A stretch of DNA of 64,000 nucleotides, taken from NCBI GenBank assembly GCA_965112155.1, contig OZ218101.1. The stretch is one strand, 5' to 3'. The stretch comes from Podarcis liolepis. Taxonomy: Eukaryota. Shown here one piece after another: positions 1-64,000 of this stretch; within the stretch, counting starts at the first letter, position 1, and each line of letters starts with the position of its first letter. The position numbers and the translations under genes are program-made. The notes below the pieces were generated by a model that had not been told where the DNA came from, ran no database searches, and saw only the letters and a list, made by a program, of their open reading frames with translations.

Positions 1-3000
1 CAGTCACCAGGCCCTCCTGCAGCTGCCACCTGGCGGGAAGGTGTGGCAGAGGGGGCAGGGGAGGAGAGCCCAGCCTGAAGGCCCTTGCCCGCCTCATCCC
101 AGAGTGACCCTTCTCTTCTCAGGTGAACAAGGACTACAAGGAGGCCCTGGCCATGCTGCGGCTGCAGGACATTGAGGAGCTGCGCAGCTATCGCCAGCCG
201 CCAGAGACTGTGGTCATGGTGACGGACATCCTCTGCCTGATGTTTGAGCAGGAGCCGGGCTGGGAGAATGCAAAGCTGCTCCTCAACAGGGACAACTTCT
301 ATGAGGTGAGGCCCAGAGCCCTTCCGGTGGCTCCGGGGCTCTTGGGGCTGGCCCAGCAGCCAGAGCCTCAAGGCCCCACTTCCCCTCTGGACCCTGGGGA
401 GAGAGAGACCCTAGCCTAGACCAAGAGGCTGTTCCAGCTGCGCCAAGTCCTTGACAAAGGGAGGGGCAAAAGCAGCCTGTTTCCTCCTGGGAGGGGGTGG
501 GGAGGCATGGCCAGCGAAACAGCATGGAACTACCAGTGGATAAAACCTGAAACCATCAGCTGCAGTAAGAGAGCAGGAAAGTAATTGAGCACAAGAGAGA
601 TACTGCAAACACATCACTGCAGTCCTCACGAAGCATGGGAAATATCCTTAAGGAAGAAGACATTGTACTGTATATATAAAATTATCCCTCAAGGGTTGTA
701 GAAAAAGTGGCCTTTTGCTCCTCCAAGGGACTCTTGAGTCCCCTCAAGCCATGATCAACCAGAGGAGAGTGGATGGAGGCAGGATCCAGTGAAAGCATGG
801 CAGATCTTTATATTTCTGTTGCAACAGAGTTCTTCCCCCTCCTCTGCAAGAAAATGAGAGAGACCAAGAACAATTCTGACTGTATTTTGGATATATCTGT
901 TAGGTTCCGTCACTTCTGTTGAACCATTTTTGTCTTGAATTTCTTTTCTTTCTGTTGCTTTCTGATACATACTGGTTGTTAACAGTAAATGCTTACACAT
1001 CTCTGGTTAGTAATTCCTTCCTTGCATGGTATTTGCTTTATTTCTTTTGATGAGTTTAATATCTATGGTTTGGTTTTCAAGGAGGGCTGCACCCAAGAAC
1101 AGAGAAGCCCACGGGAGCTGAGAGTCTAGCTGAGAGTATATAGATTGGGCTCATCTGGTCAACATTGTGCACTTAAAGCTTCAAAAAGCTTTTGATATAG
1201 TCCCTCATCAAAGACTCCTGAATAAGCTTAGCAGTCAAGGAGTAAGAGGAGAAGTCCTCTTGTGTCCTCTATGGAATTGGTTAAATCACAGGAAGCAAAG
1301 AGTAAGAATAGATGGTCTGTTCTCTGAACAAACACATGTGTAATGTGGATCAGGATCGGGACACGAACTTTTTAACTTGCACACAAACGACTCAGAGTTA
1401 GAGCTCAGCAGTGGGGTGGCCAAGTCTGCGGACAATACTAAACAAGTAAAGACTGTGAAGAGCTCCAAACGGGCCTCTCCAGGCGGGGTGAATGGGAGGG
1501 GAAATGGCAACAAAACTCATTTCTGCACAGGCCTGGGCACCTCTGGAGTGGCTCCCATGCTCTGTGACCAAAGGGGCATGGAGGCCAGGCAGAGGAGAGG
1601 CCATGTGCAGGAGCTGGTGAGGTGGACAGGCTGGAAGACCCCTCAGTCCCCTGGGTGCTTCTGGAGCTGCTGGAGAAGGTGCTCCCCTTTGGCCCATCTT
1701 CATGGTAAGCAACCGGTTGTTTTAGCTTGGGGCATTTTAATACAAGCAGCCTCGTGTTTCTTGCCCCTCATTCCTTGGTGAAAAAGGCAGGCCAGGGTCC
1801 CATTCCCTCCCTCTGCTTGCCCCTCCAGGACCTTGTCTTCTACCCCAAGGACAGCCTCACCACAGAGCTCTTTGAGGCCCTGGGCCGGGCTGTGACTCAC
1901 GAGCGCATCTCTGAGAGCAGCATATCCAGCGCCAGCCAGGCTGCGGCCGCCCTCTTCCAGTGGATCTCGGCCACCTACTGGTACCACTGGGCCCTGCTCG
2001 ACTGGCAGCCGACCATCGCACGGCTAAAGTACTGCGACGCCCAGATCAACGCAGAGAAGGTGGAGCTGGGCGACCGGCGCCTGCACTCGGAATACCTGAG
2101 AGATGCCACCCAGCTGCGCATCAAGGAGCTGAAGCAGAAGCAGGAACGCCAGGAGAAGCTGATGCACCAGCTCACCCACTCCCTGCAGGCCAAAGAGGAG
2201 GCCACCACCGTCGAGAGCTCCGTGGCCGAGCACATGGCCAGCTGGACAACTGTCACAAGGGTAAGAGGGGCGGGCGGCTGTCCACCCATGTCGTCCCCCC
2301 CGTGCCCTGCGAGGCGAGGGTGCCGTTCTCCCAGACTCAGCCCTCTGGCGCCTCTGCTTTCCTTCCTAGAACCTGGAGTCCCATCGCATAACAGTCTATG
2401 GCGATGCCCTCCTCTCCGCAGCCAGCCTCTCCTACCTGGGCCCATTCCCTCCGGAGCGGCGGGAGGAGCTGCTGGAGAAGTGGCAGGCGGTGTGTGCTGG
2501 GGCTTGGGGCCCCCTCGGGCCGGACGACGTGAGGCGGCTCCTGCAGAAGGAGCTGCCCTGCCCTGGGCCAGCCCCCCACAGCGATCTGCTGCTGGCTGTG
2601 CAACAGCCCCTGCATCTGGCGTCCCTGCTCAGCTCTCCTCCAGAGCAGCGCCTCTGGGATCGAGTCCACAAGCCCAAGGTCCCCAGCAGCCGCCTGGTCG
2701 GCATGATCCTGCTCTCCAGCATCCACTCGCAGGCTCACCGCCGGCCTCTGCTGGTGGACCCTGACAAGCAGGCCTATCTCTGGCTGCTGACATCCAGAGC
2801 TATGGAAGAGGGTGAGTGGGGTGTGCGGGTGGGGGGGGGGGTCAGGCACATGGCCTTGCCTGCGGGTAGCTGCTCATCCAACCCCTCTTTACAGCGGATT
2901 CTCAGGCCTATGCCATCTCTGACCTGGTGCCGGACATGGTGGAGCAGGGCAGCTCCATAGAGATCGCGGAAGACAACCTGGAGGTCCTGTCGCTCACAGA

Positions 3001-6000
3001 CCCAGACCTGGAGCAGAACCTCTGCAAAGCAGCCAGCCTTGGTGAGCAGAGGAAGGGGGTGCCCCTGCCGCTGGCAGTCCCCTGGGTGGGAGGGAGCCGT
3101 TCTCTTTCACCAGCGCCTCCGGGAGCTCAGGCAAATGGGCTGCTTGGCTCCCACCTCCTCACAGGCACCCCCGTGTTGCTGACGGACTTTGAAAAGAACG
3201 TCCCCTGGTGCCCAGCCCTCGAGGAGCTGATGCAGAAGGAATCGTTCGGAGGTGCCCTCCACACAAAGTCAATGGAGGACCTGGCGCAGGTGCCCCCCTG
3301 CTTCCGCCTCTACCTGTGCACTGAGCTGCCTCTGGAGGCTTTGGCTGCAGGTAAGGGAGGTGCCCAAGTGGAATCCCTCCCCAGGGAGCGGAGGTGGGTG
3401 GAGGCGGCTCAGCCACCATCTCCGGCTCCCCTCTCCGAGAGGGTGAGAGGCTTTGGAAACTTCCCGTTGCTGCGGGTGGAAGCAAAGCTAGAGTCAGCAG
3501 ATCTCTCGCCCAGCATTGGAAGCTGCGCTGTCCAAGCCCAGCAGCGACCTGCTTGGGTTCCCCAAAGTGTGGGGGGACGAGAGCCACAGGTGCCTCTACC
3601 CCGCAGCCAGCCATCGGCGGGGGACTGGGACGGCTGGGCCCTGCCTCCCGCCTGGCTCCTCTCTGCAGAGGTGGACCACGAGCTTCTCAAGAGCCTGAAC
3701 GTGATTGACCTCAGCCTCAGCCAGGAGGCGCTGGAGGAGCTGCTGCTGGTGGAGGTCCTGCGGGCCGAGCGCAAGGAGATCCTGAAGAACCAGCAGGCCT
3801 TGCAGTTTGGGATCCTGCAGCTGGAGGGGAAGCTGGAGGCCACGGAGGTGAGGCAGGGGCTCCTGGGGCTTGGCGTGGGGCGGTGGGGCGGCCGTGGAGA
3901 GGCCGCTCAGCCCAGCCCCGTGGCCCTTCCCGCAGGAGGAGCTGGTGGCCCTGATTGCCCAGCCGCAGCGCTCTCTGCTGGAGGAGGAGAACTTCATGCC
4001 GATGGTGCGGCTGCTGCAGACGCAGATCCAGGCGCTGCACGCCACCCACCAGCACATGGTCTCCCAGCACCAGGACCAGGCGGCGCTGTGCAGCAAGTAC
4101 CGGATGGTGCCCCGCCTGGGCGTGGCCCTGCACCTGGCCCTGCAGCAGGTCGGCCGCCTCCACCCCTCCTACAGCTTCCCCAGCAGCGTCTGCGTGGCCC
4201 GCGTGCGCCAGGCCCTGCTCTCCACCAAGCGCCAGGAGACCACCAAGCAGGAGTCGCTGGAGTCGCGCCTCCTGGAGCTCAGCAAGGCCGTGCTCCACCA
4301 CTGCCTGACCGAGGCGGTGCCCTGCCTGCGGGAGATGGACCGCCTCCTCTACCTCTTCCTGGGGGCCGTGGCCACGCTCAAGGTCTCGGGGGAGATCCCC
4401 CCACTGGAGTGGCTGGCCCTCTGCCAGGGCCTGCGGGAGCCGGCGGCCAAGGAGCTTCTGCAGCCGCCGGCCGGGGTGCCTCGCCCCAGCTGGGTGAGCG
4501 CGGAGGCCTGGGAGGAGTGCGGCTTGCTGGAGAACCTTCCTGGGTTCCAGGGGCTGCAGGCCTCCCTGGCTGGGCAGGCCGCCCAGTGGCAGGAGTACTT
4601 CCGCCTGCGCTCCACCATGGTGGGGCTGGCCCTGTGTCCCAGCCACGCCCACCTCAGGCCTTTCCAGCGCGCCATCCTGTGGCGCATCTTGTGTCCTTCG
4701 GCCATGAGCAGCGTGGTCTCGGCCCTCACCACCTGCTTGCTGGGCTGGTCTCTCACCGAGGAAATGGCCATCACCTACCCGTACTCCTACAGCCGGGCCA
4801 ACAAGCCCATCATCTTCCACACGCCCTCGGCCAGCTCACCAGGCTGCTTCATGCACCCGCTCCTCTGGATCCAGCAGATGGCCACCCAGCGGGGACGAGG
4901 GGTGAGCCGGGCACAAGGAGGGGAAGGGGCAATGGGTGCAGGGGTCAGTTGGGTCCCTCTGGGAGGACAGAGCAAGTAACCAGGCCCCACCCTGCAGGGA
5001 AGTGTGGTAGTCATCTCCTTTGGCACCCCAGATGCCTGCAAGCGGGTTTGGCGGACGTTGCCCATCTGCAGCAAGAGAGGCAAGTGGCTGGTCTTGACCA
5101 ACTGCCACCTCCAGGAGCACTGGGACCCCGACTTGCTGCAGCTGCTGGACCAGTTGGTGAAATCCTCAGGTGAGGCGGATGGAAGCAGCGGGAGGTGTCT
5201 CTCTCCCCCCGGCCAAAGCCCCTCTCACCTTGCCCTCTTTTTGCACAGGCAAGGTGCCAGGGGGAGGCCTCGAGATCCACACCAAGTTCCGCCTGTGGCT
5301 CATCACTGCAGCTGACGCCCCTCATTCCATGCCAGGTACCAGGCCAGGGAGGGGGGAGGGAGGCACGGCCAGAGGGGCTTCTCCACGCCCTGCCTACCCC
5401 TTGGGGAAAGAGGCGCACTGCCCCGCTTTGCATCTCTCTCTCCCCCAGGGCCCCGCTCCCTCTTGCTCACTGTCATCTGGGCTCTCTCCCACTGCCGCTG
5501 CCTCTGCGGGAGAAACCGAAGCTGAGCAACTTCTCATGGCCTTGGCTGTCCTTACTGTCCCTCCCAGCCTCTGCTGTGGTGGTTGATTCTCTTCTGTGCC
5601 AACAGAACTCCTGAAGCGCAGTGCCACCTCCCTCTTCTGCGATATGCCACTGGAGCTGAAGGGCATCCTGGCACGCAGCCACTACTGGCTGCAGGGGCGA
5701 ACCCAGAACCTAGACACAGAGCAGCGGCTGCCCCTCCTCGCCCTCTATGGGGTCCTGCTCTACAGGCAGACCTATGCCCAGTGGACCCAGGCAGAGACAT
5801 ACCTGTGGTGAGTGAAGGAGGTGCTCGCCCTGTCCAGCAGCGAGGCAAAGAGCCTGCCAGTACATCTCATGGGAGCTTGGAAACTCCTCCTCTGCTTTAT
5901 GCTACTTGGAAAGCACCCTGAATCGCCACCTGTGGGCTCCCCATTCTTCCCCTGCTCTTGGAGCTGCCTCTGTGGGCTAACAAACCAGTCCTTGCCCACA

Positions 6001-9000
6001 GAGGGGGCTGCTGGCTGCAAGGGGGGGGGGAGCAGAGTGGGAAGCAGCAGCAGCAGTGGCGGATGAGGGCTTGGATCCCCCAGCTGACAGGCAGCCAGAG
6101 AAAGGCTGAGGGCTTTCTCCCTGCAGCCCTTTCTGGCAGCAGCAGGAGGAAGTCCCCTTACCTCTGCCTCACAGAATTCAACAGGGCTCCCCAGAGCAGG
6201 TGAACTGGAGGGTACCCGGGACGCACCCATGGAAGCTGCCAAGTAGGATGAGCCTAAGGAGTCCTGCAGCAGCCGGATCAGGCCAAAGGGGCTCCATCTA
6301 GTCAGCCTCCTGTTCTCACAGTGACCAACCAAGAAGGTCGTGAGCAGGAAGGGACCCCATGAGCCACAGCAGTCCAGACCCCACTTGTTAGGGGTTTCTT
6401 TTGCCCCAAAGTACATCACTTTTCCTTGAGCTGTATTGAGGATGTAAGAGCCGCCTCCTGGATCAGGCCATCTGGCCCAGCCTCCGGTTCTCGCGTGGCC
6501 AACCAGAGGCACACAGGAGCCCCAGAGCCCTCTCCCCTCGCGCCATTTCCAGCAGCTGCCCCAATGGTGGAGGAAGAGGACTGCCATTGTGGCTCCTCTT
6601 TAGAGATGGTGGCCGGCACTGCCTCCTGCGAGAGCAAGGGCCATCGCCTGGCTCTGTGCTGCAGGAAGAACCTTCTTTCAGCTGCCCTGAATCTTCTGAC
6701 CTTCAGCTTCACTGGACAGCCACGAGTTTGAGGGTTATGGGGGAGGGAGGAAGTTTCCCCCTTTCCACTTAGCGTGTGCCATGTTGCCCCTCACCTGTTG
6801 AACTAAAGAGTCCCAAATGCTGCCCCTTTCCTTGCAAGGGAGTCGCTCCAGCCCCTCAGGGGGCCCCTCCTGAACCTTTTCCGACTCTGCAATAACCTTT
6901 TTGAGGGGAGAGGAGGTGCCCAGAACTGTATATAGTTCTTCAAATGTGGGCACACACCAGATTCCTGAAACGGCATGATGATACTGGCAGTTTTATTCTC
7001 AATTCCTTTCCTACTGATCCCTCGCATGCAAATTTCCTTTTTCATGGCTGCCACACTGGAATACTTTGTACATCCCACAATTGGGAGAACCACCTATTTA
7101 TTCTTACTTCCTGTTTCTTAACCTGTTTCCCACTGATCCCAAAATGAAGTTTACCCAAGAATCTTTCATAGAACCAGAATTGTGGGGGCCCCCAAGGGTC
7201 CTTTAGTCCAAGCTCCCGCAATGCGGGAATCACAGCTAAAGACTCCTGCTTAAAATCCTTCAGTGAAGGAGAGGCCTGTCCCCTGCCAAGGTCTTCTGTT
7301 CCACTGCCCAAGGGCTCTTCCTCTCAGCTGCTGAGACCCATAAGAAAGTTGGGAGCAGCCCCCCCCCCCCCGGGCCAAGATGGTCCTCACTCTGGCAAGC
7401 CAGGAGTGTGGTTTTTGCTCTGACCCTGCCCTGTGCCTGAGATTGTGCTGCCCTTGCAGGAGCCACGGGGAAGTGTTGGCCGGGCTCAGAATCCAGGAGA
7501 GGCTGAGCTGCCTAACAGACGGAGCCCAGGAAGCCCTGCAGGAGCTGGCTGGTATGGAAACAGGGCTGAGTGAGGGGTGCAAGGGGACAGCCTGCAAGAG
7601 CCAAGGCCTTGAAGGCCCCCTCCGAAACACGGCTGCCTCTTGTGCCTCTGCAGGGACCATGCTCTACGGGGGCCACATCCTGGACAGCGGGGATGCCCAA
7701 GTGGTACAGAGCCTCTGCCAGGCCTGCTTGGCTCCTGCCTCCCCCCTGCAGCCAGCCTCCAGCCTCCAGCAGCTCGTGGCCACAGTGGTCGGCTGCCCCA
7801 ACCCAGGTGAGAGAAGATCAGAAGAGCCGGCTGGGTCCAGCCCAGCATCCTGTTCTCACTGGGGGAAACCCGCAAGCGGGACTCAAGCACAAGAGCAGCA
7901 CCCTCCCCGCCTGCGGTTTCCGGCAAGGGGGGTTTGGAAGCGGCAGTGGGTGGCCATGTGGGGCCCTTCATGAATTGGGAAGAGCCTGCCGGTGGGGGCG
8001 CTGGGTGCTCTGCTGACCCCCTCCCTTTCCTTGCACCCTGCAGGGAACACGGATGAGGAGGCGGCCGCCGCCACCCAGGCCGGCATCGAGCAGCTGCCCA
8101 GCCCCATGGAGCCTGCCGGGATCGGCCTGTGCAGCGCGCTGCAGCAGCGGATGCTGGCGGAGCGGAGCCAGGCCTTGCTGGTGGCCTTGCAGGCCTCCCA
8201 GGGCCTGTGGCAACCCCGCCGGGCCCCCTGCCGCCCGCACACAGGGGCCCTGGAGCAGCTGCTGCGGGACGGGATCCGGCTGGTGCAGGCGCTGCAGGAG
8301 CAGCTGAGCGAGTGCGGCTGGGAGGTGGGCTGGAAGGGGTGCCCCCCGCAAGGGCAGGCCCGCCCCCGGCCGCGCCCCCTGCAGCGCTTCCTGCTGGAGG
8401 AGGCGGGCATCCTCCTGGCCCTGCTGAAGCAGGTGGGTCGCGACCTCTGCTGCGCCCAGGAGCACCTGCAGGGGGAGCCCTGCTCCTCCCGCCGCTGCAG
8501 CACCATCCTCTACCACCTGAAGCAGGGCCGCCTGCCCAGCCCCTGGCTGCCCTACGCCCTCACCGGCCCCCAGGCCCCCCCGGCCTGGCTGCAGACGCTC
8601 AAGCAGCGGACCCAGCTCCTGTGCAGCTACCTGGGCTCCATCAGCGGGCCGCTCGTGGCCCACTACCAGCTGGCCGCCTTCCACCAGCCCCGCCGCCTCC
8701 TCCTGGCCGTGCTGCAAGAGAGGGCCCGCGTCGAGAGGCAGGAGCTCCACCGCTACCAGCTGCACCAACAGGTAGGGAGGAGAGGGCGGGCATGGGGGCA
8801 GGCACAGGGGTAGGCCCCGCAGGCCCGGTCCCTGAGCGCCCCCTCCCTCTTGCCTTCCTTTGCCAGGTCCTTCCCAGTGGGCCACCCCCCACCAGCGCCC
8901 CCGAGAAAGGCATCTACCTGAGCGGGCTGGAGCTGCGCCACGCCTTCTGGAAGGCCCAGAGTGGGCTGCTGCAGGAGAGCCGCACGGCAGAGCCCTGCCC

Positions 9001-9307
9001 GCTGCCCACCATCTGGATCCAGGCCGCCCGCCTGACCTGGGACATGGCCTCCGCTGGCACCACCCCCAAGCTCCCAGCCAACAAGTTCCTGTGCCCCGTC
9101 TACCTGGGGGTCCCCGAGGTCCCTGTGGCGCTGGGCAGCCAGCACGTCATCCTGCACCTGAGCCTGCCTTCCAAGATGGCCCCGGAGCTGTGCCTCCAGC
9201 AGCGTGTGCACGCCGTCAGCCTCCTGCGCTGGGAGGGGGACAGCAGCACGGGGCAAGGGAAGCGCCCTGCCCCCTCCCCCAGAGCCCCCTCCCCCTCCCG
9301 GGCTTAA
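1..9307 (+). CDS. DNHD1: Dynein heavy chain domain-containing protein 1, 3' portion (5' end outside window)
   Basis: GT-AG exons: <1-40, 123-305, 1829-2260, 2370-2811, 2895-3041, 3165-3350, 3669-3847, 3936-4901, 4998-5169, 5249-5335, 5606-5807, 7460-7551, 7654-7806, 8044-8771, 8867-9307 (TAA). Dynein-HC-like motifs: ELRSYRQPP, GDALLSAASLSYLGPF, RRPLLVDPDKQAYLWL, GKWLVLTNCHL, HTKFRLWL, LYGGHILD, GIYLSGLEL, CPVY. Position next to RRP8/ILK matches DNHD1. Confidence 0.88.
1140..1460 (+). mobile_element. Degenerate CR1 LINE reverse transcriptase fragment
   Basis: Degraded translation resembling VDIVYLDFQKAFDxVPHQRLLNKLSSQGVRG and xKFADDTK; stops and indels present. Confidence 0.7.
6790..7065 (-). 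mobile_element. Degenerate CR1 LINE ORF2 C-terminal fragment
   Basis: Minus-strand peptide GISRKGIENKTASIIMP...PHLKNYIQFWAP...EKVQ, typical of the CR1 C-terminus. Confidence 0.7.
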
Positions 9308-9338
9308 CTCACATGACACAGAGAAAGCCATGTACAGA

Positions 9339-9344
9339 AATAAA
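9339..9344 (+). terminator. DNHD1 polyadenylation signal AATAAA
   Basis: AATAAA about 30 nt after the stop codon. Confidence 0.7.
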
Positions 9345-9515
9345 GTGATATATTCTTAGTGTGTACAAAATGCAGACTTGGGTGCTCTGCCGCTCGGCCA
9401 GCCGCCCAGGGCCCTGCAGCCAAGCTATAAATAAGGTGCGCGGCCAGGCACCACTCACTCGCGCCTGGGGGGATGCCCGTCCCGCAGGCCCCCCCTGCCA
9501 GTCCAGCCCTCCTCC

Positions 9516-12500
9516 TCATTTCAGGTCCACGTCAAAATCCAAAACAAGCAGCTTGGTCTCCTCAGTCCCGTTGCGGCTTCCCACGGCACACACCAGCTTT
9601 GTGTTGGAGGCCCGGATGCGCCAGACCACCCCCCCGCTGCCGCCACTCTCCAGCGCCACCAGGTTGCGCACAAACTCGCCCGTCTTGAGGTCCCACAGCT
9701 TGACGGTGCCGTCGTCTGAGCTGGTCACCACAAACTTGGAGCTGAACTGGAGGCAGGTGACGGCACTCTGGTGCTTGCTGGGACCTGCAGAAGGGGGGCA
9801 AAGAAGGTGAGAAGCAGCCATCAGCTGCCCTGCCCAGCCGCCTCTTCCCGGAGGACGCCCCTGGTGGCAGGCCTCTGCCCAGAGGGAAAAAAACCTCCCC
9901 CCGCCCCCCAGGACTTTGTGAGGTCCAATGGGGAGTTTCAGCTCCCTGCAGCCCAGCCAGCTGCCCGCAGCACCCACCTTGCAAGGTCTGCAGACACTGG
10001 CCCGTCTTGATGTCCCAGATCTTGACCGTGGAGTCGGCGTTGCCAGAGACCAGGATGTTGTCGCGCAGCTCCATGCCGCTGGTCAGCGACTGGTGCCCCA
10101 TCAAGGTGTGCAGGCAGTTGCCGCTCTCGGCGTCCCACACGCGGATCGAGGTGTCCAGGGAGCCGCTCACAATGTGGGTCCCATCAAACTGCGCAAGAGA
10201 GGGGTGGGAGGAGTGAGGGGCTGTGCGACTCGGGGGGTGGGGAGGGAAGGGGTCGGGGTCCCTCACCTGCAGGGAGTAGACGCGATTGGTGTGGCCTTGC
10301 AAGGTGTGGATGCAGCTCTCCGTCTCGGGGTCCCAGACCTTGACCGTGTAGTCGTAGGCGCCACTCACCACCTTGTGCCCGTCGTACTGGACGCAGCGGA
10401 CGGCGGCCACGTGCCCCATCAGCACGTGCAGGCACTGCCCTGTCTCGATGTCCCAGAGGCGGAGGGTGGCATCCCGGGACCCGCTCACCACCCTGCCCAG
10501 GGAGGAGAGACAAGCAGCTTGAGTCCCAGGCAGGAGGGGCAGGAGGGGCCCTGGAGCGACTCCCCCCCCACCTACCTGCTGCCGTGGAGGTGCATGCAGC
10601 GCACGGTGGAGGTGTGCCCGTAGAGGGTGTGCACGCACTCGCCCGTGTCCGCGTTCCACACCTTGAGGGTGCGGTCTGTTGAGCCGCTGATGACGATGTT
10701 GTCCCTCATCTGGGAAGACCAGACGCCCCCCGTGTGCCCCACCAGGGTCTGAACGCACTGCAGGAGGAGGAGGAGGATGCTCAGAGCCAGGGAAGGCGGG
10801 GCCACAGCCAGCCCCGCCCACAGCACCATTTCCCAGACTCACCTCCCCGGTGACAGCCGACCACACCTTGAGCGTGTTGTCATCTGAGCCGCTCACAATG
10901 CGGTTGCCGCAAAACTGGAGGCAGGTGATGACGTGGTCATCGTGGCCCTTCAGAACCTGGTCCAGGGAGAGAATGAGCAGGCCAGCCGGCATCACCCTGC
11001 GCCCCCTTTCTGCGGTTGAGGGAAGGGGCGGCTTCCTCCCCAAGCCCAGTGGCCTTGAGTCTTCCAAGGCTTGAGACCAGGCCCAGCGGTCAGGAGCTGG
11101 CATCAAGCAGGCGGACTTCAAATTCAGCAAGGGCTGGAGGCTCAGCCACAGTGACAGCCCCAATTCAAGGAGCAACCAAGTCTCTCCCCCCCCCCCCCCA
11201 TTTGTGAATAGCCAGAATAATTCTACCTTCTGGATCTTCTTTGCCAGAAGTCAAAGGTGCTTGCCTGGTCCACCTAGCTCAGCAGCAGCAGCAGCAGCTC
11301 TCAAGAGTATGGGGCACATGTCTGTCCCAGCCCACCACTGAGCCCTGGCCCCTGCCTGGTATAGGACAGGGACCCAGCTGGGCACCCAGGCGTTGGGTTG
11401 CTCTTCCTCCAGAGCCTGCTCTTTGGTCCCCATCGTGCAGCCACCCCAGAGATCCCAGAGTAGTGTCTTAGCCCATGACGAGGTGCGCAAACCCCGCACC
11501 ACGTCACCCCAATGGGTGGGGTCAAGGGAGGTCCCCTACCTTGGGGGGGCGGGCATCCCCGCCACGCCAGTTCATGTCGATTCGGTGCTGCCGCAGGAAG
11601 GCCAGTTTCCAGGGGCTGTACATGAAGCCTGGGCTGAGCAGCCGGCGCTTGCGCAGACTCAGGGGCTCCTCGATACCTGCAGGAGGCAGAAGCGGCTGTG
11701 AGAGGGAGGAGGCCCAAGGGCAGCCGGGAAGCAACACTGGGCAGGAGCTGAGCCTCACCTGCATCGCGGCACTTCTCCCGCCACAACAGGTTGTCCTCGG
11801 CCAAAATCCGCCAGTAGCGACAGGTCTGCGCCGCCCGGAGCAGGTCCCGCGGCTCCAGGAACGAGAGCACATAGAGCGCCAACTGCAAAAGATTTCCTCC
11901 CGTGAATGGCAAGCCTGGGCAGCTTCTCACGTCCACCACAGCAATGTGGAGACTTTGCCATCTAGGTGACCTTTCACCCTCACCAGCCGAACATCTGAAG
12001 CAGCCGTCCAATGCTCCTCCAAGAAGAGAGCTGGCTCAGAGCCTGTGGTCCACACCCTCCTCCCACACAGCAGCTGTCAGGGCCACTGTGGCCACACAAT
12101 CCCAAACTGCTTCACAGCCCCCAAGGCCTCTCCTGCCTTTCCAATCCAGCACAGAGTCTGCGGCTGAGCTCCCTGTCCTGACCATCTGGGCCCATCTCTT
12201 GCCCTCCCAGCATCCTCCTGCCATTTCTTATTGTCCTCCTTGCCACTCCCGTCTGATTTGGCTTTCTTTGGATGCGTTACAGAGGGCTCCCTATGACACA
12301 ACTTCTGCTCTAAAAATGGTAGCCTGCACCTCACAAGGGAAGTTCTGCTTTGGCCTGGAGAGGCAGGGAGAGAGCGTCCATTACATTAGCTCGTGTATGC
12401 GGACGTTCAAGCGAGCTAAATCCATTGACCGCTGTCTCTTCCCTCCCTTGGCATCTTTGACAGCCTCCCCTTAATGTTTGTATATTTAAAAGTTTAGAAA

Positions 12501-15500
12501 AAGGAGCTGTTGACTGAAAGTGTTCAGCCCGTCTGCCACTTATGACAACACCATTTAAAACCATTTAACAATCACTTTCAAAAAACCAAGATTTTGTACT
12601 CTGCATCTGTTTACATTTTGAAGCCTAATTTGAGCATAAAGCCCAACTTTTGCCTTTTGGATCCCAGAGGCCTGATTTCCCTGCCCAATTACCACCCACC
12701 CACTTCCTCTTCTCCACCACTTTCTGCTGCACATTGAGCAGCTGCCCTGGAGAGACAAGGCCTGGGACCCCTGCCGCTTGCTCTTGGCCAGGCTCTCTCC
12801 CACCCTCCCTCTCTGGGGCTGATTCGTTCTTCCTCCCTCTTCCAACGCCCTCTGCTGCTGCTCCTTCCCTTGCCTGTCTCATTCCTTTTTCTCCTCTTTG
12901 GCAGGATCTGAACTCTGGCTCTTAGCTTCTCACCAGGCCTTCAGGTTCTCCGATAACTTTGATTCTTGCCGTTAAAAGTTTCCCAAGGCCTTGTAATCAA
13001 ATCAAATAGCTCCTTCTCTGATGTGTCTCATCTCCTGCTAAAGCAACTGGCTCTACTCCATTTTCCTGCTGGTACCACATTTGCACTTCAGATAAAGTTC
13101 TCTTGTTCCCGTCTCTCTCTGTTACTTCATCCTAGTGTTTCTGTGAGGTTTCATGCACACTTTAAAAATGTGTAGCTGGTATGAATAGTTCTGACTCTTA
13201 TTTGTTTTAGACACAGGTAGGTAGCCGTGTTGGTCTGACGCAGTCGAAATAAAAATTAAAAAATAAAATTGTCCAATACTGCCTTATAGAGCAACTAAGT
13301 TTGTTCTGGTATAAGCTTCTGTGTGCATGCGCACTTCTTCGCTTCTTTTACAACTACCTCTCGTGTCCCCTTGTCCCCCCTCTTGACTATGGCTCGGATT
13401 CTGATCTCCTGACCTGTTGCTCAAGGCTTCCTAACAACACCCTGCAGGCTCAGTCTCCCACCAACACCTTCGGCCAACATCTCCCCACTGTCCTCTCTCG
13501 GCTGCCCTGCATTCTTCCTCCGAGGGCCCCCACCCCCCAAGACACTCACCTCTTTGGGAAGCAGCGATATGAAATCGCGCTGGAATTGGGGCTCAATCAC
13601 TTGCATCATGTGCTTGATCTGAGGCGGCTCACAGCCGTCAATGAGCTCATCCAGAGCCAGCAGCTTCTCTGGGCCGCTCCAGCGCTGGCGGGAGAAAGGA
13701 GTAAGGGGAGATCAAGCCCAAAAGCCAGGACTGCAGCCCGTCTCTGCGCCAGAACCAAGGCCACAAAGCAGCCCATAAAAGCAATCAAGGCAAAAGCTTT
13801 GTAGCTTTCTAAATGTTGAAACACCACCAATGCATCAGCTCACTTTTAAGATCAAACCCCTAAAACAAAATAGGAAATGAGAAAGACACCACAGCACAAC
13901 ATCTGCCAAATGCCGTGGAAAAAGGCCTTTGCCGAATGTCAGAAGGTCAGCTGCCAGCCAGCCAGAAAGCAGAGCCCTGCTCTGGCTCCAGCCGAAGGCC
14001 TCAGGCATGACACACAGACAGGCGCCTCTGCCTGCCGCTCACCTGGAAAGTGCGCAGCCAGTCCTGCAGCTCAGGGGGTGGTGTCATTGGGGGGACATGC
14101 CGGCAGCGCGCCTGGCCTGCCTTGGCGTTCCGCAAATCCCCAAAGGTGGCCGTGGGGCTAGCGACACAGGGGCCCAGCACTCTGGAGAGGAAGCAAGTAT
14201 GTCAGGAGAATGCCATGGCCAGGGGCCCAAGTCAAGAGTCCTGCTGGAGACAGACCCCCTGTCTCCCCCGGCACCTTGCAGGAGCTCCCAAGCGCCACCC
14301 GCAACCTCCTCACCTGCCCCTCTCCGAGCCCTTGCACAGCTTCTTGCCAGGCGACTGGGCTCTGCCATCCGGGCCGCTCTCTGACTTGCGCTTCATCTGC
14401 AATGCAAAGAGATGGGGCGGATCCAGGAAACCCTTCAGCTCCGCAAGAAGACAGGCTATGCACTGCACGCAGCACCCCCTCCTGATGCACAGCGCTGCAT
14501 CAGGTCAAGTGGGGACCCTTCTTGCCGCCTCCACCGCACAGCAGCCATGCCAGGACCCCCATGCCTCCTGCCTCCCCAAAAGACTGGAAGGTTGAACACT
14601 TTCTCTCAGAACACAGATCTACAAACTGTGCTTTGGGAGAACAACCTCGTAAGGGCAGGAGGTGGGGAAGAAAGACGCAGCATGCAGCAGCCCTCTCCCC
14701 ACCTGACGGCCTTTGCCTGTCATCCTTGGAGCCTTGATGGCCAGAACACACCCGAGAATCACAAGAGCCTGCTGGGTGCGGCCAGGCCCATCAAGTAAAG
14801 ATAAAGGACCCCAGTTTAAGTCCAGTCAAAGGTGACGATGGGGTGCTGTGCTCATCTCACTTCACCCTGAGGGAGCCGGTGTTTGTCCACAGACAGTTTT
14901 TCCAGGTCATGTGGCCAGCAGGACTAAACCGCTTCTGGCACAACCGAACACAGTGACGGAAATCAGAGCGCACGGAAATGCCATTTACCTTCCTGTCACA
15001 GAAGTACCAATTTATGTACTTGCACTGGCATTCTCTCAAACTGCTAGGTTGGCAGAATCTGGGACAAAGCAACAGGAGCTCAGCCCATTGTGCAGATTCA
15101 AAAAGGGATGTGAATGGGAGTGTGGTCTAAACCACACTGACCCTCTTGGGCTTGCTGATCAGAAGGCCCGTCCAGTCCAGCCCTCTGTCCCCACAGTGGC
15201 CAACCAGGTGCCCATTAAGGAAACCCCCAGGCACAATCTGCCCAAGAACAACACTCCCCCCACCCCTGGTCACCTGTCCAGCACCTGCTTTTCAGAGGCA
15301 TCGCTGCCTCCTACTGCGCAGGGCAGAGCATGGTTAGCCATAGTGGCTAGCTGCCCCCAACAGCCCCTCCTCCATGAACTGCAGACTTAAAATCTGCACA
15401 GGAAAAATGTGCTCCGACTTCAAAAATTCCTCCACTGAGGAGGGAAAAAAAGATATAACAAACACGGCATTAAATTCAAGAGCTCCCCCCCCCCACTCGT

Positions 15501-16667
15501 TTTGGTCAGCACAGTCCCTTGGCTGCACCCCTGAGAAACGGTCAGCACAAGCACTGATGCCACAGACATTTCCAGGAGGAACCTGAAGGTCCTGGCCAGC
15601 CTCCCTGGGCCAAAGAGAAGACCAGCCCCCTGGCATGGACACTCTCAGCTGCTGCTGCACCCCGGAGCCCCAGTCCTTTCTCTGGGCTCCCTTCCCCAGG
15701 CAGCTCCCGAAGAGGAGAAGCGTCCGCTGGATCTGGCCCACCCCGGGCAGCCTCCTGCTCTGCCGGGGTCTCCCTCCTCCGGTTCTCTCCCCCCGCAGCC
15801 CCTTCTTCACCTTCGGCCGCGTGTGCCGGATGAGGCCGCCGCCCTCCGTCCGCTCCAGGTAGTCGATCCAGCGCTCGTCCACCGTGTAGTAGAAGTAGAC
15901 GTCCCCGCCGCCGCCGCTGCCGCCGCTCTCCTCGCCATCGCTGCTGCCGCCGCCGCTCGTCTCATCCTCGGAGTCGGGAGCGCCCGGCGGGCAGGAGCTG
16001 CCCGGCTCCTCCTCCTCCGGCTCCGCCTCGGCCGCCAAGCAGGCCGGCGCCCAGCTCTCCCGCTGCCCGGGACGCGGCGGCGACTGAGCCGCCTCCTCGC
16101 CCGGAGCCTGCGGGGGGAAGCGGGCCGCGGGGTTGAGCGAGCCTCGGCCCAGCCGCCCGCCCCCCGCCCGGCTCTCTTCCGCCCGCCTCCCGCCCGCCAA
16201 GCCCACCTCGGGCGCCGGACAGGCGGCTCCGGCGGCTCCTCGGGCGGGCTCCGGCTGCTGCTGCGGCGGCGGCTCGCAGGTCATCCGCTGGCTGTTCAGC
16301 TCCAGGATCCGCGCCGTGATCCCCTTGACGCGCAGCAGGTCGTCCAGGGAGGCGAAGCCCTTCAGCTCCTGGCGGGAGAGGGGCGCCCCGTCACGCACCG
16401 AGAGGAGGGGAGAGGAGCCCCCGGAAAGCCCCCCCCCCAAAGCGGGGCCCGGGGAGGGAAGCAGCCCCCCTCCCGGTGGGGGGAGGGAAGGGAGCGGGCC
16501 CCTCGGACGCCTGGGTCCCTCACCTCCCGCTTGCGCACGATGCCCCGGGCCCGGCGGCGCCCGATGCCGACCAGCGCCCGCTCCAGCTCCGCCACGCAGG
16601 CCCGGTTGATGTCCAGCTTGCCCCCGCCGCCGCCGCCGGGGCCCGGCCCGCCCGCCGATCCCGACAT
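9516..16667 (-). CDS. FBXW7 paralogue with N-terminal ComEA-like helix-hairpin-helix domain (HhH-D domain-F-box-WD40), 740 aa
   Basis: 13 GT-AG exons: 16667-16524, 16368-16207, 16107-15811, 14396-14314, 14181-14043, 13684-13550, 11882-11759, 11676-11540, 10956-10843, 10757-10576, 10492-10267, 10188-9978, 9784-9516; total 2223 nt, in frame. FBXW7-like motifs: [67 protein letters not shown]...[13 protein letters not shown]. Exons 1-2 encode [55 protein letters not shown]. Confidence 0.9.
13214..13340. mobile_element. Penelope-like element terminal fragment
   Basis: GTAGCCGTGTTGGTCTG...A-rich...AACTAAGTTTGTTCTGGTATAAGCTT...CACTTCTTC resembles reptile Penelope termini. Confidence 0.55.
14796..15102 (-). 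mobile_element. Sauria SINE (degenerate)
   Basis: Reverse complement of the Sauria SINE tail and body (GGTCATGTGGCCAGC, AACTGCTAGGTTGGCAGAA); similar to the copy at 39028. Confidence 0.7.
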
Positions 16668-16736
16668 CGCCGCTGCCGCCGCCGCCGCCCGGACTCGGCC
16701 GGACTGCGCTTGCGCCCCCGCCGCCGCCCCTCCCTC

Positions 16737-16856
16737 AACTACAGCCCCCAGCAGGCATTGCGAGACGAGACGAGACACTTCCGCTTCGAGAGAAAAGCGC
16801 TTTATTCAGAGCGAGGCGGCGGCGGCCCAGACGAAGCCCCGCCCCCCGTGGCGTCA
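16737..16856 (-). promoter_or_regulatory. Predicted core promoter of the FBXW7-like gene (ZNF143/THAP11-type SBS, ETS, GC box, half-CRE)
   Basis: Plus-strand text: AACTACAGCCCCCAGCAGGCATTGCG at 16737-16762 (ACTACA-extended Staf/ZNF143 motif), CACTTCCGC at 16776-16784, CCCCGCCCCC at ~16837-16846, GCGTCA at 16851-16856. Confidence 0.65.
16801..16806 (-). terminator. RRP8 polyadenylation signal AATAAA
   Basis: TTTATT on the plus strand, about 48 nt past the RRP8 stop. Confidence 0.75.
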
Positions 16857-19800
16857 CCGCCGCTTGTAGAGGCAGGGGCGGAGCGCCAGGCCCGGAAGAG
16901 CCCCTTCGCCCCGCCCCTTCCGCTTCGCCGCTTCCGCCTTGCGCAGCTCGAAGGTGAAGAAGTGGCTGCCCGTCACGTCCTGCAAGGAGAGGAGAGGAGA
17001 GGAGAGGGAAGGCCATGCGGAGGCGCGCGCGGGCCGGAGGGGACCTCGCGCGGCCCCCGGGAGGGAGGAGGGAGGGAGGGAGGGAGGAGACCCACCTTGC
17101 GGAGGAGCCGGAAGCCGAGCCGGGCCAGCGCCGCCCCGAAGGCCCGCACGTCCGGGAAGCGGCTGGCCACCTCGGCCACCAGGAGGGTCCCCCTGCGAGG
17201 AGAGACGGAGGGGGGAGGTCAGCCCGCGGGGCGGCAGGAAGGACCAGCGGGGAGGCTGAGCGAATCCTCCAGCCGGCAGAAGCATCCCTGAGCAGGACAT
17301 CCCCCCCCCCCGGTGTGTGTGTCAGGAGGGCACCTGCAGGACCCGGGAGGGGCTGGGAGAAGGCTTGGTCGGGGCCCCAAAGAGAGGGGCCCCAAATGCT
17401 ATAGGTCATTGTTTTTGCTGGTGCTTTGAATGGTTACCAATCATGTAATCCTTTCCCCCTAAGCAGTCCAGGGAACACTTGCTTCTTTTATTATTGCATT
17501 TCACGTCAGGAAACCTCAGAGGGTGCCTCAGAAACAGCCCCTTCCCACCTTCGGAAATTTAAAATGTCTCTTTTACAGTATTTCATGTCCTGTAACCCAG
17601 CCAGATGGGCCGGATACAAGCAATAAAATTATTATTATTATTATTACTATTATTATTCACAATGACCCAGAGCTGCTGCGTCGGATCCTGTGGCCGACAT
17701 GTAGCCACTGAGAGCCTTCCTTCTCTCTCCAGGGCTTCAGACCCAGGGGTCCTTCTCTGAGCTCTGCCTGGAGCTGCCATGGGTGGGTGTGAGTGGGTGA
17801 ACCCAAGACTTCTGCCTGGGAAGTCTCCACTCCCACCAAAGCTCTTCCTGACCAGAGAGTCACATCCTTCTCCTCGCGACTTGTTTTCAAAGGCAATTGA
17901 TGCCGAGGACTGATTTTAAAGGATGCAAGCAAACTTTAGATCAGGGGGGCTTCATGCATATTTTCAGGACTGTTTTGATACTGAAATAGAAAATACATAA
18001 ATAGTGGTATTTTCAATATTCAAGTTAGTTATGCTGAAATTTTGCTACTAAACAGATTTAGCTGATTCACTGCCTCAAGGCTCTTTGCAACCATCATTAA
18101 TTCATTGCCTAAATATTAATAAATGTATATTAACATAATCCTTTATTTTAGTAATATCTTTTGCTTAAGCTGTTGTTATTTCAGTTTTCTGTACAACACT
18201 TAAAAAGATTCTGACTATATCTCTATTAATATATTATTAATATTTTAATATTTCTGACTAGAAAACCCAGTCAGATGGGCAGAGTATTATTTTTATTATT
18301 AAGCAGCATAGGTATTAAATATCATCATCCCCATATGACAGCCATAGGTTTTGACTGAGCTGGCAGTGCCCTGATCAGCCATTTCACGTGTCCCCCTCCC
18401 TGCCACAGCCCCTCCCATGCCAGTGAGCCCAGGACCCCACAATTACCCAACTCGTAGCACACGGTTGGCCTCTTCCAAGATCTCCTGCAGGTTAGTACCC
18501 ATCAGTGCCAGGCAGAACACAGCCACGTCAACAGATTCATCATCCAGGGGGACCTGCACAGAGGGAGCAAAAAGAGGGAGGCACAATCGGAAAAGCATGT
18601 GTGTGAGGTAGTCATAGAATCATGGAGCTGGGAGGGACACCCAAGGGCCGTCTAGTCTAACCCCCTGGAATGTAGGAATCACACTCAATGCAGCCCTGAC
18701 ACGTGGCTGTCCAAGCTCTGCTTAAAAGCCTCCAGTGAAGCAACGCCCACCTGCATGGGCTCATCACACAGCTGTTCCCAAGCCTGGAGAAGGCAGGTGC
18801 TGTGAGGAGGCCCTCCCCCCAACCTACCTGGGCCATGTCGCAGACAATGACTCGGGGGTCCAGAGCCACCAGGTCAAAACAGTGGACTTTGTTCCGCACG
18901 CTGCGTGCCAGCATGCAGTCCCCGCAACCGAAATCTGCCACCACGAGTGATGCTGGTCTGTGAGGGGAGGGGCAAAGTTAGACCGTGCACCCATCCTGTC
19001 AAACACTTCTATACGTTAACTATGACATTGCAACACGCGCGGATGTTTGCTTAACCAGCACATGTTGAAGGGGGGGAGCCGGCCAATCCCCCCCCATCGT
19101 TACCTCTGACGCAGGTAGCGCACAAAGCGCTGCACAGGGTTTTCAGGCCACTGGGCCACCTGCCGGGCAAAGCCCCGGTGATACACTGCCAAGGCCTCAG
19201 GGTCATCCTGGAAGAGCTGGACCGCCTGCTGGCTGGAGGATGTGTAGAGCTGCTGGTTGATGAAGCGGAAGCGCGCAGACTCCAGCCGCTCCTCCATGCG
19301 CAGCCGCAGGGACGCTGCCCTTTCGCTGAGAGGTTCCTGGCCTGCTGGATCTTCCTGGCTGCTGGGGGGCTCCTCTGCTGCTGCTGCAGAGGCCAAAGGG
19401 GGCTCCTCGCGGCCCAGCCCTGCCTTGAACCTGTTCTGGCGACGCTTGTTCTTCTGGCGGTTCTTCCACTGTCTCCTGGTCAGCCGCTGCCTTGGCTCCT
19501 CCTCTGGGTCCTTTGCCCCAGCGCTCCTCTGCTTGCTGCTGGGCTCAGGGTCTCCACCTCCAGCCGCTTTGTCTGGACAGGGCAAGGACAGAGGTGCTCA
19601 GCCCTGGGCTCCATCGCTCCCCCTCTCTAGAGTCCAGGGCTCTGTGCACTGACTGCTGGTGGCCACAACCCTCTGGGGTTCCAGGCAGAGGACCAGCCCC
19701 CAGCCCACCCGGAGAGGCCCCCAGGGACTGAGATGCAGGGAAGGTTCCATAAGATTATAAGAGCCTAGTCCAGCATCATGGCCTTACAGTGGACCACCCT

Positions 19801-20257
19801 GATGGGAAATCCCCAAGCAGAGCCTCAGCAAAGGAGCATAGCCGTCGAGAGTCCCGCCCCCCGAACCCCCCCGACCCGCCTTTGCACCCCGGGCAATTCT
19901 CTCGGCATCACCTGCTCGGGGCGCCGGCTCCTCCTTCCGGGCCGGGAGGCGCTGCTGCTGCTGCTGCTGCGATCGCGGAGCTCCGGGGGGCGACCCCGCC
20001 TGCGGCCCCTTCCTGGGGCGCTTCCTCTCCGGCTGCTGCTCGGCCTCCGAGTCCGACGCGCTGCTGCCTCGGCCGGAGGAGGAGGAGGACGGGGAGGGCG
20101 GGCGCGGCGCCGAGCTCTGCAGGCGGCGCAGGGTGGCCAGGAGGCGGCGGCGCGCGGCGGGGCTGGGCGGGGGGCGGCCCCCCGAGGGACTCGCCTCGGC
20201 CCGCGGGCCCGCCAGCGCCAGCTCCGCCGCCTCGCCCCACGGCGCCTCCGCGAACAT
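16854..20257 (-). CDS. RRP8: Ribosomal RNA-processing protein 8 (nucleomethylin, SAM-dependent methyltransferase), 424 aa
   Basis: Exons 20257-19912, 19572-19104, 18957-18828, 18553-18447, 17192-17096, 16979-16854 (1275 nt, in frame). Motifs [45 protein letters not shown]. Confidence 0.93.
18612..18740 (-). mobile_element. CR1 LINE 3' tail
   Basis: TCATAGAATCATGGAGCTGGGAGGG...GTCTAGTCTAACCCCCTG is the reverse complement of the CR1 3' end with its (ATTCTRTG) tail. Confidence 0.65.
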
Positions 20258-21200
20258 CCTCCCGGGGAAAGAGGCGGCAGCAGCAGCCCGGGCGCTCACG
20301 CTGGCGGAAGTTCCGGGTCCCGAGAGACCCCCTCGCCGCCAGCGCCGCACGCGGGCTCCCCCTGCCGCCCGGAGGCCGTTCCTGGGGCGCGCCTGGGGGA
20401 GCAGAGTCCGCCTGTCTGGGAGGGAGGCGGGGCGCCCGGGAGCCTTTGCAGCGCCGCCTGGTGGCGCCCGTGGCCGCTGCCGCGGAGCCTCTGCTGCCGG
20501 GCGGGGCGGGAGCGGCGGGGCCGGGAGGGGGCGGTCTCCGCGGGAGCCGTCCGAGGGAGCGGCGGGGAGGAGCCGAGCCGACGGGACGCGCCACACACGG
20601 AGCCGCCGCCGCGACCGGGCACGGTAAAGGGGACGCGAGACGGGGCTCGCCCGGGGTCGGGGTGGGGCAGCCCGGCCGCTCGCCTGGCAGCAGCCCCGGC
20701 CACGCCCGTCCGTCGCTGCCCTAGCCCGACGGGGGCCCGGGAGGGCGGCTCCCGCTCTCTTGCCCCGGGACCCTGGGGGGGCCGCTCAGCTGTCGGGCAG
20801 CGCCGCCTCGCGCCCTGCCCCGCTCCCAGGAAGCGGCTCTGCTGCGGAAGGGCGGCGTCGGGGGGCTCCTGCCCGGACCTAGAGCCCAGATTCTCGGCTC
20901 CAGAGCAGGACGTCGGGGCGGCTGCCTATCGCCCTCTTCCCACCGGGAACCCGCCCTGAATCGGGACCGTTACTCGGGGCGGGTGGGACGCCCGAGCAGC
21001 GGGGGCCCGCCGGGTTGCGGGGCGAGGGGGCTCCGACCGCGGGCTGACCCTCCCCGCCCTCCTTTGGCAGGAGGGACCATGGACGACATCTTCACCCAGT
21101 GCCGGGAGGGCAACGCCGTGGCCGTGCGCCTCTGGCTGGACAACACGGAGAACGACCTCAACCAGGGGTGAGTGGGGAGCGGGAGGGAGGGAGGGAGGGA
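19850..21200. promoter_or_regulatory. CpG island / bidirectional RRP8-ILK promoter
   Basis: Head-to-head genes (RRP8 ATG 20257, ILK ATG 21079); paired ETS cores GCGGAAGTTCCGG at 20304-20316; GC boxes; probable non-coding ILK exon 1 with donor at 20623/GTAAAG. Confidence 0.8.
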
Positions 21201-24200
21201 GCAGCCCCAGACCCCCCCCCCGCGCCCCCAAGCCGCCCTCGTCCTGCATTTCGTCCCCTTGGCTGGAAAGGACAGGAAATGACCGCAGCTCCGAAACACG
21301 CCGGCAGGAATTCTGGTGCCGGAGCAGGTGGCCGGAGTCCAGAAGCACCAGCCCAGCCCTGAGGGGAGGAGGGCAGGGAGGGAGGCTGCCCAGATTCACC
21401 CCTCATTTCAGCCTTGCTGTGGAGGAGCCCTGGGGTGGGGGTCAGAGTGGGGGGGGTGAGGTCTGCCCATCAAAGGAAGAAGCCCCTTGCCCAAGCAGCC
21501 AGCCTCCTTCCCTGGGGGCAGGCGGCTTGAAGCGGGGGCTGTGCAACGACCCCCAAATCCCTCTAGGGAGCCCAGGGTCAGGCAAATGGGGGGCTTCCTT
21601 TTCCTCTGGTCCTGAACTTGTTCCCAGTCCTCTGAAGCAGCCACAGCCACCCCCCACCCCCTCCACCCAGTCTGGTCCTCAAGGCTTGAAGGGATTTGGG
21701 GTGGCAGGAAGGATGGGTGGGGTCTGTGATGCCGGCCAGGGTCCCCTTCTGATCTCTTCTACAGGGGAGGCAGACTCTTCTTCCTCGGAGCTTTTTAAGT
21801 GGAGGTTGGGCGGCCATCTGTCAAGGATGCTTTAGCTGAGATTCCTGCCTTGCAGGGGCCGGACTAGGCGGCCCTTCGGTTTCCGGGCCAGTGGTTGCTT
21901 TTCTCCCCTGGGATGGTCCCATCTGCTTGGCCCCTCGCTGCTGTCCCGGCTGGGGCCTGGGGGCTGCCCCGTCTTCCTGGCTCAGATCTCCTTTTAAGGC
22001 CTGGTCTTCCTCTTCTCCTGGGCTTGGCTCAAGAAGAGTGAGCTCAGGGAGGGAGGAGGGATTCCTGCGCTCCCAGACTCTCCCAAGCTGCTCCTGCCTC
22101 TGGCACTCCCAGCCCTGACCAGGTGCCCCGGACCCCTGGAGCTCTGCCCCCTGGCCAGACTGGCCCCTCTCCTGCCCTGGGCACTGAACAGGCCTCTCTC
22201 CCTCCCTGCAGTGATGACCACGGCTTCAGTCCCCTGCACTGGGCCTGCCGCGAAGGCCGCTCCAGCGTGGTCGACATGCTGGTCATGCGAGGGGCGCGCA
22301 TCAACGTCATGAACCGGGGGGACGACACCCCGCTGCACCTGGCTGCCAGCCACGGCCACCGGGACATTGTCCAGAAGGTAGGGGGGACCCCACAGGGAGG
22401 GGGCTGCCCAAGGCTCCCAGTCGTCCCCACCCCCTGCTTCCCCACATCCTCCTCTGGGTCTTAGGGCGCCCCCTGCAGGGAGAGGGAAGAAGGTGGCCGC
22501 CTGGTGAATCTCACCCCCCCCCCCCGAGGGTGGGTGAATTTCACTTTGTGGGGGTCTTTTGGAGTGGGATTTCCTTCCCCAGCCCACCCTCTGTCTTCTG
22601 GCCCTGCTCAGCTGATCCAGTTCAAGGCCGACATCAACGCGGCGAACGAGCACGGGAACACCCCCCTCCACTACGCCTGCTTTTGGGCCCAGGAGCCGGT
22701 GGCTGAGGTGAGGGCTGCTTTGGCAGAGGCACGTGGGGCTGCCGGGTCTCTTCCTGCCGCTCTGTTCAAGCAAATTCATATACCCCCAATTCAGACAATT
22801 TAAAACTAAATGAAAGCCCCCTAATAGGAGGGCAGTGGTGCCCTGTGGGGAGTGGGGCTGGTGGAAGACCTGGTGCCCCGTGGGGAGGGGGGCTGGGCAA
22901 GAAGGGCTGCTGTGGGACGATGGTCTCACCCTCCCTGTCCTTCAGGACCTGGTGGCCAGCGGGGCTCTCGTCAGCATCTGCAACAAATATGGGGAGACAC
23001 CCCTGGACAAGGCCAAGGCGCCCTTGCGGGACTCCCTGAAAGGTGAGCGCGGCTCCTGCCCACCCTGCCTCCTTAATTCCCTCCCTGCTCAGCGGCTGCC
23101 TTCAGCTACTTCCCCCCTTTGTTTCGGGTCAGACGTGTTGTTGTCGTCTAGTTGTGTCCGACTCTTCGAGACCCCCTGGACCAGAGCACGCCAGGCCCTC
23201 CTGTCTTCCACTGCCTCTCACAGTTTGGCCAGACTCAGCCTTTGGGTCAGACTCCATTTGCTAATTTGTTTAGAGCGTTTGTCCGCACTTGTTCAGCCAA
23301 GCTGTCTCCCCGAGTGCATTATGTGCAACCCATGACCTGGCTTCTTCTCCAGCCTGCCTGACCTCTGCCTCTTGGGCGCCCTCCTTCTGCCTCTGATTCT
23401 GGATCCCGGCTGACTAGACCCTCTTACCTCTTCCCACACCTCCTCTTCCAAGTCTCCTGCCTCTGACCACTCCTCACGTCTCACCCTGAGGGCTTTGATC
23501 CTTCTTCCCTCGGGTTCCCCTGCTGGTTCCTGCCACGCTTCCTCTGCATCTTCCTGGCCCTGCCTGTTCAGTGAGTCTCCAGGTGCTGAGGGGGGGCTCT
23601 TTCCACCCCCTTTCCACCTGCGCAACATCCCTGTTTTCTCTCCCCGTCCCCTCCAGAGCGAGCAGAGAAGTTGGGCCAGAGCCTCACGCGCATTCCCTTC
23701 AAGGACACCTTCTGGAAGGGCACAACACGGACGAGACCTCGTAAGAGAGCTGCAGGAAGGGGGAGAGCTGGGAGCCGGGGGGGGGGCAGAGGGGACTCTC
23801 CTTGCCCAGTGGGTTGGGTGATGGGGGGTTCCTTCTGCTGGCTGCGCCTGGCTGACGGTCTCCTCTTTTAGGCAATGGGACTTTGAACAAGCTGGCTGGC
23901 ATCGACTTCCGGCAGCTGACCCTGGGACACAAGCTCAACGAGAACCAGTCTGGAGAGGTGGGGGCCGCTCCTTCCCCCCCCCCCCGCCCCCCCATATACT
24001 TTGCCCACTCCCCTCTGACCTTCCGCCTTCTCCACAGCTCTGGGAAGGGCGCTGGCAGGGAAACGGCATCGTCATCAAAGTGCTCAAGCCCCGAGACTGG
24101 ACGACCCGCAAGAGCCGCGACTTCAATGAGGAGTACCCCAAGCTCAGGTGGGTGGGTGGGGGGTCCCGTGGGGCTGCCCCTGCCTGCCCACGTGAGCGCA

Positions 24201-25973
24201 GGCGGTGGGTGGCTGGGCTGCTTCCTCCACTCGCCTCCTTTCCCTTGGCAGGATCTTCTCCCACCCCAACGTGCTGCCGGTCCTGGGCGCCTGCCAGTCT
24301 CCTCCTGCTCCGCACCCCATCACCCTCACCCACTGGATGCCCTACGGCTCCCTCTACAACGTGCTCCACGAAGGCACCAGTGAGTCTCGCTTCTCATGCC
24401 TCGCCCTGCTTCCAAGGGGCACCCAGGGGCCTTGCTGGGGATGTGGGAAGGGACCCCAGGGATCTAGCCCACCCCCAGGCAACGCAGGAATCGTTTGCTC
24501 TCTCTGTAGCTCTCGGGAGGGAACAGCGCGCTTTCTGGCTGCCTTGACCTCTTTCCAGGCCTAAAGTGCGTAGATGGCCAGAGCCAGAAAGGGTTTGGGG
24601 GCCTGAGTGGCCCCTGTCCAAGAGCCTCGTGCCGTTCTTGCACTGGGGCCCCTGGCTTGGGCAGCCTGAATCACAGGCAGACCCTTGGAAGCCCTCCCCA
24701 CCCTTCCGGACAGGGCTCAGGAGCAAGCGCTGACCCCAGCAGAGGCAGGCTCCCCCCCATATTTGCCCCCCCTGCTCTCTCTCCCCCTGCAGACTTTGTG
24801 GTGGACCAGACGCAGGCCGTGAAGTTTGCTCTGGACGTGGCCCGGGGAATGGCCTTCCTGCACACCCTGGAGCCCCTCATCCCGCGCCACTATCTCAACA
24901 GCCGCAGCATCATGGTGCGTGGGGGCCCTTTCTGGGGTTCAGGGGGCGGGTGGGGTCTCCAGGAGGCTGAGCTCCCCGTTGTGTCCTCCCTCCCCCCACA
25001 GATCGATGAGGACATGACGGCCCGGATCAGCATGGCAGACGTCAAGTTCTCCTTCCAGTGCCCTGGCAGGATGTATGCGCCCGCCTGGGTGGCGCCGGAA
25101 GGTGAGTGGCGCCCTGCCCTCCGCGGAGATCCAAAGACGAGCCCGCTGGATCGGGCCAAGGGGGGTGCGCCACGTGGCCAACCAGATGCCCCTAAGGGGA
25201 GCCCACCAGCAGGACCCAAGCACCAGAGCCAGTCTCCCCTCCTGCGACTGCGGGGGGCAGAGCAGTCACTGCACTAAGAGCTGTTCCACAGATCTCCCCC
25301 TGCCCCCCGAACTTGTCATCTTTTCTGGCTCTTATCCTTAGTTTCATTATATTTTATTGCTCAATGCAGAAAAATACCTCAAACTGAAAAGCACTCCGGG
25401 GGGGGGGGGCGTTCCTGCGAGTGCCTCCGACCACTTTGCCACACTGGCCTCCTCTGGCCAGCAGCAGTCGGGGCTGACCCCTAAGCCCCCCTGGGCTTGC
25501 CTGGGGGGCCGAGTGCAGGCAGAGCAGCTGCCCTGCTGGGGAGGGGTCCCCCTTCAGCTCCCCCTTCCAGCGACTGCATTTCTGCAGCCCCTCTTTGCTC
25601 CTGCAGCTCTGCAGAAGAAGGCAGAGGAGATCAACCGCCGCTCGGCCGACATGTGGAGCTTTGCCGTTCTGCTGTGGGAGCTGGTGACGCGGGAAGTGCC
25701 CTTTGCTGACCTCTCCAACATGGAGATTGGCATGAAGGTGAGGAAGGGGCACCTTGGACTAGGGTTGGACTAGGCGACCCTTGGGGCCCCATCTGAGCTT
25801 CTTCTTCTTCTTCCTCCTCCCAGGTGGCCCTGGAAGGGCTGCGTCCCACCATCCCCCCAGGCATCTCCCCCCACATTTGCAAGCTGATGAAGATCTGCAT
25901 GAACGAGGACCCAGCCAAGCGCCCCAAATTTGACATGATCGTCCCCATCCTTGAGAAGATGCAGGAGAAGTGA
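21079..25973 (+). CDS. ILK: Integrin-linked (pseudo)kinase, 452 aa
   Basis: Exons 21079-21167, 22212-22377, 22612-22707, 22946-23042, 23657-23740, 23872-23957, 24038-24147, 24252-24379, 24793-24914, 25002-25101, 25607-25737, 25824-25973 (1359 nt). [12 protein letters not shown] start, ankyrin repeats, DVKFSF pseudokinase motif, ends ILEKMQEK*. Confidence 0.97.
21770..21885 (+). mobile_element. CR1 LINE 3' tail fragment
   Basis: TTTTTAAG..GAGGTTGG..GGCCATCTGTCAAGGATGCTTTAG...ATTCCTGC.TTGCAGGGG..GGACTAG. Confidence 0.6.
23136..23237 (-). mobile_element. Short 5'-truncated BovB (RTE) 3' end
   Basis: Reverse complement of the BovB tail seen near 41670-41762; flanked by GGGTCAGAC direct repeats at 23126 and 23244. 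Confidence 0.8.
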
Positions 25974-26331
25974 GGGGAGGGGACGTGCTCTGAAGCCCCC
26001 CCCCCTCCAGCCTGCCCACAAGTGCCTTGGGGAGGCGCTGTTGACAGGAAGCGCCACTTCCTTGCTCTTGAAACAAAACGGTACAGAAGGAGCCACCGCC
26101 TTGCCCCCCTCCCCTTTCGGGGCAGCTCTATTAGGGGGGGTCCCTGCTGTAAGCTGCCCCGGCCTTTTAAGCTCCCCCAGCAATGCTGCGCTGCCTTCCA
26201 CAGTGCCTAGCACCCCGTCCCCTCAGCGCACATCAGCAACGTCGCCTCGCACTCGGAGCCCACCGCCTGCCTCTGCGCTGCACGGTTTTTATCTTTTCTA
26301 TGCAGGCCCTGGCCCAAGCCAGAGGGCTCAA

Positions 26332-26346
26332 AATAAAGTTATTAAA
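26332..26346 (+). terminator. ILK polyadenylation signals AATAAA + ATTAAA
   Basis: AATAAAGTTATTAAA about 360 nt after the stop. Confidence 0.75.
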
Positions 26347-27989
26347 GGAGACAGTGGTCACTGCAGCCTTTGTGGGGTGAGGGGGACACAGCCGGCTGCC
26401 CCAGCTTCCCTGGTGGGCCTCGGCTGAAGAGGACGGTTGCCCCAGTCCCTCCTGCCATTGCCACCCTCTCACCCGGGAGCCCGGTCCATGCCCAACGTAC
26501 GACAGTCTACTGTGGGGAGGTGGCTGTATTTGGGTTCAACTCCCATCAGGTGCCACACTCTGGCTGGTCTTCTGTTGCCCTCAACTGAAACCGGCCTTTT
26601 CCTCTTCCGTCTCCCAATGCCATGGCAAATATGGGCCCAACCCTCTTTCAGACGCAGCTCAGAAGGGGAAGTGCAGAGCTGGGAAAAGGACCGGCAGTGG
26701 CAGCCGAAAGGCTCAGCGGGCAGCAGCCTTCCTCCCGGTCTCATGCCCAGCACATGTGGGTGCTTTCGAGCAGGATCAGGTCGCTGCTCCAGCACCAGAG
26801 GCAACGTGCCTCTGGGCTCCCCAGCTGTGGTGGGTGAGATAGGCCTCTCGCCGGAGCCAGCAGCACGCTTGTGGTTTTCCTTGTAGAGTAAGTTTCCCTT
26901 CTCCACAAGTAATCTCCTCCACACACCTTCTCGGGGGAGAGACAGAAGGAGAAAACCAAACGACCCATTGGAATGGGAGAAAGAAAGCAGAACAGATGCA
27001 ATGGGTGCGGCCGGGGTGTGTTCTCATTGGCATCAACTGAGGCCACCCTCTGCGAGCTGCAACGCCCACCGCCATGTTGCAGTTAATGTGTGGTTGGTGG
27101 CCGTGGTCACAGGACAGGGGAGGCTCTGAGGCCGCTGCTGAGTCACGCAGAGCCACTTGGCTGCATGCGGGGGGGGCGGGGGCTGTTTCGCACAGCTCCA
27201 TGCCCTCCTGAAGTGTTTTTGCCTAGTGGAAAGAACGGTCAACTGTGACCGTGCTTGACGGGACAGAGAGGGACTTTGTGTGTGACTTTTGGAGGGCCTG
27301 GACTGTCTCCTGCCATAGAAGGGTAGGAGTCACACCTGCTGCCCAACATACCACTGCCATCCCCCTGCCCCAAAGTCCCCCTTCTCCAATAGAATGGTTC
27401 AAAACCTGTGGGGCACTGGAAGATCACTACAGCAAATCCAGATGGGGGGGGGGGGGTTGACCTTCAAGAGGCCAGTTCCCTCTGGTTTCCCCAGCCCAGC
27501 ATAAGTCACCAAAGAGAAAAGCTGCTGAGCTGGAGCAACTGAACCCCTGACCCTGGAGCAGTCAAGCTTTCCACCCATCTCCTCCCTGCAATTCCTAGCT
27601 GTTTTGCTCCTGGATCAGGGCCAAGCGGGCCCACCAAGTCCAGCAACTTATTCTCTTGGTGGCCAGCCGGATTTCCCCACAGGGGAACAAGGAAGCAGCA
27701 CTCAGGCACCAGAGCCCATCTCCCCTGGTGTGGCTTCCTGCAAGTGGCCTTCAGAAGCCGCGCTGACCTTGGCTTCCCCACACATCACAGGCAATGCTGG
27801 ACGAACTTCGCTGTCCAGGAACATCACTGCCCTAGCGCCTGCCCAGGCCATTCCCATTCTCTGGAGCATGTGCAGAGGGCAACGAAGATGACCTGTTAGG
27901 TATGCTGAGCCTGGGGAAGTGAAGACTCAGGAATCAGAGACTCTTACGAGCTGGAAGGGATCCCAAGAGCCATCTCAAAGAGAAGAACA

Positions 27990-28130
27990 ACTACCAGACT
28001 TTTAGAAGACATCTGAAAACAGCCCTGTGTAGGGAAGCTTTTAATCTTTGATGTATTTTAGTATTTTATTGGAAGCCACCCAGCGTGGCTGGGGAAGCCC
28101 AGCCAGATGGGCAGAGTATAAATAATAATG
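27990..28130 (+). mobile_element. L2-type LINE 3' end
   Basis: ACTTTTAGAAGACATCTGAAA...GTGGCTGGGGAAGCCCAGCCAGATGGGCAGAGTATAAATAATAAT; the same tail recurs at ~17594 and ~18263. Confidence 0.55.
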
Positions 28131-28436
28131 TCAGAAAGTTTTTTCTGGGTTGGACTAGATGACCCTCGGGGTCTCTTCCAACTCTAAGATTCTATTAAAT
28201 ATCTCTGTCTTTGCCTTTACCTTACACACGCACCACAGGAAATGCTGGATGAACTTCCTTGGGTGTCCCAGGAATGTCATGCCCAGGCCAGCCAAAGACA
28301 TCTTCATTATCCCCCCAGGTGTTCTGGCACACCTTGGCTTCAAACACCCCCCCCCCTCTTTTATCAGAGCTGCTCCCCTCCTCCTCCGATGCAGAGGGAG
28401 CGACAGGCAGGGCAGGGAGCTCAAGAAAGGGAGAAC

Positions 28437-28442
28437 TTTAAT
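28437..28442 (-). terminator. TAF10 polyadenylation signal ATTAAA
   Basis: TTTAAT on the plus strand, 60 nt after the stop. Confidence 0.55.
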
Positions 28443-28501
28443 GGTACAGCAGCCAAGAGGAAAGAGAAGCAGTCCAAGAGCGAATCCAGGGGGTTGGGCA
28501 G

Positions 28502-29331
28502 CTAAGTGAAGTAGTGGGGCTTCTTGACGTTGATGCCGTACTCGGAGAGCGCGGGCGCAAGGTCCTCCATGGTGAGGGTGTACTTCTTGTCCTGCAGTGG
28601 GGGAGGGGAGAGGGAGGGGCGTCAGCTGGGCATCCCGCCTGGGCACCCCAAGGGAGAGTTGTGGAAGGGGCCCCCTGTCAGGGGGGCATTTGGGGGACCT
28701 CACCTTGCTCTTGTTTCGGGAGCTGCCAGAGGCCGTCCCCTTCATCTTGCAGTGCTGCAGAGCGTCGTTGGCAATGTCGGAGATGAACTTCTGGGCGGCC
28801 AAGGAGATCAGGCGGATGCTGGAAGGGGAAATCAGAGGAGGGATGAGGGGAGGTGTGGGTGAGCCCTGGGATGGGGCCCTAAGAGCCACACGGGGCCCCT
28901 AGAGGAAGGGGCAGTCTATCTGTCCTGGGGACGTGGTCTCTCCCCCCCACGGCTGCACTTACATGCGCGGATCGGAAGCTTCGAAGCCAGCGCGGTTCAG
29001 GTAGTAGCCTGTGACGGCATCTGGGATCTGGAAGGGAAGCACAAGGGGGACGGTTCAAGAGGGAGATGCCACCAGGGGCCGGCGAGGCTGCCGGGGGCCG
29101 GGCGGGGAAGGGGGCCTCACCGTGGGCGTGTAATCCTCCAGCTGCAGCAGGAAGTCAACCAGCGGGGCGCTGGAGGCGGGAGAGGAGGCCGGGGCGGCGG
29201 AGGCCGAGGAGGACGAGGCGGCGGCGAGGGCGACAGGCTTTGAGTCCCCGTTGGCGGCCGCTCCTGGCGGCGCGAAGATCCCGTTGGGCACCGAGGGCGC
29301 CGCCTCCGCGGGATGCGCCAGCAGTGAGGAC

Positions 29332-29363
<32 letters not shown>

Positions 29364-29810
29364 GGAAGAAGAGGAGGAGGAGGAGGCACCTGCGGGGAGA
29401 GAGAGAGGGATTTAGAGAGGGACCCTGGGCGAAGGGAGGGAGGGAGGTGCCCCTCCCCCCACTGCCCTCCCCTCCCCCCACTGCCCTCCCCCCATCTCCC
29501 CCCACTGCCCCGCCCCTCCCCCCACTGCCCCTCCCCCTCCATCTCCCCCCACTGCCCTCCCCTCCCCCCACTGCCCCTCCCCCTCCATCTCCCCCCACTG
29601 CCCTCCCACCTCCCGCCCCTCCCCCCCATCTCTCTCACCGGCCCCTCCGGCTCCGGCCACGGCCGCCACGAGCCCCGGGCTGCCCTTGGCGCTGTCTCCC
29701 CCGGCGGCGGGGAGGGGGACGGGGACGGCCGGGCTGAGGTCGGGCTCCAAGCCGCCGCCGCCGCCTCCTCCTCCTCCTCCGCCGCCTCCGCTTCCCCCGA
29801 TGGCGCTCAT
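28502..29810 (-). CDS. TAF10: TATA-box binding protein associated factor 10, 236 aa
   Basis: Exons 29810-29639, 29389-29121, 29027-28963, 28818-28704, 28591-28502 (711 nt). Motifs [59 protein letters not shown]. Confidence 0.95.
29450..29630. repeat. C-rich/G-rich minisatellite in TAF10 intron 1
   Basis: Tandem imperfect units CCCCCCACTGCCC(C)TCCCC(CTCCATCT). Confidence 0.85.
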
Positions 29811-29889
29811 GGAGTCCCGGGCAGGCAGCGTCGCTCCGAGCAGCTTCTGCGCAGGCGCCGCGAGCCCGGCCGAGAGGGAGGGGAAGAGG

Positions 29890-30350
29890 GTCCCGGAAGT
29901 GGAGGGGCGGGGCCTGAGCGGCGACCGCCGCTTCCTTTTCCGGGCCGCTCTTCTACGGCTTCCACGCAGACGCCACTTCCGCTCTCCTCTCCGGGCGGGG
30001 CGGGGCTGCGGAACTCCCGGCCACGAGAGAGGCAGCCGCCCCGGGCGGAGTGGGCCAAGCCCCGGAGGAGGAGGAGGAGGAGGAGGGGCGGGCTCTCGGC
30101 CGGGATGGCCGCCCGGGCGAGGGGATCGGGGGGGGGGGCCCTTTGGGCGGAGGCGGGGGCGCGCCTGCCCTGCTGCTGCTGCTGCTGACGGGGCGGGACT
30201 CGAGCAGCAGCATGGGGAAGCACGGAAGGGGTCCCGACCCCGACCCCCCTTCGGGGTTCAGTCCCCTCCGGCAGCCACTGCGGGTGGGCCTGGGCGAGCC
30301 GAGGCCGAGTTTGAGAGACGCGCCCGGCCGAGGCCAGAAATAAGACGCCA
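29890..30350 (-). promoter_or_regulatory. TAF10 CpG-island promoter
   Basis: CCGGAAGT at 29893-29900, GGGGCGGGGC at ~29904 and ~29997, CACTTCCG at ~29974. Confidence 0.7.
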
Positions 30351-30372
30351 CAGGACAGCTCCAAAGTCTTGA

Positions 30373-30378
30373 TTTATT
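30373..30378 (-). terminator. Likely TPP1 polyadenylation signal AATAAA
   Basis: TTTATT on the plus strand, ~1.1 kb after the TPP1 stop, at the edge of the TAF10 CpG island. Confidence 0.6.
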
Positions 30379-31489
30379 GCTCTGCGTTTGCATTCACACC
30401 CATGAACCCGAGACGCCACAAATCTGTTGTTTAAAAGAAAGGAATCACAACCCTAAGTACTGGTAATTGCATTTAGAATTATCAAAGCTGAATATATAAA
30501 TCCATTATTGGAGGAAGAATATCCGTATTTCCACATTAAACGCTCTAGTGCAAATTAGGGGGTGGGAGTGGGGAAAGCAGGGCTGCCTCCATTGACCTTG
30601 GAGCAGGAGGGAAAGAAGGGGGGGGGGCTGCCTGGCAAAGATTTCCAGGCAATGGAGGCACTGAACTGGGCTCCCTCCACCCAAAAATCCCCCAACCTGC
30701 AAATGGTGCCCAAGTAGTGCTGGCAAAGCAGTTCCTGCAGGTGGGACAGGATCGGGGCCAGGACCCAAGCCAGGCCTTCTGCTTAGGGGGCAGCTGTGGC
30801 ATAGAGGAGAGGGACTGAGCTGGCGCTGCATTTTGTGCGCCCCCCATGAGTGGGTCCGGGAGACACAGCGCCCACAGAGGGAGGGCAACCCCCACCCTCG
30901 CTCCAATGAGGTAGTTTCCAGTTGGAGCTTGTGAAGAACTGATCAAGAGCATTTGGCTATGGAGTTAAGTGTCGTAGGGGCAGGACTTCACCCTGAGAGA
31001 GTATGGGGAGGGGGGTACATCAGACCTTTAAGTGCAGAAAGGCACACCCTGTGAGCCCTCCCCCTACCTGATTTGCCAGTAATGGGACTGCTCTTGTGTT
31101 GCTGTAGATGCAAAGTTCTCACATTGGCTAAGAGAAACACCACAACCCTTTCCACGTCAAGGTATTTCACACGCAAAACACAATTTAGACTGTTAGCTTT
31201 TAGTTGCACCTTCTCCCGACGTACCACTATAGATTTACAGAGATGAATGTTTGCATATTTCTGCTTCCACTGTCTTTTCTGTTAGGCTAATGCACACTTT
31301 TTGGTTCTGCAGGGGAGGCCCTCTGAAATGCCCCCTGCCTCCATCTTGCAGCCTGAGATTCCCAACCCACACACGCCTTCCCCTGAGCAGATGTGGCTTT
31401 GGCTGCTGGACACCAGGCAAGACCTCTCAGCTCCCCCCGGCTGTTGAGTGGCCAAGCGCCATGGATGTCTGCAAGTGTGATGTGGCCGC

Positions 31490-34400
31490 CTAGCCCAGCA
31501 GGGCAGACAGGAGCTCTGGGTAGTTTGGCGTCCCCCAGCCGGTGACGGGATCCCAGGAAGGAGCTGCGCAGAATCCTTGGCCCTGCACAGTTTCATCTAG
31601 GCACGAGTAGTGGCAGCCCGTGGTCACCTGGGAGGAGGAGAGAGGAAGAGCCTGTCGTCAGGCAGAGCAGCCCCAGAAAAAGACCCCCCCCTTTGCCCCA
31701 TGTGGCAATGCTGCTGTGTTGCGTGCCACACCCCACACACCGCTGGCAAAGCCAAGGACCAAGCTGCTTCAGCAGGATGCGGCCCCTTCCCACACTCACG
31801 TCATAGAGGGCAGTGCTGTTCCCCTTCTCCTGGAGCCGGTAGAGGGCGGGGTTGAGGAAGCCCAGGGGGGGCTGCCCTTGCTGGAGGCGCCGGTCGTTGA
31901 TCAGAGCTATGATGCCCCCCACCACAGGAGTCGAGGCCTGTCGGCGGAGAAGAGGCAGAGTGAGGCCCAGCACCCCAGACGGCCCTGCCCAGGAGCGGGC
32001 CCCAGGCGGGCAATGCTCAAGAGCCTCACCGAGGTGCCGGAGACCCAGGGCATGGGGATGCGGTTGGACACCACCCAGTAGTTGTCGGAGAGAGCAGCCA
32101 GGTCTGGGTAGGCTCTGCCCGTCTTGTTGTAGTAGCTGGGCGGTGGCAGCTTGGAGGTCGTGCTCAGGAACCGCTTCACAGCTGTTGTCTGTTGAGGGAG
32201 AGACGAGAAGAGGAAGGAGGCAGCGCTGAGACGGGTCCTGGGTGAGGGATCCCAAGTCCCACCCACCTGGCAGGATCTTTCATTTCTGGACTCTCGGGGG
32301 GGGCTTGGCAGCCCTTCAGGGTGAGCTCCTGCGCTTCAAAATTCACCTCTTCACCACAGTATAAGCCATTTATGCAAATGTCCACAATTTTAAAGAAGGC
32401 TTGTGGCAAGGAGTTCCATAGTGGATCATGGAAACCCCCAAGGGCCCAGGAGCTGCAGACTGAAATCTGCCCTGATGGGTCAACAGATACCTGACTCTGC
32501 CGGAGCCAGCAGGGAGCCAGGATGGCACCTTGCGAGTGGCAGGGGACTCACCTGGTACTTGGGCATCGGGAAGACATTGCTGAAGCCTCCCCCGCTGATG
32601 GAGTCCGTGACCTCGGCACCGACCAGGAAGGGGTGCTGGAACGACGTCCCCCCCACTGTGGTCACGTATGGGCTGTGGGCACAGCGAGGCAAGGCGTCAC
32701 AAAGGGTCCCAGCCCCCCAGGATGACTGCCAAGACAGGCAGCCCTCCAGCAGCTCCCCGTGTGGCTGAGGGTGGCAGAACGCAGCCCCCCTCCCCAAGAA
32801 GACTCTGCTTCCGTCCAAGGGCAGGTGGCAGAAGGAGGGCTCCCCTGCCAAGCCACAGGCCTAACCCAGTAAGGCTGCAGATCTGCTACAGAATCCCTGC
32901 ATTTTGGGAAATGCGCAAGTGGCTCACTGCCCTGGTTTCAGAGAAGGGCTTGGAAAGACAAGCGCAGGTCTGCATAATGCTCAGGGGGAAGGGGAGGGGC
33001 CAGGCCTCTGTGAGTGTGTCTGGGTCAAGGACCCCCTTCGCCAGCCCCACCTGCCCCTCGCGGCGCCTTCCTCTCCTCTCACCTGGAGGCTGGGAAGCTG
33101 GGCCGGAAGGTGTGCTTCCCTCCGTGGACTGACCGGCAACCTGCTCCAGAGTCACCTGCAGGGAAAGGGCAGCCAAAGACCTGGCCAGTTGGTGGCGGCA
33201 CTTGCAAGCCACTTTCACTCCCTCCCCAAACATGCTGACCTTCCCCCCCCCCCCCGGCTCTACCCTTTCAGGCACACCATGGAAACTGCTTTAGCGGCCT
33301 GGGCAACCTGCTCTGTCGACAGCAACCTGAATTTTATTGCCTTTTTGAAATTTTGCTGCTACACTATTTTATTGCCATTACTGTTTTATTCTATACCATT
33401 GATTCTATGTTTGATGTTTTTAATTACAGTGGTGCCTCGCAAGATGAAAAGAATTCGTTCCGCGAGTCTTTTCGTCTTGCAATGTTTTTCGTCTTGCGAA
33501 GCACGGTCCGTCGCAACTGCGCCTCTTCAAGCGGCTTTTTAAAAAAAGTGCAAGACGTTTTCGTCTTGCAAAGCAAGCCCATAGGGAAATCGTCTAGTGA
33601 AGCAACGCAAAAACGGGAAACCCTTTCGTCTAGCAAGGCATTCGTCTTGCGGGGCAACACTGTATACGTTTGGAAAACTGCCTTGCAATTGTTTTTGAAA
33701 TTAACCAGTGAGGTAAAAATACTTCAGATGAATACATTTTATAGTAAATGTACCAAAGCAGCCCTACAGCACAACATTAAGGGATGTTTAAGCAATACTA
33801 TGAATTAAAATAAGAAACCCTGAAAGTGCTTTAACACACAATATAAATCACAGCCTAACACCACCAGCTTGCCAAGGAGGACAATAAAATGTCCCAAGTC
33901 AACATAAATCTTGCCCCTGCCTTCGTCCCACAATACAAGGCAGGCAGACCCACCACTGAGAAGATCTTCTGACTGGAGGAGATGTTCACCCAGCCAACAA
34001 AGTGATAGCCAGATGCATCTCCCTCCTTGGAGTGAATTTCAAAGGCAGGTGCCACAACCAAGAAGGCCCTGCCCCTCACAGGTTTCCCTTGACGGCACAG
34101 TCACGCAGAGCGGGAGGAACATGGAGGCCAAAGTGCCATCAGAGACAGTTTTGTGTTTCGAGGGAGGGGCACCAAAGGGTTCAGGCTGCCTCTGCCTGCC
34201 TCCACCTACCTGAGGCAAAGAGGATGCTCATGCCTCGCGCGGCTGCCTTCATGAACTCCACATTGACCCGCTCCATGTACGCCCGGGACAGGCTGTCCTC
34301 GTCGTCGCCGTAGCTGACTGTGTGCACCCAGGGCAGGGCAGACATGTTGCTGAGCACAAGCAGCCACTGCAGGAAAGGCTCCTGGCTCTCGTGCCTCCCT

Positions 34401-37400
34401 GGGGGAGGCGAGGGGAGAAGGAATATCAGCAGAGCCCACGGGGAGCCGACCTGGCACAGGAAACAGGGAGAGGTGGGGGGCAAGCCAGCCCCAGAGACCC
34501 CCTCCTGCCTCCAAAATGTCTGCCTCATCCTGGAATGGGTGACAGGGAGAGGGTGCAGAGCCCGCCAGCCTCCCAGCATCTTCCAGTATAGCACTCAGCC
34601 CCGACTGGTCCCAGGATGAGGGTGGCGCAGAGAAAGCAGCCAGGCAGCCACATCACAGGGGGTTCCTGCCCCACCCCACTTCCCAGGTCCCCTGGGAGAG
34701 GCAAGAGAGAGGTTGGAGCCCTTCCCGGGGGGGGGGGGGATAGGAAGACAGGGAGCCAAGCGTGCTGGTCAGTACCACCGTTGCTGAAGACCCAGGTGGA
34801 GATGTTGGCCCCGGAGCTCATGATGTACTCCACGTCCAGGCTGGCTTCCAGGCCGGCCTTGCCCCAGCCCTGGTGCCCGACCACCTGGTCCACGCGCAGA
34901 TGGTGAGGGAAGCTCTTCCCAAAGAGACCCATGAACTCTGCCAGGTCCGCTTGGTGGAAGTACTGCTCCAGGAACTGGAGGGGAAGGAGAAGAGGCAGGC
35001 GTGGGGCACCCAGACCCAGCACACCTCATTGCCAGGGGCACCCCTGAGGATGGCTGGGTGGCTGGGCTGAGAGCAGCTGGCCCCAGGACACTGAGGGAAC
35101 GGAGAGGCTGCCGGGGGGGGGACGCCCCCCAGTTACCTGGGCACAGGCCTGGCTGTTGTTGCGGGAGCTGCCCACGTCCTTGTCAGTCAGGTTGTACCTC
35201 TGGCGGATCACAGCCGGCGTCACCCCCAGGTGAAAGGTGGAGAGCAGTGCTTTCCCGGCAGTCCAGGCCCTACTCACTGCCTTCCTCTCGGCAGGGAAGC
35301 GGTGAAGACCCCCCACTGAGAATTGGGAGGAGGAGGAGGAGAATAAGCAGAGGATGCAGTTAGCCTGGGGCAGAAGGAAGGGAGCACCTAGAGCAGCCCA
35401 AGGCTCAAGGCTGACCGGAGGCGGGGGAGAGATCTGCTCAGTCAGGCCTGCCCTCCCTTCATCACCACCCACTTCTTGGCAGGGGGAAGAGAAGATCAGC
35501 TCCCCAACGCCTATGGTGGGAAGATATTTGCCTATTTCCAGGGCTAGACGCTCTCCCCTGGCAGTCTGGGCTCATGCACACGAGGGACAGAGCGTCCCAG
35601 GCTGCCGCTCCCTCTTTCCCCAAGGCTTCCGTACCAAAATCCACGTGCTCTGCCAGCTCCTCTGCTAAGGTGTAGGCAAAGGGGGACCTGACGACGCTTC
35701 GCTCCCCGTTGACGTAGCGCTGGAACTGGGCACCCGGGAGGAGCTTTTCTGCCGTGCTGCATGGAGAAGCCTCGGGTCAGAGTCAGCTGTGGGGGGAGCT
35801 CAGGGTGCCTTCTTGCTCTCCCCTTGCCCCAAGAGCCCCCACGTCCCAACTCACCCAGCTGGCACCTGGCACTGCAAGAAGTCCTTGGTGCCCACGTCTG
35901 TGCAGTCCCAGATCCCATGAGCCTCCAGCCACTTGCGAACGGCATTCAGCGTCTGCGGGGATGGGGCGACCAGGGCCTGCACCTCCGCCAGAGACAGGAA
36001 CCGGCCTGCGAGACAAAGTGGAGCGTGGAGGGAGGGAAGGAGACTCCTGGTGGCCCACCCACCTCAGAGGGTCCCCAGGGTCTCCCTCCACCCCGGGCTG
36101 CCAGGGGAGCTGGGCAGCCAAGCAAGGGCACAGTCTCCCATTGCTGGTTGCCGGCGGCTGCTCGGTCTGCCCACTTCCTGTTGAAGATGCCACTTCTGGT
36201 CTCCCTTGACAGGCTTCCCCTGAGAGCCTTGGGAGCAGCAGCAGCAGCAGCCTAGGAATGGGGCTGAGAGCTCTGCTAGGGACTCCTCGGCTAGCCAACT
36301 CCCCCCTCTCAGGAAAAAGAGTTCCCTCAGGACACAGGAAAACCACCAAGATGGTCCTGCGGTGTAAAGACGTCCTTGGGAGTTGGGAAGAGGAAATCTG
36401 CCTGCCTGCCTTCCTCCCACAAACCCTACGAGCTGCTCCTCCCAGGGAGCCACCAGAGCGCCAAAGATTGTGCAAGAGAAGCTGAGCAGGAAGTCCCCAG
36501 GGCCACAAACTCCTTGCGGCTGCAATCCTTGCACACAGGACCATGTCCCGCTGCGCTCGGTAGGCCTCACTGCCTGGGAGACATTCAGAGGGCTGCCAGC
36601 CTCGGCCTCCAAAGTGCTGCAAGGGAGCCCAGGAACAGGATGTGCCTACCTTAGAACAGTGTTGTAAGGAGAACCCTGTGCCGTCCGCCAAGGACACGTG
36701 AAACGTGCCCCTGAGCCCCAAGGAGGCCGGCTCTCCTGGCTGTACTGAGAGATGAGGGAAGCCCCAGCAGGAGGAGCAGAAGCAGGGGGCAGAGAGAGAA
36801 GGGGGCATTACCATACTCTGGAGAGTCTGGAGAGGAGACTCGCTGCACCAGCTCCTCCAGGCGCCCCACATTCTGCTGCCGGAGGGCAAAGGTCAGGCTC
36901 AGTGCCTCCGAGGCGGCCACTCGACCCAGACAGCTCCATCCCTCTGGGATCCTGGGAAAGAGACACGGCTGTCGCAGGTGGCACCAAGCTGGCAGAGAGC
37001 GGTGTGTGGGCAGCTGAGGCAAGAGCAGTGCCCAAGTCTGGCAGCGCCAGCCAAATCCAGCTTTTCCCCCAGAGGAACCGGGAATTCACACCCTGCACCC
37101 ATTTCACAGAAAGGAGGCTCCTTAAGCAGACGGGTGGGGACCCAGCAAGCTCAGCTGGCAAGGCCAAAGGAAGAAGAGGAGTTTGGAGTTGAGATCCCAC
37201 TTTATCACTACCCTAAGGAGTCTCAAAGCGGCTCACATTCTCCTCTCCCAGGTGAGTGGGGCTGAGAGACTTCAGAGAAGCGTGACTGGCCCAAGGTCAC
37301 CCAGCAGCTGCAGGTGGAGGAGCGGAGATTAGGAGCCCACCGCTCTGAACCACTCCACCAACCAGACGCACCTCCCAATAATAAGAACATTAGTATTGAT

Positions 37401-37859
37401 AGCCCACCCATCTGGGGGCGGGTCCTTCCTGCCAGCTGACCCCAACCTCCTCCGGGCCGACGGGCGCTTGGGGTCCGCGGCTGCCCAACTCCGCGGTCGG
37501 CCTCCCTCAGTCGAGCCCCGGCCGGGAGAGGCCTCCTTCGCGGGAGCCGGGCGGCGAGCGAGCCTCGAGGGGCCCAAGCGCCCGTCGCTCTCGTCCTGCT
37601 GCCCCGACGGCGCCCTCCGCCCCAGGCCCGGCCGCTTACTGGAAAAGCTGGTCCGGCTCCGGAGCCCACCCGAAGGCGGCGGCGGCGGCGGCGTCCAAGC
37701 GGAGCAAGGCGGGCAGCTGGAGCAGCGCCAGCAGGAGGCACCTGCACGGGAGAAACGGGAGGGGGGTCAGGCCGCGGAGCGGGACGCGTCTGCCGGGGGG
37801 GCTTCCCCCTTCCCCCCTTCCCCCCGCGCGCCCCGGTACCGGCAGTCCAGCAGCCCCAT
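31490..37859 (-). CDS. TPP1: Tripeptidyl peptidase 1 (sedolisin family, CLN2), 576 aa
   Basis: Exons 37859-37840, 37741-37640, 36951-36812, 36005-35855, 35756-35635, 35315-35137, 34974-34776, 34398-34210, 33155-33083, 32672-32552, 32188-32030, 31937-31800, 31627-31490 (1731 nt). Signal peptide; catalytic motifs EASLD, SGDSG, GTSAS; [10 protein letters not shown]. Confidence 0.95.
33427..33662. mobile_element. Tc1/mariner (Tigger/pogo-like) MITE
   Basis: TA|CAGTGGTGCCTCGCAAGATGAA ... TTCGTCTTGCGGGGCAACACTG|TA: ~22-bp imperfect TIRs with TA target-site duplication. Confidence 0.85.
37171..37362 (-). mobile_element. tRNA-derived CORE SINE (Squam3-like), internally deleted
   Basis: Shares long blocks with the fuller copy at 61668-61931. 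Confidence 0.7.
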
Positions 37860-37900
37860 CGCAGCGCAGCCTGTCTCTCGAGGCAGGAGCCCAGAACTGA

Positions 37901-37938
37901 GTCACGTGAGAAGCTGCCCGTCACATGATTGCGGGGAG

Positions 37939-37992
<54 letters not shown>

Positions 37993-38006
37993 CCAGATCA
38001 CGTGGC
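37901..38006 (-). promoter_or_regulatory. CLEAR/E-box cluster in the TPP1 promoter
   Basis: GTCACGTGAG at 37901, GTCACATGAT at 37920, ATCACGTGGC at 37997, just upstream of the ATG of a lysosomal enzyme gene. Confidence 0.75.
37941..37990. repeat. (GA)25 microsatellite
   Basis: Perfect GA run. Confidence 0.95.
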
Positions 38007-39027
38007 TGGGCCGCTTTGAGCTGGCTGCACTCTGTGCGTGCTCAGAGGCTGCACTCTGGCCGCCGGGGCCCCCGATGGATGCTCCCCCAAGCCTCGCCCG
38101 GTGGACGCGAGGACAGGGCTCGTGAGAAAGAAAGGAAAGCGCGAGGTGTTAGGAGGGGCTTTCCAGGACAGGAATAAATCCCGCAGCCCTTTGGATGGCC
38201 CTCTCAAGCATTCGCCGGCTGAGAGCTGGGCGCCTTTTCTGTCCGGGGCCTGCGCTGGAAGCGGCGACGCTCGCCCTCGGGATCCTGGTGGGGAGGAAGG
38301 CGACGAGTCACCACCTTCCCCGCCACAACTGCACCGGACGTGGGCAGGGGCTCATGTGGGCACCCGCCAGGGCCACACCGAAGGCCCGCCAGATGCCCAG
38401 CTGCGGTTCGAGGGCGATTGCGTGACTAACTTTGCTTTTAAGAAAGGACAAGCATTTTAGCACGCATTAGAAGTGGGTGGGGGTCAGAAGGGGGTGGGAT
38501 GAAATGGTCCCCTGGGCTGCCAGGGGCGCCTGCCCTTCACTCGCATCCCCACCACATCTCTTGGGGAAGACAGAGGAGCCCTCGCCTCGCCTGCAGCCCC
38601 GGCAGAGAGTGGTCTGCTGCTCTTCCTTCCAAAGCTATCTAGAAAGAAGCATCGCCTGCTGCGGAGTAAACACAGGTCCGTGGGGGAAATCGAGTGTTTT
38701 CTGGAAGGGGGACTGGCATGGGTTGGCACTGGCATCCGTTTCAAGGCTGGAGCCCAGATCCAGGTTAGAACCACAGCCTCAAAGGATGAACACTCCCCCC
38801 CCCCCCGGAGCCCTCCTGCTTCGCACCAGTCTCTCAAGTGGGGTTGGTGGGAAGAGCCTGGCAGCTGAGCAAGACCAAAGGCCCGTTTGGCGCAGCTCCC
38901 TGTTCTCTCCGTGGCCGGCCAGACGTCTCTGGGGAGCCTGCAAGGGGGACCTGTGCTGCTCCCAGCAAGTGGTGTTCAGGGGCATCTCAACACTGGACTT
39001 GGAAGTCGTGTTAGAACGTAGCATTGT

Positions 39028-39813
39028 GGGACATGGGTGGCCCTGTGGTCTAAACTACTGAGCCTCTTGGGCTTGCTGATCAGAAGGTTGGCGGTTCAAA
39101 TCCACGCAACAGAGTGCGTTCCTGTTGCTCTGTCCCAGCTTCTGCCAACCTAGCAGTTCAAAAGCATACCAGTGAGAGGAGATAAATAGGAACTGCTGCA
39201 GCGGGAAGGTAAATGTGCTCTGGCCCTCGTCATGGTCCTCCATGCTCCAGTAGTGGTTTAGTCATGCTGGCCACATGACCCAGAAAGCGCCACATCCCTT
39301 AGTTGAATTTGACTGGACTTAAACAAAGGTCCGTATAGGAAAAGCTATGGTTTTCCCAGTAGTGATGTATGGAAGTGAGAGCTGGACCATCAAGAAGGCT
39401 GATCGCCGAAGAATGGATGCTTTTGAATTCTGGTCCTGGGGGAGACTCTTGAGAGTCCCATGGACTGCAAGAAGATCCAACCTCTCCATTCTGAAGGAAA
39501 TCAGCCCTGAGTGCTCCCTGGAAGGACAGATCCTGAAGCTGAGGCTCCAATACTTTGGCCACCTCAGGAGAAGAGAAGACTCCCTGGAACAGACCCTGAT
39601 GTTGGGAAAGATGGAGGGCACAAGGAGAAGGGGACGACAGAGGACGAGATGGTGGGACAGTGTTCTCGAAGCTACCAGCATGAGTTTGACCAAACTGCAG
39701 GAGGCAGTGGAAGACAGAAGTGCCTGGTGTGCTCTGGTCCATGGGGTCACGAAGAGTCGGACACGACTAGACGACAACAACCACCACCGTCCAGGGCTCC
39801 TTTACCTTTACCT
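39028..39813 (+). mobile_element. Sauria SINE interrupted near its tail by a BovB fragment
   Basis: tRNA-like head GGGACATGGGTGGCCCTGTGGTCTAAAC...GCTGATCAGAAGGTTGGCGGTTCAAATCC, body, GACTGGACTTAA; resumes as CGTCCAGGGCTCCTTTACCTTTACCT at 39788-39813. Confidence 0.75.
39322..39781 (+). mobile_element. BovB (RTE) LINE 3' fragment
   Basis: Encodes MVFPVVMYGSESWTIKKADRRR...VHGVTKSRTRL; ends with a CAA tail. Confidence 0.92.
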
Positions 39814-40716
39814 GTAATGCATGGGCTCCTTGCATTCAAGCTGGAGGGCCAGGAAAGGGACTGATCTCTGCTCAAGATGCCAGAGATCTTCTGCCAGTCC
39901 GACAGCCCTGGGCTGCAAGGGCCGGCAAGCTGATCCGGCCAAAAGCAGGACTCACTTGCACCCGACACCTCAGAACACCCTGCTTGGTCACAGGCTCCTG
40001 CTAGACACACATTGAAGCTCTCTGAGCACTGAGAAGCAGGGGCTGCCCCCCCCCCCGGTGCACCTGCATGGTTTGGGGTTTCCGTCACACGCAAAAGAGG
40101 CACACCACCTTCCCCCGGCCTCTGACGCCTGAGCTGCGTGTCACCAGGACCCACCTTCTTCCTGTGACTAATTTGTTTTGAAGTGCTTTTAAGGTTGCTT
40201 ATTAAATTGTCGCAAGCTGTGACCTGATGGTGAAATAAGAACAACTCCTGCAAGGACGCGTCATGCATCCCGGATGCTTCCTTCCGAAGGAAGTCCTTGG
40301 AGGCTTTTGACGCTGATGAAACACAAAAGGAGCCTGGCTGCAGGGTCAGAGGAACAGCCTGTCCCGTCAAGCACCCTCTTCTCACACCAGGGGAAGCCTG
40401 GAGGCAGGACGTGAGCACAGAAGCAAGGCTCTTCCTTCTCCACTTGGAGACGGCGAGGCTGTGGCCCTCAGAGGCCCCAGGGCCCTACACACAGGCTGAG
40501 CATGAGTGGAAGGGCCCAGGAGATGCTGCTTCCCTGCGGAGCTTCCAGGGTGAGGAGTCTTGCAGAGAGAAGTGCAGCCTTCCATGTGTCCCATTCTCAA
40601 CTCAGTCTAAATGCTACGGCTGCTTTGCAAGCAGCTTGATGACATCATTTCCCAGTGGATACTGAGGAAGGAAAGACAAAAGACTGGTCCCTTTTCCCTA
40701 CGCCTAGCTGTTTGCT

Positions 40717-41762
40717 GTTTGCAAACTATGGCAAGTTCTTAAAGAAATGGGAGTGCCTGATCATCTCATCTGTCTCCTGCGAAATCTCTATGTGGGACAA
40801 GAAGCTACAGTTAGAACTGGATATGGAACAACTGATTGGTTCCAAATTGGGAAAGGAGTACGGCAAGGCTGTATATTGTCTCCCTGCTTATTTAACTTAT
40901 ATGCAGAATTCATCATGCGAAAGGCTGGGCTGGATGAATCCCAAGCCGGAATTAAGATTGCCGGAAGAAATATCAACAACCTCAGATATGCAGATGACAC
41001 AACCTTGATGGCAGAAAGTGAAGAGGAATTAAAGAACCTTTTAATGAGGGTGAAAGAGGAGAGCGCAAAATATGGTCTGAAGCTCAACATCAAAAAAACG
41101 AAGATCATGGCCACTGGGCCCATCACCTCCTGGCAAATAGAAGGGGAAGAAATGGAGGCAGTGAGAGATTTTACTTTCTTGGGCTCCATGATCAGTGCAG
41201 ATGGTGACAGCAGTCACGAAATTAAAAGACCCCTGCTTCTTGTGAGAAAACCAATGACAAACCTAGACAGCATCTTAAAAAGCAGAGACATCACCTTGTC
41301 AACAAAGGTCCATATAGAAAAAGCTAAGGTTTTCCCAGTAGTGATGTATGGAAGTGAGAGCTGGACCATAAAGAAGGCTGATCGCCGAAGAATTGATGCT
41401 TTTGAATTATGGTGCTGGAGGAGACTCTTGAGAGTCCCATGGACTGCAAGAAGATCAAACCTCTCCATTCTGAAGGAAATCAGCCCTGAGCGCTCACTGG
41501 AAGGACAGATCGTGAAGCTGAGGCTCCAATACTTTGGCCACCTCATGAGAAAAGAAGACTCCCTGGAAAAGACCCTGATGTTGGGAAAGATGGAGGGCAC
41601 AAGGAGAAGGGGACGACAGAGAATGAGATGGTTGGATGGTGTTCTTGAAGCTACTAGCATGAGTTTGATCAAACTGCGGGAGGCAGTGGAGGACAGAAGT
41701 GCCTGGCGTGCTCTGGTCCAGGGGGTCACGAAGAGTCGGACACGACTAAACGACTAAACAAC
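40717..41762 (+). mobile_element. BovB (RTE) LINE, 5'-truncated, with uninterrupted 336-aa RT C-terminal ORF
   Basis: ORF 40747-41757 with GVRQGCILSP and LRYADDT motifs; 11-bp TSD AGCTGTTTGCT at 40706-40716 and 41763-41773. Confidence 0.95.
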
Positions 41763-42299
41763 AGCTGTTTGCTTCCGAGGCAACCCATTGTCTCAACTTA
41801 CACAACAAAGAAGAACCGTAGCAAACTAGGCCTGTTGACTTGAAATCAGTCCCTCGCCTGGCTCTCCTCCTCCTCCTCCTGTTCTTGTTCGACTGGTCTT
41901 TTGCCTACACAAGTGAGAGCAGCGACAAGAGGAAGGGCGAGGAGGCGCCCCGACAGCAGCGCAGGGATCAGAAGGGCGTGTGCCCAAATGTCTTCAGCCC
42001 GTGGGCAGACTTGGGTTTTGGCAAATGTAAGGCATTAGAGAGATGCAGATAAAGGTGGCACACACCTGCTAGTTAACTCTTTTTTGGCAAGAGAGATCAA
42101 CAGCAGCTTCCGCGGTGCTCTGGATAAACATGCTCACACACCTCCAGGCCGTGGCCCACAGCTCTGGGCCCCATGGAGCGCTTGCAGCAACAGTGGGGCT
42201 GGACCTCAGGCGGCCATCCAGCCTCTCCTTAAGAACTCCAACCTTCCCCTCGCGGGAATCTCTTCCACTGCTGAACAGCTCTGACTGTCAGAAAGTTTT

Positions 42300-43150
42300 C
42301 CTGAGTGTTTAGTGGGAGCAGCCCGGTTCCTCCGCTCTCTCCGGTGCCCTCCAGCCGCTCGCCCCCGAGCTGCCGACAAAGGCTCGTGCCTCCGCCCCAA
42401 GCCCCTTCCCAGCTGGCGCGCCTGCCCCGCGGGGCTCCCCCTCACCTACCTCCTGGAGGGCTGCGAGAGGCGGCGCGCTCGGCTGGGTTGGGGGGCTGAG
42501 TGGGAAGGGATTCCCCAGGTCATCCAGTCCACCCCGTCAGGCAAGATGCGCAGCTCAAGCGTCCAGGTTCACCCGCAGTTCACGTCTGCGCGCCGCTCTG
42601 GCTAATCCTGCCAATTGGCCGCCGCGGGGAGCTGAGCCGCCTGATTAGGCGCATCTGCTTCGGGGCTTAGGCTAAGCGGATGAAGCCCGGCGCCCCCCAA
42701 GCTGAGCGCGCGACGGGGCGGGAGCCTGGACCAGGCGCGACCGAGGGTGGCGCGGGCCGGGAAAGCCCCCCTCCTGTCAGGGCCTCCGGAAGCAGCGCCG
42801 ACGCCGACCCCCTTCGCCCGCTGCGCCGGCCGGGGCTCTCCTCGCCGCCGCCGCCGCAGGTCTGGGCGTCGAGTGGGGCAGCAAACTGCCCTTGGGGGGA
42901 GAGAGGGGTGCTGGAGGGAACAGCCGTCCAGGAGGAAGAGCGGCTGCTCTCGCCACGGAAGCCCCGTCGGGGGCGGTCGGGGGCTCCGAGCCGCCACGAC
43001 TGTGCTTGACTCTGCAGCTGGAGGCAGCCCCGCTTCTGCCGGCCCGTGGCTGGAAGCACAGGAGGAGCGAAGGCTCTGGGCTCGGGTCCTGCTTGCCGGC
43101 TCCTCTTGGGGGCGGACGAGATGAGCCCTTGGCCTGATCCTGGAGCCGAA
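42300..43150. promoter_or_regulatory. Orphan CpG island with homeodomain-site cluster
   Basis: CpG-dense segment between TPP1 and the DCHS1 3' end; CTAATCC at 42602, CCAATTGG at 42611, TGATTAG at 42642, GCTTAGGCTAAGC at 42665-42677. Confidence 0.6.
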
Positions 43151-43291
43151 AGCTCTTCCGAGGGTTTTCTGGCCCACTAAGCTGCCTACCATCCCCCCTA
43201 AGCGGTTGCCTTGGGGGTACGGGGCCCCGTCTCATCCCCTCAGTCCCCCCCCCCCCCGCCAAGAAGACGAGTCCTTACAAACACGGTGTGG

Positions 43292-43297
43292 TTTATT
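43292..43297 (-). terminator. Likely DCHS1 polyadenylation signal AATAAA
   Basis: TTTATT on the plus strand, ~2 kb after the DCHS1 stop, preceded in the transcript by U-rich UTR elements (~43405-43460). Confidence 0.6.
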
Positions 43298-44639
43298 AAG
43301 GCATTACTTCAAAGAGTTGGCACTTGGATCCGGTCCCTGCTCGAAAGGAGGGCCGGGGGGGGGGGCGGGCGGGCACCCGGGACTTCTCATGCTGCGGATG
43401 CTCAGCAATACAAAAAGATACAAAATGCTGGAAATAGGAAACAGATTACAATAAATAAAGAGAGTCTGCCAGGCTGGGCTGCCGTCAGGGCAGAGAGGAT
43501 GCCGGAGAGGGAGGCTCCAGGACGGGCCTCGGGGGGGGGGGGAGGGAAGGAGGCCACCACCCTCGCCCGCTCAGCAGGGGTCTCCTGGGCTTGTCCCTCA
43601 GAAAGGCCTGGGCCCATTGGTCTTGTGCAGGCAGCCTCAATTCTGCTGGTAGAGCTTTTCCCGGCCCGGAGAGGAAGTGCCCTCGGCCACCCCAGGCCCA
43701 CCCCCCTGCGCAGGAGCCTTCTGGGAAGCCTGTGGGCAAGGAGCACACTTGTTGCAGCTCCCGTCCCCTTCCCGCCCCTGCCCTGATGGGGTCTCTCCGC
43801 CATGCTTCCTGGGCTTTGCACCCGCCAACTCTTCCCAGCTGCAGCTTTCAAGCCCCTCAAGCTCCTTGTCACGCTGGAGCCAGTTGACCAGCCTGGCAGC
43901 TGAACTCTTCCCCTCCTGACATGCTAGCTTTCTATCTGCAGGGCATTTGGCCAGACGCGATCCCTCTTGCCAGCACTGGCAGGGAAGGTGGAGCAGCTGC
44001 TTGGCATGCAGAAGATCCTGGGTACAAAACTTGGCCGCCTCTCCAGGGAGGCCTGGGAAGTTCCCCCGTCTAGGCAGATGCTACCAGCCAGAGCTGGGTG
44101 GCTTCAGGAGATGGCCGCTCCCTCTGCTTGCCCTTATTCTCATGTATGTGCCTGTAGGGCGGGATGGGGGGGGGACAGACAGGGGTGTTTAATTATTGCT
44201 ACTGTAGTACCATTCCCTCCCCTCACTGAAAAAGGGAAGCCAAGGGAGGAGCACTTGGTTATTGCAAGTCTGTGCTGAGGGTGGGGGAGGTATTGCTTTG
44301 AAGTTGTGGGGAGCCTGGGACCCCCTGCTTCAGTCTCAGACAAAGAGCAACGCGGACAAGAAGGGCATTGGTGCTGTCTCACCCCACGACCCCATGGCCC
44401 CACACCCAGTGCCTTCCTGGGCAGCACCCAGTGTGAGCCAGCAAAGTGAAGATGCCCTCTTCCTAGGTTAAGATTTCCTTGTGTGTGTGTGTTGGGGGGG
44501 GGGGAAACCAGCCCCCCAAGGCATGCATATGCCAGTGCAAAGCAAGCAGTGGGAGGAGGGCACGGGGCCCCCTGGCACGGAAGGAGAGCTGGTGGCATCA
44601 TGTGGGACTGTGAAGGGCACAAGTTGCACCTACCTTGGC

Positions 44640-44642
<3 letters not shown>

Positions 44643-44672
<30 letters not shown>
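44643..44672. repeat. (GA)n microsatellite in the DCHS1 3' UTR
   Basis: Perfect GA run. Confidence 0.9.
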
Positions 44673-44673
<1 letters not shown>

Positions 44674-45261
44674 GCTTTGGTCAGGCAAAGAGGCCCCTCC
44701 ATGCTGGCTGCCCCCTTTGCTGCTGTGGGGTGCATTTGAGTCCCCTCACGGGTCTGGAGGGGGCAGTGACAGCCCTGAGGCCATGGGGGCTTCAGCCAGA
44801 CCCCCTTCAGCAGACCCAGCCCAGCCAGCTCTGTGTGCAGGGGGGAGCAGTGCCCCGTGGGGTGGGGTGGGGGTGGAACAATACTGAGAAGGTGGTGTGT
44901 GTCTTCCTGTGAGTAGCGTCTGTACATGGAGTGGGGGCAGTGGAAGGACAGCAGGGAGATCTGCCACAGGGCAGTGGTCCTTGTGCCACGCATGGAATGC
45001 CCCCGGGAGCGCAGCCCATCTCCTGCCACCGCTTTGGCCAGCCAGTTGCCTGGAGAGGGACGCATTCTGCCCCTCACAGCATCCCTTTGCACCGAGGAAG
45101 AGGTGAGGAGGGTGATGCCGGGGCAGCTTCTGCAACCCACGACTCTCCTGCAGGCAGAGCGCCCCAGATGCAGGAGCCAGCCTGGCAAAGTCCCACAGTC
45201 TCGGCTCCAGGAGCGGGGGGGGGGGGTTGTGCTCAGTCAAAACCCTTTGCAGAGTCCCAAG

Positions 45262-48200
45262 CTAGATGCGGAGCTCGGCCTCCTCGGAGGCCTCCAGGGA
45301 ATGCTCGGTGCTGATGGCGGACGCCGAGGGCCCCTGGGAGACCCCGAAGGGAGAGACCATGGGGGAGCGTGCAGCCAGTGGGGAGAGCGAGGGGGAGAAG
45401 CTGGGGGACATGGCGGCCGAGGAGAGGGAGCCCTCGTGGCTGATGGGGGAGCGCCGCAGAGAGGAGGAGGAGGCGGTGGCCAGGTGGGGGAAGGCCCGCC
45501 CCACGGCCGGCTTGGGGGGCACGGACTTGGCGCCCGGGTGCGCCACGGAGGTGATGAGTGGAGGCGGGTCGATGCGGGGCTTGGGCTTGGTGGGGAAGGG
45601 CTTGCGCAGGGAGCTCTCGTCCTTCAGGCGGGCGATTTCTGTGAAGACGCTGGCCAGGGGCTGGAACTGGGGGCACCAGTTGAGGAGGTAGTCCCAGTTG
45701 TAGCTGCCGCGAAGCTCCTCGTCACTGGCCACAATGGCCGTCAGGGAGCCGTCCACGCAAGGCTTCCCGTCCTCCGGAAAAGAGTAGTCTTTGGGGGCGG
45801 AGGAGACGCTGAGCCCACAGCCGGCCCCCAGGTAGGGGCCGCTGCTGCCCCCGTCATCCCGGTAGAGCTGGGGGGGCTGGCCGGGAAGCAGCAGGCCCCC
45901 AGGCCCCTTCCGGTTCTTGAACCAGTGAGCCGCATCCAGGGTGGCGGCCTCGCAGGAGACGTCCGAGAGGCGGTCCGCGTCCGTCTGGATGCCCGAGTCG
46001 GGCCCGCGAGCCACCAGGTGCTCCTGCAGGGAGGAGGTGACGCTGGACATGCGGGGACACTCGTTGATCATGCGGATTTCGTCGTCCTCGGCCGCCTCGG
46101 CGGACCCTCGCCCGCTGGAGTGGGACGGGTCCAGAGACCCACCCCGGGTGTAGGGGCCGGCCGGTTCCGTGCCATAGCCGGGCAGCGCCTCGTGGTAGAG
46201 GCAGTCTCCGCCGGGCAGAGTCGGCTCGCCGTGGCCCAGCTTCTGCAAGGAGCCACTCTGCACATGGGCCAGATCCACCTCCTTGGGGCCCCGGCTCTGC
46301 CGCGAGCGCACCAGGGCCAGCACAATGGCCACGCTGGCCAGCACCACCACCACGCCCAGGGAGGCGGCCACGGCAACCACCAGGAGCAGGTTGAGGTCGG
46401 GCACCAGGCCGAAGGAGGTGTGTGTCACGTCCACGGTGACCTGGGCGGAGGCCGAGCGCGAGGCGGGCAAGGGGCTGTGGGCCTGCACCTCCAGCACCAT
46501 TTCCCGGGGCCCTTGCTTGGGAGGCCCCCCCGAGGGCGCCTGGCTGTCCACGCGCAGGTAGATGGCGCCACTGGTTTGGTTGATCCCGAAGAAGGGAGAC
46601 GGCTTGAGCAGCGTGTAGAGCACCACTCCGTCCGGGCCCTCGTCCTCGTCCGTGGCCACCACGGCCCCAATGCTCTGCCCCCGCTGGGCACCCTCGGGGA
46701 CCTCGAAGCTGAAGGCCGGGCTGAGGAACACAGGGTCATACTCGTCCTCCCCGGTCACCAGAACACGCACGGTGGCCGTGGCCGATGTGTTGCCAACATC
46801 CGTGGCCTGCACCCGCAGCTGGACGGCCTTTGTGCGCTCAAAGTCAAAGGGCTGCAGTGCGTGCAGCTCCCCAGAGCTGCTGTTGATGGCGAAGACCTCC
46901 CCGCCCTCGCTGGGCAGGAGGGCGTAGCGCAGCTCCCCAAAGGCTCCCACGTCCAGGTCCACGGCCCGCACGGTGGTGACCAGGCTCCCTGGCGGCAGGT
47001 TCTCCCGCAGGCTGCAGCTCAGCACCTCCAGGGGGAAGTAGGGGAGGTTGTCATTGACGTCCTTCACCTCCACGGTGATGGACGCCAGGGCAAAGTGGCC
47101 GCCTGCTCCGTCCGAGGCCCGCACCACCAGGGTGTGGAGGGCCTGGGCCTCGCAGTCCAGCGCCTTTGCCAGGCGCAGCGCCCCTGTGGATGGGTGCAGC
47201 TGGAAGAGTCCGCCGGGGTCCCCGGAGCTGATGCTGTAGCGGACCTGGCCGTGGGGCCCCGAGTCAGGGTCCTGGGCTGCCACGCGCAGCAGCTCTGCCC
47301 CGGGCACGGTGCCCTCGCTCACGGCCACGTGGTAGGCAGAGCGTCCAAACACCGGGGGGTTGTCGTTGACGTCCAGCACCGTGAGCAGCACGGGCACCAG
47401 GGCGCTGTGCTGAGGCACTCCCCGGTCTGACACGGCCACCGTCAGGTTGTAGATGGCCACGGCCTCAAAGTCGAGGGGCTCCACCAGCACCAGGGCGCTG
47501 GCGCCCCCGGAACGGCCCTCTAGCTGGAAGGCGTGGCCACTGTTCCCGCTGACAATGGTGTAGTCGAGGGCCGCGTTCTCCCGCGTCACGTCGGCATCTG
47601 TGGCTTCCAGGGTGAGCAGGGTGGTCCCCGGGTGCAGGTCCTCCGACACGCAGGCGTTGTAGTGCGGCTTCAGGAACTGGGGCCCGTGGTCATTCACGTC
47701 CAGCACTTGGATCTGCACCGTGGTCCAGGCCGAAAGGCTGGGCGTGCCCCGGTCGCGGGCCTCCACTAGGATGTCCAGTGTGGAGCGCCCCGGATCCAGC
47801 ACCAGGAGCTGCGTGGTGAACATGGTCCCTGGGAGGGCAGAGAAAGGGCAGTGAGGAGGAATAGGAGGAGGAAGAGAAAGAGGAGGAAGGAGAGAGAGCA
47901 GAGGGAGAACATCACAGAGAACGAAGAAGAGGAGAAGGAGGAGCTCAGCCAAAGTCCCGTCCCTCCCAGAACTGCCCCTGCCCCCCAACGCATCTCACAG
48001 GGGCCTTTCCGTGGGTAGAGCCTCCTCCCACAGCTGCCTTCATACCGTTGGTCTGGTGGATGGAGACCAAGTGGCTTGGCCTGGCCAGCTGGTAGGTGAT
48101 CTCCCCGTTGGCGCCCGAGTCCAGGTCTGTGGCGCTGAGGGTCAGGATGGGGCTGCCAGCTCGGGTGTGTTCTGGCAGTACAACCTGGGAGGACACAGAG

Positions 48201-51200
48201 GGTACCTGTCATTCCTGGGCATTTATTTGCCCTCCAAGGTTGTGGGGGAAACCTGTTGGCATGAGCTGCCCCCCACCCATGGGTGCCCCTGTGAGGAGCC
48301 AAAGGGGGAGCAGAGCAGCATGAGGGCAATGAGGAGGGGGTCCGGGGGGGAGGCGTGGTCTCTCCGGCACATGACTGAGCCATGTGGAGCTGAAGGGGGC
48401 AACTCACACCCGGACACTTTTTCATATTTGGCATAAGTGATGCTTAAACTAAAGCAGCAACATAGCAATTTGCATCGAGGTTTGCAATCGAAGGTGCTCT
48501 CGCTGCCCTGCCCTCTGAATCCTAGCTCTGGGCCACTTTCCTGCACTTTCCCACACGGCATTTGTGTGGAACTGCTGTAGAGCTCCCCTACGCAGATCGT
48601 TTTGTGAATGGCCTTCTGATGGGTTCTGCCCTGCCTGGCGAAGGACGCGCGGCCCCCGGGGGGAGAAGCCCGAGGGCAAAGGCTGTGCACCTGATACAGG
48701 GCCTGGGAGAAGACGGGCGGGTTGTCGTTGACGTCTTCCACCAGCACCGTGACATTGGCCTCCGTCTCGTGCTGAGAGTCCGAGGCGCGCACCGTCAGTG
48801 CATAGCGGCTGCGCTGCTCATAGTCCAGCGGCCCCAGCAGAGTGATGCGGCCCCCGTAGCGCAGGATGCTGAAGGTGCCAGCGCTGCCACTGTCCAACAC
48901 CAGCATGTAGGAGAGCTGCGGCCCGCAGTCCACGTCGTTGCCCGTCACCATGGTGATCTCGGTGCCCAGCAGGGCGTCTGTGGAGTGGGGGAGGGGTCAG
49001 AGCTGGGCCTGCCGGGGGCAAAGGCCACGCAAAGCTGTTTGGGGTTGCCCAGGGGCCTGCCGCTTCTCCTCCCCATCTCAACGGAGGGCTCTGTGCCAGC
49101 ACTAAGGGAAAGAAGCTCTGCACTTGCTCAGAGGTGCTCATGTCTTCAGGTTTTGCAAGAGAGAGCCCCGCTTTCCCACAGCGCCCCTCCCCCCCAGCCA
49201 ACCAAGGGGGGCTTCGTGAGCCCTGTTCCATCTACTCACTCTCAGGCACCCGCACCTCCCAGGGAGCAGGGATGGTGGGGCTGTTGTCGTTCACATCCAT
49301 CACCAGCACTGTGAGGGTGGCAGAGCCCACCAGAGGAGGGTTCCCTCGGTCTGTTGCGGTCAGCACCAGGCTGTGGGCGGAGGGAAGCAGGAGCGTCTCA
49401 GGGACAAGGGGGCGGCAGCTGGCGTCTGCCTGGGGAATGGGGGCCAGGGCCAAGGAGAGGCCCGCTGGGTGCCACAGGGTGCCCCTTCCCCTTTGGCATC
49501 CTGTGGCCTGGCAGCCTTCAGGAGGCCCCCACAGGCACCCCTGCTACTCCAGGGAGCGCATGGCGGGGGCAGAAGAGGGAACTGGCCTGGCCCAGTCACA
49601 GACCTACCTTTTGGGGGCCTGAAATGTCAGGGGGCCCCTTGGCCACCAGCAACGAGGTCTGGGCGAGCCCCGTTCTCTTCTTCAGTGACAGAACGGACAC
49701 CTTTACAACATCTGTGCTACTGACTCTCGGACTTTGGTGTTGTTGAAATATATACAACTTAGACTCAAATCCATGCAGCTCAGGCTGGGTCTGCTAGACC
49801 CACTAAAGTTGCTTCTGGGATCCCTCTGGGATTCAGGGCCTGAAGCCGAAGCTTCCTTAGTCTCACAGTAGATCTGTCCCTGCCCATCCCCCAATCCCTG
49901 CCCTTTCTGGACTGGCTGCCTCTCCATGATTCAGTTCTGAGTTGCTTCCTGCCAGGAACCCCAAAGAGATTCACCACACATAGAAACACATCTCTCAAAA
50001 CAATTAAAAGCAATTACACAATTTCAACACCACCGCTCTCCCTCTTCCCCACATCAGCACAGAGCCTCAGAGAGGATAAATGTCTCCCCACGGGCTCCTG
50101 GCGAGGCTTGTGGCCAGAGCCGCCCCATGGCTGGGAGCGGGGAGGCCGAAGGGGGACTCACCGTGTCTGGGCCCAAATCTCCCTGTCCAGAATGGCCGCT
50201 GTCGTGATGGCGCCCGTCTGGCTGTTGATGCGATAGAGCCCGTTCATGGGCAGTGTCTGGTTGATGGTGTACGTCACCTGCCCGTTGGGACCCTGGTCCA
50301 GGTCATCTGCCACAACCTGCCGTGAGAAGACGGGGAGAGTCCTGCCCCCGCTTGGTCCTGGCCCACGTGCCCCCAGCCCCCCCAGGACTCCCCCCCCCGT
50401 GCTGCTCCTGAGGCTCGCCTGGAGCCCCGCCGAGGAGCCCGCCAGCCCAGAGGACCCTTCCCACCTGGATGACGGGGGAGTCGTAGCCCTGGGCCTCCCA
50501 GATGAAGGCCACGTAGTTGGGCAGCCGGAAGCGCGGCCGGTTGTCGTTGACGTCCTGCAGGTTGACGTTGACAGCCATGAAGCCGAGGGAGGAGGCCGAC
50601 TCTGCCTGCAGCACCAGGCGCAAGCGGGGGCTCTGCTCAAAGTCCAGGCTGCGGGGATTCTGCACCGACACCAGGCCTGCAGGGGCAGAAGGGGCAGGTC
50701 GGCCGCCTGCGCCACCCTCTCTCCATGCAGGGAGGGTCCCCGGGGAAGCCGCGCGGTGGGGGCCACCCTCTCCCTTGAAGGCAACTTGGGGGCCGCTGTG
50801 GTTGGCATGTGGGTCCTCCTTTGCCATGGGGGCCTGCGCTCTGCGCCTGGCAAGGGCAGCGAGAACAGCTGGACCCAGAGGGCTAGATCCGGGGGGAGAG
50901 GCCCTCGCTCCATGGAAGCGGCACCCTGGAGCAGGACCACCTCCAAGCACGTGGTGGAGGAGAAGGGGAGCCAGGAGGGAGGGAGGCGGCTCTCACCTCC
51001 TCCAGGACAGAGCAGGCTTCCAAGGGGGCCTTTTGACCCAGAGATGAAGCCGCCTGAGAACCACGTGGCCCCAGGGGGCCGGCCTGGCCTTGCCCCCCTC
51101 GAGGGCCCCTCCGTACCTGAGCTGGGCTGGATGCGGAAAGCGCCCTTCTCGTTGCCGCTGACGATGCTGTAGGTGATGCGGCCTGAGGAGCCGGCTGTGT

Positions 51201-51508
51201 GGGCGGCTGGGGTGCTCAGCACGGTGGTGCCTGGAGGGGGAGGCAGCCGGGGGGGGCAGGCCTTTAGGAAAAGAACATCCACTTCCCGAAGGAAACCTGC
51301 TTTGCTGTTAGTGGAAGATTCAGGACAGATACCAGCAAGCACAGAGCTAAGCCACGGAACTCCCTCCCACAAGAGGCAGGGATGGCCACCAACTCAGATG
51401 GCCGTGAAAGAGGTTTAGGTAAATCCATGGGGGGGGGGCTCCCGAGGGCCCCTAGCCAGGATGCCTGTGCCCACCTCTTGTGCTCTGGTCCTGCTTGTGG
51501 GTTTCCTA

Positions 51509-51543
<35 letters not shown>

Positions 51544-54500
51544 CTCAACCCTTTATCAAAAGATCCGAGGGGGGTGTGCCGCATCAAGGACACATTTTAT
51601 GGGCAACTGCTCAGCCCCTGTGCGAACAGGATGCCAGACTCTGAGGTTTCTTATGCTCCCGTCTTAAGATCCTCTGCCACACAACAGGCAGTGGCCTTGG
51701 TGCTCCCACTTATGGGCTGGGGACAGACAAGGCAGCCCCCCTCCCCTTCCGCTCCAGACTAGCCAGCCACAGCCCCCCCCTGCCCACACCTGTCGCGGCG
51801 TTCTCTGGCAGCGTCACGTCGCTGGTGCTGCGGGGGAAGCGGACCCCCCGGAAGCCCTCGTCTTGCAGGTGGATGACCACCACTCCGATGGAGGAGAGCG
51901 GGGGCTCCCCCAGGTCGCTGGCCAGGACGAAGACGGTGCGCTGGCGCTGGGTGAGGGTGCCCAGGGGCTGCAGCAGCTGGATGGCGCCCGTGTAGGTGTT
52001 GATGGCAAAGGCGGGGCTGGGGACGGCCAGGCGGTAGAGGAGGGAGGCGTTGGCGCCCGCGTCGTGGTCCTCGGCCCGCAGTGTGGCCACCACCCGCTTG
52101 GCGGGCGTGTTGCGGGGCAGCGTGACAGAAAGTGGGCTGAGCGGAAAGGCCGGGATGTGGTCGTTGACGTCCTGGACGCTGACCGTGACCTGCACGGAAG
52201 CACTGCGGGGGCTCAGCGGGGACGAGTCCACGGCCACGGCTATGAAGCGGTAGGAGTCCCGGTGCTCCCGGTCCAGCGGCTGCGTGGTGGTGAGGCGGCC
52301 TGTCTGAGGCTCCACCTGGAAGGTGCCCAGCGACTCGTTGGCCAGGAAGTAGGAGACGCGTCCATTGGGCCCCTCGTCCGGGTCCTGGGCCTCCAGCTGC
52401 AGCACCAGCGCCCCCACGGGCAAGTCCTCCGGCACCTCGGCCACGTAGCTTTCCTGGGCAAAGTGAGGGGCGTTGTCGTTCAGATCCAGCACTTGCACGT
52501 GGAGCGCCAGACTGGCGCAGCGTGGGGGGGAGCCGTGGTCGCAGGCCTGGACAGTCAGGGCGTAGCTGGCCACCCGCTCCCGGTCCAGGCCTCGTGCTGT
52601 GGACAGCTGGCCGGAGACGGGGTTCAAGGTGAAGTCTTCCTCAGAGTCTCCAGCTGAAGGGAGGAGCAGGAGGAGGAGGAGAAGGGTGAAGATTTCCTGG
52701 ACTGGCACAGGACTGCCCAACTAGCCCTCTTGCTGGTTTCTCAGCTGCCCATGTGTCAATCCTCCCCTGCCTGAAGATTGCCTTACCCACTTCATGGAAT
52801 TGCCACCACAGGCATCCCATAATCCCCTTTCTGCATTTGAAAGAATTTAGTCTGGAACTCCTTGCCTACTGGTATCAAACAGGCAAGCTTCCCTATATTC
52901 CTTCTGACATTTTATCTGCCTTAGCGTTTTAACTTTTTGTAGGCTTTAAAGCATCGCTGCAAATTTTTCTTGATTTTCTTCTTTCATCTTTTTGTAAACT
53001 ACTTTGGGGTTGTTTTCCCACAATTGAACAATGTATAAATTTTAATGTTATGAATAAATAAATAAAATCTCCAAGGCTTAATACGGCTCCAAAGTGGGAA
53101 ATGGGGGGCCAGGAGAAGGAGCCCTTCCCCCTGGAGGGGTGGGAACCCCCCCCTTCTGCCCTCCCCTGCCTTGGCACTGCATCACCCCACGCAGGGTGTC
53201 CCCTCCCTCCCTCACCTGCCAGGCGGTAGGTGAGGCGCCCGTTCTCCCCTGCGTCGTGATCCGTGGCCCGCACGGTGGTCAGCTCCACCTGGCTCTGGTT
53301 CTCTGGGACCTCCAGGGAAGAGGCCTCCGCCTGGAAGGTGGGCGCGTGGTCGTTGTCATCTGCCACCAGGATGCGAACCGTGGCCTTGGCCTGGCGAGGG
53401 GGCAGCCCCTTGTCCCGCGCGTACACTGTGGGGAGGGGGAGCAGGCTGTGAGCCCTAGAGACAGCAGGGGGAAGTCTCCTGGGGGGGGCATGGGGAGCAA
53501 GGAGGCTGCCAGGCGCCGGGAGGGGCACAGCAGCTAAACCTGGCCCTCTGTGTGCAGTGAAAGGGCTTCTGGGAGCCCCTTCAGCTCCTTCTATTTGCCA
53601 GGAGCAGATTGTGACAGAGAAACCTCAGGACAGCAGAGCAGCAAAAACAAGCAGAGCAGACTAAAGGGCAAATTCCATACAATGCCAATTGATGTCAGTT
53701 TGTAGTGGGATACAAATTTAATAAACACTTTAAAAAACTGACTCAGATTTTAAAACACTTGAAAGGTCCCCCTGCAAGAGTGCCAATAAATGCCCCTTTG
53801 GCCAAATGCTGGACCCGGGGCCGGCCGGTCCTTGTGTGCTCTCTGAGGCAGAAGGTGCCCAAGTCTGTCTTGGAAATAGAAGGAGCCCCCCCCCCCCCCC
53901 CGCCGAAGACCCCCCCTCTCCTCCCCCTCCCCCAGCTTACCTGTCAGCAAGTGCTCTGCACGCTCCTCATGGTCCAGGGAGCGCCGGGTGCTGATCAGAC
54001 CCGTGTGGGGGTCGATGGAGAATTCGTCCCCAGAGATGCCGCCGTAGGACACCTGCCCATTGGATCCTGGCGAGATATGCAAGGGAGGCTGAGCATGGGC
54101 CCCACTCCTCCCCCACATCGACCTCCTCACAAGCGCAGCCCCACAGGCGCAAAGGCCCCTCTTCCACACCCTCCCAACCACACTTGGCTGACCCTCCCCC
54201 TGGCAAAGCCAGAGTGTTAGCAGGGCAGGGACTGGGGGCCCAGCAGTGGCAGCTGCCAGAGGCTGGCATGTTTAAACTGGGCTTCAGAAGCCTTTCAGGA
54301 CCAGCCTGACATGGAAACGGGGAGCTTCCAACCACAGACGCCACCTTGGTACCAAGGAGCAGACGATGTCTCTGCCGCATGGGAGCTGCTGCTGCTCTGA
54401 AGCTGGGGAGTGGGCAGGGCTCACGCAAGAGGAGGTGCTCCAGCAGGCAGCCAAAGGCAGGCACCAGCTAGGCCAGGGGCACCTGCGCTTGCACAGAGTG

Positions 54501-57500
54501 GTGGCCAACCCAACACCAGATGGTCTCTTGCCACCCACTGGGCATTCTGGCCATTTAGTCGGGTTGATCTGCTGGGCGGAAGCCACCTTGGCTAGGCCTG
54601 CCTCCTCTGAGGTCTCGCTTGCATTCGCACCCTCCTTCTGCTCCAAGGATTATCACCATCTAATTCTAGCCCCCCTCTTGTGAGGGAGCTTAGGCGGAGA
54701 TGTCCTGTCTCCAGGAGCCAAGTCCAACCTTTCCTCCCCCGGCCCACCCCGGTGCCCCCAGCCCAGGCTGGCAGAGGTTCTCCACCCACTGATGCCCATG
54801 AGTTCAGAGGTCTCCAGTTTCAAAGGCAGCGGGTGGCCTTTGGCACAATATGCAGAGTGCCGGGCCCAAGGAGGACACGATGAGCCCCCATGGAAAGGGG
54901 GCTGTGCTCTCTGGGTGACTCCATTGTCTGGCCAGACACTCCTCCCCATCCCTTCCACTTCTGGGTGGATGACCCTGCAAATGACCACAGGCCGAGGGTC
55001 AGGCTCTTACCCAGGTCGGGGTCGGTGGCGTGCAGCTGCAGCACGGGGACACCAGGGGGCAGGTTTTCTGCCACACTGGCTTCGTAGCTGTTTCTCTCAA
55101 AGGCAGGCGCCTGGTCGTTCACATCTAGCACATGCACAAACAGGAGTTGTGTGGCAGAGCGCCGTGGCAACCCGTGGTCCGTGGCCACCACTGTCAAGTT
55201 ATGCTGGGACACTTCCTCCCGGTCCAGCGTCCTCACGATGGACAGCGCGCCTGGGAAGAGAGCAGGAGGCCGACATTTGAGATGGAGATGGGGCAGGAAG
55301 GCATTTTGCATCAAGACCTGCAAAAGGGGGTTGTGGGATCTCATAGTTCTGGGAATCAACTCAGAACTCATTGCTCATCTGGAGCAAGACTCTGCTCTCA
55401 GATTTCTGGCCAGTGTTACTCCACTTGGAAACGGATTTCTCCACCTGCAAGCAGTGCAAGGAGGAGTTTCATCCTTTTATGTAAAAAAGTATTCTTCTGC
55501 AAAAGTCCAATTCAGAGAAGGAAGAAGCAGTTGTTATCCAGAAATCCTTGTCAACAATCACTGAAAAGGTAAACCTCAGAAGGACGTCAGTAGCATTTTA
55601 GAACAACCAAAAGATGGAATTTCCCCCTCTGTTTTCTGCCAGAACCCCCATAAGCAGCTGTTGCCCCAAAGGGTTAACCCCCCCCCCCCCCCGCCAAGCA
55701 CAAGGTGCAAAGTCTCAGACTTCTGCTCCTGGGGAGAGATTACAACACAGGACTTCAGAAGGGCTCTCACCAGCCACCCACCTCACACTAGAGCAGGGAC
55801 AGCAACCTTTTTCAGCCGTGAGCCAGTCCACCGTCCCTCAGACCATGTGGGGGGCCGGACTATATTTTATTTGGGGGGGGGGGGATGAACGAATTCCTAT
55901 GCCCCAGATAACCCAGAGATGCATTTTAAATAAAAGCACACATTCTACTCATGTAAAAACACGCGGATTCCCAGACGGTCCGCAGGCTGGATTGAGAAGG
56001 TGACTGGGCCGCATCCGGCCCCCAGGCCTTAGGTTGCCTCCCCCTGCACTAGAGGGTCTTAGGCCTTAAGTTTGGGGTGATTTGTTTTATCTTTCTTTCC
56101 CAGACTTGTGCTTTTGCTCCTGCTGACATACCGGGTCCCATGCACATGCCTAGGGGCGGGGGGACTGTGCACAGGCCACATCTCAGAAAGACAGACAGAC
56201 CATTTATTGGTGGCATATTGCAAGACGGCCCCACAGGACAGGGAGGAGGGACTGCGGCCGCCACCAGCCAATCAGCAGAGTGCACAGCCAAAATAGCAGG
56301 TGTGCAAAAGGCGGGAGAACACAGGCTTGCCTCACCTGCAGAAAAATCTCGTGGGGGGAGGACTCCTCATATAACTGAAGGACACCCCCTACATCCTGAT
56401 GCAGCGCTCTTTCCCAGCTCCTGGGAATGCACGGTGGGATCCTGCATACACAGACTACAAGTCCCTGCACGGCGGCCTGGTACCTCCCTCCGCCTCACCT
56501 GTGTTGGGGTTGAGGTGGAATCGCCCGTCCAGGTTCCCTGCGCGCAGCGCATAGCTGACCCTCCCGTTCTCACCCAGGTCCCGATCCCTGGCCACCACCT
56601 GGAGCACCAGGAAGCCCGTGGGCTGGTCCTCAGGGATGTCAATTCTGGAGGGGGAGCAGAACTCAGGCCCGTTGTCGTTCTCGTCCGTGACGAAGACGTG
56701 GGCAGTGACGGCCGCCGAGTGGCGCTGGCTGGCGTTGAGCGCCTGGTCCGTGGCCTGGACCACCAGCAGGTAGGCCGACTGAGTCTCGCGGTCCAGCGCC
56801 CCCTGCAGGCTCAGCTCCCCGCTGCGCGCATCCAGCTGGAAGGGGGCCGGGGGGGCCTCCTGGCGCAAGAGGCTGTAGCGCAGCTGGCTGTTGGGCCCCG
56901 GGCCGTCCCCGTCCAGCGCCTGGAAGGTGAAGAGGGACGTGCCAGGGGTGGCCCCCTCAGACACCACCACAGTGACGGGGTCCTGGGGCCACGTGGGAAC
57001 GTGGTCGTTGCTGTCCTGCACGTGGATCTCGACCAAGACCAGGCGCTGGCTGGGGTAGCCCTGCAGGACGTCTTCCATGGTGACTTGCAGGCTGTGCTTC
57101 ATCCCGGCTTCGTAGTCCAGCTCCTGGGCCACGTAGATGTCCCCCGTGCCTGGGTCCACCACAAAGAGGCCGTCCCCGCTGCTGCCCCCCACCAGCATGT
57201 AGGTCACTTGCCCGGCTGCAGGCGGCTCTGGGGGGGCCACACAGCCAATGAGAGAGCCCGGCTGCAGGCCCTCCGTGGGGTGAAAGGTCAGCACCGTAGT
57301 GTCGGGACGGGGCAGCAGGCGGGCTGTGGATACCACCTGCAGAGGGAGGGGAGAGGTTAGGAAGGGGTCTGGGGGTATTTGGGGCAGGCCCAGCCCCACG
57401 CCCGAGGCAACAGAGGGCTCCTACCTGGATGCGCACGGCTGCTGTTGTGCTCTGGGGGGCAGCACCTCGGTCGCTTGCTGTCACCGTGAAAGCGTACTCG

Positions 57501-60500
57501 CCCCGGTCCGCTTGGCGCAGCCGTGTGGCTGTCCGCAGTTCCCCGGTGGCCACGTGCAGGGAGAAGCGCTCTGCCCAGGCACCTGCAGGGAGACAGAGAG
57601 AGAAGCGCTGAGGGAGGGGGGCAGCCAAGGGGAGGCCCAGGAAACCCTCCGGGGGAAGGGGTGGGGGCCTGAAACCTCTGGCCAGTGTGGGGTCTCCCAG
57701 GAGCCCAGCCCAGGGGGGCCTGTTTACCTGACAGCGAGTAGAAGACAGTGCCGTTCTCTGCCTCGTCCGGGTCTTTGGCCCTCAGCGAAGCCACCAGCAG
57801 CCCAGCCGGCTTCTCCTCCAGAACCTGAGAGGGTAGAGGGGGGGGAGGCTGGAGTTGGCAGCCATTGCCTGGACACGCAGAGGGTGGTGCCACCTCCCTG
57901 CTCCATGATCCTAGCCCTCGGCCCTGGCCTTCCTGCTGCCCTTTCTGAGGAACTGCCGGTGCCCCCTAGAGCTCCTTCCTTGCCCCTGGATCCCTCGCCC
58001 ACCTGGAGGAGGAGTTCGCGGCCCTCGGCCACGTGCAGGAAGGTGGGCGCGTTGTCGTTCTCATCCAGGACAGTGACGTAGACGGTGCCCGTGGTGCTGC
58101 GGGGTGGCGTCCCCCCGTCCTGGACCACGACCTGGAGCTGGTGGCTGGCCTGCTGCTCCCGGTCCAAGCTCCTCCGAAGACTCAGCTCCCCTGGAGGATG
58201 AGGAGAAGAGGCGCTCAGCGCAGGCCAGGCCCCCAGCTGCTCCCTCCCCGGCTCCCCCGCAGGAGCCCCTGCTGAGAAGGGCCTCCCGCTCCCGCTCCGC
58301 TCCCTCACCAGTCTGGGTGTGGATCAGGAAGCTCCCCTCGGGCGGCACCAGGCGGTAGGCCAAGCGGCTGTTCTGTCCCGCGTCCCGGTCGCTGGCCGTC
58401 ACCCGGCCCACGCTGCTGCCGGCCGGCCTGTTCTCGGCCACAGTGAAGAAGTAGCGCTCCTCGGTCAGGCGGGGGCTGTTGTCGTTCTCGTCCGTGACAG
58501 TGACGCGCACGGTGCTGGTGCCCGTTTGGCGACCCTCGCCCTCCCCGGCCACCGCCACCACCGTCAGCACGTACAGCTCCTGCACCTCCCGGTCGAGGGA
58601 GCTGCGCACGTACAGCCAGCCGGTGTCTGGAGCGATGCCAAAGCTGGCCGCATCCCCCTCGGCCCGCAGGTGGTAGGCCAAGGGGGCACTGGGCTCCCGG
58701 GCCAGGGCTCGCACCTGCAGGAAGCGGGTGCTCACGGGCACGCCCTCGCGCACCTCCACGCGGTAGGTGAGCGTGTCAAAGATGGGGCCGTGCTCATCGG
58801 CCGCCTGCAGGTGAACCAAGAGGGTGAAGGTGGCACTGAGCCGGGGGACCCCGCCGTCCTGCGCCAGGATGACCAGTCTGTAGGGGGCGCTGGTCTCCCG
58901 CTGCAGGGCCCCCGCCAGGCGCACTTTCCCGGAGAAGTGCTCCACGGTGAAGACGCTGGCCCCTCCTGAGGCCAGTTCGAAGCGCACCTGCCCGTTCGCC
59001 CCGCTGTCCCGGTCCTCCGCCTGCACTGTGTAGACCACCGTGCCCAGGGCAGCCCCCTCAGGCAGCAGCACGGAGTCAGAGGGGGCCGGGAAGGCGGGCG
59101 CGTTGTCGTTCACGTCCGTGATGCTGATCTGCACCCGAGCGCTGCTGTAGGCGGGAGGGGAGCCGCTGCGGGCTTGGACCTCGAGGAGGAGGAGGGGCTG
59201 GGCCTCGTGGTCCAGGGGCAGGCTGGTGTGCAGCTCCCCCGATTCTGGGTCCACCGAGAAGTACCCGTGGGGGTCCCCCGAGGAGATGGAGTAGAACACA
59301 CTGTCCAGGTGGCCTGGAGGCAAGAACAGAGGGGGGGGGGGAGTGGAGACCGGCTGGAGTGGGAAACAGCCCCCCTGGCCCCCCAAATAGAGACGTACTT
59401 GGGACACAGAAACTCTTCTATTGAGCTCCTGCCACTCTCTGCATTTATTGTAGGGGTGTGGGACCTGTTTGGATCGATGGAGCAGATCCTGATCAGCCTT
59501 GCAAGCCAAATCTGACAGGTAGACAGCATGTGGTGTCACTTGACTGACAGTTGGGCAGCCCCTCCCACCTCTGAAAGCCTATTGCACAGGGTTGCTAAGC
59601 GCCTGACAGCCAGCTGCCTGACTGCTAAGAACTTGGGGACCTGCCAACAGCTTTGGCCCAAATGGCTCAGGAGAGCCCTGCTCTCCCCCATGAGCTTCAT
59701 ACCTGAGTGGGGGGTGGGGGGGAGATGCATCTGAAAGCCCTTTGCAAAAGCACTCATTGAAGCAGCAGCACCCTCCTCTTAATATGGTTTAAGAGACATT
59801 TAAAGCCCTTTGCAAAATCACTCTTTGAAGCAGCCTCCCCCATAATTTAAACATCACTCAAGCACCGGACTCTCCTAAAGCACCTCACCAAAGTGTCCTT
59901 TCAGGAAGTGCTTTGTGGGAGGTGCTTCAAAGAGCGTTTTTTGCCAGGTGCCTTAAGAGAGACCCTGTGCTCCCATCTGAGTGGCTAAAACAGAGCGCAG
60001 GGACCATCTTCAGGGGCTTTCCAAAAGACTTCTTTGAAACACTGAAACACTCCGCACTTCTCTTTTAAGAGAGCGGGGGGGGAGGGCAAGCAGCGAGAAG
60101 TCTCACCCATCCACTGATGTTCCCTGTGCTGCCAGCTGGGCATGGTTATGGGGCCAAAATGGGACCCCTGATGGGCAAAGACTGGCTCAGAGGCCAGAGG
60201 TCCCTGTGCCTACCTGCGGGGTTGTGGGCATAGACGACCCCAACGCTGCTGCCCGGCCGGGTGTCTTCTGGGACCGTGAAGTAGTACTGGGTGCGCTCAA
60301 AGCTGGGCGGGGAGATGGTGCCAGCCACAATGCTGATGTTGACCTGAGCTCTGGGCTGGGCTGCCAGACCCCCTCCGTCCCGGGCCGCCACCTCCAGCTG
60401 CACCAGCGTGTTGGCTTTGCCCACCAGACTCCTCAGCAAGGAGATGGCACCTGCGAAGGAAGAGGGAGAGCTGGCTGTGGGGGAGGCTGGGCCAGGGGTG

Positions 60501-61549
60501 GGGAGGAAGGAAGCAGCCCCCCTGGGGTGAAGTCCCTGGAGGCTGGCGCCGCCCTGCCTGCCCCACCTCGCCTCCTCACCCGTGTCTGGGTTGATGGCAA
60601 AGAGGGAGGGCGTGTTGCCTGCGGCAATGTGGTAGGTCACCCGCCCATGGGGCCCCTCGTCCTTGTCGTGGGCCGTGACACGCAGCACTGCTGAGCCGGG
60701 ATGGCTTTGGGTGCTGATGCTGGTGGCGTACTCCAGAGGGTAGAAGGTGGGGGCGTTGTCATTGACGTCCTCCAGGAAAACCTTGACGTAGGCCATGGAG
60801 CTCAGCCCACCCTGGGAAGGGAGGAGGAAGGAGAGAGGGAGAGAGAGAGAGGCTGCTGGGAATCCACAACCTGGAGCCTGGATCACACCTTTGTTTAATT
60901 CAGGGATGCTTCGGTTGTGATTCCTGTACGGCAAGAGGTGGCCAAGATGCTCCTTGGGGTCCCTTCCAACTCGACCGTTCTATAATTCTCTGGCTTCAAT
61001 CTGCCGCACCTCAAATGGCCCCTGCCTGTGGGTGGGGCAGAAGCCACAAGCCCCCAATGAGGGCGGCACAGACTGGGGTAGCAGCCAGGGCTCCAGTTCC
61101 GCACTGGTGCCTCCACAGCCCAACTGGCACCTGGTGTTTCGAAAGGGCAGGTGTGGCTGGCCCCGGTGACCACGGCTTTCTTTGGGGTGAGGCCAAAGTG
61201 GCTGCTGCAAACCCTCCTGCCCACCCCAACACCCACAGAGGCTGTCACGGTCCAGCCAGAAGGGTCTCCAACCGCCCCCCACCCCACTTGTGGCCACCCT
61301 TTGCCACCATTGGCTGAAGCTGTTCTGCCACAACAGGGCGAGCCCCTGCGGCCTCCTCACCCCATCCACCGCCGTGACGGTGAAGTCATAGGCGGAGGTG
61401 CCCTCGTCGCGGTCCAGGTCCTGCGTGGTGCAGAGCTGGCCGGTTTCTTCCCCAAGGCGAAAGGCAGAGGGGGCTGAGCTGGTGAGGCCGGTGCCCAGGG
61501 AGTAGGAGAGGGAGCCCAGAGAGCCGCTGTCGGCATCCGTGGCTGTGAC
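45262..61549 (-). CDS. DCHS1: Protocadherin-16 / Dachsous cadherin-related 1, 3' portion (5' exons beyond window)
   Basis: Exons 61549-61361, 60811-60580, 60450-60214, 59313-58309, 58190-58003, 57824-57728, 57582-57425, 57336-56499, 55250-55011, 54066-53941, 53425-53216, 52653-51790, 51230-51117, 50676-50465, 50316-50162, 49370-49240, 48977-48691, 48184-48046, 47828-45262. Many cadherin repeats (DxNDNxP, LDRE, DxDxG); [28 protein letters not shown]; cytoplasmic [22 protein letters not shown]; ends ELRI*. Confidence 0.95.
51508..51542. repeat. (TTA)n microsatellite
   Basis: ATT/TTA run in a DCHS1 intron. Confidence 0.9.
55794..56046. mobile_element. hAT (Charlie-like) MITE
   Basis: TIRs CAGGG..AGCAACCT / AGGTTGCCTCCCCCTG; perfect 8-bp TSD CACTAGAG at 55786 and 56047. 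Confidence 0.88.
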
Positions 61550-61667
61550 CTGCAGGAAGCAAGAAAGAAGCATGGCATTTGCACGTGTCAGGCGGCAGGC
61601 GCAGGACCAAAGTGCAACATCCCCCCCCCACAATGACACATTTGCATGCACACCTGCACACATCTGG

Positions 61668-61931
61668 AAGAAGAAGAAGAAGAGGAGGAGGAGGAGGAGT
61701 TTGGATTTGATATCCCGCCTTTCACTCCCCTTCAGGAGTCTCAAAGCGGCTAACAATCTCCTTTCCCTTCCTCCCCCACAACAAACACTCTGTGAGGTGA
61801 GTGGGGCTGAGAGACTTCAAAGAAGTGTGACTGGCCCAAGGTCACCCAGCAGCTGCAGGTGGAGGAGCGGAGACGCGAACCCGGTTCCCCAGATTACGAG
61901 ACTACCACTCTTAACCACTACACCACACTGG
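61668..61931 (-). mobile_element. tRNA-derived CORE SINE (Squam3-like), near full length
   Basis: Minus strand begins CCAGTGTGGTGTAGTGGTTAAGAG (A box)...GGGTTCGCG (B box), CORE-like GTGACCTTGGGCCAGTCAC, and ends in a (CCT)(CTT)n tail; CTGGAAG occurs at both ends. Confidence 0.8.
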
Positions 61932-62152
61932 AAGGTGGGGAAGGCTGCTTTCATGTGTGCTGTGCCACCCCTACTGAGGTGGTGTGATGGATTCCCACAT
62001 GTCTCCACAACACAAGTCCCTGAGTGCTCTCCAGGGCAGGAAAAGTGAGATGCACAAATCTAGGGTGGGGGATCCCTGGCTTAACTGCAGTCTGGGGGGG
62101 GGCGTCTTAGTGAAGCTGAATGTGAGTCAGCAGTGTGATGCAGCAGCAAAAA

Positions 62153-62706
62153 GATTCCATCAGTGGTGTTTCCGAAAAATTTGACACATCACTTGGGAAG
62201 ACAGGTGAACTAATGCCAGTGTACTGGAAGAAGCAAAGATCACCAGTGTGGAAGCAATGATGCTTCATCATCAACTTTGTTGGACTGGTCATGTTGTGCG
62301 GATGCCTGATTATTGTCTTCCAAAGCAACTACTCTATTCTGAACTTGAACATGGAAAGCGTAATGCTGGTAGTCAACAAAAGAGGTTTAAAGACTGTCTC
62401 AAGGCAAATTTTTAAAAATGTAGTATAAACACTGACAACTGGGAAACACTGGCCTGCGAGCGCTCCAGTTGGAGAACAGCCTTGACCAAAGATGTCATGG
62501 GCTTTGAACTCAGGACGAAAAGGAAAAACGTGCTAAGAGGAAGGCATGCTTGGCAAACCCTCACTGTGATCAACTCCCGCCCAGAACTATGGAAGGACGT
62601 GTGGATCCAGAATTGGCCTCCACAGTCACTTATGGACTCACTGCTAAAACTGTGTTCATGGAAGACAATCTTACTCAGCTACGAGTGAGAGCCAAAAAAG
62701 AAGAAG
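62153..62706 (+). mobile_element. RTE-clade LINE 3' fragment (not BovB)
   Basis: Degenerate FHQxCxRKI.HITWEDR.TNASVLEEAKITSVEAM...WTGHVVRMPD..LPKQLLYSEL; flanked by GCAGCAGCAAAAA repeats (TSD). Confidence 0.8.
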
Positions 62707-62786
62707 GTGGAAGCAGCAGCAGCAAAAAAAGCTCATGCAATTGTAGGCTTCCTCATCAAACATCAAGTGTCGCCATCAAGGAATGT

Positions 62787-62972
62787 CAGGGCCAGTCCTC
62801 TCATGAGGCAAAATGAGGTGACTGCCTCAGGATCCACAGGAGCAACAGATCCCATTGCAGATCTTTATTCCCTGCTTATTCTTGATGTAGCTTTTCACCT
62901 TTCTTCTCTGGCAGAGGGGGCATGTTGTAGTTTTCCTCAGGTGCCTAAATGTACAGTATTGGGTTGGCCCTG
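62787..62972. mobile_element. hAT-like MITE
   Basis: CAGGGCCA...TGGCCCTG termini; degenerate 8-bp TSD AGGAATGT / AGGGACGT. Confidence 0.6.
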
Positions 62973-63052
62973 AGGGACGTCATAGTAACCCTGGAGTCCT
63001 GCGTCCGGTTCTGGGTACCCCAGTTTAAGAAGGATGTTGACAAGTTGGAAGT

Positions 63053-64000
63053 ATGGGACCGATTGGATGGGACCGATTCGGATGGTCCGCCCCCGCTACT
63101 TAATGGATCCAACTGCTTTCCAGAGAGTGGTAGGGGATGCTTTATCCCAAGTTGATGGCCTTTCAGCTGATTCCCTGGTGGCCCGCTGGAATGCGGAGTT
63201 AACCAGGGCTATTGACTGTCTGGCTCCGAAGCGCCCTCTCCGATTGCATGGAGCCCGGACAGCCCCGTGGTTTTCTTCGGAGCTGAGGGCGATGAAACAA
63301 TCGTTGAGACGGCTAGAGCGCCAGTGGCGGAAAACTCACCCTGAATCAGACCGGACACGGGCTAGAGCTCAACGTCGAGCCTACCAAGTGGCAATGGTGA
63401 CGGCGAAGAGGGCCTTCTTCCCCGCCTCCATTGCATCTGCAGAAACAGCAGCAGGAGACTTTTTCAGGTGGTTCGCAATCTATCGGAACCACCTGCACCA
63501 CCGGGGCCTGGTAGGGACCCCAAAATCTCCTGCAATGCTTTTCCAAAGTTTTTTGCAGATAAAGTCGCTCAGATTCAGAAGGAAGTAGACTCCACCGTGG
63601 GAGCAGGGCCAGGGCGGGAGAGTGCTAGAGTTCTGTCTAGTCCTGTTATATGGGATCAATTCCAATCTGTTACCTCCGAGGATGTGGACAGGCTGCTTGG
63701 ACAAGTGAAACCAACCACCTGTCTCCTTGATCCTTGCCCATCGTGGCTGATAAAAGCGAGCCGGGAAGGGCTGGGCGATGGGCTCTGCGGGGTGGTGAAT
63801 GCTTCTCTCTGTGAGGGAACCTTCCCAGACCCCCTGAAAGAGGCGGTCATTAGACCGCTTCTTAAAAAAACATCTTTAGACCCAGTCAATTTGGCTAACT
63901 ATTGCCCAGTCTCAAATTTACCATTCTTGGGCAAAGTGATTGAGCGGGTGGTTGCCGAACAACTCCAAGCACGCCTGGAGGATGCGGACCATTTGGATCC
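63053..64000 (+). mobile_element. L2-clade LINE ORF2 fragment (runs off window)
   Basis: APWFSSELRAMKQ..RRLERQWRK; PTTCLLDPCPSWLIK; PLLKKTSLDP..NYCPVSNLPFLGKVIERVV. One frameshift near 63445. Confidence 0.85.

Follow-up and report, generated by a model that had tools for sequence, protein, structure and literature searches.

A 64,000-nucleotide stretch of Podarcis liolepis DNA (contig OZ218101.1; hereafter the window) carries a gene that we read, with moderate confidence, as an intact, spliced paralogue of FBXW7, likely born in the first vertebrate genome duplication (1R), that has kept an ancestral helix-hairpin-helix (HhH) domain and would likely serve as an SCF ubiquitin-ligase receptor tethered to DNA. 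The tumour suppressor FBXW7 has been studied intensively and is regarded as single-copy and as having isoform-specific, unstructured N-termini. We found no description in the literature of this gene, its origin or its HhH domain.

The gene spans 9516-16667 on the minus strand and encodes 740 aa. The ten exons of 83, 139, 135, 124, 137, 114, 182, 226, 211 and 269 nt proposed in an earlier sequence-only reading were borne out, with GT-AG at all introns and a frame open down to the TGA at 9516-9518. Canonical FBXW7 in the same genome has exons of 83, 142, 135, 124, 137, 114, 182, 226, 211 and 269 nt, so that the difference of 139 versus 142, previously stated relative to human, holds against the lizard's own gene. 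All nine introns of this ten-exon model are bridged by contigs from four probable-RNA runs of four studies (their RNA status is our guess), with eight of the joints present in all four runs and one in three. While its exons are real and spliced, the model (9516..14396) was incomplete at the 5' end: an acceptor splice site precedes the ATG of the 83-nt exon, and three overlooked phase-0 coding exons, A to C, lie upstream (16667-15811). The joint from 15811 to 14396 is present in 4/4 probable-RNA runs; the A-B and B-C joints are based on splice signals and orthologue proteins, neither being among the run-contig joints listed. The features are:

16524..16667, minus strand: exon A, 144 nt, opening with the ATG at 16667; carries the first half of the (HhH)2 domain; found in full-length orthologue proteins
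16207..16368, minus strand: exon B, 162 nt; carries the second half of the (HhH)2 domain; starts with sequence probably homologous to that which begins the canonical FBXW7-alpha exon
15811..16107, minus strand: exon C, 297 nt; acidic linker of low conservation, plus the conserved aromatic motif YFYYT..ERWIDYL
14314..14396, minus strand: 83-nt exon, the first in common with FBXW7; basic motifs that we take to be NLS-like
14043..14181, minus strand: 139-nt exon (canonical: 142); linker and start of the D domain
13550..13684, minus strand: 135-nt exon; presumably the D (dimerisation) domain, and F-box start; 93% identity to the canonical exon
11759..11882, minus strand: 124-nt exon; F-box (Pfam F-box-like, E=6e-15)
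11540..11676, minus strand: 137-nt exon; helical linker from F-box to propeller
10843-10956, 10576-10757, 10267-10492, 9978-10188 and 9516-9784, minus strand: five WD40 exons; propeller whose phosphodegron pocket is intact; TGA stop at 9516-9518
9333..9515, minus strand: 3' UTR as far as contigs extend (contig pieces begin at 9333 in two runs)
16501..17000, no strand: CpG island; GC 0.74, CpG o/e 1.03

The gene is compact and GC-rich (7 kb, GC3 0.88). Its 3' UTR adjoins the 3' end of a convergent dynein heavy chain gene (Dynein_C match; DNHD1 by position). At the other end, the CpG island contains the last exon of RRP8, the RRP8 AATAAA (16806-16801, minus strand) and the start of the FBXW7 sister gene, and is likely a promoter.

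Downstream of exon C the protein has the architecture of FBXW7/Cdc4 SCF receptors, an F-box followed by a WD40 propeller (Pfam, fold model and Foldseek), with a D domain ahead of the F-box as indicated by the 93% identity of the 135-nt exon. At the phosphodegron pocket, 12 of 12 positions checked are the same as in canonical FBXW7, both in the window gene and in 18/18 relatives; pocket positions other than three arginines, and the numbering offset, are our assumption. Those arginines, R465, R479 and R505 of FBXW7, are named in PMC6486556.

The upstream exons, which the earlier reading had overlooked, encode the more surprising part of the protein, an (HhH)2 domain of the ComEA/EEPD1 type. Exons A and B match consecutive halves of Pfam HHH_3 (exon A, E=9e-5, profile positions 5-35; exon B alone, E=0.054, positions 38-61), each alone falling below the cut-off, and precomputed annotation of full-length orthologues places PF12836 across the whole domain. 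Sequence matches among PDB entries were EEPD1 (4e-10), ComEA (5e-4) and KIF22 (0.04). Folding with a 54-row alignment gave four helices at pLDDT 95-97 in a Podarcis orthologue with an identical HhH domain; a single-sequence fold of the shark protein (mean pLDDT 51) had been uninformative at the N-terminus and was replaced by it. In the ESM Atlas all nine matches listed have HHH_3, with scores below 0.9 that make them a lead only. The first hairpin reads GIG; the second, among vertebrate copies, reads GIT rather than GhG, and EEPD1 deviates as well. The domain is 74-90% identical between the lizard and lungfish or non-lacertid tetrapods (linker, 23-34%) and 63-65% identical to that of sharks and rays, the neighbouring linker ranging from 13 to 34% across comparisons. 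Identity so far above that of the linker argues for strong purifying selection on the HhH domain. It is basic in vertebrates (K+R 11-17 versus D+E 8-10), with an arginine cluster directly after the first hairpin, and often neutral or acidic in invertebrates (K+R 5-11 versus D+E 6-10).

FBXW7 of cnidarians, molluscs, one brachiopod, crustaceans and one tunicate has this domain at its N-terminus too, and the domain is therefore very probably ancestral to animal FBXW7. It is repeatedly lost in invertebrates: none of 51 named insect proteins has it, nor do FBXW7 models of a spider, a millipede and one snail. One homologue search was confined to proteins of 897-2560 aa (best 120 of 172) and was blind to amphioxus, echinoderm and cyclostome proteins of ordinary length.

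A separate canonical FBXW7 is present in the same genome, on contig C9. A tree of 29 rows places the new gene with vertebrate FBXW7 within animal FBXW7 (vertebrate clade support 100/99), in a sister clade of shark, lungfish, amphibian, sauropsid and platypus sequences (99/98) apart from the canonical clade (100/99); the tree is without cyclostome, amphioxus, echinoderm and canonical shark rows and misplaces the tunicate among arthropods. AU tests reject a squamate-only duplication (p-AU 1e-92), in keeping with the earlier expectation that the gene is not nested in squamate FBXW7, and also a post-shark one (0.007). In this tree, with its misplaced tunicate and no canonical shark row, the duplication falls between the separation from invertebrates and the shark/bony split. 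The paralogous neighbourhoods proposed earlier were recovered as five pairs, within about 1.2 Mb: FHIP 105.90, TRIM 106.67, ARFIP 106.71, the FBXW7 sister 106.77 and DCHS 106.81 Mb on contig C4, and FHIP 39.19, FBXW7 39.59, ARFIP 39.82, TRIM 40.03 and DCHS 40.34 Mb on C9, with FHIP, TRIM and ARFIP identified by Pfam family and position only. Gene order is shuffled and orientation differs between the two regions. Together our results indicate that the sister is, with high probability, a pre-gnathostome ohnolog. With GRIA2 (4:157.2 Mb) and, for the other region, APBB1 (11:6.395 Mb) as markers, the human regions are quadrants A and D of paralogon 15 (15A versus 15D; Lamb 2021). The proposal of a "2R ohnolog" thus stands as to whole-genome duplication but probably not as to round: read from the neighbours' quadrants, beside a tree without cyclostomes, the pair probably split at 1R.

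The gene had been described as retained in this reptile. It is, but its range is much wider, taking in sharks, rays, lungfish, caecilians, salamanders, turtles, alligator, birds and platypus (long branch, 0.27; its copy includes an out-of-frame segment that may not be real DNA), with copies in chicken and axolotl; this distribution is drawn from cluster listings that show no more than 15 members apiece. Neither ray-finned fishes nor frogs had a copy among the matches listed. The human gene table backs the absence of the copy from human, and the sister was apparently lost in therians, as judged from that table and absent matches with marsupials left out. Automatic RefSeq/UniProt models label the gene 'F-box/WD repeat-containing protein 7-like' in many non-therian vertebrates; they are the same gene, with labels only, and databases often misname it, as FBXW7 or as 'RRP8 isoform'.

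The canonical gene appears to preserve a trace of the domain. The first 32 codons of the lizard alpha exon, of which 23 lie in the annotated 5' UTR, match the latter half of the HhH domain in the same splice register and are the best of 103,597 windows, a significance that comes from an ungapped profile and a test devised after the match had been seen; local HMMs gave E=0.36 only. In the remnant, 22/23 residues are shared by the lizard and another vertebrate model, and the hairpin glycine is missing. From this alignment we consider it highly probable that the remnant is homologous to the second half of the domain. Scanning the whole genome for PF12836 failed to pick up even the split domain of the window, which makes the lack of a match at C9 uninformative; exon-half profiles were used in its place. 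With these, no intact HhH domain was found across 250 kb of the canonical locus and no exon-A homologue 5' of the alpha exon, where the best of 1,888 donor-ended windows scored 6.7 versus 118 for the window's exon A.

We propose that the F-box would dock on SKP1-CUL1 and that the D domain would dimerise the protein, presenting two HhH domains, each on a disordered acidic linker. So paired, these may bind double-stranded DNA by avidity and without sequence specificity, and the propeller could then catch phosphodegron substrates on chromatin or at damaged DNA. Following duplication, the canonical copy would have lost exon A, its start moving to a methionine near the end of the HhH domain and leaving 23 relic codons upstream; the sister would have kept the domain until it was itself lost later, apparently in the lineage to therians. 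In support, PMC6486556 reports that the WD40 domain of human FBXW7 binds PAR and thereby brings the protein to DNA damage. The chances seem evenly balanced that animal FBXW7 began as a DNA-binding receptor, that 1R yielded an HhH chromatin form and an HhH-less form, that therians lost the former, and that what humans have as a tumour suppressor is the truncated sister, its FBXW7-alpha leader holding a fossil of the domain and its PAR-dependent damage recruitment substituting for the lost tether.

DNA tethering by the HhH domain is, by analogy with its relatives, a modestly favoured prediction. In its favour, the (HhH)2 domains of EEPD1 bind DNA, though solely in the full-length dimer (PMC12988330). 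Counting against it are the GIT second hairpin, the often neutral or acidic invertebrate domains and the EEPD1 N-terminal fragment, which alone does not bind DNA; the repeated losses of the domain weigh against the overall reading as well. The same gene and history could instead have an HhH domain serving as a protein-protein, RNA-binding or localisation module, an unlikely but serious reading favoured by the departure from GhG and the many non-basic invertebrate domains. PMC12988330 mentions (HhH)2 heterodimerisation in XPF-ERCC1, and the canonical remnant is still 22/23 identical despite its lost hairpin glycine. Against such a module, the nearest solved relatives are DNA-binding proteins, and the vertebrate domain is basic with its arginine cluster.

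Purifying selection on the domain (63-65% identity to sharks and rays and 74-90% across lobe-finned lineages versus 13-34% for the linker) also makes it improbable that the gene is a redundant FBXW7 back-up with an inert leftover at its N-terminus, even though its pocket is identical to that of FBXW7, it is apparently dispensable in therians, ray-finned fish and frog copies are missing from the matches listed, and the platypus branch is long. As to history, a stem-vertebrate block duplication independent of the genome duplications is very improbable: a tree without cyclostomes does not anchor the node at 1R or 2R, and gene order is shuffled, but five paralogue pairs lie within about 1.2 Mb and the human regions belong to one paralogon, as its quadrants A and D. 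The chance of a translocated orthologue, a retrocopy or a squamate-specific duplicate is negligible. These are refuted, respectively, by the canonical gene on C9, by the nine shared introns, all kept, which uphold the earlier inference of a spliced, DNA-level duplicate, and by the tree (p-AU 1e-92), and nothing was found in their favour.

On our preferred reading, that of a DNA-tethered receptor, an ancestral domain of nucleic-acid-binding type, a living sister that has it and a relic in the alpha leader would alter how the nuclear and DNA-damage roles of FBXW7 are read. The chicken and axolotl copies make direct testing of the tether possible. The paralogue may also buffer FBXW7 loss of function, or be confused with FBXW7, in studies of birds, reptiles, salamanders and sharks.

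Elusive genes are ohnologs asymmetrically lost in mammals. The sister resembles this class (PMC5901865, PMC10208646) in its GC-rich, gene-dense setting and in the lineage-specific loss of one ohnolog; the term FBXW7 is not in the text or the 19 supplements of PMC5901865, and PMC10208646 lists human FBXW7 only, as 'Non-elusive'. With EEPD1, ComEA and KIF22 it shares the HHH_3 (PF12836) domain, by sequence match, Pfam match and four-helix model, and with EEPD1 also a flexible tether between the HhH and a dimerising partner domain. In contrast to these proteins, each chain of the sister carries a single HhH domain, with GIT at the second hairpin, joined to an F-box/WD40 receptor, and its DNA binding is predicted. 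Also among the closest known systems is FBXW7 itself (Fbw7, hCdc4; archipelago, SEL-10), the SCF phosphodegron receptor: the sister is 82% identical to the lizard canonical protein over a 540-aa common core (443 identities), with the same exon phases and the pocket arginines retained, and the top Foldseek matches are Skp1-Fbw7 structures at 87% identity. It differs from canonical FBXW7 in being compact and GC-rich, in adjoining RRP8 rather than ARFIP1, and in that the alpha/beta first exons are replaced by a conserved aromatic motif together with an (HhH)2 domain that is intact at the N-terminus.

The FBXW7 paralogue in the window (window gene; minus strand, 9516-16667) encodes 740 amino acids, with an N-terminal helix-hairpin-helix (HhH) domain ahead of the F-box and WD40 core. 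The ten minus-strand exons listed in the sequence-only reading were confirmed with exact sizes, GT-AG introns and a frame open to 9516, and the lizard's canonical FBXW7 on contig C9 has the same exon series with 142 nt replacing 139, the one difference that the sequence-only reading gave against human. That model begins too late, however: the 83-nt exon is preceded by three more coding exons, all phase 0, which lengthen the frame:

16524-16667, minus strand, exon A
16207-16368, minus strand, exon B
15811-16107, minus strand, exon C

In contigs of four probable-RNA runs from four studies, eight of the nine introns between the ten exons were joined in all four runs and the ninth in three. The joint from exon C to the 83-nt exon was present in 4/4 runs; the read joints listed include neither A-B nor B-C. 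Some full-length orthologues (P0016, P0415, P0436) lie with their entire ORF on 2.5-3.5 kb Logan contigs, which suggests spliced transcripts. The closest database protein, from Podarcis muralis, is 97.6% identical over 735 aligned residues, which identifies the window as lacertid. Exons B and C are separated by a 99-nt intron (16108-16206) that is open in frame; it is kept in Podarcis model P0001 and spliced out in P0450, and may be an exitron. A high-copy repeat occupies 14865-15235 in the long intron, with depths in the thousands in all four runs.

The Pfam HHH_3 profile is split across two exons, exon A matching its first half and exon B its second, and PF12836 is among the precomputed domains of full-length orthologues. 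The best PDB matches of the domain are EEPD1, ComEA and KIF22. In an alignment-based structure model the domain folds into four helices (pLDDT 95-97), the linker is disordered and the core is Fbw7-like; the F-box, D domain and phosphodegron pocket are intact (12/12 pocket positions). The HhH domain is conserved and basic, and the adjoining linker is fast-changing. A 30-residue aromatic motif (YFYYT..ERWIDYL; 15811-15900, minus strand) has 70-100% identity across lungfish, lizards and birds but is less well kept in sharks; it is predicted to be disordered and is likely a short binding motif.

Exon searches gave exactly two FBXW7-family loci in the genome, confirming a separate canonical gene. 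C9 FBXW7 is surrounded by an FHIP, an arfaptin, an NHL-repeat TRIM gene and the best paralogue of the window cadherin. Each of these four families has a second member on C4, no more than 0.9 Mb from the window gene, and gene order between the regions is partly shuffled. We built an IQ-TREE phylogeny of 29 rows picked from the collected proteins (538 columns), without cyclostome, amphioxus or canonical shark rows and with the tunicate misplaced. It grouped the window gene with three chondrichthyans, lungfish, caecilian, newt, platypus, turtle, gull, gecko and snake (99/98), and canonical FBXW7 of three teleosts, lizard, duck and bat separately (100/99), the two clades joining at 100/99. A 100-row survey tree agreed. 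Duplication within squamates alone (AU test, 1e-92) and after the shark split (0.007) were both rejected. A fast-evolving copy in the goby Knipowitschia (P0060) falls in the canonical clade, not with the window gene, and is probably a teleost-specific duplicate.

In Lamb 2021 (PMC8040251), GRIA2 (human 4:157.2 Mb) belongs to quadrant 15A and APBB1 (11:6.395 Mb) to 15D, with (A,B) and (C,D) quadrants split at 1R. FBXW7 itself does not appear in the rows consulted; judged by these neighbours, FBXW7 and the window gene likely separated at the first genome duplication. The proposed whole-genome-duplication sister of FBXW7 is supported, but its second-round date likely gives way to the first.

The window gene lies between the 3' end of a dynein heavy chain gene (plus strand) and RRP8, directly upstream, with a long cadherin gene nearby; the names DNHD1, ILK and DCHS1 were assigned by domains and position. 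The dynein gene (stop 9307, AATAAA 9339) overlaps the window gene's 3' UTR contigs (end 9333) tail to tail within 9307-9515. In 21 of the database proteins compared, from lizards, a sea turtle and many birds, the penultimate RRP8 exon is fused in frame to exon B (minus strand, donor 17096 to acceptor 16368, both phase 0 in the window), skipping the last RRP8 exon and exon A. The fusion is a read-through transcript that has been conserved, or else an annotation artefact that recurs across models; the RRP8 AATAAA lies only ~135 nt ahead of the window-gene ATG. A reverse transcriptase fragment at 40708-41754 (RVT_1, E=4e-20) is probably a LINE remnant.

Copies occur in sharks, rays, lungfish, caecilians, salamanders, turtles, alligator, many birds including chicken, squamates and platypus, far beyond the reptile retention first proposed. 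In the platypus model both the HhH domain and the pocket are retained, but the part holding the motif and linker seems to be out of frame (26-28% identity), and the platypus branch in the tree is long. No therian, ray-finned fish or frog was among the HhH-bearing rows of the 45, 51 and 120 matches listed in word-limited searches whose clusters hide members. DNHD1 and RRP8 occupy consecutive rows of a human gene table (PMC10208646; DNHD1 ends at 11:6,572,022, RRP8 starts at 6,595,075), and this adjacency supports an apparent loss toward humans.

Searching 1.84 billion representatives with a profile, and following up, we found FBXW7 that combines HhH with F-box/WD40 in three named cnidarians, two molluscs, Lingula, seven crustaceans and the tunicate Styela. 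Seven of these proteins were outside the training alignment, and PF12836 was precomputed on those among the homologue matches listed. The domain was absent from 51/51 named insect proteins and from models of a spider, a millipede and Babylonia. Because it holds the same position in cnidarians and both bilaterian branches, the simplest reading is an ancestral domain with one origin and several losses.

In the 250 kb scanned at the canonical locus we found no intact HhH exon. The isoform-specific alpha exon there is stop-free, 576 nt and phase 0-0, with its acceptor 69 nt upstream of the annotated ATG, and, counted from the acceptor, its first 32 codons align ungapped and in register with the beginning of exon B. 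In a profile test devised after this match was noticed, the stretch scored 44.0, 21.2 and 31.8 against vertebrate-only, invertebrate-only and combined HhH second-half profiles, ranking top of 103,597 windows each time (runners-up 21.3, 12.3 and 15.3); 0/100,000 shuffles reached its score. Another residue stands in place of the hairpin glycine. In the window, the frame stays open for 558 nt from exon B through the 99-nt intron to the end of exon C, near the alpha exon's length. The two canonical alpha sequences compared (C9 and P0054) share 22/23 leader codons. In Liu 2012 (PMC3498124) the human upstream exons are regarded as non-coding. Lying 29 kb upstream of the alpha exon (C9:39,696,053, minus strand), 55 open codons that are rich in cysteine and include a methionine run up to a good phase-0 donor; this is a candidate front exon, one of several stretches of its type.

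The window gene is auto-annotated in RefSeq. Our literature search, thin on subscription papers and bioRxiv supplements such that an ohnolog-table listing is possible, found neither this paralogue nor FBXW7 with an HhH domain described. The one paper naming FBXW7 with helix-hairpin-helix and the two naming Fbw7 with HhH appear to concern other topics; in the available part of PMC2446394, Fbxw7 is tabulated with no region other than Lbx2/Nkx3.2; and the term FBXW7 is absent from PMC9178385 and from PMC5901865 and its 19 supplements. By itself the window gene would be an ordinary lost ohnolog, and an ancestral HhH domain with a relic in FBXW7-alpha would set it beyond that.

FBXW7 forms dimers, docks on SKP1-CUL1 and recognises phosphodegrons, and its known substrates work on DNA. 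A window-gene dimer would present two HhH domains, and the pair could hold the ligase on DNA, the site of those substrates. The leading alternative is that the domain serves some purpose other than DNA binding, to which the GIT of the second hairpin and the less basic invertebrate domains both point. A DNA tether through HhH would differ from the route of human FBXW7, which reaches breaks via PAR (PMC6486556), and would resemble EEPD1, whose (HhH)2-dependent DNA binding requires a dimer (PMC12988330), much as the window gene is proposed to act as a dimer with two HhH domains.

What the first reader, a model, noticed from the sequence alone, without database searches (positions are those of the whole stretch)
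9516..16667. Intact FBXW7 paralogue fused to a ComEA-type helix-hairpin-helix DNA-binding domain: candidate DNA-tethered SCF E3 receptor
Seen: three canonical phase-0 exons (16667-16524, 16368-16207, 16107-15811) splice in frame onto the MKRK exon of an FBXW7-like gene. They encode [54 protein letters not shown] followed by an acidic Gly/Glu/Ser linker. Known: this pattern is the tandem HhH fold of ComEA/EEPD1-type, sequence-non-specific DNA-binding domains. Canonical FBXW7 alpha/beta/gamma N-termini join at the same MKRK exon and have no HhH. Inference: the protein could bring SCF to DNA or chromatin (replication forks, breaks, foreign DNA) to ubiquitinate phospho-degron substrates. I know of no characterised F-box/WD40 protein with this architecture.
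Basis: partly seen in the sequence, partly recalled or inferred. Interest (0 to 1): 0.95.

Follow-up and report, generated by a model that had tools for sequence, protein, structure and literature searches.

The report
FBXW7 sister gene with DNA-binding-type head
This lizard locus holds an intact, expressed sister gene of the tumour suppressor FBXW7 whose protein begins with a small domain of a DNA-binding type; the design dates back at least to the jawed-vertebrate ancestor, is listed in databases, and has never been studied.

Summary
Thirteen minus-strand exons (16667-9516) form an open 740-codon frame with GT/AG borders. Spliced RNA-type contigs from four studies and two organisms join 15811 to 14396 and 16524 to 16368.

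Exons 1 and 2 match adjacent halves of Pfam HHH_3. Intact orthologues score 47-51 bits against a cutoff of 27, and the closest solved relatives are EEPD1 and ComEA. The body is FBXW7-like. The near-identical Podarcis orthologue aligns without gaps to human FBXW7, with the degron-binding arginine motifs kept.

It is a paralogue. It lies between dynein (DNHD1-like) and RRP8, and it forms a 100/100 clade separate from canonical FBXW7. Sharks, lungfish and Podarcis carry both genes.

It is not a new fusion. HHH_3 + F-box + WD40 proteins named "FBXW7-like" are annotated from sharks to birds and echidna. RefSeq XP_077782918.1 has the same exon layout. One amphioxus FBXW7 model also starts with a homologous HhH, so the design may predate vertebrates.

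I found no paper describing it. DNA or chromatin tethering of the SCF ligase is plausible but untested. The scan also noted this locus in three other first-reader notes on this stretch.

The parts
16524..16667 (-). Exon 1 of FBXW7L: start codon, Gly-rich tail and the first half of the (HhH)2 domain (residues 17-48 are coded at 16619-16524)
   Evidence: Translation. Pfam HHH_3 profile positions 5-35, 22.9 bits. 48/48 identical to Podarcis muralis P0044 and P0148. Spliced joint to exon 2 in four runs.
16207..16368 (-). Exon 2: second half of the (HhH)2 domain (16368-16276, ELKGF...[11 protein letters not shown]), then a variable Pro/Ala-rich tail
   Evidence: Translation. Pfam HHH_3 profile positions 38-61, 14.1 bits, directly continuing exon 1's match. 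Joint 16367<->16523 in four runs.
15811..16107 (-). Exon 3: disordered acidic Glu/Asp/Ser/Gly linker, ending in the conserved motif [31 protein letters not shown] (15903-15811)
   Evidence: Translation. No Pfam hit. Only FBXW7L orthologues match among 1.84 billion representatives. Invariant Y, Y and D and nearly invariant W from shark to bird. Joint 15811<->14396 in four runs.
14314..14396 (-). Exon 4: the MKRK exon, first exon of the FBXW7-type common region
   Evidence: Sequence. 27/27 identical to P0044. Contigs X1 record 4 (1914 nt) and X13 record 7 (785 nt) run from exon 3 through this exon and on downstream.
14043..14181 (-). Exon 5: linker with an S-P site ([10 protein letters not shown]) and the squamate-specific PPMTPPPE
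   Evidence: 46/46 identical to P0044.
13550..13684 (-). Exon 6: FBXW7-type dimerisation (D) domain
   Evidence: 44/45 identical to P0044. This region has mean pairwise identity 0.94 among 21 orthologues. The part from [25 protein letters not shown] onward aligns to human FBXW7 7t1y_B.
11759..11882 (-). Exon 7: F-box
   Evidence: phmmer against the PDB: human FBXW7 5v4b_B and 2ovp_B, E 1.2e-20, about 36 of 40 residues identical.
11540..11676 (-). Exon 8: helical linker between the F-box and the WD40 propeller
9516..10956 (-). Exons 9-13 (10956-10843, 10757-10576, 10492-10267, 10188-9978, 9784-9516): WD40 propeller with the phosphodegron-binding arginine motifs; stop TGA at 9518-9516
   Evidence: Exon 11 matches human FBXW7 chains 2ovp_B, 5v4b_B and 7t1y_B. 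P0044 is identical to the window across E9-E13 and aligns without gaps to 7t1y_B over 445 residues, E 2e-281, keeping [15 protein letters not shown] and TNRVYS.
16801..16856 (-). End of the upstream gene RRP8: stop TGA 16856-16854 and AATAAA 16806-16801, 133 nt before the FBXW7L ATG. The FBXW7L promoter and 5' UTR must lie in or next to it
   Evidence: Sequence. RRP8 identity comes from the fused models P0049 and P0009. Contig X3 record 18 is continuous from beyond 16900 into exon 1.

Best explanation
The locus encodes FBXW7L, an intact and transcribed 740-residue paralogue of FBXW7. It is inferred to act as the substrate receptor of an SCF (SKP1-CUL1-F-box) ubiquitin ligase.

Shown here:
- The gene model and its splicing.
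- The HHH_3-type (HhH)2 domain at residues ~17-79.
- A disordered acidic linker that ends in a conserved aromatic motif.
- An FBXW7-type D domain, F-box and WD40 propeller with the arginine motifs that bind Cdc4 phosphodegrons in human FBXW7.
- Strong purifying selection on the HhH from sharks to birds.
- Paralogy to canonical FBXW7.

Suggested, not shown: one amphioxus FBXW7 gene model carries a homologous HhH head, so the design may be ancestral.

Inferred mechanism: the propeller recruits phosphorylated substrates of the FBXW7 type, and the F-box recruits SKP1-CUL1. The very basic HhH head ([15 protein letters not shown]) makes sequence-independent contacts with double-stranded DNA. The D domain would pair two heads per dimer and so add avidity. 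The ligase would then act on or near chromatin. In this view the N-terminal exons set where the ligase works, as the alpha, beta and gamma first exons do for canonical FBXW7.
For: Gene model and expression:
- Searches give the exons and frame.
- One search gives spliced joints in four runs from four studies and two organisms, plus long contigs from E3 into the common region.

HhH identity:
- E1 and E2 hit consecutive halves of PF12836.
- intact orthologues score 47.5 and 51.4 bits against a cutoff of 27.
- EEPD1 9yi2 at E 3.3e-7 and ComEA 8dfk at E 6.5e-5.
- AlphaFold2 gives pLDDT about 80-89 over residues 11-75, with 4-5 helices.

Selection:
-. The HhH has mean pairwise identity 0.75 against 0.33 for the linker.
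- 25 columns are invariant, including the hairpin glycines and R33, R35, R37, R41, R43 and K59. Net charge is +2 to +9.

FBXW7-type body.

Paralogy and age:
- One search gives synteny (dynein ... RRP8 ... cadherins).
- One search shows the same species also have canonical FBXW7.
- One search gives two clades at 100/100, each containing cartilaginous fishes.
- One search aligns the amphioxus HhH at 42% identity, E 7e-13, at the same N-terminal position.

Precedents for (HhH)2 as a dsDNA tether helped by dimerisation: KIF22/Kid (PMC13581288), EEPD1 (PMC12988330) and ComEA (PMC3879209 abstract).
Against: - Nothing here tests DNA binding.
- In EEPD1, isolated (HhH)2 domains did not bind DNA stably.
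- (HhH)2 domains can also mediate protein-protein contacts: XPF-ERCC1 as cited, and fibronectin binding by ComE1 in PMC2601033.
- The second hairpin reads G-I-T, not G-h-G.
- Structure searches with the model were not significant: Foldseek's best hits were ComEA at E 0.63 and KIF22 at E 0.94, and VIA-align gave Z <= 3.2.
- The Arg/Lys patch could simply be a nuclear or nucleolar targeting signal.
- A long acidic tract follows and might mask the basic head.
- HhH-less forms may coexist. These are the 539-aa models that start at MKRK, unspliced contigs abutting exon 4 and RRP8-joined models that skip exon 1.
- The runs are labelled only 'RNA?'.
Confidence: 0.55

Rival explanations
1. The gene and architecture are the same, but the HhH head does not tether the ligase to DNA. 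It serves as a nuclear or nucleolar localisation signal, or as a docking module for a protein or RNA partner. The conserved aromatic motif of exon 3 would be a second docking site.
For: - The [12 protein letters not shown] patch looks like a basic targeting signal.
- Isolated EEPD1 (HhH)2 domains do not bind DNA.
- HhH domains mediate XPF-ERCC1 and Mus81-Eme1 dimerisation (text quoted) and fibronectin binding (PMC2601033).
- The first exons of canonical FBXW7 isoforms act as localisation determinants (established knowledge).
- The exon-3 motif is conserved yet predicted to be undocked.
Against: - The whole 60-residue fold is conserved, including the hairpin glycines and the N-cap Asn. A targeting signal alone would not need these.
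- The closest sequence relatives, ComEA and EEPD1, are DNA-binding modules.
Confidence: 0.3
2. The HhH exons are used mainly in read-through or conjoined RRP8-FBXW7L transcripts, or in non-productive ones. The main FBXW7L protein would then be the HhH-less form that starts at the MKRK methionine.
For: - The RRP8 poly(A) signal lies only 133 nt upstream of the ATG.
- One contig is continuous from RRP8 into exon 1.
- Many RefSeq models in birds, and P0049 in Podarcis, join RRP8 to exon 2.
- 539-aa models start at MKRK.
- Unspliced contigs abut exon 4.
Against: - The exon 1 reading frame, its ATG and the first HhH hairpin are conserved from sharks to birds. That makes no sense if exon 1 is untranslated.
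- The stand-alone HhH-FBXW7L form is modelled in dozens of species, including chimaera entry V9KHD6.
- Spliced E1-E2 joints are seen in all four runs.
- Contigs cannot prove single read-through molecules.
Confidence: 0.1
3. The apparent gene is a decaying or mis-assembled copy, and the splice pattern is coincidental.
For: None found. The region is GC-rich and long chance ORFs are common there.
Against: - The frame is open across 13 exons with canonical splice sites.
- Identity to the P. muralis protein is near 100%.
- Spliced transcripts are present.
- Conservation runs across jawed vertebrates.
Confidence: 0.02

Closest known systems
Human FBXW7 (SCF-Fbw7; structures 2OVP/2OVQ/2OVR, 5V4B, 7T1Y)
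   Same: - Same exon logic: N-terminal exons join a common MKRK exon.
- D domain, F-box and eight-blade WD40. The alignment is gap-free over 445 residues at E 2e-281.
- The arginine motifs SGSRD, AAVRCV and TNRVYS are kept.
   Different: - It is a separate gene. It lies between a DNHD1-like dynein gene and RRP8, and it forms its own 100/100 clade.
- The N-terminus is an (HhH)2 domain plus an acidic linker and an aromatic motif, not the alpha, beta or gamma exons.
- Canonical FBXW7 rows carry no PF12836.
- No therian mammal, teleost or frog copy was seen among the hits.
Amphioxus FBXW7 (Branchiostoma belcheri KAI8500021.1, P0112)
   Same: An N-terminal HhH at residues 3-77 is followed by a linker, then MKRK and the FBXW7 body. 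The HhH is 42% identical to the FBXW7L HhH (E 7e-13), including the ILELN...C tail.
   Different: - The hairpin region is less basic.
- There is no acidic tract and no YFYY..W.DYL motif.
- It is a single gene model with internal duplicated segments.
EEPD1 (vertebrate; PDB 9YI2)
   Same: It is the closest solved sequence match to the HhH head (E 3.3e-7). It has flexibly tethered (HhH)2 domains on a dimeric scaffold that act on dsDNA (PMC12988330).
   Different: EEPD1 has two (HhH)2 domains and an EEP nuclease-fold domain, and no F-box or WD40. Its isolated HhH domains do not bind DNA alone.
Bacterial ComEA (PDB 8DFK, 8DSS, 2DUY)
   Same: It has a single HHH_3-type (HhH)2 domain with the same spacing. 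Its per-domain match is the best among solved structures (25.4 bits), and it is the top, though non-significant, Foldseek hit. ComEA binds incoming DNA (PMC3879209 abstract).
   Different: It is a bacterial competence protein. The homology is at the domain level only. The coding sequence here is split by an intron after RKRE.
KIF22/Kid
   Same: It is a vertebrate protein that uses one C-terminal HhH domain per chain to hold dsDNA. Dimerisation stabilises that binding (PMC13581288). It is the second Foldseek hit, 2EDU.
   Different: It is a kinesin motor, not a ubiquitin ligase receptor.
F-box proteins that already carry DNA-directed modules: KDM2A/KDM2B/FBXL19 (CXXC zinc finger) and FBH1/FBXO18 (UvrD helicase). 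This entry rests on established knowledge and was not tested here.
   Same: The concept is the same: an SCF receptor joined to a DNA-binding module.
   Different: They belong to different F-box classes (LRR or helicase, not WD40) and use different DNA-binding folds. None uses an HhH.

Membership tests
FBXW7 family (Cdc4/Sel-10/Ago-type SCF receptors) | F-box that binds SKP1 | tested here: met
   Exon 7 against the PDB: human FBXW7 F-box, E 1.2e-20, about 36 of 40 residues identical. F-box-like PF12937 scores 57-60 bits in orthologues. SKP1 binding itself was not tested.
FBXW7 family (Cdc4/Sel-10/Ago-type SCF receptors) | WD40 propeller with the phosphodegron-binding arginine triad (human R465, R479, R505; numbering from established knowledge) | tested here: met
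   Exon 11 reads [14 protein letters not shown]...[12 protein letters not shown]...[10 protein letters not shown]. P0044, identical to the window in these exons, aligns column for column with human 7t1y_B.
FBXW7 family (Cdc4/Sel-10/Ago-type SCF receptors) | Dimerisation (D) domain upstream of the F-box | tested here: met
   Exon 6 reads [45 protein letters not shown]. Mean identity is 0.94 among orthologues. Its C-terminal part aligns to 7t1y_B. Dimer formation was not tested.
Canonical FBXW7 orthologue (the gene at human 4q31) | Groups with canonical FBXW7 in a tree and shares its locus | tested here: not met
   It forms a separate 100/100 clade, and both clades contain cartilaginous fishes. 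Podarcis, Pristis and Protopterus each have both genes. The neighbours here are dynein, RRP8 and cadherins. It is therefore a paralogue.
HHH_3 / ComEA-type (HhH)2 domain (Pfam PF12836) | Profile match above the curated cutoff (27 bits) | tested here: met
   - Searched exon by exon as required, the window gives 22.9 bits (profile 5-35) and 14.1 bits (profile 38-61) on adjoining halves.
- The intact domain scores 47.5 bits in P0006 and 51.4 bits in P0042.
- P0044 and P0148 have exon 1 and the HhH part of exon 2 identical to the window, and P0044 carries precomputed PF12836.
- The joined window product was not searched.
HHH_3 / ComEA-type (HhH)2 domain (Pfam PF12836) | Two helix-hairpin-helix motifs with G-h-G hairpins in a compact helical fold | tested here: inconclusive
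   The first hairpin, G-I-G, is invariant. The second reads K-G-I-T with one Gly. AlphaFold2 gives 4-5 helices at pLDDT 80-89. Fold searches were not significant.
HHH_3 / ComEA-type (HhH)2 domain (Pfam PF12836) | Sequence-independent binding of double-stranded DNA | not testable with these tools
   This needs a gel-shift or anisotropy assay. The available tools cannot model protein-DNA complexes.
EEPD1 family | C-terminal EEP (endonuclease/exonuclease/phosphatase) domain and two tandem (HhH)2 domains | tested here: not met
   There is only one (HhH)2 domain, and no EEP domain appears in any exon or orthologue. The similarity is limited to the HhH.

The most novel reading that the evidence does not exclude
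The HhH head may be the ancestral N-terminus of the chordate FBXW7 family, and it may truly anchor a dimeric SCF ligase on DNA or chromatin. Phosphodegron substrates of the FBXW7 type would then be ubiquitinated where they sit on the genome. Canonical FBXW7, the only copy left in therian mammals, would be the derived, untethered version. Most other jawed vertebrates, and monotremes, would keep a chromatin-bound FBXW7 activity that has never been studied.
Probability: 0.35. Interest if true: 0.8.

Novelty: new variant of a known kind. Interest (0 to 1): 0.6.

Why it matters
FBXW7 is one of the most studied tumour-suppressor ubiquitin ligases, and where each of its isoforms sits in the cell decides which substrates it reaches. 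This locus shows that most jawed vertebrates keep a second FBXW7-type receptor. It has the same degron pocket but a head of a DNA-binding type, conserved for over 400 million years (by established divergence dates). An amphioxus model hints that the single ancestral gene already had such a head.

If the head binds DNA, this would be a natural example of a WD40 F-box receptor aimed at chromatin-bound substrates. It could be studied in birds, turtles, lizards or newts. It would also raise the question of what replaced the activity in therian mammals, teleosts and frogs, where no copy was seen.

If the head does not bind DNA, the gene remains an uncharacterised FBXW7 paralogue. Studies of Notch, Myc or cyclin E turnover in non-mammalian models should take it into account.

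The widespread RefSeq naming of this gene as an 'RRP8 isoform' is also worth correcting or explaining.

Tried and rejected
- **Joined product.** I worked exon by exon and with the database orthologues P0044, P0148, P0038 and P0006 instead.
- **Structure search.** Foldseek against the PDB with the N-terminal model gave ComEA and KIF22 on top, but at E 0.63 and 0.94. VIA-align against 48,161 chains gave only Z <= 3.2 and unrelated helical proteins. The domain is too small for these searches, so I draw no conclusion from them.
- **Cis-docking of the exon-3 motif.** pLDDT is about 50 in the fragment model and about 42 in the full-length model. There is no sign of docking, though the alignment behind the models had only 21 sequences.
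- **HhH-only search from a shark protein.** Only 55 candidates passed the word filter, so the result says nothing about invertebrates.
- **Protein atlas search with the amphioxus N-terminal part.** No usable hit.
- **The look-up of encoding contigs for the amphioxus locus**, to compare the intron position inside the HhH.
- **Xenopus 'Fbxw7-like' genes of PMC4556705.** They are described as Xenopus-specific genes with only moderate similarity to Fbxw7, and no HhH is listed among their domains. I do not take them for this gene.
- **The Lbx paralogon paper.** It mentions only canonical Fbxw7.
- **Complex prediction.** Not used, because no specific protein partner is claimed.
- **Pseudogene or chance-ORF reading.** Rejected.


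Full report
**1. What is in the sequence**

On the minus strand, an ATG at 16667 opens three GC-rich exons: 16667-16524, 16368-16207 and 16107-15811. Each is a whole number of codons and each has AG/GT borders.

I re-read the downstream part and fixed the remaining exon borders. They are 14396-14314, 14181-14043, 13684-13550, 11882-11759, 11676-11540, 10956-10843, 10757-10576, 10492-10267, 10188-9978 and 9784-9516. The thirteen exons add up to 2223 nt, which is 740 codons plus TGA. No exon holds a stop or a frame break.

All tests on the window were done exon by exon. Whole-protein tests used database orthologues.

**2. Is it spliced as claimed?**

I laid Logan contigs from four small runs on 14250-16900. 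The runs came from four studies and two coded organisms. They are labelled 'RNA?', which is a guess.
- All four show a joint 14396<->15811. Its ends read CT..AC on the plus strand, which is GT..AG on the gene's strand.
- All four show 16367<->16523.
- Two show the exon 2-3 joint as a 193-nt skip with 82 unlike letters. That is what removal of the 99-nt intron plus a diverged, 12-nt shorter low-complexity flank would give.
- One contig of 1914 nt runs from exon 3 into exon 4 and on beyond the stretch. Another, of 1321 nt, covers exon 1, 2, 3 and the first 28 nt of exon 4.

The joints themselves show that these contigs derive from spliced RNA. Contigs cannot prove single molecules, so I treat continuity from E1 to E13 as strongly supported, not proven.

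Independently, RefSeq XP_077782918.1 of Podarcis muralis (P0148, 736 aa) has exactly these exon boundaries. The window's exons 1 and 4-13 are 98-100% identical to the P. muralis protein. The window therefore comes from a lacertid lizard close to it.

**3. What the N-terminal exons encode**

- Exon 1 matches Pfam HHH_3 (PF12836) at profile positions 5-35, scoring 22.9 bits. Exon 2 matches positions 38-61, scoring 14.1 bits.
- The two halves abut, so intron 1 splits one domain.
- In orthologues with the domain in one piece, the score is 47.5 and 51.4 bits against a cutoff of 27.
- Against solved structures, the best sequence matches are EEPD1 (E 3.3e-7, both of its HhH pairs) and ComEA (E 6.5e-5 and 2e-3).
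- AlphaFold2 folds residues 11-75 into four to five helices at pLDDT about 80-89, both alone and within the full-length protein.
- Fold searches with that small domain were not significant.

Exon 3 encodes a disordered acidic linker that ends in [31 protein letters not shown]. This motif has no Pfam match. It has no relatives outside this gene family among 1.84 billion representatives. It is nevertheless conserved from sharks to birds. It is not predicted to dock on the rest of the protein.

**4. The body**

- Exon 7 is an FBXW7 F-box, with about 36 of 40 residues identical to human.
- Exon 11 and its neighbours are FBXW7 propeller blades.
- The P. muralis protein is identical to the window across E9-E13. 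It aligns to human FBXW7 (7T1Y chain B) over 445 residues without a gap, at E 2e-281.
- The motifs that carry the phosphodegron-binding arginines are unchanged. The D domain is kept.

**5. Paralogue or orthologue?**

- The gene sits between a dynein heavy-chain gene on the plus strand (2927-9304) and RRP8. Cadherin exons of the DCHS1 type lie further on. From memory, this is the gene order of human 11p15.4 and not that of the FBXW7 locus at 4q31.
- Podarcis muralis, Pristis and Protopterus each have both this protein and a canonical FBXW7.
- I built a maximum-likelihood tree of 38 sequences, from MKRK to the end, rooted on amphioxus. It gives two clades at 100/100 support. Each contains cartilaginous and bony vertebrates. 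Hagfish falls outside both, with weak support.
- The duplication is therefore at least as old as jawed vertebrates. This agrees with the scan's separate note on this locus.

**6. Distribution and age of the architecture**

Proteins with HHH_3 + F-box + WD40, mostly named 'F-box/WD repeat-containing protein 7-like', are already in public databases. They cover sharks, rays, a chimaera, lungfish, a caecilian, a newt, turtles, many squamates, many birds and the echidna. Platypus and coelacanth entries are partial. No therian mammal, teleost or frog copy appeared. That is suggestive, not proof.

Across 21 orthologues the HhH has mean pairwise identity 0.75, against 0.33 for the linker. It has 25 invariant columns and a net charge of +2 to +9.

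The amphioxus FBXW7 model KAI8500021.1 begins with an HhH that is 42% identical to the FBXW7L one (E 7e-13). It sits in the same position, upstream of its own MKRK segment. The head may therefore be an ancestral feature of chordate FBXW7, not a fusion peculiar to the paralogue. This rests on one imperfect gene model.

**7. Literature**

Searches for FBXW7-like, the RefSeq name, helix-hairpin-helix and ohnolog found no description of this protein.
- The Xenopus 'Fbxw7-like' genes of PMC4556705 are described as Xenopus-specific genes with only moderate similarity to Fbxw7.
- PMC3404928 reports no second fbxw7 in zebrafish.

**8. How it most likely works**

Shown: an expressed FBXW7-type receptor with an intact degron pocket, F-box and D domain, and a conserved ComEA/EEPD1-type head.

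Inferred: the head gives sequence-independent dsDNA contact, and D-domain dimerisation pairs two heads.
- This parallels Kid/KIF22, where the HhH tail carries dsDNA and dimerisation stabilises binding.
- It also parallels EEPD1, where several tethered (HhH)2 domains on a dimer are needed.

The EEPD1 work also cuts the other way, because the isolated domains did not bind. The main rival is that the basic head is a localisation or protein-docking module. I put the DNA-tether mechanism at roughly even odds and the gene model at near certainty.

**9. Caveats on the 5' end**

- RRP8 ends at 16856-16854 and its AATAAA lies at 16806-16801. That is only 133 nt before the ATG.
- One contig is continuous from RRP8 into exon 1.
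- Many RefSeq models in birds, and one in P. muralis, join the penultimate RRP8 exon to exon 2. This drops exon 1 and the first hairpin.
- Models of 539 aa start at the MKRK methionine.

How much of each form exists is open.

**10. Verdict**

It is not new to databases, but no paper in the library searched describes it. The proposed function is reasonable and testable.

Noticed in passing
window 16801-17200 (minus strand) and exon 2 acceptor at 16368: RRP8 ends 133 nt upstream of the FBXW7L start codon. RefSeq models in many birds and in Podarcis muralis (P0049) join the penultimate RRP8 exon (...LGFRLLRK, donor near 17096) to FBXW7L exon 2. That would give conjoined RRP8-FBXW7L proteins that lack the first HhH hairpin. 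One RNA-type contig is continuous from RRP8 into exon 1.
   Followed up: partly
window 14784-15228 (intron 3): A repeat with very high summed depth in the RNA-type contigs (up to about 58,000), many sequence variants and strand-switch joints. It looks like an abundant SINE-like transposable element.
   Followed up: no
window 16108-16206 (intron 2): This 99-nt intron is in frame and free of stops. It is retained in the P. muralis models P0044 and P0137 and in a Zootoca model. It is removed in P0148 and in the RNA-type contigs.
   Followed up: partly
window 14369-14898: Low-depth unspliced contigs run from intron 3 into the first 28 nt of the MKRK exon. They could be pre-mRNA, or an internal start site that yields an HhH-less protein from the MKRK methionine. 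539-aa models of that kind exist in Lacerta, Zootoca and Podarcis (P0135).
   Followed up: no
window 14070-14093 (exon 5): Squamate FBXW7L reads PPMTPPPE where other lineages read SVAPPPE. T-P-P-x-E resembles the core of a Cdc4 phosphodegron, so this could be a self-recognition site. This is speculative.
   Followed up: no
window 15811-15903 (end of exon 3): The conserved motif [20 protein letters not shown]..., preceded by an acidic tract, is specific to jawed-vertebrate FBXW7L and absent from the amphioxus model. It has no known family and is not predicted to dock in cis. It is probably a short linear motif for an unknown partner.
   Followed up: partly
window 2927-9304 (+), 45265-59539 (-), 40747-41754 (+): The neighbours are dynein heavy-chain exons (AAA_9, Dynein_C) that end about 200 nt from the FBXW7L stop in convergent orientation, long cadherin-repeat exons of the DCHS1/FAT type, and a reverse-transcriptase ORF (RVT_1) from a retroelement.
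   Followed up: partly
P0074 (echidna) and P0075 (platypus): Monotremes keep FBXW7L, on a long branch (0.24 changes per site). The echidna isoform joins the HhH directly to MKRK without exon 3. The platypus entry keeps only a remnant of the exon 3 end (MDYLDGSDTGGLVPPK).
   Followed up: partly
window 16735-16758 (minus strand): A short upstream ORF, ATG CCT GCT GGG GGC TGT AGT TGA, lies out of frame ahead of the main ATG. It would be translated if transcripts start upstream of 16758.
   Followed up: no
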